Shown: positions 1 through 32,000, counted from the first letter of the stretch. The stretch: 32,000 nucleotides of DNA from Candidatus Nanobsidianus stetteri (GCA_000387965.1 APJZ01000001.1:120001-152000), one strand, 5' to 3'. Translations and numbers: made by a program. Notes: generated by a model from the sequence alone, not told the origin.

Positions 1-1
1 A

Positions 2-172
2 TTTATAAATTATAAATATATATCTTTTGATAACCTTAATACTCTTCTACAATTTTCTAATAATATAGTTATAGAGATAGTTAAGGAACCACAGGTTCTA
101 TTTAATAAGGTTGATGATAACTTAATAAATAAATTAAAACAGACAGTAACTAAACCTTCTATATCTTTATAA
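2..172 (+). CDS. 3' end of a CDS entering from upstream of the window (hypothetical, C-terminal ~56 aa)
   Basis: Frame 2 is open from the window edge to TAA at 170-172 (...NIVIEIVKEPQVLFNKVDDNLINKLKQTVTKPSISL*). Absent from the supplied track because it is under 60 aa. No recognisable motif. Confidence 0.25.
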   Translation, partial: FINYKYISFDNLNTLLQFSNNIVIEIVKEPQVLFNKVDDNLINKLKQTVTKPSISL

Positions 173-680
173 ATAAAAATTTATAAGCCAAAAATAAAAA
201 ATTAAAAATATGGAGGAAGCCAACGAAAACCCGCGTCTACTATATTTAATATATTCCACAAATAAATATCTAGTATATTATTCTACTTTATTTCTTTTGT
301 TCTTCTTTCTTTTCTTCTTTCTTCTTCGCCATAATATATTATTCTATAAAATGTTTAAAAATCTTTCATTTTTTTATGACTTCAAATGAATACTAATATG
401 TAGTAAAACAATGAACAGATTGTATATTTATAAATAATTTATAAAGGGATTATATATAAATATTTATAAAGTAATCAAAATATTTAGAAATATTGAAATA
501 ATACATACTATTTAGATATCTAAAGATATGATATATAAATAAATATTGGCTAAAAGATTATATAATCAACATATTTAAGATAGTGAGAAAAATTAAGAAT
601 AAAGAAAGGAAAAGGGAATAGTATAAATTTATTTAATAATAAAAAATAATATTTTTATTGTTTTTCATTTAAAATATATT

Positions 681-1628
681 ATGTCTTATGATATTGTAGG
701 TGATATAGTTATAATTAAAAAGCCATTAAAATATGATGAGGAAGAATATGTAAAAAGAATATTGGAAAAGCATAAATTTATAAGAACAATTCTATTACAG
801 GAAACGGATGTTTTACCTCCATATAGGATTCCGAAATATAAGATTTTATATGGGGAAAATAAAACTGAAACAATTAATGTTGAATATGGATTAAGATTTA
901 AGGTAGACGTTGCTAGATGTTATTATTCTCCAAGATTGAGTAATGAGAGATATAGGATTGCAAAACAAGTAAAAGAAAATGAAGAAGTTCTAGTAATGTT
1001 TTCTGGTGTAAATGTATATTCTATATATATAGCAAAATATTCGAAAGCTAAGATAATTTATTCAATTGAGTTAAATCCTTTTGCAGTAAAATATGGATTA
1101 GAAAATATAAAAATAAACAAAGTAAATAATGTTATCACATTATTGGGGGATGTAAAAGATGTATCAAAATATATAGGTTATTTAGAAAATGGAGATGGGA
1201 TAATAAAAAATGATAAAGAATATATAAAAGATATAATTGATTCTGAATTGGAAATAAACAATCTATATATTTATGAATATGATGAGATAATAAAAAATAT
1301 AAAATATAAAAAATTAAGATATATTAGCGAATTAGAAAATTTAGAAAAATTTAATAAAAAGTTTGATAGGATTATAATGCCATTACCAAAGGAAAGTCAT
1401 ACATTTTTAGAATATGCAATACCTTTAATAAAAGATAATGGAATAATACATTTATATCAATTCTTTGAAGAAGAAAAAATAAGAGAAAAAGCAATAGATT
1501 TATTAGAAAAATATTCAAATGAATTAAACTTTAAATATGAAATATTAAACATTCTAAAAGTCGGTGATATATCTCCAGGAAATTACAGGGTTTGCATAGA
1601 TTTTAAAGTTATAAAAAACAAAATTTAA
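681..1628 (+). CDS. trm5: Trm5/Taw2 (Met-10+) family tRNA methyltransferase, probably tRNA (guanine37-N1)-methyltransferase
   Basis: 315-aa ORF with an N-terminal YDIVGDIVIIK block. Class-I SAM MTase core: VLVMFSGVNVYSIYIAK, IYSIELNP, GDVKDV, FDRIIMPLP (an NLP-like motif). Carries a ~50-aa N/K/I/E-rich insertion between the GDV and IIMPLP motifs. Confidence 0.7.
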   Translation: MSYDIVGDIVIIKKPLKYDEEEYVKRILEKHKFIRTILLQETDVLPPYRIPKYKILYGENKTETINVEYGLRFKVDVARCYYSPRLSNERYRIAKQVKENEEVLVMFSGVNVYSIYIAKYSKAKIIYSIELNPFAVKYGLENIKINKVNNVITLLGDVKDVSKYIGYLENGDGIIKNDKEYIKDIIDSELEINNLYIYEYDEIIKNIKYKKLRYISELENLEKFNKKFDRIIMPLPKESHTFLEYAIPLIKDNGIIHLYQFFEEEKIREKAIDLLEKYSNELNFKYEILNILKVGDISPGNYRVCIDFKVIKNKI

Positions 1629-1654
1629 AAATATCATAAAATTATTTTATCATA

Positions 1655-2113
1655 ATGAGAAGTGACTTCCTTACAACCCTTGTAATAATATTTGGTATTA
1701 TATTGGGAATTACAGTTATTCTATATTTGTTTGTGCCTCCTCAAGTAATATTGAAACTTTTGGGAAAAAATACCCAATCATCCAATTCTGTATCATTTAA
1801 AATATCATATATGTACTATACTTCGAATAGTATATATGCAATAATATACAATGGTGGACCGGATATAGATTTAAGTAATATGCAAATTACATATACATAT
1901 AGCCAAAATAGTTATCAAACTGGAACATGTAATATAGTTGTAAATAATTATACATTACCTTCAAATAGTCAAGAAATAATTGAATTAAATTGTACAAATG
2001 AAGATTTAATTATTAATAATTTAATGTTAAATAAAGGATCTTATGAATTTTCATTTAAATACGGAAATACAATACAGCAGGCTCCTCTACCATTTAAAAT
2101 TTCAAATCAATAG
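1655..2113 (+). CDS. hypothetical N-terminally membrane-anchored protein with an N/S/T/Y-rich beta-type ectodomain
   Basis: 152-aa ORF with one N-terminal hydrophobic helix (LTTLVIIFGIILGITVILYLF) and then a polar, Cys-containing domain. Its architecture resembles the ArlF/G-like ORF at 5458-5844, but I see no convincing class III signal peptide. The stop codon directly abuts the tRNA-Arg 3' end. Confidence 0.45.
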   Translation: MRSDFLTTLVIIFGIILGITVILYLFVPPQVILKLLGKNTQSSNSVSFKISYMYYTSNSIYAIIYNGGPDIDLSNMQITYTYSQNSYQTGTCNIVVNNYTLPSNSQEIIELNCTNEDLIINNLMLNKGSYEFSFKYGNTIQQAPLPFKISNQ

Positions 2114-2188
2114 CGGACCCGGGGGGATTCGAACCCCCGACCTACGGCTTAGAAGGCCGTCGCTCTATCCATGCTGAGCTACGGGTCC
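2114..2188 (-). tRNA. tRNA-Arg (anticodon UCU), no encoded CCA, no intron
   Basis: Minus-strand read: GGACCCG-UA-GCUC-AGCAUGGAUA-GAGC-G-ACGGC-CUUCUAA-GCCGU-AGGUC-GGGGG-UUCGAAU-CCCCC-CGGGUCC-G. Folded by hand into a full cloverleaf with a GC-rich acceptor and T stems. Confidence 0.9.
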
Positions 2189-2232
2189 AATTATAAAAAT
2201 ATTATGATGAAAAATTAAAATACTTAATTATA

Positions 2233-2281
2233 TCTGTATATCGATGTTTCATCATTTATCAGCAATGCCTTGCATCTTCAC
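2233..2281 (-). ncRNA. box C/D sRNA (2'-O-methylation guide), double-guide architecture
   Basis: Minus-strand read: GUGAAGA (C) - UGCAAGGCAUUG (12 nt) - CUGA (D') - UAA - AUGAUGA (C') - AACAUCGAUAUA (12 nt) - CAGA (D). Flanking AUAU/UAUA could form a short terminal stem. Both spacers are exactly 12 nt. Confidence 0.75.
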
Positions 2282-2334
2282 CATATATATAATATAAATG
2301 AAATATTAAAACCATATTACAACAAAAATACCCA

Positions 2335-2405
2335 TGGGACCGCGGGGATTCGAACCCCGATCACTGGGACCCAAACCCAGTAGCCTACCACTAGCCTACG
2401 GTCCC
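2335..2405 (-). tRNA. tRNA-Pro (anticodon UGG), G37, no encoded CCA
   Basis: Minus-strand read: GGGACCG-UA-GGCU-AGUGGUA-GGCU-A-CUGGG-UUUGGGU-CCCAG-UGAU-CGGGG-UUCGAAU-CCCCG-CGGUCCC-A. The cloverleaf closes, with two G-U pairs in the D stem. Confidence 0.9.
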
Positions 2406-2461
2406 TTAAAAAATAAAGATTTTTCAAAAATTTAAAAGAGTTTTTAATAACATATTAAAAA

Positions 2462-3439
2462 ATGCCACAGCATGGTAGACATAAACCCAGAGCAGTATCT
2501 ATGCAATTTTGGCCAAGAGTAAGGGCTAAAAGAATCTGTCCGATAATTAAGAGTTGGCCTTCTATAAATAATATTCAACCAATCGCATTTGCCGGATATA
2601 AAGTTGGTATGACACATATTTTAACAAAAGAAGGAAAATATGTACCTGTATCAATTATAGAAACACCTCCGTTAAAGATTCTCGGAATTAGATTATATAA
2701 GAAAGATATAAATAAAGGATACATATCTTTAAAGGATATTATTTCAAATAATTTTGATGAATATATTAAAAGAAGAATAAAAACATTGAAACCAAATGAA
2801 GATCTAGAGAAAGATATTCAAGATGCTGAACAAATATTAGATAAGGTTTCATTGATAAAATTAATCGTATATACACAACCATGGTTAACAACAATTAAAA
2901 AGAAGAAACCTGAAATATTTGAAATACCTATTGGAGGAAATAATATTAAAGAAATATTTAATTATGCAAAAAATTTGTTAGGAAATCAAATAAAAATAAA
3001 TGATGTATTTAAAGAGGGAGAATATATAGATGTAATTGGAGTAACAAAGGGAAAAGGATTCCAGGGAGAAGTAAAAAGATATGGAATAACAATTCAACCT
3101 AAAGGAAATAAGAGAAGTAAATCCGTAAGACATGCGGGTGCTAGAGGAGCAAGAGGAATGAAAAGAGTATTCCCAACAACACCAATGCCGGGTCAATATG
3201 GATTCTTTAGAAGAACAGAATATAATAAATTAATAATAAAGATTTCTGATAATTATAATGAAATAAATCCAAGTTCTGGTTGGCCACATTATGGAGTTGT
3301 AAAGAATACATATGTAATACTAAAAGGTTCAGTAATAGGAGCAAAGAAGAGGTTATTAATATTAAGAAAAGCAATAAGACCACCAAAGAATCCGGAAAAA
3401 ATAGGCATAGAATATATATCCTTATTACCAAAGAACTAA
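2462..3439 (+). CDS. rpl3: 50S ribosomal protein uL3
   Basis: 325 aa. N-terminal HGRHKPRAVSMQFWPRVRAKR, then GYKVGMTHI, and GKGFQGEVKRYG...RHAGARGARG, typical of archaeal L3. Confidence 0.93.
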   Translation: MPQHGRHKPRAVSMQFWPRVRAKRICPIIKSWPSINNIQPIAFAGYKVGMTHILTKEGKYVPVSIIETPPLKILGIRLYKKDINKGYISLKDIISNNFDEYIKRRIKTLKPNEDLEKDIQDAEQILDKVSLIKLIVYTQPWLTTIKKKKPEIFEIPIGGNNIKEIFNYAKNLLGNQIKINDVFKEGEYIDVIGVTKGKGFQGEVKRYGITIQPKGNKRSKSVRHAGARGARGMKRVFPTTPMPGQYGFFRRTEYNKLIIKISDNYNEINPSSGWPHYGVVKNTYVILKGSVIGAKKRLLILRKAIRPPKNPEKIGIEYISLLPKN

Positions 3440-3440
3440 G

Positions 3441-3737
3441 ATGGAAGTAAAAATATATAGAGTTGAAGGATTAATATTTAAAACAAAAATTTTGAGAAAT
3501 TTGAAGAAAAAGGAAGGGGTTTTAACAAAAAGAAAGGTTGTTTATAAATTTACAAAGGAATTATTGGGAATAAATGAAAAAGATGTTTTAGAAAGAATAT
3601 ATTCTTTATTTGGAAGTGCATATAAAGTGAAAAGAAATAAAATAAAAATATTAAAAGTTGAAGAGATTAGTGAAAATGATATAAGAGATAAGAATTTAAA
3701 GAAATTTGTAGAATATATTAAAAATGGAAAATTCTAA
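3441..3737 (+). CDS. rplX: 50S ribosomal protein eL20 (LX / L18Ae)
   Basis: 98 aa. Begins MEVKIYRVEG and has ERIYSLFGSAYKVKRNKIKILKVEEI, matching the LX signature (E.vyS..GS.H.vkR..I.I..v.eI). It sits directly upstream of prefoldin alpha, the conserved archaeal rplX-pfdA arrangement. Confidence 0.72.
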   Translation: MEVKIYRVEGLIFKTKILRNLKKKEGVLTKRKVVYKFTKELLGINEKDVLERIYSLFGSAYKVKRNKIKILKVEEISENDIRDKNLKKFVEYIKNGKF

Positions 3738-4059
3738 TGAACTATTAGAATTTTTATACACTCAATTAGAGGCTATACAGAATAAAATATTAGAATATGA
3801 ATTAATAAAGAGTTTTATTAATGAATTAAAAAAACAAGAAGATACATATATAAATTTAGGAGGATTAATATTTGTCAGAGGATCAATAAAAGATGATCAA
3901 AATTTATTAATAAATATTGGAAGGAATATATTTATTGAAAAAAATAAAAATGATGTTTTAAAATTAATAGATGATATAATAAATAAATTAAATCAAGATT
4001 TAAATGAAATAAGAACAAAAATAAATGAAATATCTATGAAAAAAACTCCTCAACCTTAA
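3724..4059 (+). CDS. pfdA: prefoldin alpha subunit (short form)
   Basis: 111 aa with coiled coil, beta-hairpin core and coiled coil (INLGGLIFVRGSIKDDQNLLINIGRNIFIEKNKNDVLKLI). Its start overlaps the rplX stop by 14 nt. Confidence 0.68.
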   Translation: MENSNELLEFLYTQLEAIQNKILEYELIKSFINELKKQEDTYINLGGLIFVRGSIKDDQNLLINIGRNIFIEKNKNDVLKLIDDIINKLNQDLNEIRTKINEISMKKTPQP

Positions 4060-4669
4060 CAATTTCATGACCAGTAGAATATTTCCCAATTATTAAATAT
4101 TCTTTGTTAATTTCTATTCCATATCTTAAATATGGACTTCCAAAATTAATTGATCCTATATCTAAATTATAACCAGTAATTTCCTTTACTTTTTCTATTA
4201 TTTTATCATTTAATTCCTGACTTATTAATAATTTATTATTATATAATTTTGATATACTTCCAAAAAGATATTTTGTTTTTATTTTATATGCCGGTAAAGA
4301 TAATTTTTCAGATATCTTCTTTACATCACTATCTTTTCCATAAGAATAAATTATTCCATTTTTTCCAATTAAAAATATATTCCCTATTAGATTTTCTATA
4401 AAATCTATTTCAATTATATCAAAATGATTCTTTAATATATTCTTTAATTCTTCAGGAGCATTAGAACTAATAATTATTTTATTATCATGTTCTATAAAAT
4501 ATGGAGAAACAATTGGTGATTCTATATAATATTTTTTTATATCAATGTTCATCCTTTCAATATTATTTTTTTCACTTTTACTTGCTATAAGAAAATCTTC
4601 AAATATATGCATTACAATACCTATAGATGGTATACTAATATAATCTGCTTTCTTAACTATCATTATCAA
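4034..4669 (-). CDS. eif6: translation initiation factor 6 (aIF6)
   Basis: 211 aa with the five-fold repeated eIF6 pattern (IPSIGIVMHIFEDFLIAS; SPIVSPYFIEHDNKIIISSN; ENLIGNIFLIGKNGIIYS; GSPYLRYGIEINKEYLIIGKYSTGHEIVKVEEF). Converges on pfdA with a 26-nt overlap. Confidence 0.78.
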   Translation of the reverse strand: MIMIVKKADYISIPSIGIVMHIFEDFLIASKSEKNNIERMNIDIKKYYIESPIVSPYFIEHDNKIIISSNAPEELKNILKNHFDIIEIDFIENLIGNIFLIGKNGIIYSYGKDSDVKKISEKLSLPAYKIKTKYLFGSISKLYNNKLLISQELNDKIIEKVKEITGYNLDIGSINFGSPYLRYGIEINKEYLIIGKYSTGHEIVKVEEFFS

Positions 4670-4726
4670 TATTGATTATCAGGAATAGTTATAAAATTTA
4701 TATATTTCGAGATATTTAGAATTTGT

Positions 4727-5461
4727 ATGAATATATTTTCGAATATATTTAGAAAAAAGAATAATGATAAAAATGTCCAAAATATTAATGTTATACCACA
4801 ACAAAATATTGTAAATCAAAATTATACATCAGAAATAAAAAATATTGTTAACTCTATTGAAGGTTTAGCTAAAAGTGTAAGAGAATTAGAGAACAAAGTA
4901 TCCGAAATTTCAAGTAATATTTCAACTATTAGTTCTACTGTAGAAAGTCATCAAAATGAAATAAATAGTATTAAAAATAATTTGGAAAAAGTTTTTTCTA
5001 TATATGAAATGCTAATAAAAAGTTATAATCCGTTTGTAGAAGAAGAAAAAAAGGAAGAATCAAATGTTCAAGTTATAAATGAAAATAAGATAGAAAATTC
5101 CGAAAATAATATATTACCATTAAGTAAACTTGATGACAATCCAACTGTTTCTTCAATTATAATTGGTTGGTTAGCATACCTAGTTAAAAAATCAAATATA
5201 GAAGAAGTAGATGATGCATTAGACTATTATGAATCAATTAATTGGATAACTGAAAAAGTAAAAATAAAATTAAAGGAATATTTAAATGGATTAAAAAGTG
5301 TTGAAGGAGAAAATAAAAGGTTATTACCAATGGATCATATAGTAAGTCTATATATAATATCAAAATTGGCACAGATAAATAGTTCAGGTAATATTGAGAG
5401 ATTAAAAGATCTATATAATGAGCTAATTCAAAAAGGGTATATATCACCAATAAAAAGATGA
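4727..5461 (+). CDS. archaellum accessory protein, FlaC/FlaD/FlaE (ArlC/D/E) family fusion
   Basis: 244 aa. The N-terminal coiled coil ends in IYEMLIKSYNPFV (FlaC-type YE...NPF). The C-terminal block LPLSKLDDNPTVSSIIIGWLAYLV...ALDYYESINWITEKV matches the FlaD/E domain. Confidence 0.72.
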   Translation: MNIFSNIFRKKNNDKNVQNINVIPQQNIVNQNYTSEIKNIVNSIEGLAKSVRELENKVSEISSNISTISSTVESHQNEINSIKNNLEKVFSIYEMLIKSYNPFVEEEKKEESNVQVINENKIENSENNILPLSKLDDNPTVSSIIIGWLAYLVKKSNIEEVDDALDYYESINWITEKVKIKLKEYLNGLKSVEGENKRLLPMDHIVSLYIISKLAQINSSGNIERLKDLYNELIQKGYISPIKR

Positions 5462-5844
5462 TAAGGGAATTAATATATTTATTTATTCTATTTGTAGCTG
5501 GATATTTCGTATTAAGTACATTTTTCAACTTTTACTCTTCAGCAGGAAAAATAATTGCAAATGAAATATCGAATATAACAACTCCTACATATGAAAGTCA
5601 GGTAAATTATATAGTAAATTATTATAATTATGGTAATTATTCAATATTATATTTAGTACAGAATATAAATCCATCTAATTGTATAAATAGTATAGAGGTA
5701 GGAAATACAATGGTTAACTTTACATATAAGGTATTAAATCAATATACAATAGAATTGAATATAAGTTATCCAGTAAATGCTGGAAATAATTTAACAATAA
5801 CATTTTGTAATGGCCAATCATCTTTATATTATATTAGCCCATAA
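5458..5844 (+). CDS. ArlF/ArlG (FlaF/FlaG)-like archaellum stator/periplasmic protein
   Basis: 128 aa with an N-terminal TM helix and a beta-rich N/Y/S domain. Positioned between arlC/D/E and arlH with ATGA start/stop overlap. Assigned mainly from position and architecture. Confidence 0.5.
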   Translation: MIRELIYLFILFVAGYFVLSTFFNFYSSAGKIIANEISNITTPTYESQVNYIVNYYNYGNYSILYLVQNINPSNCINSIEVGNTMVNFTYKVLNQYTIELNISYPVNAGNNLTITFCNGQSSLYYISP

Positions 5845-6548
5845 TGGTAGAATATATTAATGTTTATTTAGATAGGGATGAATTTTCAAATAGAATCGGA
5901 GGGGGAATTCCAAAAGGTAGTATATTTATAATTGAAGGAGAAAATGGAACTGGAAAGAGTATAATATGTCAGAGAATATTATATGGAGCTTTATCAAATA
6001 ATCATACTGCAACATATATTTCTACAGAATTATCTGTTGTAGATTTTATTAAACAAATGGAATCTTTAGGTTATGATATAAAAGATTATTTATTAAACCA
6101 AAAATTATTATTTATACCAACCTTAAATTTATTTAATAGAATAAAGGAGAAAGAAAATTTAATATTTGAACTAACAAAGGAAAAATCTAGAAAACTATTA
6201 GAAAATGAGTTAATAATATTGGATTCTTTATCATATCCATTAATAAATGGTTTAGATAAAATGGATTCAATAAGATTAATTGAATTTTTAAGTAAAATAA
6301 AAAACCTAGATAAAACAATTATTTTAACATATAATCCTTCAGAAATAAATAGATTTTTTGTAAGAAATATAAGGAGAATTGCAGATATATATTTTAATTT
6401 AAGGTTTTCTTCCATTGGAGAATCATCATTATTAAAAATGATAGAGGTAAAGAGATTTAGATATCCAATGAGTATATATAATACATTAATACCATTTAGA
6501 GTAGAACCCAATATAGGGCTAATAATTGAGATATCTTCATATGTATAA
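5844..6548 (+). CDS. arlH: archaellum protein ArlH (FlaH), RecA/KaiC-like ATP-binding protein
   Basis: 234 aa. GGGIPKGSIFIIEGENGTGKSIICQRILYGAL (Walker A) and YISTE. Tightly coupled to its neighbours (TAATG junctions). Confidence 0.85.
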   Translation: MVEYINVYLDRDEFSNRIGGGIPKGSIFIIEGENGTGKSIICQRILYGALSNNHTATYISTELSVVDFIKQMESLGYDIKDYLLNQKLLFIPTLNLFNRIKEKENLIFELTKEKSRKLLENELIILDSLSYPLINGLDKMDSIRLIEFLSKIKNLDKTIILTYNPSEINRFFVRNIRRIADIYFNLRFSSIGESSLLKMIEVKRFRYPMSIYNTLIPFRVEPNIGLIIEISSYV

Positions 6549-8221
6549 TGCCTGAACAAATACAAGAAACAAAACAAGAATATATAATAAAAAGGGAAAA
6601 TGCAAAAGTAATAACTAATGATATAACTGCATCATTTGATGAGGCATTAAATAAATATGAACATCTTAGAGATTATGTTAATGAAATATCATTAAAAATT
6701 GGGCCTCCCGAATGGATGACTTCTCTAGATTTTTCTTTAAGATCTAGAACTGAATTTAATATATTATATCCTGTTGGAGATCCCATATTTATTCATATAT
6801 ATAAATTACCATCCGGAGAAGCATTATATAATGTAATAGAACCCGAATTAAATGATGAAGAAAAGAAAAAATTAGATCGAATACAAACAAAAATTGTTAA
6901 ATATGCAATAGAAGATATTAACTTTAATAATGTTGAAGAAGTAAGAAGATATATAATCGATCTATTCAATAAGGTTATTGATTTTAAAAAGAAATTATTT
7001 TCTGATAAGGTATATATAAAAAATCAAGAAGAATATGATAAATTGTTATATTTCTTAATTAGAGAAAGATTTGGTTATGGATATTTAGAACCATTTTTAA
7101 GAGATCCATATTTAGAGGACGTACATATATTGGGTTTAGGTCCTATTTATGTTGTACATAAAATATTTGGAATGCTTAAAACAAATAGAGTATTTAAAAA
7201 TGAGGAAGATTTAAATAAATATATAATTAAATATTCACAAATAGTTGATAGACCAGCATCAGAAACAAGACCAATAGTTGATGCAATATTACCAGACGGA
7301 TCAAGAGTTAATTTTATATATGGTAAAGATATATCTTTACATGGATCTTCATTTACAATAAGAAAATTCTCTGCAAAACCATTAAGTATAACGCAATTAA
7401 TTTCTTTTGGTACAATTTCTCCCGAAGAGGCTGCTTATTTATGGTTGGCAATTGAAAATGGAATGAATATAGTAGTATCTGGAGAAACAGCATCAGGAAA
7501 AACTACATTATTAAATGCATTGACTACCTTTATTAAACCTGATGCAAAGGTTTATTCTGTAGAAGATACACCTGAATTAAATATACCACATAATATATGG
7601 CAAAGATTGGTTACAAGGGAAGTTGGAAAAAGTGCGGATGTATCTATGTATGATCTATTAAGAGCAGCATTAAGATCCAGACCAAATTATATATTAATAG
7701 GTGAGATAAGAGGTAAAGAAGGATATGTAGCATTCCAGGCAATGCAAACAGGTCATCCAGTTATGACAACATTCCACTCAGGTAATATAACTCAATTAAT
7801 AGAAAGATTGACTGGAGATCCAATAAATATACCAATTACATTTATAGATAACTTAAATATTGCTGTATTTACAACATCAGTAACGGTAAAGGGGAGATAT
7901 GAAAGAAGAATAACAAATATATACGAAATAGAAAAGTATATTGCTGAATTAAAGAAAGTTGCTGTTAGAAATGTATTTACATGGAATTCTGTACAAGATA
8001 AACATATGTTTATTGGAAGATATAATAGTTATATATTAGAAAAGAAAATTGCGCCATTAATGAAAATTGATGATAAAAGAAAAATATACCAAATATTAGA
8101 TTATAGGGCTAAAATATTAAAAAAGATGGTTGAATATCAAATATTTGATTTCTTTGAAGTATGGGAAATATTGAAAAATTTCTACATAAATGGACCTTCA
8201 TCATTACCATTTTCAGTATAA
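6548..8221 (+). CDS. arlI: archaellum motor ATPase ArlI (FlaI), type II/IV secretion ATPase family
   Basis: 557 aa. Walker A SGETASGKTTLLNAL, Asp/Walker B region RSRPNYILIGEIRGKEG, His box QTGHPVMTTFH. Confidence 0.92.
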   Translation: MPEQIQETKQEYIIKRENAKVITNDITASFDEALNKYEHLRDYVNEISLKIGPPEWMTSLDFSLRSRTEFNILYPVGDPIFIHIYKLPSGEALYNVIEPELNDEEKKKLDRIQTKIVKYAIEDINFNNVEEVRRYIIDLFNKVIDFKKKLFSDKVYIKNQEEYDKLLYFLIRERFGYGYLEPFLRDPYLEDVHILGLGPIYVVHKIFGMLKTNRVFKNEEDLNKYIIKYSQIVDRPASETRPIVDAILPDGSRVNFIYGKDISLHGSSFTIRKFSAKPLSITQLISFGTISPEEAAYLWLAIENGMNIVVSGETASGKTTLLNALTTFIKPDAKVYSVEDTPELNIPHNIWQRLVTREVGKSADVSMYDLLRAALRSRPNYILIGEIRGKEGYVAFQAMQTGHPVMTTFHSGNITQLIERLTGDPINIPITFIDNLNIAVFTTSVTVKGRYERRITNIYEIEKYIAELKKVAVRNVFTWNSVQDKHMFIGRYNSYILEKKIAPLMKIDDKRKIYQILDYRAKILKKMVEYQIFDFFEVWEILKNFYINGPSSLPFSV

Positions 8222-8296
8222 TTAATAAATTTTTCTTGAAATTAATTTAATTATGGATCGGTATTAAAAAGGCCAAAATTTTTGTTATAAATAATT

Positions 8297-9571
8297 ATGA
8301 TGGATAAAAATATTATAAAATTACTTTTATGGAAAAAGCCAGCAATAGAAGTATTAAATGAAGAAAAAGCAAATAAAATAAATAATTTCAGACATTATAT
8401 AGGATATGAAATATCTGGATATGTGCATTTAGGTACTGCAGTTGTATCAGGATATAAATTAATTGATTTTATGAATTTTGCAGAAACAGAAGTATTTTTA
8501 GCGGATTGGCATTCAGTAATAAATAATAAATTGGGAGGGGATCCTGAAGTAATTAAAAGAATTGCAAGAGGATATTTTACTGAAGCAATGAAACAAACAA
8601 TAAAATCTTTGGGTGGAGATCCTGATAAAGTAAAATTTGTTTTAGCATCAGAAATATATAATAATGATTATTGGGCAGAAGTAATTAAAATTGGAAAAAA
8701 TACTACATTAAATAGATTACTAAGATCTATTACAATTATGGGAAGAAAATATGAAGAATCAATGCCATCTGCAAATTTAATATATCCATTAATGCAGGCT
8801 GCAGATATAATATTTCAAAAGATAAATATCGCACATGCTGGAATTGATCAAAGAAAGGCACATGTAATTACAATTGAATATGCTGATAAAATAAATTATG
8901 ATTTAATTGCAGTACATCATCAATTAATAACAAACCTACAATTACCATATGAAACATTCCAAAAATTAAAATCTGGAAATATAAAAGAAGCTAAGGAAGA
9001 ATTATCTGAACTAAAAATGTCTAAATCTATACCAGGTTCTGCAATATTTGTTCATGATAGTCCCTCAGAAATTATTGATAAAATAAATAAAGCATTCTGT
9101 CCTCAAAAAGAATTAGAATTCAATCCAATATGGGAAATAGTTGAATATTTAATATTTAGGGACCAGGAAGGTTATGGGATAATAAAATATTTATATGAAA
9201 ATAATTTATATAAAATAGAAAATATTGAAAAAATAAATTATGATATATATGAAGAATTAAAGAATAATAATAAGATAAATTGGAATGAAATATATAAAAT
9301 AATTGATAAAGAATCCAATGAATTATATAAATATTCATATAAAGATATTGAATTTGAGATAATTAATGAAAAAACTGGAGAGAGAAAAGTATATAATAAT
9401 TTATGGGATTTAAGAAAAGATTGGATTGAAGGAAAAATACATCCACTAGATTTTAAGAAAGCTGTTGGAAAATGGTTAGCAAATAAATTAGAACCTGTAT
9501 ATAAATATTTTACTGAGGGATCTGGTAAGAAATATAAAGAAGAATTAGATTCTGTTAAGATCACTAGGTAG
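8297..9571 (+). CDS. tyrS: tyrosyl-tRNA synthetase (archaeal type, with a low-complexity insertion)
   Basis: 424 aa. HIGH-like YVHLGT, LADWHS, YPLMQAADI, GIDQRKAH, KMSKS, DSPSEIIDKINKAFCP, and C-terminal GKIHPLDFKKAVGKWLANKLEPV, which aligns by eye with M. jannaschii TyrRS. Confidence 0.85.
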   Translation: MMDKNIIKLLLWKKPAIEVLNEEKANKINNFRHYIGYEISGYVHLGTAVVSGYKLIDFMNFAETEVFLADWHSVINNKLGGDPEVIKRIARGYFTEAMKQTIKSLGGDPDKVKFVLASEIYNNDYWAEVIKIGKNTTLNRLLRSITIMGRKYEESMPSANLIYPLMQAADIIFQKINIAHAGIDQRKAHVITIEYADKINYDLIAVHHQLITNLQLPYETFQKLKSGNIKEAKEELSELKMSKSIPGSAIFVHDSPSEIIDKINKAFCPQKELEFNPIWEIVEYLIFRDQEGYGIIKYLYENNLYKIENIEKINYDIYEELKNNNKINWNEIYKIIDKESNELYKYSYKDIEFEIINEKTGERKVYNNLWDLRKDWIEGKIHPLDFKKAVGKWLANKLEPVYKYFTEGSGKKYKEELDSVKITR

Positions 9572-9605
9572 TTTCTTTTATAAATTTTTTTATCAATGAT
9601 AATTT

Positions 9606-9941
9606 ATGAAGATAGACAAAATGATTAACAATTTAATCATGTTAATCGGTTTATATAGATTACATGCAAAAAAATTATTTAATAAAATTCAAGATAATGA
9701 GGCAAAAATGTTATTATTAATGTCATTTAAAGATAATGATATATTAAATATTTTGGAAGATATTGTTGATAGAAAGAAAATATTTGATGAATATATAAGG
9801 AATAATCAAATAAAGAAAGCTTACTTAGTATATAAGGATATTGAATATAAATATAAATTGGCTGAATCAATATTATATAATAGAATTGAAGATTTAGTTA
9901 AAATAAGAGCTTTAGATATTGTAAAATCTAAAAAGAATTAA
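9606..9941 (+). CDS. hypothetical protein (helical, 111 aa)
   Basis: ORF only; no motif recognised. Confidence 0.4.
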   Translation: MKIDKMINNLIMLIGLYRLHAKKLFNKIQDNEAKMLLLMSFKDNDILNILEDIVDRKKIFDEYIRNNQIKKAYLVYKDIEYKYKLAESILYNRIEDLVKIRALDIVKSKKN

Positions 9942-10159
9942 TCCTTTCTCTTTACCTTATATAAAGGTATTTTTCCTTTATATGATAAATATACATAGAC
10001 ATCTATAACAATTAGTATTAATATAATTAACGTTGACATGTAATATAAATTTTTATATGGTAAATTAATTAATGTATTTGCTATTATTGCGATAACTATC
10101 AATGTAATTATTAAAGAAATATAAAGTTCGTATTTTGTTGCATACAATTCTTCTTCCAT
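9938..10159 (-). CDS. small hypothetical membrane protein (2 TM)
   Basis: 73 aa with two hydrophobic helices (LYISLIITLIVIAIIANTLI; YYMSTLIILILIVIDVYVYL). The C/D sRNA lies 30 nt upstream on the same strand. Confidence 0.4.
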   Translation of the reverse strand: MEEELYATKYELYISLIITLIVIAIIANTLINLPYKNLYYMSTLIILILIVIDVYVYLSYKGKIPLYKVKRKD

Positions 10160-10188
10160 TAATAACTATTTTATAAAATATTAAAAAA

Positions 10189-10237
10189 TCTGAGCTCAAG
10201 ACCCTCATCATTTATCAGCCGATGAGTTTTTCTTCAT
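10189..10237 (-). ncRNA. box C/D sRNA (2'-O-methylation guide), double-guide architecture
   Basis: Minus-strand read: AUGAAGA (C) - AAAACUCAUCGG (12 nt) - CUGA (D') - UAA - AUGAUGA (C') - GGGUCUUGAGCU (12 nt) - CAGA (D), followed by U6. Same box variants and the identical central CUGAUAAAUGAUGA as the sRNA at 2233-2281. Confidence 0.75.
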
Positions 10238-10637
10238 TATAAAGATATTATAAAAAATTTATTTTAAAAATGATCGTTTATTTTCCAAATCAATATAATT
10301 ATATTTATTTAGATAACATTTTCTTAATTTTATTCCTAAAGAATAAATATAACAATGTGAGGATAATTCTTTTTATAATATTAGTATCTAATACTGTTAG
10401 ATATTGAAGGTATTTTTATAGATATTTTATAATTTGTATTATAAAAAGTATTTATTTCCATTTTTAATCCCATTAAATATTCTAATGCTATTTTACATCT
10501 AACCTTTAATAAATAAATATAAAATCTTTCAAATTTTTTCAAGACTATCCTTTATAAAGCTAATACTTACACTTTGATCATGTCTTCTGTAATATGACGA
10601 TAACGATTGATCTTTAATTATTTTGACTCTATGATTA

Positions 10638-10650
10638 TAGATTTTTTAAA
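10638..10650 (+). terminator. cassette-boundary T-tract (TAGATTTTTTA), copy 0, with no ORF upstream
   Basis: Same motif as the T-tracts that follow the three paralogous genes. Archaeal terminators are oligo-T runs. Confidence 0.35.
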
Positions 10651-10654
10651 AATG

Positions 10655-10710
10655 TTTATTTATTACAATTACATAATTATGGTATTAAGATAAATTTATA
10701 AATTTTCTTA
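10655..10710 (+). promoter_or_regulatory. conserved upstream element, copy 1 (imperfect palindrome plus TATA-like box)
   Basis: TTTATTTATTACAATTACATAATTATGGTATTAAGATAAATTTATAAATTTTCTTA. The AAATTTATAAATT box lies ~33 nt before ATG 10724. Near-identical to the copies at 11536 and 12266. Confidence 0.6.
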
Positions 10711-10723
10711 TGTGATACATAGT

Positions 10724-11395
10724 ATGGACAGCCCACAACTAGATGAAAGATCCAATAAGTTAATAGATATGTTAATAGAAAAGACTAACAATTTGCTAAT
10801 AAAAAGTTATGCGGGGGATCTAAAGGAGCTGTTAGATAAACTTTATAGAAATGTACAAAAAGAGGGAGGAATATCTCATCCAAAAGAATACCAGGGAACA
10901 ATAGAGCTTATACAAGGTAAATGTAAGATTACAATAAAAGTTTCTAGTGAAAACATGACATCTGAGTGTTATTCGAAATTAGAACCTTTACCCGATAAAA
11001 TGGAATGTACCAGTCATGATACTATAGTTGGTTCTATATATAGGCAATTTAATGTTTCTAATTCCGTTCATTTAATGGAAAATATAAAAGACATAATTAC
11101 AAATATGAGTAAAATTATATATTCGAGAGTATCTACGAATATAGATAACCAAAATATATCCATAAGTATAGCTTTTGTTAGGTATTTAACAACAAACAAA
11201 GAGAATTCAAAAGCATGTGAATTACGTAAATACAATAATATAGTCACCTTTGATGATGGTGAATTCGCTTTTACTATATTTCACCTTGATGACCTTGATA
11301 AAAGAATTGAAGAGAATAATTTATATTCATATAAAAAACATGCACGTACATATTTCGGAGATAATATTTCATATAATAGAGGATGTTATATTTAG
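10724..11395 (+). CDS. hypothetical protein, tandem paralog 1 (most divergent)
   Basis: The track ORF starts at GTG 10712. ATG 10724 sits at the position homologous to the starts of paralogs 2 and 3 relative to the shared TATA-like box. Shares LPDKMEC, QNISISI and DDGEFAFTIF blocks with paralog 3. No TM segment or signal peptide. Confidence 0.6.
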   Translation: MDSPQLDERSNKLIDMLIEKTNNLLIKSYAGDLKELLDKLYRNVQKEGGISHPKEYQGTIELIQGKCKITIKVSSENMTSECYSKLEPLPDKMECTSHDTIVGSIYRQFNVSNSVHLMENIKDIITNMSKIIYSRVSTNIDNQNISISIAFVRYLTTNKENSKACELRKYNNIVTFDDGEFAFTIFHLDDLDKRIEENNLYSYKKHARTYFGDNISYNRGCYI

Positions 11396-11460
11396 AAAAT
11401 ATAATGTATTGAATATAAGAATTACATAGCCACCTTTAAGTTTAAATTTTTTAGCTTTGT

Positions 11461-11477
11461 TAGATTTTTTATTTCAA
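11461..11477 (+). terminator. cassette-boundary T-tract TAGATTTTTTATTTCAA, copy 1
   Basis: Oligo-T run downstream of paralog 1, repeated after each paralog. Confidence 0.45.
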
Positions 11478-11535
11478 AAATGATTACATTATTCTATAAT
11501 TATTTGATTGCTAATTTTTATCTTTGATTTTTAAT

Positions 11536-11590
11536 TTTATTTATTACAATTACATAACTATGGCATAATATAAATTTACAAATTTTCTAT
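11536..11590 (+). promoter_or_regulatory. conserved upstream element, copy 2
   Basis: TTTATTTATTACAATTACATAACTATGGCATAATATAAATTTACAAATTTTCTAT. The TATA-like box lies 34 nt before ATG 11605. Confidence 0.6.
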
Positions 11591-11604
11591 ATAAATATAA
11601 TATT

Positions 11605-12222
11605 ATGTACAATCGGCAATCATATAAAAGTTATGAAAAAACATATGATTTATTAGAAAAAAATAAGAAATTGGAACTAGAATATCCTATAAGAGAAATA
11701 AGGGGCTTATTTTACTTGATATCTAAACATATACAAGAAAATGCTAATTTACCCAAAATAGAAAGACTTACTGCAGTAATAGATTTATATTGCAATATGC
11801 ACAATGAACCTACGTCGTGTATATATGATACTAAAATGGACATCTATAATGATAAATATAAACTAATTGGCTGTTCTTCAAAAAAACAAGATGAATCTTA
11901 TGAAATTAAATGCACTAATTATAATGATATATCATTTATTGATTTATCTAATTCTCCTCAAATCACTTATTCTCTAGAAGGTATAAAATATTTAATTCTA
12001 AGTGCATATAATACATTGTATCCAGGAATACTAATAGATATGAGTGAGCGAGGTAATCAATATATAGATATAATCACAAAAGTTTCTATGAATTTAAACA
12101 ATTCAACAAACGAGAATCCAAAAATGTTTGTAGATAATAATTTATTTATTTTTAACAGTGATGGATTTATTATTGAGATATTTTGGGAATTTTATCACAG
12201 TCCTAAGCTATATCTATTTTAG
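11605..12222 (+). CDS. hypothetical protein, tandem paralog 2
   Basis: 205 aa. Aligns by eye with paralog 3 over the full length (MY...LLEK...EY.I.E...KIE...LYC-x-C.YD.K..IYN...C.NY.D.S...SN...Y.EG...AYPG.L...DNN...DGF.I.I.W). Confidence 0.65.
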   Translation: MYNRQSYKSYEKTYDLLEKNKKLELEYPIREIRGLFYLISKHIQENANLPKIERLTAVIDLYCNMHNEPTSCIYDTKMDIYNDKYKLIGCSSKKQDESYEIKCTNYNDISFIDLSNSPQITYSLEGIKYLILSAYNTLYPGILIDMSERGNQYIDIITKVSMNLNNSTNENPKMFVDNNLFIFNSDGFIIEIFWEFYHSPKLYLF

Positions 12223-12228
12223 CCTTTA

Positions 12229-12245
12229 TAGATTTTTTATTTCAA
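12229..12245 (+). terminator. cassette-boundary T-tract TAGATTTTTTATTTCAA, copy 2
   Basis: Identical 17-mer to 11461-11477, immediately after the paralog 2 stop. Confidence 0.45.
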
Positions 12246-12265
12246 TTTATCTTTGACTTTATAAT

Positions 12266-12320
12266 TTTGTTTATTACAATTGCATAACTAGGATATAAGA
12301 CAAATTTACAAATTTTTTAT
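12266..12320 (+). promoter_or_regulatory. conserved upstream element, copy 3
   Basis: TTTGTTTATTACAATTGCATAACTAGGATATAAGACAAATTTACAAATTTTTTAT. Hand count gives 8 mismatches in 55 nt against copy 2. Confidence 0.6.
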
Positions 12321-12333
12321 ATAGTATAATATT

Positions 12334-12927
12334 ATGTATGATCAACCAGCAGATAAAAGTTCTGAAGGAAAATCCGAGTTATTAGAAAAAATTGATAAAT
12401 GGTTACTAGAATATGATATAAAAGAACTAAAGAACTCATTAAATGAAATAGTTGAAAATATAAAAGAAAGGGTTGGTATATCTAAAATAGAAGGATCATA
12501 CACATCCATAAGTTTATATTGCTGTAACAGAGATAATGGACGTATGTGGTGTAAATATGATAGTAAAATAGAAATTTATAATAAAGGCAAAAAAATTAGT
12601 TGTGAACCAAACATACCATTCTTACCCGATAAACTTGAATGTATTAATTATAGGGATAAGTCATTATTTGAGATATCCAATTTACGTGACAAACTTTCTT
12701 ACATAGAAGGTAAAATTCTAGATATACATAAAACAGCATATCCAGGAGTACTTATGAATTTAGGTAATCAATCGATAACTATATCCATAGATACTTACAT
12801 AGATTCCAAACAAGAGACAAAAAAAGCGAATTCAAAAATAATTAAAGATAATAATTCACTTATTTATGAAAAAGATGGTTTTTATATTAGAATATATTGG
12901 CACACTGACGAACCATGTAAGTCCTAA
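12334..12927 (+). CDS. hypothetical protein, tandem paralog 3
   Basis: 197 aa, homologous to paralogs 1 and 2 (see above). Conserved Cys positions: LYCC-x8-C, ISC, LEC. Confidence 0.65.
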   Translation: MYDQPADKSSEGKSELLEKIDKWLLEYDIKELKNSLNEIVENIKERVGISKIEGSYTSISLYCCNRDNGRMWCKYDSKIEIYNKGKKISCEPNIPFLPDKLECINYRDKSLFEISNLRDKLSYIEGKILDIHKTAYPGVLMNLGNQSITISIDTYIDSKQETKKANSKIIKDNNSLIYEKDGFYIRIYWHTDEPCKS

Positions 12928-12944
12928 CTATTTTTAACTTTATT

Positions 12945-12960
12945 TAGATTTTTATTTCAA
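12945..12960 (+). terminator. cassette-boundary T-tract TAGATTTTTATTTCAA, copy 3
   Basis: Same motif (one T shorter) downstream of paralog 3. Confidence 0.45.
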
Positions 12961-13068
12961 AAATTATTTCTAGAAAATTATAAAAATTCTTAATTGATAA
13001 TTTTGTAAAATATTTAATAAAATGTTTATGAAATTAATTGATAACAATACATTATATAATTCTTATAT

Positions 13069-14397
13069 TCAATACATTATATTTTCTAACTCTTTTAAAT
13101 CAAATAAATATGTTTTATCTTCTTTAATTTTTTCTTTAAAACTTTTTGCAAATATTATATAATATTTATTTTTTATATCTAAATTTATATATTCAGATTT
13201 TTCCTTTAAATTTTCCAATATTTCTTTTGTATTTATATTATCATAATACTTACATTCTATTAAATATATATCTTTTGTATTTTCATTATATGCAACTAGA
13301 TCTATTTCTTTATCTTTATACCACCATTTTCCAATTTTTGTAAATTTAAATAATTTGCTTTTTATTAAAAATTGTTTTGCTATATCTTCAAAGACATATC
13401 CTAAATATCTATTATAATCTCTTTTAATATCATTAATATCAAATATACCTTCTTCTATAGAACTTAAATTTGGATAAATATATCTAAACCAAAATCTAAT
13501 AAAGTTATCATTTATATAATATCTACCTGCTCTAGAATTTATTTTTTGATCTATTGGAACAATTCTTTTTATTAATTCTACTTCAATTAAATTTTTTAAA
13601 TATGGACTTAAATCTGTTCTCTCAACCTTTATATAATCTTTAATTTCTTTTATAGTATTTTTACCAAATGATATAGCTTCTAAAATTGATTTATATAAAC
13701 TCGGACTTTCAAATTCATATCTCATCAAAAAATCTACTTCATCTAATATAAATGTTTTCTCTTTTAATTCTTTATCTAACCAATCCCAAAAATTTCCATT
13801 TATTTTTGATAAATAATAAGGATTTCCATCAGCAAATCCATATATTTCTATTAATTCTAAAATATTTTTATCTGGGAAAAATTCTCTTAAATCAAAGAAG
13901 GATATTGGTTTTAATTTATATGATAATGTTTTCCTACCATATAAAGGACTTTTATAACCTAAAACTTTTGATTTTATCATTGATATTGAAGATCCAATTA
14001 TTATTAATTTTATTCTAGAATTTTTTAATATATTATCAACGATATTTTGGAAAATAATTAATATATTTTTATCTTCTTTTATTAAATTTTGAAATTCATC
14101 TATAATTATAACATCTACTTTATCTTTTAAAAAATCAAACAATACTTCCCAATCTTTTTTATATTTATTTAATTCTGGAAAATAATTTAAGCATAAATTA
14201 TAAAATCTATCCAAATTATTCTTTTCTAAAGCTAAATAATATATTCTCTTCATTTTTTCTGTGGCTTTTAATACTAATTCTGTTTTTCCAATTCTCCTTC
14301 TACCATAAATTATTATGAACTCAAATTTGTCACTATTTAAATATTTATTAAGCATGGTTAACTCTTCTTTTCTATTTTTGAAATTTTGTATAATCAT
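13069..14397 (-). CDS. archaeal AAA+ ATPase (Arch_ATPase/ATPase_2 type) with wHTH and a DUF234-type C-terminal PD-(D/E)xK-like domain
   Basis: 442 aa. Walker A YGRRRIGKTEL, Walker B VIIIDEFQ, PLYGR block, wHTH-like KNTIKEIKDYIKVERTDLSPYLKNLIEVELIKR, RYYINDNFIRFWFRYI (the DUF234 hallmark). C-terminal EIDLVAYNENTKDIYLIECKY gives D-x14-E-x-K. Confidence 0.8.
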   Translation of the reverse strand: MIIQNFKNRKEELTMLNKYLNSDKFEFIIIYGRRRIGKTELVLKATEKMKRIYYLALEKNNLDRFYNLCLNYFPELNKYKKDWEVLFDFLKDKVDVIIIDEFQNLIKEDKNILIIFQNIVDNILKNSRIKLIIIGSSISMIKSKVLGYKSPLYGRKTLSYKLKPISFFDLREFFPDKNILELIEIYGFADGNPYYLSKINGNFWDWLDKELKEKTFILDEVDFLMRYEFESPSLYKSILEAISFGKNTIKEIKDYIKVERTDLSPYLKNLIEVELIKRIVPIDQKINSRAGRYYINDNFIRFWFRYIYPNLSSIEEGIFDINDIKRDYNRYLGYVFEDIAKQFLIKSKLFKFTKIGKWWYKDKEIDLVAYNENTKDIYLIECKYYDNINTKEILENLKEKSEYINLDIKNKYYIIFAKSFKEKIKEDKTYLFDLKELENIMY

Positions 14398-14618
14398 AAT
14401 TATACTAATTGTAATTATACATATATAAAGTTTATTATCATTTAACCTTCTTTGTATCTAAGAATAGAAACTTAATTTAAAGATCGTATACTTAAAAGAA
14501 AACTACAATCCAAAAATTACAGAATGAAAATAATTAAATAAAATTAATATAATGCTCCTATTATTTCATACTAAAAGTTAAGGAAAAAATTCATAAATGA
14601 TTTATAAAACATAATATT

Positions 14619-17600
14619 ATGCCCTCTACTAATAATTCTCTAAATCAGCTTGATATCGACGACTTATTAATATGTATTAGAAATGGAGTTCTTCAAGCAC
14701 GTACGGAAGAAGATTTAAGAATTAGAGTATCAAATTGTATTGAAGAAAAAATATTAAAACCATTAAAGGATTTAGGAGAAATAGATATTTCTGAAGGTAA
14801 ATATGAATATACTTTAGCTTCTGGTAAGAGAGTTGATGCTTTATATGGGCATGTTATTATTGAATACAAAGCTCCTGGTAAATTATCAAGAGATTCTGAT
14901 ATTCAAAAAGTAAAGGAACAAGTTATTAAATATATAATCACCGAGGCTGGCGATAAAAGTAATTATGATAAATTTTTAGGTATAATTATTAGCGATAAAA
15001 TTGCTTTTGTTAGATACAATAAAAGAGAGGATAAATGGATATTAAGAGGACCTTATGAAATTAGAAGAGAATCTATTATAAAATTAATAGAAGCTTTAAG
15101 AGGTTTAAGAAGAAAAATTTTAAGTTCTGAAGAGCTTACTAAAGATTTTGGTATGAATTCTCAAACATCTAAAAGGATAATAAGAATACTTTATAAAAAG
15201 TTGTTAAATACAAAAAGTGAAAAAACAAAAATATTATTTGAAGATTGGATGAGGTTATTTAAACAAGCTACAGGTTATGATCCTGATAAATTTAAAGAAT
15301 TAAAAGAATTGGCAGAAGACTACGGATTTGAAAAATCTAATATTAATTATGATATTCTAATTTTTGCAATACATACATATTATGCATTAATAATGAAATT
15401 AATTGCTGCCGAAATAGCTTATCTATATGGAAGTGGTAAATTTTATAAATCATATATTGTGGAACTTGATAATGCTTATACATCTAAAGGTATTGAAGGT
15501 TTAAAAAGTATATTAAAGGAATTAGAAAGTGGAGGTATATTTAAAAAGTTATTGGGTATTGAAAACTTTTTAGAAGGGGATTATTTTTCTTGGTATGTTG
15601 AGGAAATAGATCAAGAATTAGGAGATGCTATTGCTGAAATCGCAAGAAGGCTTTCTGATTATGAAATAGCAACTCCACAATTAGAACCTGAATTTGCTAG
15701 AGATTTATTAAAAGATTTATATCAAAATCTTGTTCCAAGAGATATTAGGCATAGTTTGGGAGAATACTACACACCTGATTGGTTAGCAGAATTAATACTT
15801 AATAAAGTTGGATTACGTTATAAAAATTTAGAAAATATGGGAAAAGAAGATCCTTTAAAACCATTAGAAATTAGAGTTTTAGATCCTGCATGCGGATCAG
15901 GTACTTTTCTCATACTTTATATTAGTAGATTAATAAGATATGCTAATAAACATTACTTAACAGATACATTAGCTAAATATATACTTGAAAATGTTGTTGG
16001 TTATGATTTAAATCCATTGGCAGTCTTAACCGCAAGAACAAATTATTTATTAGCCATTGCAGATCTATTAAAACAGAGTAGCCTAGGAAGTATTGAAATT
16101 CCAATTTACTTAGCAGATTCTATAATGATTGAAACAAAAGCAGAAATTACTGAAAGATATTATATATTAAGAACTGCAGTTGGTGAATTTAAGATACCAG
16201 CTAATATTGCACAAGATATTAATCTTTTAAGAAAAATATTAGATGAAATGAAAATGTGTTTAGAAAATGGCTATACACCTAAAGAATTTGAATTTAGAAT
16301 TTCACCATATAATTTAAATTCTGGAGAAAAGAAAAGTTTAATCGATCTTTATAGAAAATTACTTGATCTTAGACTACAAGGAAAAGATGACGTATGGATA
16401 GCTATAATTAGAAATGCATTTGCTCCAATATTAAATGGTAAATTTGATTATGTAATCGGTAATCCACCATGGATAAATTGGGAGAGTCTACCTGAACAAT
16501 ATAGAGAATCAAGTAAAGAACTTTGGAAAAAATATGGATTATTAGTTATCAAAGGAAAAACTGGATTAGGTAAAGTTAAGAAAGATTTATCTATGTTATT
16601 TTTAGCAAGATGTTTTGATTTATATTTAAAAGTAGGTGGAAAATTAGGGTTTGTAATAACATTTACTGTATTTAAAACACAAGCAGGTGCTGGTTTTAGA
16701 AATTTCTTAGCTACAAAAACAAAAATACATGCTATCCATGATTTAGTAACATTGGCACCATTCGAAGGTGCAACAAATAGAACGGGAATTATTATTGTTG
16801 AAAAAGTTTGCGAATTAGATAATATGAATGATAATGAATGTACAATTATTAAAGAAATAAGAAAAGAAAATATGAATGGTATCAAACATGTTGTATGGAA
16901 TGGAAAGAAAATAGACCCAGATACATCCTTAAAAGATGTTCGCAAAATAACAAAACGTTATAAAATAGTGATGGTACCATTAATCCCTAATGATCCTTCA
17001 TCACCATGGATGCAAGTTAAAGCAAATATTATAAATGCTATTAGAAAGGTAATAAGTGGAAACCAATATTATGAAGCACATGAGGGTGTTTTAACTGCCT
17101 TTAATCAAGTTTATTTCATCAAAGTGGTTGATAAGACTCCTAATGGGATGTTATCTATAGAAAATTCGCCCGAGAGCGGACAAAAGAAAAAAGTCAATGA
17201 AACTATAAAAGACATAAACATCGAACCAGACCTAGTTTATCCATTAATTAGAGGTAGAGATGTAAAGAAATGGTATGTTGATTTCAAAGATAGATTTATT
17301 ATTGTACCACATGACCCAAAAACAGCAAAACCTATTTTGGAGAAAGATATGAAAATTAAATGGCCTCTTACATATAATTATTTACTTAATTATAAGAATG
17401 AATTGGAAAAAAGATCAATACATAAATTATGGGGTAAAGGAAATCCATTTTATTCTATATATGATATAGGTACATATACTTTTGCCCCATATAAAGTTCT
17501 ATGGGGGGCAATATCTGGTGCTATTACTGGTAAAGCTTTAAGTTTTGCCTGTGCAGTTGCTGAACCTGTTAATGAAAAACCAATGATACCCGATCATTCT

Positions 17601-17984
17601 GTGATATTAATACCTAATAAAACTGCAGATGAAGCATATTATATTGCAGGTATTTTAAACTCTATCATAATACGCTCAATTATATCATCTTATACCTATG
17701 AATTAGGACAATACACCCACATTATAGATATATTTAACATACCTAAATTCGACCCCAATAATAATTTACATAAGAAAATTGCTGAATTATCTAAAAAAGC
17801 TCATGAATTAGCAAAATGTATATATTCCAATAATAAACCTGATTATTGTAAAAATATTAATGCAAAAGAAGAACTTAAAAAAGTTGAAGATGAAATTGAT
17901 TTAGCAGTTGCTGAATTGTATGGAATTACTAAAGAAGAATTAGAAGGATTTAAAGAATTAATGAATATACTATCTGGAAAATAA
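14619..17984 (+). CDS. single-chain type IIG/IIL restriction-modification enzyme (MmeI/PglX-like): N-terminal PD-ExK nuclease-like domain, gamma-class N6-adenine DNA methyltransferase, C-terminal TaqI_C-like target recognition domain
   Basis: 1121 aa. N-terminus has GKRVDALYGHVIIEYKAPGKL (D-x8-E-x-K). It also has GEYYTP, motif I VLDPACGSGTFL and motif IV DYVIGNPPWINWESL. The TRD-like region has LVYPLIRGRDVKKWYV and FACAVAEP...ILNS. Confidence 0.82.
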   Translation: MPSTNNSLNQLDIDDLLICIRNGVLQARTEEDLRIRVSNCIEEKILKPLKDLGEIDISEGKYEYTLASGKRVDALYGHVIIEYKAPGKLSRDSDIQKVKEQVIKYIITEAGDKSNYDKFLGIIISDKIAFVRYNKREDKWILRGPYEIRRESIIKLIEALRGLRRKILSSEELTKDFGMNSQTSKRIIRILYKKLLNTKSEKTKILFEDWMRLFKQATGYDPDKFKELKELAEDYGFEKSNINYDILIFAIHTYYALIMKLIAAEIAYLYGSGKFYKSYIVELDNAYTSKGIEGLKSILKELESGGIFKKLLGIENFLEGDYFSWYVEEIDQELGDAIAEIARRLSDYEIATPQLEPEFARDLLKDLYQNLVPRDIRHSLGEYYTPDWLAELILNKVGLRYKNLENMGKEDPLKPLEIRVLDPACGSGTFLILYISRLIRYANKHYLTDTLAKYILENVVGYDLNPLAVLTARTNYLLAIADLLKQSSLGSIEIPIYLADSIMIETKAEITERYYILRTAVGEFKIPANIAQDINLLRKILDEMKMCLENGYTPKEFEFRISPYNLNSGEKKSLIDLYRKLLDLRLQGKDDVWIAIIRNAFAPILNGKFDYVIGNPPWINWESLPEQYRESSKELWKKYGLLVIKGKTGLGKVKKDLSMLFLARCFDLYLKVGGKLGFVITFTVFKTQAGAGFRNFLATKTKIHAIHDLVTLAPFEGATNRTGIIIVEKVCELDNMNDNECTIIKEIRKENMNGIKHVVWNGKKIDPDTSLKDVRKITKRYKIVMVPLIPNDPSSPWMQVKANIINAIRKVISGNQYYEAHEGVLTAFNQVYFIKVVDKTPNGMLSIENSPESGQKKKVNETIKDINIEPDLVYPLIRGRDVKKWYVDFKDRFIIVPHDPKTAKPILEKDMKIKWPLTYNYLLNYKNELEKRSIHKLWGKGNPFYSIYDIGTYTFAPYKVLWGAISGAITGKALSFACAVAEPVNEKPMIPDHSVILIPNKTADEAYYIAGILNSIIIRSIISSYTYELGQYTHIIDIFNIPKFDPNNNLHKKIAELSKKAHELAKCIYSNNKPDYCKNINAKEELKKVEDEIDLAVAELYGITKEELEGFKELMNILSGK

Positions 17985-18273
17985 ATTTTATTATTAACTA
18001 TAAAAAATATTAATATTTTCCTCAAGCAACTTTATATCTGCAATTTTATCCCTTTTGCTATATCATCACAATACGTTATTGGAATACCATTATCATACAT
18101 TCATAAAGAAAATTTTATAGTAATATAAAAATTTACCATATCTTTTTATTTTTACTTTGATAACATCTTGTTTTAATAGACATTTATATATTATCTAATT
18201 TGATAAATTAAATTTCTAAAACTTCTTTTAATTTTTCTAAAATTTATTAAAAATAAAAATTTTATTAAAAAAT

Positions 18274-19206
18274 TTAGAAAATTACTTCCTCGCCAGGAAT
18301 TCTTGGGAATAGTTGAACTTCTCTTATATGTTTCTTTCCAGTTAAGAATCTTAATAATCTTTCAACACCAATTCCTCCTCCAGCACTTGGTTTTAACAAT
18401 CCCATTTTAGCAACTTCTAAATATGCTTTATATGATGAATAATCTCTACCTTCTTTTTCTAATTCTTTTATCCTTTCCATAATTCTCTCATATTTATATT
18501 CTCTTTCTCCTCCAGATAAAACTTCTCCATATCCTTCTGGTAATATTAGATCATAGTTTAAGAAATGACCTGGGTGTTCTTCATCTTCTTTATCATAGAA
18601 CTCTCTTTTTATGTCAATAATCCAGAATGGATCTTTCTCTTTTTCACTTAAAGCCTCATCACTACCATATTTTTCTAAAACTTCTGAATATCTATAAACT
18701 TTGAATGGTTTTGAAGGAACTTTTAATTCTCTACCTAGAAGATCTAATTCTTCTTTACATTCTTCTTTAACTTTTTTGATTACATGGATTACTAAATCTT
18801 CTACTAAATCCATTACATCTTTCATCTTTGCATGTGCCATTTCAAAGTCCATCTGTGTAAATTCAAAAGCATGCCTTCCTGTTTTAGCTCTTTCACTTTT
18901 TTCTAATCTAACGTTTGGTGAGAATATAAATATTTTATCTGCCGCTATAAGAGATAGCTGCTTATGTAATATCATACTCTGCGTTATTACTAGTTTTTGC
19001 GAATAATACTCAAATGATGGTGTAAAGACAATACTGGATGCTGGATCTGGTGCCAATGGGTCTGTAAATACTGATGTTACTATTGGCAATAGTTGTACAA
19101 AGCCTCTTCCTACCATAAATGACTGCATTTCCTTCAGTACTACTGTCTGTATTCTTAATATTGGCCCCATTTCTTTTAGGTGAGATATCATTTCTTCTAC
19201 CGCCAT
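18274..19206 (-). CDS. asnA: archaeal asparagine synthetase A-like enzyme (AsnRS catalytic-core paralog lacking the anticodon-binding domain)
   Basis: 310 aa. TDPLAPDP, TQSMILHKQLSL, FIFSPNVRLE, GRHAFEFTQMDFE (class II motif 2), FWIIDIKREFYDKE, YDLILPEGYGEVLSGGEREYKYERI, and LKPSAGGGIGVERLLRFLTGKKHIREVQLFPRIPG (motif 3). There is no N-terminal OB fold. Confidence 0.82.
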   Translation of the reverse strand: MAVEEMISHLKEMGPILRIQTVVLKEMQSFMVGRGFVQLLPIVTSVFTDPLAPDPASSIVFTPSFEYYSQKLVITQSMILHKQLSLIAADKIFIFSPNVRLEKSERAKTGRHAFEFTQMDFEMAHAKMKDVMDLVEDLVIHVIKKVKEECKEELDLLGRELKVPSKPFKVYRYSEVLEKYGSDEALSEKEKDPFWIIDIKREFYDKEDEEHPGHFLNYDLILPEGYGEVLSGGEREYKYERIMERIKELEKEGRDYSSYKAYLEVAKMGLLKPSAGGGIGVERLLRFLTGKKHIREVQLFPRIPGEEVIF

Positions 19207-19410
19207 TTAGTAGTAATAGTCTTTCTGATTCTTAAATTTTTTATAAAATTTTTTAAATAAAATTCAAAAAATTACTTAAATCTGATATAAAAATTGAATA
19301 TTTTTCAAAATTTGATTTATAAATTGATAGGATATTGTATGTATAAATTTCATAAAATTCAAAAATATTTTGAATAAAATACTTAAATTTTTAAAAAATA
19401 TAAATTTCTT

Positions 19411-19872
19411 ATGAAGATAGATGAAAAGGATAAACAATTACTTTCACTTTTACAGAAGAATTGCAAACTTTCATTAAGAGAACTCTCACAAATTACAGAA
19501 ATGAGAGAAACAACAATTTTTACCAGAATAAAGAGATTAGAGAATGCGGGAATAATAAAAGAATATAGAGCAGTTTTAGATCCTAAAGCTATTGGTAAAA
19601 ACGTTTTAGCTTTTGTTTTAATAAAATATGATCCCTCTGCTGGTATTAAACAAAGAGAAGTCGCAGAAAAAATTGCAAACTTACCAGAAATTCAAGAAGT
19701 TCATATAATAGCTGGAGATTGGGATATGATTGCAAAAGTTAGAGAAAAAGATGTTGAAGGTTTAGGAAAAGCTGTTTTAGATAAGATAAGAGAAATTAAA
19801 GGAGTAAAGGAGACAGTATCTTTAATAGTTTTTGAAAGTATAAAAGAAACAACCTTTCTTAATTTAGAATAG
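19411..19872 (+). CDS. lrp: Lrp/AsnC family transcriptional regulator
   Basis: 153 aa. HTH DEKDKQLLSLLQKNCKLSLRELSQITEMRETTIFTRIKRLENAGIIKEYRAVLDPKAIG followed by a RAM/ACT-like domain. Confidence 0.9.
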   Translation: MKIDEKDKQLLSLLQKNCKLSLRELSQITEMRETTIFTRIKRLENAGIIKEYRAVLDPKAIGKNVLAFVLIKYDPSAGIKQREVAEKIANLPEIQEVHIIAGDWDMIAKVREKDVEGLGKAVLDKIREIKGVKETVSLIVFESIKETTFLNLE

Positions 19873-19900
19873 AGATTTGTATTTTTTATAAAAATCTCTA
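19870..19900 (+). terminator. stem-loop with a T6 loop at the lrp stop codon
   Basis: TAGAGATTT (19870-19878) pairs with AAATCTCTA (19892-19900), a perfect 9-bp inverted repeat. The 13-nt loop contains TTTTTT. Confidence 0.45.
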
Positions 19901-19945
19901 AATAAAATTCACAAAAATTTAAAAATTCCAAAATAATAATATATT

Positions 19946-21262
19946 ATGGTAGATATAAAAAACATTTCGGATATAGAAGGACTAACATCTACAGATATAT
20001 TAAATTTATTTAAAGAAACTAGGGCTTTCAAGTTATTATCTACCAAAGCATGGAATAATAGAACAGATATTTTTGTAAATCCAATAGCTTTTTTAAGAGA
20101 TATTTCTAACGATATTACTGACTCGATAAGTTCAGCTTTTGATACAGATTATTGGTTATTAATTCTAGGCGGATCTGGTGCAGGCAAGTCTACATTATCT
20201 ATGGCAATTTACAAGCATATTATGAAAAATCTAGGTTACACTGATGAACAAATTAAAAATTCTATATATTTAGATTTTTGTTATTTACCTTATGATTACT
20301 TAGGTAGAATTATGCTACATGAAAAGCAAATACAAGAAAAAGGTAAATCATTCCCACATCCTATTATATTGGATGACGCTTATCATCTATTTGGTGTATT
20401 TAATAGAGGTATCACTGGTACTACAAGAAAATTACTAGATAAAATATGGGAAATTGGAGAATATCGATTAGCACATATTGTTAATAATCAGTTTTCATTA
20501 CAATTAGCTCAAAGAGCTATAATGAGGATGCATTCACTGATAATTTTATGGAAAGAACCTATCAGTATTGGCAGTAATGAGACACCCAATATGGAAGAAA
20601 CTTACTTAAGCTATGTGAAAAATTTGCTAAATAAAAGTCAAGAGACTAATTCTAATAATAAGGATGTCGATTTCTTGTGGGGTGCATTTTATGGAAAAGA
20701 CAAAGCATATAAAGTTATGGGATATATCACAAAAAACCAGGGAAATATTGGCGAAGTTGATATCTTAGCAAAATTTACGCCTGATTATATTTTTCCAATG
20801 CTATTAACTTTACATGAGATATCCGATCTGAGAAAAGCATATAAAGATATAAAAGATTGTAGTTTATCAATAATAGATTATTATCGTAATGCGGAGAAGC
20901 TTAAAATAAAAGGATCTCATAAATGCTTGTTTTTAAGAATTCTAATCGAACTAAATAAGAATTTTGATAGAATAACTGACAAGGTAGACTCTAAAGGCTT
21001 TTATAAAGTAAACCCACCACTTGATTTTAAAATTCGTAATAAAAAAGATTTCGATGCTTTGCAGGATATTGGAGATATACATCTAGAACCACCTATTAAA
21101 CAAACAAGAAAAATATATAAAGACTCGACATACATAAAAGAAACCTATTCTGAAAGTCCTAAAATTAAGATATATTCTATAAATTCTTATATTTATTATT
21201 TCTTAAAGAATTGTCATGAAACGCTCGAAAAAAGATCACAATTATATGAAAGACTATATTAA
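19946..21262 (+). CDS. orphan P-loop NTPase (unassigned family)
   Basis: 438 aa. Walker A LILGGSGAGKSTLSMAIY, Walker B HPIILDDAYHLFG. The C-terminal ~250 aa have no recognisable motif. Less N/K/I-biased than its neighbours. Confidence 0.6.
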   Translation: MVDIKNISDIEGLTSTDILNLFKETRAFKLLSTKAWNNRTDIFVNPIAFLRDISNDITDSISSAFDTDYWLLILGGSGAGKSTLSMAIYKHIMKNLGYTDEQIKNSIYLDFCYLPYDYLGRIMLHEKQIQEKGKSFPHPIILDDAYHLFGVFNRGITGTTRKLLDKIWEIGEYRLAHIVNNQFSLQLAQRAIMRMHSLIILWKEPISIGSNETPNMEETYLSYVKNLLNKSQETNSNNKDVDFLWGAFYGKDKAYKVMGYITKNQGNIGEVDILAKFTPDYIFPMLLTLHEISDLRKAYKDIKDCSLSIIDYYRNAEKLKIKGSHKCLFLRILIELNKNFDRITDKVDSKGFYKVNPPLDFKIRNKKDFDALQDIGDIHLEPPIKQTRKIYKDSTYIKETYSESPKIKIYSINSYIYYFLKNCHETLEKRSQLYERLY

Positions 21263-21396
21263 TGGTCTCAAAAAATATATCATAACCTAAATTTTTAATT
21301 TTTAACCTTTTAAATTAAATAAATATAAAATTATTTTGAATTTTTCCCTAAATATATGTTATCAAATCTAAAAATTTGGGAGATAAAAAAGAAACC

Positions 21397-21771
21397 TTAA
21401 TATCCAGCTGGAGCATCTGCAGTTCTTGGCATTGCTAATCTCATTAATATTTCTAATATCAATAAGAATGCTCCAATAAATATTATAATTTGCAATACAG
21501 ATCCTAAGGATCTTAAAGTATTAATTGCAACTACTGAATAACTTGAAACCTGTTGTACATACGTTATAGAGTTTTGGAAAGATGTATTAACCGCATTTTG
21601 TATATTTGTTGCATTTGATGGTAATTGGTTATATACTGTTTGGTAGCTATTATATATTAGTGGGTAGAATGACATTCCTGCTACGCTTACTATACCTACA
21701 CCTATCAATACTATTACCGCTGCTACTGTTAACCCCAAAGCAAGACCAATTAGTGCATATGCTACATCCAT
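21397..21771 (-). CDS. hypothetical membrane protein with two terminal hydrophobic helices and a Q/N/S/T-rich middle
   Basis: 124 aa. N-terminal AYALIGLALGLTVAAVIVLIGVGIVSVAG, C-terminal LQIIIFIGAFLLILEILMRL, then a PRTADAPAGY tail. Ala/Gly/Val-rich with visibly higher GC than the flanks. Confidence 0.55.
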   Translation of the reverse strand: MDVAYALIGLALGLTVAAVIVLIGVGIVSVAGMSFYPLIYNSYQTVYNQLPSNATNIQNAVNTSFQNSITYVQQVSSYSVVAINTLRSLGSVLQIIIFIGAFLLILEILMRLAMPRTADAPAGY

Positions 21772-21937
21772 AATATATTAATTGTAATTACTTATATATA
21801 AAATTTATTAATCTTTCTCTTATAATGCCTATTTATAGATAGTTATTATAGTGGGGTATTATAATAGAATCTTATAAAAGCTTGTATATAATATTCACAA
21901 TTATGAACCATGGGTTTTGGAATTTCAAATATATTTT

Positions 21938-21955
21938 GATTAACCATGGTTAATC
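21938..21955. repeat. 18-bp perfect palindrome GATTAACCATGGTTAATC
   Basis: Self-complementary over all 18 positions. It is the central member of three AACCATG(G) sites at 21906, 21942 and 22014. Confidence 0.85.
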
Positions 21956-22017
21956 CTATCAAAATTTAATCAAAAACTATATCTAATCATATTCCACTCA
22001 TGATCCTCTCAAGAACC

Positions 22018-22046
22018 ATGACGGATAATTTCTGTTATACGTCATT
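22018..22046 (-). terminator. stem-loop 24-52 nt downstream of the stop of ORF 22070-22486
   Basis: ATGACGGATAA-tttctg-TTATACGTCAT: 10 bp plus one G/A mismatch and a 6-nt loop. The function (3'-end element versus protein-binding site) is not established. Confidence 0.3.
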
Positions 22047-22069
22047 CAGCAAGTATCCCGGTTACTTGA

Positions 22070-22486
22070 TTATAGCCCACTAAAAGTTTTGAGACCCATA
22101 GCAAAACCAGACATTATTAATAAAAATGGAAAAACAAAAATAGCAAATAATAAAATAGCTACAATTGCTATAACAAAAGCGGCACCCCAACTTACATTAG
22201 CTATGTACTTATAGCTAACTAAATCTATTATAAAAGCTAAGAATATTCCATAAATATATAATTCATAATTAGAGTAATATACAATAATACCATTTATATA
22301 AAAAGAAGCAAATCCTGAGACTAAAGTAGCTGCAAGAATTCTTGGAAATGATATATATTCATCAAGAAAAAGTTTAGAAAACAAATAAACTGGTATTGAA
22401 AATAGAAATGAATATACAATCCAAAACATTATAAAAGATAATATTGTATTACCAATTTCCAATATATCTATACTTAAAGTGATCAT
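22070..22486 (-). CDS. polytopic membrane protein, paralog B of 24434-24865
   Basis: 138 aa, about 4 TM. Shares VY..., F.R.L..TL....SF and YKY[IL]....[SD]W...F[IV] blocks with ORF 24434-24865. Confidence 0.6.
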   Translation of the reverse strand: MITLSIDILEIGNTILSFIMFWIVYSFLFSIPVYLFSKLFLDEYISFPRILAATLVSGFASFYINGIIVYYSNYELYIYGIFLAFIIDLVSYKYIANVSWGAAFVIAIVAILLFAIFVFPFLLIMSGFAMGLKTFSGL

Positions 22487-22595
22487 TATATAACCATTTT
22501 ATAAAAATATAAAAATGTTTTTCCGGAATTTCTGTAAACATATTTCTAATTTTTATAATTTTTGATCTATTATATAAAAATTTTATGATAAAAAT

Positions 22596-23708
22596 CTATA
22601 TTATTGATACAATTCCAGTAATTAAATAGACAATTCCAAGAGTTATATAAGCAACAGCTTTTATAAGGAACTCATTTCGATAAAAATTTGATAAATGCAC
22701 TTCCAAAATTCCTGTAGACATATCCGGAACCGTAACTTTTACTGGTTTCATATTTATCATTTCCCCAGTATCTGCAAATCCTCCAATAATAGTGTAATCT
22801 TCATTAATTGGAATATATTGTTCTACTAAATATAACATATTTCTACTATCATATTTACATATTTCTCCTATTCTTGTATGAATTATAGAACTACATAATT
22901 CCGTAGAATCTACATATAGTTTTAAATTTCTTATTTTATTATTCTTTATTGTAAATTTATAATTTTTTATATAATATAGATTTACTTGAGTATTGTTATT
23001 TGCAGCATATTTTATATATTGTAAAATTTCATCACTAATTCTTTTAGCATCATTAAAATTTGATAATTTTATTTTTCTATCTTGTGAATTATTTGGTATT
23101 ATTTCAATTATGTTTGTTCTTACTTCAACAATTGGTGCCTTTTCTAAATCAACTGCTAAAAAACCAGTTCCATCAGTAAATAATGCAGGTATTCCAACAT
23201 CAAAACCATCTATAAAATCAGATATCCAAGTTGAATTATTATTCCCTCCTGGATGTACATAAAAAGTGGAAATAGAATAGTATATACAATCCTGCCCACT
23301 AATTGGTGATTTCAAAGGTTGATATCCATATGGTATAAATCTTCCTTTAACCTTATTTAAACCATAAGTTGCAATATGAATTTTAGAAAATGGAGTATTA
23401 TTTAAAATATTATGTATTATATATCTCTTAAAACCTCTAATGATTAAAAAAAGCGATATTGACATTAAAATAATGAACACTGGTAACTTAAATGGAACGT
23501 TTACGAACTGAAATATAAAAATATAAAAAAACATAAAAAACGCAAAATAAAAACCATCATAATTCTTTACTTTAATATCTTTTGCATATGAGGGTATATA
23601 ATTATGATATATTGTCCTAGTACTTGATAAATTTTTAACATGAGGTGTTTGTTGTAAATAATTCAGATTATTTCTGAGATTTAAAAAAGCAATATTGTTT
23701 TTTTGCAT
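22596..23708 (-). CDS. GIDE (MUL1-like 'E3 ubiquitin ligase' PF12483-type) domain membrane protein
   Basis: 370 aa with two N-terminal TM helices and one C-terminal TM. The core VKGRFIPYGYQPLKSPISGQDCIYYS...IPALFTDGTGFLAVDLEKAPI matches the GIDE signature (SP.SG..C.yy ... pF.l.DgtG...V). Separated from lemA by 2 nt. Confidence 0.65.
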   Translation of the reverse strand: MQKNNIAFLNLRNNLNYLQQTPHVKNLSSTRTIYHNYIPSYAKDIKVKNYDGFYFAFFMFFYIFIFQFVNVPFKLPVFIILMSISLFLIIRGFKRYIIHNILNNTPFSKIHIATYGLNKVKGRFIPYGYQPLKSPISGQDCIYYSISTFYVHPGGNNNSTWISDFIDGFDVGIPALFTDGTGFLAVDLEKAPIVEVRTNIIEIIPNNSQDRKIKLSNFNDAKRISDEILQYIKYAANNNTQVNLYYIKNYKFTIKNNKIRNLKLYVDSTELCSSIIHTRIGEICKYDSRNMLYLVEQYIPINEDYTIIGGFADTGEMINMKPVKVTVPDMSTGILEVHLSNFYRNEFLIKAVAYITLGIVYLITGIVSII

Positions 23709-23710
23709 AT

Positions 23711-24277
23711 TTAAAATTGTAACCTTGTGGATACATCTTGTTTTTCTTCCTCTGGTACTTTATATAGAGGCATTGGTCTTATACCTGCTATACTAGCAAC
23801 AATATTATATGGTATTTGTTGAATTCTTGTATTTAATAAAGTTACTGCTTCATTATAAAATTCTCTTGCATCTGCCAATTGTGATTCTAATTCCATAATT
23901 GCTTGTTGTAATTGTATTACATTTTGATTTGATCTTAATTGTGGATAATTTTCCATTACTGCAAATAGATATCTAAAAGCCCCTGTAATTTGGTTTGATA
24001 AATTTATTTTTGATTGTATATCATTTGATGGTAAATTCATATATTGGGTTCTCATTTGTGTTAATCTTTCAAGAACTGTTCTTTCATATGTTAAATAACT
24101 ACTTACTGTTTCTACTAATTTTGCCAATGCATCATGTCTTTTTTGCAATATTACATCTATATCAGACCAAGCCTTTTCTGCATTTTTCTTTAATGCTATT
24201 AGAGAATTATACATTGCTATAAAAAATCCTACTATTAATATTAAAATTACTACTAGAATAATAAGCAAAACTTCCAT
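23711..24277 (-). CDS. lemA: LemA family protein
   Basis: 188 aa with an N-terminal TM. YNSLIALKKNAEKAWSDIDVILQKRHD, ENYPQLRSNQNVIQLQ, AREFYNEAVTLLNTRIQQIPYNIVA. Confidence 0.88.
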   Translation of the reverse strand: MEVLLIILVVILILIVGFFIAMYNSLIALKKNAEKAWSDIDVILQKRHDALAKLVETVSSYLTYERTVLERLTQMRTQYMNLPSNDIQSKINLSNQITGAFRYLFAVMENYPQLRSNQNVIQLQQAIMELESQLADAREFYNEAVTLLNTRIQQIPYNIVASIAGIRPMPLYKVPEEEKQDVSTRLQF

Positions 24278-24433
24278 AAAGAGAATAAAAATTTTGATAT
24301 TTTTAAAATTTGTTAACGTTATGATATAAATATTATAAGGAATAGTAAAACTTTGTTATAATTAAAGGATATTATGTTTCAATGAAATCAATGATCTATA
24401 TTCATATAAAAATTTCCAAAAATATAAAAAACT

Positions 24434-24865
24434 TTAATGTACTGCTTGAAGACTAGAAAATATACCGCCAAAGACAAGAAAACCAAGAGCAGTCAATATT
24501 AGACCTAAGATTACCATGATACCAAAATATATTACACCAGCTATAATTAGCATAATAAAAGTTTTTATCCAATCGATATCAAACAAATACTTATAGATCG
24601 CTAGAGTTATTACAAAACTTATGATAAGACCTATGATTAGCACTGCAAAATTAAATGTAGATAAGAAGTATGATACTGTTACAATATTTATTATAAAAGA
24701 TATTATATCTGCAATCAAGGTAACAAATAAAGTTCTTAAAAAGGGTACCTGTACACCAATAATCCTAGCAGCTATATAAACAGATAATGAAGATATAATC
24801 CATATAACTATAAAAGCTACTATAATTCCAACAATTCCCAATGTTAAGAGCCCAAAACCGGCCAT
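24434..24865 (-). CDS. polytopic membrane protein, paralog A of 22070-22486
   Basis: 143 aa, about 4 TM. See the shared blocks listed for paralog B. Confidence 0.6.
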   Translation of the reverse strand: MAGFGLLTLGIVGIIVAFIVIWIISSLSVYIAARIIGVQVPFLRTLFVTLIADIISFIINIVTVSYFLSTFNFAVLIIGLIISFVITLAIYKYLFDIDWIKTFIMLIIAGVIYFGIMVILGLILTALGFLVFGGIFSSLQAVH

Positions 24866-25129
24866 TATAATAGTATAAAATTAAAATTTATAAAAATATT
24901 ATTTAGAGAAATTTATATCATAATTTTATCATTATTATACTCTAAGCAGAATTTTAAAAATTATTAAAAAATAAAAATATTTAAAATGTTTCAACCTATA
25001 TTTTGAAGTTCATTGCTAATTAGTCAATTAATTGTAAACATATTTACAAATATTTTTCTCTTTAATTATCATCTAAATTAAAAAATGAATTTCAAATATT
25101 TTTATTTATTAAAGATCATAAATTAAAAA

Positions 25130-26113
25130 ATGGAAAAGATATATAATGAAGATCTAAAATTAATATCAAGAGAATATGATGTAAGAACTTTGTTTAATAA
25201 TGAATTTGAGAGATTTATAATTGAAGAAAGAATTGATCCAATAACCAATTTTAAGGTAAGAATAAACAAATCTATAAAAAGTAAACCAAGAAGTTATGGA
25301 AGAATATATTCAAAAAAATCAAAATGTCCTTTTTGTAATCCTGAAAAAGAGACTCCAGATTTTGAATTTTCTAAAAAAATATTCATTGGAGACTCAGTCC
25401 TCTTTTCAAATAAATATCCATACGGAAAATATCATGCAGTATTAGTTCCAAATTATAAAAAACATGTAAAGAGCTTTTCTCAAATAAGTTATTTGGATCT
25501 TTATAATTCATTCATGCTAATAAAAGAATTCTATGAAAAAATACCTGAAAAGGATTACAAATATATATTTATTAACCTAAATAAGGGATTTTCTGCAGGT
25601 GCATCACAAGAACATCTACATTTCCAAATATTGATTGAAAAAGAGCCAACAAATTATTTTAGAATTTATCTAGATAAATCTAACAAATATTTTGATAAAT
25701 ATAAAAAATTCTTTATAGAGGATTATTTCAATTTTGAAAAACAATTAAATGAGAGAATTATATTAGATGGAATAATTAAATTATGGTCTTCCTTTGCTCC
25801 ATTTAGAAATAATGAATTAATTGGATATATTGATACATTTGGTATATTTTTCCTATCACAGAATAAATTTGAAGAATTTATAAAAACGCTATATAAAATT
25901 TTAATCACATATGAAAAATTGTATGAGAACTTTAATTTAGTTATATTTGATACAACACTATTAAGAGAATCGAGATCTTATCCAATTATTAAAATATCAC
26001 AAAGACCTTTATTTGATATTGGTTATATGGAAATTTGTCATTTAGAATATGTTGTTTCATCAATACCTGAAGAAACTGCAAAAGAGTTTAAGGAAAATTT
26101 AGAGAGAATTTAA
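25130..26113 (+). CDS. galT: galactose-1-phosphate uridylyltransferase-like HIT-superfamily nucleotidyltransferase
   Basis: 327 aa. Zn-knuckle CPFCNPEKE, NKYPYGKYHAVLV, and active-site GASQEHLHFQIL (the H-x-H-x-Q of the GalT branch). Confidence 0.7.
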   Translation: MEKIYNEDLKLISREYDVRTLFNNEFERFIIEERIDPITNFKVRINKSIKSKPRSYGRIYSKKSKCPFCNPEKETPDFEFSKKIFIGDSVLFSNKYPYGKYHAVLVPNYKKHVKSFSQISYLDLYNSFMLIKEFYEKIPEKDYKYIFINLNKGFSAGASQEHLHFQILIEKEPTNYFRIYLDKSNKYFDKYKKFFIEDYFNFEKQLNERIILDGIIKLWSSFAPFRNNELIGYIDTFGIFFLSQNKFEEFIKTLYKILITYEKLYENFNLVIFDTTLLRESRSYPIIKISQRPLFDIGYMEICHLEYVVSSIPEETAKEFKENLERI

Positions 26114-26737
26114 TGAAAATTCTGATAATTCATAAACTGTATAACTAAATTCATAATAATCTGGTTTAGATAGCTCAGTTATATTCTCATTTTTATCTTT
26201 TTCCTTCTCTCTCAAAGTCATAAATTTAAAAGCTGGTTGATACACAAATCCATATTTGTTAGAAATAGATTGTCCAAAGATAATACTTTCATCAATTTCT
26301 TCAATTATTTTATTATAATCATCTATTTTTCTTTTGAAATATATTAATATTTTCGCATACTTTCTTGAGGGATCTAGATATGAGTTTACAACTCTTTTAT
26401 ATATATCAATAGCCCGAGTTTCTATGTTTATTGTTATATCTGCAACTTTCTCTATATTTTTATTTAACTCTCTTATATAATTGCCAAAAATAGTACTGTA
26501 AGTATTAGTGTTATAATCATATTCTCTGTGATATATATATCTAACATCAAATCCTCTTCTTATTTCCGATAGTTTAGCGCCAACACTTTCTGCATTATGT
26601 CCCTTACCTTTTAAATCCATTATTATCCATATATATTCTCCCCAATCACCTAAAGTAAATGAATATTTAGCTGTTTCACTAACCAGTTCTATAAGCATCT
26701 CATCCAATGTTTGGGATTGAATTTTTTCATCTCTCAT
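26099..26737 (-). CDS. hypothetical protein
   Basis: 212-aa ORF with no motif recognised. Converges on galT with a 15-nt overlap and is divergent from ORF 26818-27249. Confidence 0.45.
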   Translation of the reverse strand: MRDEKIQSQTLDEMLIELVSETAKYSFTLGDWGEYIWIIMDLKGKGHNAESVGAKLSEIRRGFDVRYIYHREYDYNTNTYSTIFGNYIRELNKNIEKVADITINIETRAIDIYKRVVNSYLDPSRKYAKILIYFKRKIDDYNKIIEEIDESIIFGQSISNKYGFVYQPAFKFMTLREKEKDKNENITELSKPDYYEFSYTVYELSEFSLNSL

Positions 26738-26817
26738 AAAGGATAACTATTATAAAAATATCTATAAATTTTTATAATATCTGAAAATTCATAATTACAT
26801 AAAAACTCTTTTTTATT

Positions 26818-27249
26818 ATGTCAATATTATTTTATAAAGCATACAGGATTTTTATATTAGATGATAATAATTTATTAGATTATGAAAGAGTTAAAAATAA
26901 TATAAAATTTTGGGAAAAATGGATAAAGGATCTTAAGAAAGAATTAAATAATCAACATAAAATAGTTCTTGATAGATTAGAATCCCTTAAAGAACTTAGA
27001 GGGAAAATAGAAAGATTAAGGGGAGAAATAAAAATTGGAAATTTATTAATTCCATTATTTTCTGATAGAGTAAATATAGATATAAGGATTATATTTTCTA
27101 TATTTAATAATACAAATATAATTATTGTTTGGGGAATAGATCATCACGAAAAAGCTTATGGAAAAATAATAAAACATGCTGAAGGTTTTATAAAAAAACA
27201 TCAAAAATTAATATTAGAACTTTTGGGAATAAAAACAATATATAGATAA
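26818..27249 (+). CDS. hypothetical protein with a RelE/ParE-like C-terminal region and an N-terminal coiled-coil extension
   Basis: 143 aa. LRGKIERLRGEIKIGN...IDIRIIFSIFNNTNIIIVWGIDHHEKAY loosely resembles the RelE/ParE pattern (l.G...yRlriG.yRiiy.i......i.i..i.hh...Y). Weak, by-eye assignment only. Confidence 0.4.
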   Translation: MSILFYKAYRIFILDDNNLLDYERVKNNIKFWEKWIKDLKKELNNQHKIVLDRLESLKELRGKIERLRGEIKIGNLLIPLFSDRVNIDIRIIFSIFNNTNIIIVWGIDHHEKAYGKIIKHAEGFIKKHQKLILELLGIKTIYR

Positions 27250-27253
27250 AAAA

Positions 27254-28606
27254 CTATGGATATAGCCAGCTTCCCCTTAATCTTGGGAATGGTTGTGTAT
27301 CTCTAATATGATCCAATTTACATATCCATCTTAAGAATCTTTCAATACCCAATCCCATTCCAGAATGTGGAACAGAACCATATCTTCTTAAATCTTCATA
27401 CCATTCATATGCACTTATTTCCTCATTTCCAACCTTAACCTTAAATTTATCTAATCCCCATTCTTCAATTTTCTTATGTAATATATCATATCTCCATTCC
27501 CTCTCAGATCCTCCAATTATTTCCCCATATCCCTCTGGAGCAAGTAAATCGAAGTTCTTTACAGTTCCATCTCCAACTTCATACATATAGAATGCTTTTA
27601 CTTCTCTTGGATAATGTGTAACAAATACTGGTACATCAAATTGTTCTGTTAATAATCTTTCTTCATCAGATCCAAAATCATCTCCATATTTTATATTTAC
27701 TCCTAGATCTTGTAATTTCTTTATCGCATCTTTATATGTAATAACTTTCCATGGTTTTTCAACAAATTGTTTTAATTCGCTTATATCTCTTCCTGTAATA
27801 CTTTTTAATTCTTCAAATTCGGATTTTCTTTCTTCAATTGTTTTTTCAATCGAATATTTTAATGATTCCTCCATAACTTTAATAATATCCTCCACATGAT
27901 ACCATGCAGCTTCAATTTCAAAATGCCAATATTCATGTAAGTGTCTTTTAGTTCTAGATAATTCTGCTCTAAATGATGGTGTTAATGAATAGACTTTTTC
28001 TAATGCAAATATTAAAGCTTCTAAATATAATTGAGCAGATTGAGATAAATATGCCTTATCTTCAAAATATTTTACTTCAAATAATTCTGTAGTGTTTTCT
28101 GCAGCGTTTCCGACTAATATTGCTGGTGTTACTTCATACCATCCATCCTTTATAAACCAATCTCTAAGATGTACAATTAGACTATGCTTTATTTTCAATA
28201 CATCTGTAAACCACCTAGTTCTTATCCATAGATGTCTATACTTTTGTATTGTATCTACATCTTCATCCCCTTTTAATGGGAATGGTTTTCCATAATCATA
28301 TACTTTTATTTCCTTTACTTCTATTTCATATCCACCAGGTGCTCTCTCATCTTTTCTTAATATTCCCTTTACTTCTAAAGAACCTTCAATTTGGAATTTT
28401 GTTGCATCTTCCCATGTTTTTTGATCAACACTCTCTTTTTTTACAACTGCTTGTATTATTCCTGAAGAATCTCTTATTACAAAGAAAACTTTATCCTTCA
28501 TATCCCTCATTCTATAAACCCATCCTTTTATACTAACCTCCTTACCTAAAAAATCTTCCTTCAAAATATCTTTTATAAACAAAGTTTTCATCATAAATTC
28601 ACTCAT
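27254..28606 (-). CDS. asnS: asparaginyl-tRNA synthetase
   Basis: 450 aa. N-terminal OB fold (VSIKGWVYRMRDMKDKVFFVIRDSSGIIQAVV), motif 2 FRAELSRTKRHLHEYWHFEIEAAW (AsnRS-type E[FY]W..E.E.A), and C-terminal RRYGSVPHSGMGLGIERFLRW...IRDTQPFPR. Confidence 0.82.
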   Translation of the reverse strand: MSEFMMKTLFIKDILKEDFLGKEVSIKGWVYRMRDMKDKVFFVIRDSSGIIQAVVKKESVDQKTWEDATKFQIEGSLEVKGILRKDERAPGGYEIEVKEIKVYDYGKPFPLKGDEDVDTIQKYRHLWIRTRWFTDVLKIKHSLIVHLRDWFIKDGWYEVTPAILVGNAAENTTELFEVKYFEDKAYLSQSAQLYLEALIFALEKVYSLTPSFRAELSRTKRHLHEYWHFEIEAAWYHVEDIIKVMEESLKYSIEKTIEERKSEFEELKSITGRDISELKQFVEKPWKVITYKDAIKKLQDLGVNIKYGDDFGSDEERLLTEQFDVPVFVTHYPREVKAFYMYEVGDGTVKNFDLLAPEGYGEIIGGSEREWRYDILHKKIEEWGLDKFKVKVGNEEISAYEWYEDLRRYGSVPHSGMGLGIERFLRWICKLDHIRDTQPFPRLRGSWLYP

Positions 28607-28660
28607 TCCGACCTTCCATAAATAGTAGGTATTTAAAAATATGTTTATAAATTTTAAAGA

Positions 28661-28930
28661 ATGAAGGCTGTAAAGATAATTATATATGGAAAAGTCCAGG
28701 GTGTTGGATTTAGGAATTTTGTATTTTTACATGCTAAAAAATTAAATATTAGAGGATATGTAAAAAACAATCCTGATGGTACTGTTGAAGCTGTTTTTGA
28801 AGGAGATGAGGATAATATAAATAGGATGATTGAATTATGTAAAAAGGGACCTGAAAGAGCTAGAGTTGATAAAATTGATATAAAAGATATAGAAATTAAT
28901 AATTATCAAGATTTTAAAATAATAAGATAA
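28661..28930 (+). CDS. acyP: acylphosphatase
   Basis: 89 aa. IYGKVQGVGFRNFV...RGYVKNNPDGTVEAVFEGDE...GPERARVDKI. Confidence 0.88.
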   Translation: MKAVKIIIYGKVQGVGFRNFVFLHAKKLNIRGYVKNNPDGTVEAVFEGDEDNINRMIELCKKGPERARVDKIDIKDIEINNYQDFKIIR

Positions 28931-28962
28931 ACCTTATATAATATCAAGATTTTTATATAATT

Positions 28963-29352
28963 ATGGAAAAGAAAGAAGATGAAAATATTTCACCGGAGGA
29001 GGAGGAAATATATGAAAAAATTGTTGAAAATTTAAAAGAAACTTATCAATTAAAGGAAAACGATAATAAAGATATAGAGAACTTTAATAAAGAATATGCA
29101 AGTATGTTTGAATATGAAAATAAATTATATAATTATTTAGATCAACTTGCTGGAAATATTGGTAAATATAACAAAAAATATTATAAAAAATTAAATAAAG
29201 AATTGGATAAATATAAAAAAGCATATGAAAAAAGTTTAAAAAATACATTGTCTATATTTAAAAAAATAATTAACAAAAGAATGAAAATAAAAAAACATAT
29301 AGAAAAAACCATAAAATTAATGAAGGAATTAGAAAAATATAAGGGACCGTAG
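28963..29352 (+). CDS. hypothetical K/E-rich coiled-coil protein
   Basis: 129-aa ORF of low complexity. Its last 10 nt overlap the 5' end of tRNA-Val. Could be real or an AT-bias artefact. Confidence 0.35.
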   Translation: MEKKEDENISPEEEEIYEKIVENLKETYQLKENDNKDIENFNKEYASMFEYENKLYNYLDQLAGNIGKYNKKYYKKLNKELDKYKKAYEKSLKNTLSIFKKIINKRMKIKKHIEKTIKLMKELEKYKGP

Positions 29353-29415
29353 TCTAGTGGCTATGATGCCGCCCTGACTAGGCGGAGGTCCGGGGTTCAA
29401 ATCCCCGCGGTCCCA
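29343..29415 (+). tRNA. tRNA-Val (anticodon GAC) with an unusual U at position 37, no encoded CCA
   Basis: GGGACCG-UA-GUCU-AGUGGCUA-UGAU-G-CCGCC-CUGACUA-GGCGG-AGGUC-CGGGG-UUCAAAU-CCCCG-CGGUCCC-A. Folded by hand. The acceptor stem is identical to that of tRNA-Pro. Confidence 0.85.
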
Positions 29416-29628
29416 TTTATAATTCTTATATATAAAATAGCAATATATAAATAATTTATCAGAGTATATAAATACCAAAAATTTACAAAAAGTGGAAAAA
29501 GTTTTGACGGAAAGATAAATCTTTTATAATATTTAATTAAAGAATCTCTATCCATTTTATTTCTTTATCTTTATAAGTTTATATTATTCAAATGTTCTTT
29601 TAAACTTTATTTATAATTAGTAATTATT

Positions 29629-30381
29629 ATGAGAACTTCAAAAATGGATGAATTATTGGCAAGAATTCATGTAAAAAGTTATGAATCAAATCAACCAATA
29701 TTACAAACAGTTATAGAAAATGATTCTATTTTATCTCTTTTAATGAAAATATCTAAGGGACAATTATCTAAAAACGATATAGATTTATATTATAGTACCA
29801 TTTTATATCTTATTAGACAAAATTTTATAATAAAAGAAAATAATGGATATTATCTAAAAGATAATAGTAAGGCAATAATTGAAAAAATCAAATATGAATT
29901 AGAATTATTAAAAAATATCAATAATGAAAATCTAGATGGTATAGATACATATAGTTTATTAGAATTTGCTTGTGAAAATATAGTAGAAATTAATAGATCA
30001 AAGAAAATAAAATATCCTTTCTCTTATATAATATTTCGACACTACAACCAACAAGATCCTTTTACATCATATTTTATAGGAAGAAATGGAATAATATTGA
30101 TATCTTTATACTCTTTATCATGTAAAAATAGAGAGTGTTATAATTGGTGGTATCCACCAAAACAAATAAAGAAATTTTTATTTAATGATATACCCAAATG
30201 CTATGATATTCTTAGAAACAAATTAGATATTACTCCCTTAGTAAAATTTGGGCTTGTATATCAAAGGGTAGGAGGAAATGATAGATCAAGATATAAATTA
30301 TCCGAAGAGGGTTATAATGTCACAAAATTTATATTAAAAAATCTTGAATCAGCAATTGTATACCAACAAAAATTTCAGTAA
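29629..30381 (+). CDS. hypothetical protein with two winged-helix-like segments (possible DNA-binding protein)
   Basis: 250 aa. YSTILYLIRQNFIIKENNGYYL and LVKFGLVYQRVGGNDRSRYKLSEEGYNV resemble wHTH recognition helix plus wing. By-eye call only. Confidence 0.4.
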   Translation: MRTSKMDELLARIHVKSYESNQPILQTVIENDSILSLLMKISKGQLSKNDIDLYYSTILYLIRQNFIIKENNGYYLKDNSKAIIEKIKYELELLKNINNENLDGIDTYSLLEFACENIVEINRSKKIKYPFSYIIFRHYNQQDPFTSYFIGRNGIILISLYSLSCKNRECYNWWYPPKQIKKFLFNDIPKCYDILRNKLDITPLVKFGLVYQRVGGNDRSRYKLSEEGYNVTKFILKNLESAIVYQQKFQ

Positions 30382-30644
30382 ATAATTTATTATTAAAATA
30401 TCTAAGCTAACTTATTATGACAAAATTAATCATATTAGTTTTAAAAAGTTAGAATTATTATCCAACACCAAATGGAATTAAAGAATTAATAAAAATAAAA
30501 TATACATATTCAAAGGTACTTGAAAAACATAGATTAATTGAAAGAATTTTATATTCAAGTTAAAATTTATTAACAAAATATGAAGAGATTGTTTCTAGAC
30601 ATTTATCATTACAAACTTATATAGCACATTATTTAATTTAAATT

Positions 30645-31120
30645 ATGGGAAAAAATTTATTGGATGAAAAATATTTAGAAAATTATTTGAATAAACTAGG
30701 TATAAAATTCCAAATTATTAAATATGAAAAACCTGTTATTTCTACAAAAAATGCTGAACAACAGATTAATGGAATTATTGCAAAGAGTATTTTATTAATT
30801 TGCGATAATAAACCTTTATTATGTTTTTTATTGGGAAAAGATTTAATTGATTTAAATAAAATAAAGAAATATTTTAATTGTAATGAAGTAAGATTAGCTA
30901 AGGCAAAAGAAGTAAAGGAAATTACTGGATATGATATAGTTCTGTACCACCTATAGGTTTAAAACAAAAGATAAGAACAATTGTTGATAAAAGTATAATT
31001 GATCTAAATGATGATCAAATAATATATTGTGGAGGCGGATCACATTATCATCTATTAAGAATTTCAAAAAAAGATTTACTTAAAGTTATGGAATATGAAG
31101 TATATGATATTAAGGTCTAA
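30645..31120 (+). pseudogene. YbaK/ProX-type aminoacyl-tRNA deacylase gene interrupted by a 1-nt frameshift near 30939-30940
   Basis: Frame A (30645-30956) ends ...EITGYDIVLYHL*. Shifting one frame at GATATAG|TTCT gives SVPPIGLKQKIRTIVDKSIIDLNDDQIIYCGGGSHYHLLRISKKDLLKVMEYEVYDIKV* (stop at 31118-31120). Together these restore the family motif TGY.(G)S.PP.G...GGG. One G of an expected GGT codon appears to be missing. Confidence 0.7.
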
Positions 31121-31310
31121 TTTTCTTAAAAACAGCCTTTAATGGTAAAACACCCTTTTCATATTCTATTTCTGCAATTTTTACTGGATTATATCTTATT
31201 CTTTCCAGATCTTCTTTAGATAATTTTACCATCATAGGAGCTCCCATTGCAATTTGTATTGCCCTCGCACCAATTAATCTGGCTAAAGCAAACTTAGAAA
31301 TATCATTCAT
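31110..31310 (-). CDS. rpoK: DNA-directed RNA polymerase subunit Rpo6 (RpoK)
   Basis: 66 aa. KFALARLIGARAIQIAMGAPMMV...NPVKIAEIEYEKGVLPL matches the RpoK/RPB6 core. Confidence 0.88.
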   Translation of the reverse strand: MNDISKFALARLIGARAIQIAMGAPMMVKLSKEDLERIRYNPVKIAEIEYEKGVLPLKAVFKKIRP

Positions 31311-32000
31311 TGTATTTTCTTTAATAAATAATCTTTAAACTTTTCCGCTTCTGATAATAAATTATTGAATTCTTCTAAAGATATTGAACCTGATTTTCTT
31401 GTTTGTAATGCATTTATTTTATCTGATAATCCAATATGTACAATCATATCCGCAGCTTCTTCTTCGTATTTATTTGGATCTACAACAAATTTATCATCAA
31501 TTTTTGCAAATGAAACCATTAATGGAATATTTTTATTTAATGGTAATTTTTTATTTGTTTTATTTTTTGGATTTATCTTATATTCACCATTTTCTTTAAT
31601 TAATTCTGGAAAATATGTATTCATTAATGCGCATACAGATGCTAAAGTTGATGCATCAATTATATTCCCATCATTATTTAATACATATATATCTAATAGT
31701 ACAGACCAAACATATTTACCTGGTTCTATTACCAATTCTTTATCATTAATGAATCTAGATTCCCTTAATACTCTATCTACGACCCTTGAATATTCTATAG
31801 ATTCTTCTGAAGGTCCTATATCAACATTAACATCAGAAACTGGAGATAAATTTACTGTTGTTACTAAAATACCTGAATCTTCATTATCTTGAAATGGTTC
31901 TGCTATTTCTAATTTTACCCCAGCTAAAACTTTTGTTTTTCCAAGTTCTAAATAGCAAGATCCTTCTGCATTCTTTACATAATTTTTTATTATTTTTATA
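31307..32000 (-). CDS. rrp42: exosome complex component Rrp42 (RNase PH-like), 5'-truncated by the window edge
   Basis: The track lists 31307-31735 from an internal Met, but the same minus-strand frame stays open to the window end. My hand translation reads IKIIKNYVKNAEGSCYLELGKTKVLAGVKLEIAEPFQDNEDSGILVTTVNLSPVSD...IEYSRVVDRVLRESRFI...VWSVLLDIYVLNNDGNIIDAS. Its stop overlaps the rpoK start (ATGA). Confidence 0.82.
   Translation of the reverse strand, partial: IKIIKNYVKNAEGSCYLELGKTKVLAGVKLEIAEPFQDNEDSGILVTTVNLSPVSDVNVDIGPSEESIEYSRVVDRVLRESRFINDKELVIEPGKYVWSVLLDIYVLNNDGNIIDASTLASVCALMNTYFPELIKENGEYKINPKNKTNKKLPLNKNIPLMVSFAKIDDKFVVDPNKYEEEAADMIVHIGLSDKINALQTRKSGSISLEEFNNLLSEAEKFKDYLLKKIQ

Follow-up and report, generated by a model that had tools for sequence, protein, structure and literature searches.

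A probable defence hotspot with independent modules and a candidate hypervariable gene array in Candidatus Nanobsidianus stetteri

Candidatus Nanobsidianus stetteri Nst1 is an obligate hot-spring symbiont with a reduced, CRISPR-less genome of roughly 0.6 Mb. Positions 10638–17984 of the 32,000-nucleotide stretch analysed here (the window), part of contig OBNano_10001, hold three small paralogous cassettes, an ATPase gene and a restriction-modification (RM) gene. Do these five genes act together as one defence system, or do they merely share a location? A first-pass annotation of the sequence had offered both alternatives. All five genes it described are real and correctly placed, and the block comprises the following features.

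10647–10712, 11528–11593 and 12258–12323, plus strand: promoter-like 66-nt repeat upstream of each cassette (67–86% identity)
10724–11395, plus strand: cassette 1, 223 aa from the ATG of the JGI call, or 227 aa from a GTG at 10712; the most divergent copy
11605–12222, plus strand: cassette 2 (Nst1_146), 205 aa
12334–12927, plus strand: cassette 3 (Nst1_147), 197 aa
11448–11485, 12216–12253 and 12931–12968, plus strand: T-rich 38-nt repeat after each cassette
13069–14397, minus strand: AAA+ ATPase (ATPase_2) fused to a DUF234 PD-(D/E)xK domain, 442 aa (Pfam, PADLOC)
14398–14618: divergent spacer of 221 bp, with an ATPase-proximal half to ~14470 and a half proximal to the type IIG gene from ~14521
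14619–17984, plus strand: type IIG RM enzyme, 1121 aa (PADLOC, Pfam, motifs)
17307–17483, plus strand: hypervariable segment of the type IIG target-recognition region, aa ~897–955

Related contigs and loci (~70), mapped by tblastn and blastn, place the block within a flexible, strain-variable region of ~12 kb (window ~10.5–22.6 kb), of which it forms the left two-thirds. The region is bounded by tyrS-orf111-orf73 on one side and orf370-lemA on the other; comparison of related loci shows the conserved left flank stopping at ~10.4–10.6 kb and the conserved right flank restarting at ~22.59 kb (~22591). The rest of the window had been described as core genes, with the asnA/lrp pair flanking the block. 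The description as core genes does not hold: the variable stretch runs to ~22.59 kb, taking in the genes at 19.9–22.6 kb and also asnA-lrp, a module within the flexible region that is carried by L004, L005, L039, L040 and others and is missing in L007, L034 and L053. Outside the block, the relevant features are as follows.

10187–10241, minus strand: candidate C/D-box sRNA in the conserved left flank, outside the variable block
18142–19905, both strands: asnA/lrp module, kept as a block and missing from some strains
18274–19206, minus strand: asnA (NCBIfam asparagine synthetase A, 420.7 bits)
19411–19872, plus strand: lrp
19946–22486: strain-specific genes (438-aa P-loop protein, 124-aa ORF, 138-aa ORF) forming the last part of the flexible region

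The strain-specific genes matched nothing in related loci, whether as nucleotide or as protein sequence, and gave only weak P-loop hits. The C/D sRNA reported as a neighbour of the block is a weak candidate. Its C, D′ and C′ boxes are recognisable (AUGAAGA, 12 nt, CUGA, 3 nt, AUGAUGA, then ~12 nt), but the D box is imperfect and the match to Rfam sR14 is sub-threshold (21.3 bits, E 0.025, against a gathering score of 38). A GC or GC3 shift marking the block was sought and not seen; GC3 is within the window range and composition is native. Neither integrase, transposase nor att-like repeat was found among the called genes, and no tRNA lies within the region.

The 1121-aa protein, earlier described as a nuclease-methyltransferase, matches the PADLOC profile REase_MTase_IIG (PDLC03630) over its full length (1503 bits; residues 2–1120 over model positions 2–1100 of 1100), and its Pfam matches to Eco57I (64 bits) and N6_Mtase (38 bits) both exceed the cut-off. 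An N-terminal nuclease motif, D73-x8-E82-x-K84 (nt 14835–14870), lies on the same polypeptide as a gamma-class N6-adenine methyltransferase with motif I LDPACGSGTF (aa 421–430, nt 15879–15908) and motif IV NPPW (aa 615–618, nt 16461–16472). Each of these motifs is invariant in 120/120 homologues. Divergence among alleles peaks in the putative target-recognition domain (TRD), and the hypervariable part, aa 800–1050, is as expected of a TRD. Within it, aa ~897–955 share 22–34% identity in many alleles that are otherwise 70–84% identical overall, and window positions 17308–17481 are unalignable at the nucleotide level by blastn. A TaqI_C match at aa 875–1036 is weak (19.9 bits, under the 26.5 cut-off). 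The gene as a whole has a dN/dS of 0.15–0.25. Judging from its family, this polypeptide alone would methylate adenines at its site, using the NPPW methylase and C-terminal TRD, while its PD-ExK nuclease would cut incoming DNA without that methylation. Across the population, this putative TRD is exchanged or diversified, and a type I RM system or toxin-antitoxin (TA) genes can stand in place of the whole gene.

The divergently transcribed ATPase also matches its earlier description as an AAA+ ATPase with a DUF234-type C-terminus. PF01637 (ATPase_2, 97.7 bits) and PF03008 (DUF234, 87.7 bits) both exceed their cut-offs, and Walker A GRRRIGKT (nt 14281–14304), Walker B IIIDEFQ and the D-x14-E-x-K motif (D366-x14-E381-C-K383, nt 13249–13302) are conserved in 121 sequences. 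DUF234 has been classed as a PD-(D/E)XK family (PMC3424549). The protein further matches PADLOC PDC-S27 (PDLC04984; E 1.2e-38, residues 8–415 over model positions 6–445 of 474), an unvalidated single-gene candidate defence system that is abundant in Archaea (PMC12988326) and is a candidate by guilt by association only. Its domains suggest that it uses NTP to sense or remodel nucleic acid and couples this to cleavage by the PD-ExK domain. With a dN/dS of 0.15 the gene is under purifying selection where intact, yet strains can do without it, as its deletion in many of them shows. The ATPase and the type IIG enzyme are thus of catalogued kinds, and the cassettes are the sole novel element of the block.

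Whether these components belong together can be read from their distribution among strains. An intact ATPase sits beside the type IIG gene in the window, L003, L005, L046 and L061, and an ATPase with an internal deletion (window 13293–14365) sits beside an intact type IIG gene in L034–L037. The type IIG gene occurs without an adjacent ATPase in L047, L048, L050, L052, L058 and L059, although many related contigs are short metagenome fragments and some of the absences are called from just 0.4–1.8 kb of upstream sequence. Conversely, L007 carries an intact ATPase and VapBC instead of the type IIG gene, and in L030 the latter is replaced by type I RM genes hsdR/S/M. Across strains the cargo of this position includes type IIG RM, type I RM, VapBC, PDC-S27, PDC-S70-like and other genes. 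Cassette arrays lie directly upstream of the type IIG gene with no ATPase (L050, L059), after lrp (L040, L051, L004) or inside the spacer (L053). Wherever their junction with the ATPase, or with what is left of it, can be seen, the two lie tail-to-tail. Arrays are retained in strains that have deleted or lack the ATPase, and they are always found among RM, TA and PDC genes. Beyond the lineage, ATPase homologues (31–71% identity) and type IIG homologues (60–69% identity) of other archaea are never adjacent, and the flanks of 22 loci with more distant, non-Nanopusillaceae ATPase homologues held no type IIG gene or cassette. Within the lineage the components combine independently of one another, and outside it they are never found together.

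These presence/absence patterns largely refute the second alternative of the first-pass annotation, in which the five genes together make up a single composite defence system with the ATPase-nuclease as sensor/effector, the methyltransferase as self-marking component and the cassettes as specificity or decoy modules. Such a system would account for the co-location of all five genes in the window, L003 and L064, and for the tail-to-tail arrangement of array and ATPase. However, synteny of the components is not conserved; every pairwise combination is also found broken, each component occurs without the others, and arrays hold anywhere between 1 and 6 cassettes. The cassettes match no PADLOC model, and both enzymes match entries that are self-sufficient or single-gene; a match to a known system type was among the outcomes that the first-pass annotation had itself listed as speaking against its proposal. 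We therefore regard the composite system as highly improbable. Nothing in the data favours the cassettes as specificity or decoy modules of the ATPase, and arrays persist without it. The block is instead probably part of a defence hotspot with three functionally independent modules, in line with the other alternative of that annotation: the same position holds different cargo in other strains.

The ATPase and type IIG genes do diverge from a 221-bp spacer, as first described, and a narrower partnership between these two deserves separate consideration. In L012, L042, L053 and L064, insertions of 2–3.5 kb lie exactly between window positions ~14470 and ~14521, and breakpoints are consistent at this fixed junction (blastn, >15 loci); insertion contents were examined for one locus, L064. 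The spacer thus consists of two halves that can be separated at the insertion site. The ATPase is nevertheless the commonest upstream neighbour of the type IIG gene in the lineage, which may reflect a facultative functional link.

Homologues from Thermoproteota bear on this point. Each type IIG homologue there (60–69% identity; Acidilobus, Ignisphaera, Caldivirga) is followed, 4–10 bp downstream, by a 470–475-aa BrxL_N + BrxL_ATPase gene that scores 358 bits against PADLOC BrxL, and none has a DUF234 neighbour. The constant presence of a BrxL-like AAA+ ATPase indicates that the family is able to work with an ATPase partner. Thermoproteota may thus have a conserved two-gene module of type IIG enzyme and short BrxL, of whose type IIG component the nanoarchaeal enzyme would be a stripped-down derivative. 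The nanoarchaeal enzymes lack both the BrxL-like partner and a 111-aa C-terminal extension. Could ATPase-DUF234 have taken the place of the BrxL-like ATPase in a nanoarchaeal two-gene system, with the cassettes as bystanders? The head-to-head pairing of the type IIG gene with the AAA+ ATPase at ~10 distinct loci is what this would predict. Nevertheless, intact type IIG genes with kept catalytic motifs sit beside a deleted or absent ATPase in at least as many strains as beside an intact one, L007 retains the ATPase alone, insertions part the two promoter halves, and the association is missing from the 22 non-Nanopusillaceae loci. The two proteins also show no co-variation: the ATPase is 94–98% constant and present across type IIG allele classes of 66% to 90% identity. 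We consider the two-gene system improbable, and independent modules remain our preferred reading.

The cassettes require a different explanation. They are true paralogues, as first proposed: cassettes 2 and 3 share 37% identity (E 2e-30) and cassettes 1 and 3 share 28% (E 2e-11), while cassettes 1 and 2 are linked via cassette 3 only. Units are repeated whole: in each, an ORF of ~200 aa follows a promoter-like repeat and is itself followed by a T-rich tail, probably a terminator region. The same upstream region precedes the cassettes of L002. The repeats are paralogue repeats of whole units (60–86% identity), and no reverse transcriptase of a diversity-generating retroelement was found among the called genes. 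Across strains we identified 30 distinct intact members at the locus, with ORFs of 150–250 aa and a median identity of 26%. A search among 1.84 billion proteins resolved 66 clusters at 50% identity, and all named members belong to Nanobsidianus or Nanopusillus, making this a Nanopusillaceae-only family. Two cysteines, Cys90 and Cys103 in cassette 3 numbering, are invariant and several motifs are kept over 54 sequences of ~24% mean identity, including an N-terminal M-x-x-QQ-x-YKSSEKI followed by a variable body. AF2 gives a confident and consistent fold, with a long N-terminal helix and a beta-rich domain in the cassette 3 model (pLDDT 83.8). Profile searches, structure searches and sequence inspection returned no known domain, fold, structural neighbour or signal peptide. 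A trace of the immunity domain WapI (E 0.059) was dismissed as noise.

Cassette dN/dS values span 0.62–1.16, compared with 0.04–0.17 for the flanking conserved genes and 0.04–0.25 for the ATPase, type IIG gene and flanks together, although at a GC3 of 10–20% dS may be too low and dN/dS correspondingly inflated for the deeper cassette pairs. Such values point to relaxed or diversifying selection. If the cassettes were decaying, functionless duplicates evolving neutrally, a dN/dS near 1 in the deeper pairs and a protein without a known domain would be expected. Yet the intact ORFs, the invariant cysteines and kept motifs, the confident fold and the conserved promoter-like repeat all argue for function, and the closest orthologous pair, cassette 3 and its L002 ortholog (74–75% protein identity), has a dN/dS of 0.62, not 1. 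The genome is, moreover, strongly reduced, with the second-lowest paralogue density in Archaea (PMC3655853). We find neutral decay quite improbable.

A role towards the crenarchaeal host has more to commend it. Here the cassettes would be symbiosis factors acting on or in the host, for instance moved across the cell-cell contact, and the locus would be flexible in a general sense, not a defence island. The restriction of the family to obligate ectosymbionts, its dN/dS of ~0.6–1.2, and the conserved N-terminal motif ahead of a variable body are consistent with this, as is the presence of non-defence cargo elsewhere in the region: asnA/lrp, a GT2 gene in L003 and a probable chorismate mutase/prephenate dehydrogenase gene in L030. 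Jarett et al. reported that hypothetical proteins in these organisms carry a raised density of non-synonymous SNPs (PMC6142677), which points the same way. Against it, inspection of the sequences revealed neither a signal peptide nor a transmembrane segment, and none of the known secretion motifs; moreover, the arrays always sit with RM, TA and PDC genes. We judge this role rather unlikely.

We tentatively propose that the cassette array is a new hypervariable gene system of Nanopusillaceae ectosymbionts, made up of recombining self-contained units with an unseen fold and two invariant cysteines, under positive selection for a changing partner. The array grows and shrinks, probably because its conserved 5′ ends allow unequal recombination, and our best guess is that its products work in the cytoplasm as binding proteins that follow a changing partner of viral, mobile-element or host origin. 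If so, the array could recognise viral or mobile-element proteins and provide a CRISPR-less hyperthermophile with a repertoire for immunity or anti-defence at the protein level; alternatively, its partners would be host factors where the two symbionts meet.

Among known systems, BREX resembles this locus in that the methylase core is weakly similar to PglX and homologues in Thermoproteota come paired with a BrxL-like ATPase. Nevertheless, the window has no brxA/B/C, pglZ or brxL; the genes called within 10 kb on each side of the methylase include neither brxC/pglZ nor brxA/B/L, and no NCBIfam BREX PglX model scores above 58.8 bits, where the cut-offs are 400–900. The type IIG enzyme has an invariant nuclease motif, whereas PglX is not known to carry one.

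The closer likeness is to type IIG enzymes (MmeI/Eco57I-like, PADLOC REase_MTase_IIG, COG1002 'YeeA'), which share the single polypeptide with an N-terminal D-x8-ExK nuclease and gamma-class methylase, followed here by a variable C-terminal region that is the putative TRD. Specificity in this family is changed easily, and the TRD-focused allelic diversification seen here fits. The window enzyme differs in having no close solved structure (best PDB sequence match BrxX/PglX, E 4e-4) and in lacking the extension and BrxL-like partner of its closest relatives outside the lineage. The ATPase likewise shares with PDC-S27 and COG1672 'Arch_ATPase + DUF234' the ATPase_2 + DUF234 architecture, Walker A/B and PD-ExK motifs, single-gene organisation, archaeal abundance and defence-gene surroundings; the class is candidate defence, and sister strains demonstrably manage without this gene.

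The cassettes recall the tandem orphan immunity-gene arrays of polymorphic toxin systems and the variable surface or effector families of symbionts, with diverged small paralogues, variable copy number and conserved 5′ ends favouring recombination. They have no adjacent toxin gene, known immunity domain or export signal, and the likeness is organisational only. The locus as a whole differs from other defence islands in its fully native composition, its housekeeping-type asnA/lrp, its lack of integrase, transposase or att-like repeat among the called genes, and its setting in an obligate symbiont of ~0.6 Mb, but it shares with the defence islands and integration hotspots of bacteria and archaea a fixed position between conserved genes where the defence cargo differs between strains.

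Our ORF map reproduced the layout that the first-pass annotation had described, with three cassettes, an ATPase gene, a 221-bp spacer (14398-14618), a type IIG restriction-modification (RM) gene and the asnA/lrp pair. The cassettes (cas1, cas2 and cas3) are tandem small paralogous ORFs and not CRISPR cas genes. The window's source, Nst1, is the Obsidian Pool nanoarchaeon, an obligate ectosymbiont with a genome of ~0.6 Mb. Its region of interest contains the following genes:

10712/10724-11395, + strand, first cassette
11605-12222, + strand, second cassette
12334-12927, + strand, third cassette
13069-14397, - strand, 442-aa ATPase gene
14619-17984, + strand, IIG gene (1121 aa)
18274-19206, - strand, asnA
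19411-19872, + strand, lrp

CRISPR-Cas is absent from Nst1, which is very unusual among hyperthermophiles, and paralogues are almost absent as well, their density being the second-lowest in Archaea (PMC3655853).

All window proteins were mapped by tblastn and blastn to 75 related loci (L-numbers below), which came from exact-protein look-ups and from scans of genomes (query: the ATPase) and metagenomes (query: the IIG). Identity to the window is 88–97% in the flanks, tyrS-orf111-orf73 and orf370-lemA, and the variable stretch between them runs from ~10.4–10.6 kb to ~22.59 kb. The stable left flank of this hotspot is formed by an archaellum cluster (FlaC/D/E-like, KaiC-like ATPase and FlaI-type T2SSE ATPase; 4727-8221) directly left of tyrS; the cluster is 92–95% nucleotide-conserved among related strains. 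The asnA-lrp segment (18142-19905) is a discrete block, missing in L007, L034 and L053, and window positions 19.9–22.6 kb have no counterpart among the related loci examined. Just right of lrp lies a 438-aa P-loop protein (GGSGAGKST; 19946-21262, +) with weak matches only (ABC_tran, nSTAND3, MADS mad3/mad8, E ~1e-3); because related loci hold no counterpart, we regard it as strain-specific cargo of the flexible region.

A second small variable family comprises paralogues, 26–37% identical, of the window's 138-aa ORF (22070-22486, -). Examples lie at L004 4742-5212, L005 ~4198-4521 and L030 2036-2530, the last of which looks by eye to be multi-membrane-spanning. In many related strains these paralogues sit directly downstream of the IIG, where the window has asnA. 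A GT2 glycosyltransferase gene (PF00535; L003 4739-5668, +), absent from the window, lies between orf73 and the single cassette of Nanopusillus sp. DS.bin.8.

The compositional shift that had been proposed as a check did not appear: G+C is ~24% across the whole window, and neither GC nor GC3 carries an island signature. An Rfam scan at the gathering score returned three tRNAs and nothing else. Because composition bears no sign of import and no integrase or transposase was found among the called genes, we infer that turnover of the hotspot probably proceeds by homologous recombination between strains.

The 442-aa protein matches ATPase_2 (97.7 bits) and DUF234 (87.7 bits) in Pfam, DUF234 being included among the PD-(D/E)XK families (PMC3424549). 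Its Walker A (GRRRIGKT), Walker B (IIIDEFQ) and D366-x14-E381-C-K383 motifs are conserved across 121 ATPase sequences. It also matches PADLOC PDC-S27 (E 1.2e-38), a single-gene “putative defence candidate” derived from guilt-by-embedding, unvalidated and abundant in Archaea (PMC12988326).

PADLOC model PDLC03630 (REase_MTase_IIG) covers the 1121-aa protein end to end with 1503 bits, and Eco57I and N6_Mtase Pfam domains are present. When the protein is aligned with 119 homologues, the nuclease residues (D73, E82, K84) do not vary, and neither does motif I (LDPACGSGTF) or motif IV (NPPW). BREX PglX models scored far under their cut-offs on this protein, and no BREX genes were found near it among the called genes. 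Because of the full-length profile match, the invariant motifs, the poor PglX scores and the lack of BREX neighbours, we identify the protein from its sequence as a canonical self-sufficient type IIG RM enzyme, with activity and recognition site predicted from the family. Its alleles are 66–90% identical to the window protein, while the adjacent asnA is 86–94% identical. Allele divergence is highest at residues 800–1050, with identity dropping to 22–34% at 901–950, and window positions 17308-17481, inside the gene, are unalignable between alleles at the nucleotide level. The L068 allele is a clear mosaic, 93% and then 65% identical. This pattern is the one expected of specificity-domain exchange. 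We also rejected a recent transfer of the IIG from the high-GC host lineage, given its native composition.

The first-pass annotation had left two readings of the block, a defence island of independent modules or one multi-component system, and the states of the locus across strains separate them. The ATPase is intact and head-to-head with the IIG in the window, L003, L005/L045, L046 and L061, and the pair is split by insertions of 2–3.5 kb in L012, L042, L053 and L064, the L064 insert encoding one protein with a UPF0175 domain and another resembling PDC-S70. In L034–L037 the ATPase carries an internal deletion (window 13293-14365) and adjoins an intact IIG; L047, L048, L052 and L058 have an IIG without ATPase sequence upstream, and in L050 and L059 cassettes stand directly upstream of the IIG in the ATPase’s stead. 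In L007 the ATPase is intact, and VapBC and other genes replace the IIG, asnA and lrp. In L030 (N. stetteri AB-777_F03) the ATPase is a remnant, the IIG is reduced to a 47-aa remnant, and its place is taken by a complete type I system (2857-9487: HsdM 518 aa, HsdS 430 aa and HsdR 1154 aa, alongside an HExxH protein of 116 aa). Within the six-copy cassette array of this locus, the sequence motifs of a 362-aa gene (12360-13448, -) suggest a fusion of chorismate mutase and prephenate dehydrogenase; for an organism whose biosynthesis is so limited, a metabolic gene in the variable region is unexpected.

Module boundaries are fixed: the IIG module always starts at window 14521-14527 or 14566, and the ATPase module always ends at 14445-14519. 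The “shared” spacer therefore consists of two halves, each with a promoter, that meet at a recombination and insertion junction. Loci carry one cassette (L002, L003), two (L059), three (window, L007, L034, L040) or six (L030). Arrays also occur within the spacer (L053) or after lrp (L004 9849-10615; L051 9602-11594; L040 7004-9019), and L004 and L051 have an ATPase remnant right of lrp too, so that the same modules recur in permuted order. A circular element or tandem duplication was considered for this order in L004, L040 and L051 and rejected; because L004 has no second IIG copy past its ATPase remnant, we treat it as a simple rearrangement. Outside the lineage, no IIG or cassette flanks the ATPase homologues (31–71% identity) in 22 loci, and no DUF234 gene neighbours the IIG homologues of Acidilobus, Ignisphaera and Caldivirga.

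The original observation was largely correct and its interpretation half right. Independent assortment across related loci supports modules gathered in a flexible hotspot and disfavours a single system, since the ATPase is often lost beside the IIG and cassettes persist without it. The ATPase is conserved where present, often lost, and assorts independently of IIG allele class; as a natural experiment, these populations give evidence that strains can dispense with PDC-S27 and that it is independent of the adjoining RM enzyme. Both enzymes match existing catalogue types, an outcome the first-pass annotation had itself named as counting against its proposal, and neither is out of the ordinary for its kind.

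The cassettes are a different matter. Cas2 and cas3 share 37% identity (E 2e-30) and cas1 and cas3 28% (E 2e-11); two such proteins are named Nst1_146 and Nst1_147 in Candidatus Nanobsidianus stetteri. A 66-nt repeat precedes and a 38-nt T-rich repeat follows every ORF, and therefore the duplicated element is the whole gene unit of ~715–880 bp. The family is tiny: its clusters numbered 8 in a word-indexed search of 5.8 billion proteins and 66, at 50% identity, in an exhaustive HMM search covering 1.84 billion representatives. Named members are all from Nanobsidianus stetteri or Nanopusillus sp., and nearly all members lie on short hot-spring contigs. Neither the individual cassettes nor 54 members of their family gave more than noise in Pfam, NCBIfam, PADLOC and PHROGs, and the profile against PDB sequences likewise gave only coiled-coil noise (E at least 0.04). 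Our literature search turned up nothing published on the locus, nor on hypervariable genes in Nanopusillus. Just two cysteines are invariant across the 54 members (mean column identity ~24%), along with a recurring N-terminal M-x-x-QQ-x-YKSSEKI and a few short motifs; sequence inspection showed no signal peptide or membrane segment.

The AlphaFold2 model is confident (pLDDT 83.8, pTM 0.80), with helices at residues 7–47 and 118–135 and about ten strands. Foldseek with full-length and trimmed models found no genuine structural neighbour among PDB entries (best TM-score 0.38) and no match under E 1e-3 among BFVD viral structures. The PDB hits, to LolA/LolB/LprG/DUF1329 and MHC/EPCR platform folds, were too poor to accept as fold assignments (TM 0.15–0.38, rmsd 8–18 Å). 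Some members (cassette-family proteins P0004 and P0006–P0008; L007 13130-13858) have a duplicated N-terminal module, seen as two successive M-x-x-Q...SSEKISELIEK helix starts, which is consistent with unequal recombination between adjacent units via their conserved 5′ ends.

Substitution rates (dN/dS) set the cassettes apart from their neighbours:

tyrS, orf111, lrp and asnA (flanks), 0.04–0.17
ATPase, 0.15
IIG, 0.15–0.25
cas3 versus its L002 ortholog, 0.62
deeper cassette pairs, ~1.15

With GC3 at 10–20%, synonymous distances are probably too low at depth, and we therefore take the close cas3/L002 pair, whose dS of 0.22 is near its neighbours’ values, as the reliable one. Cassettes evolve ~ten times faster than their neighbours at non-synonymous sites. 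Such change could reflect neutral decay, but this is unlikely because 30 cassette ORFs are intact, the cysteines and promoter-like repeats are conserved, and the genome is under strong reduction. The cassettes form a genuine family of intact, folded and fast-evolving proteins that only these symbionts have. As one of the few lineage-specific expansions in a genome of this kind, and with its fast non-synonymous change, it is a good candidate virus- or host-interaction factor; we favour, with low confidence, diversifying binding proteins directed at a variable viral, mobile-element or host partner.

These results locate a flexible defence hotspot in the CRISPR-less Nst1, where turnover in natural populations occurs via RM allele swapping, replacement and decay, and so inform how ~0.6-Mb symbionts defend themselves. 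Worth pursuing are the hypervariable cassette array and a pairing found in relatives of the IIG. Its closest extra-lineage relatives, 60–69% identical, belong to Thermoproteota from the same springs; the Acidilobus, Ignisphaera and Caldivirga homologues are ~1220 aa long with a 111-aa C-terminal extension. A gene of 470–475 aa with BrxL_N and BrxL_ATPase domains (358 bits to PADLOC BrxL) follows the Thermoproteota homologues 4–10 bp downstream on the same strand (L077 5030-10151; L078 8001-13077; L079; L080; L081 8001-13088). The IIG and short BrxL look like a conserved two-gene module, and none of the four papers that our search found to name both BrxL and type IIG describes this pair. Their coupling leaves some room for a weak version of the idea that the nanoarchaeal IIG has an ATPase partner. 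Whereas the Thermoproteota enzymes have a C-terminal tail and a BrxL partner, the nanoarchaeal IIG has lost both.
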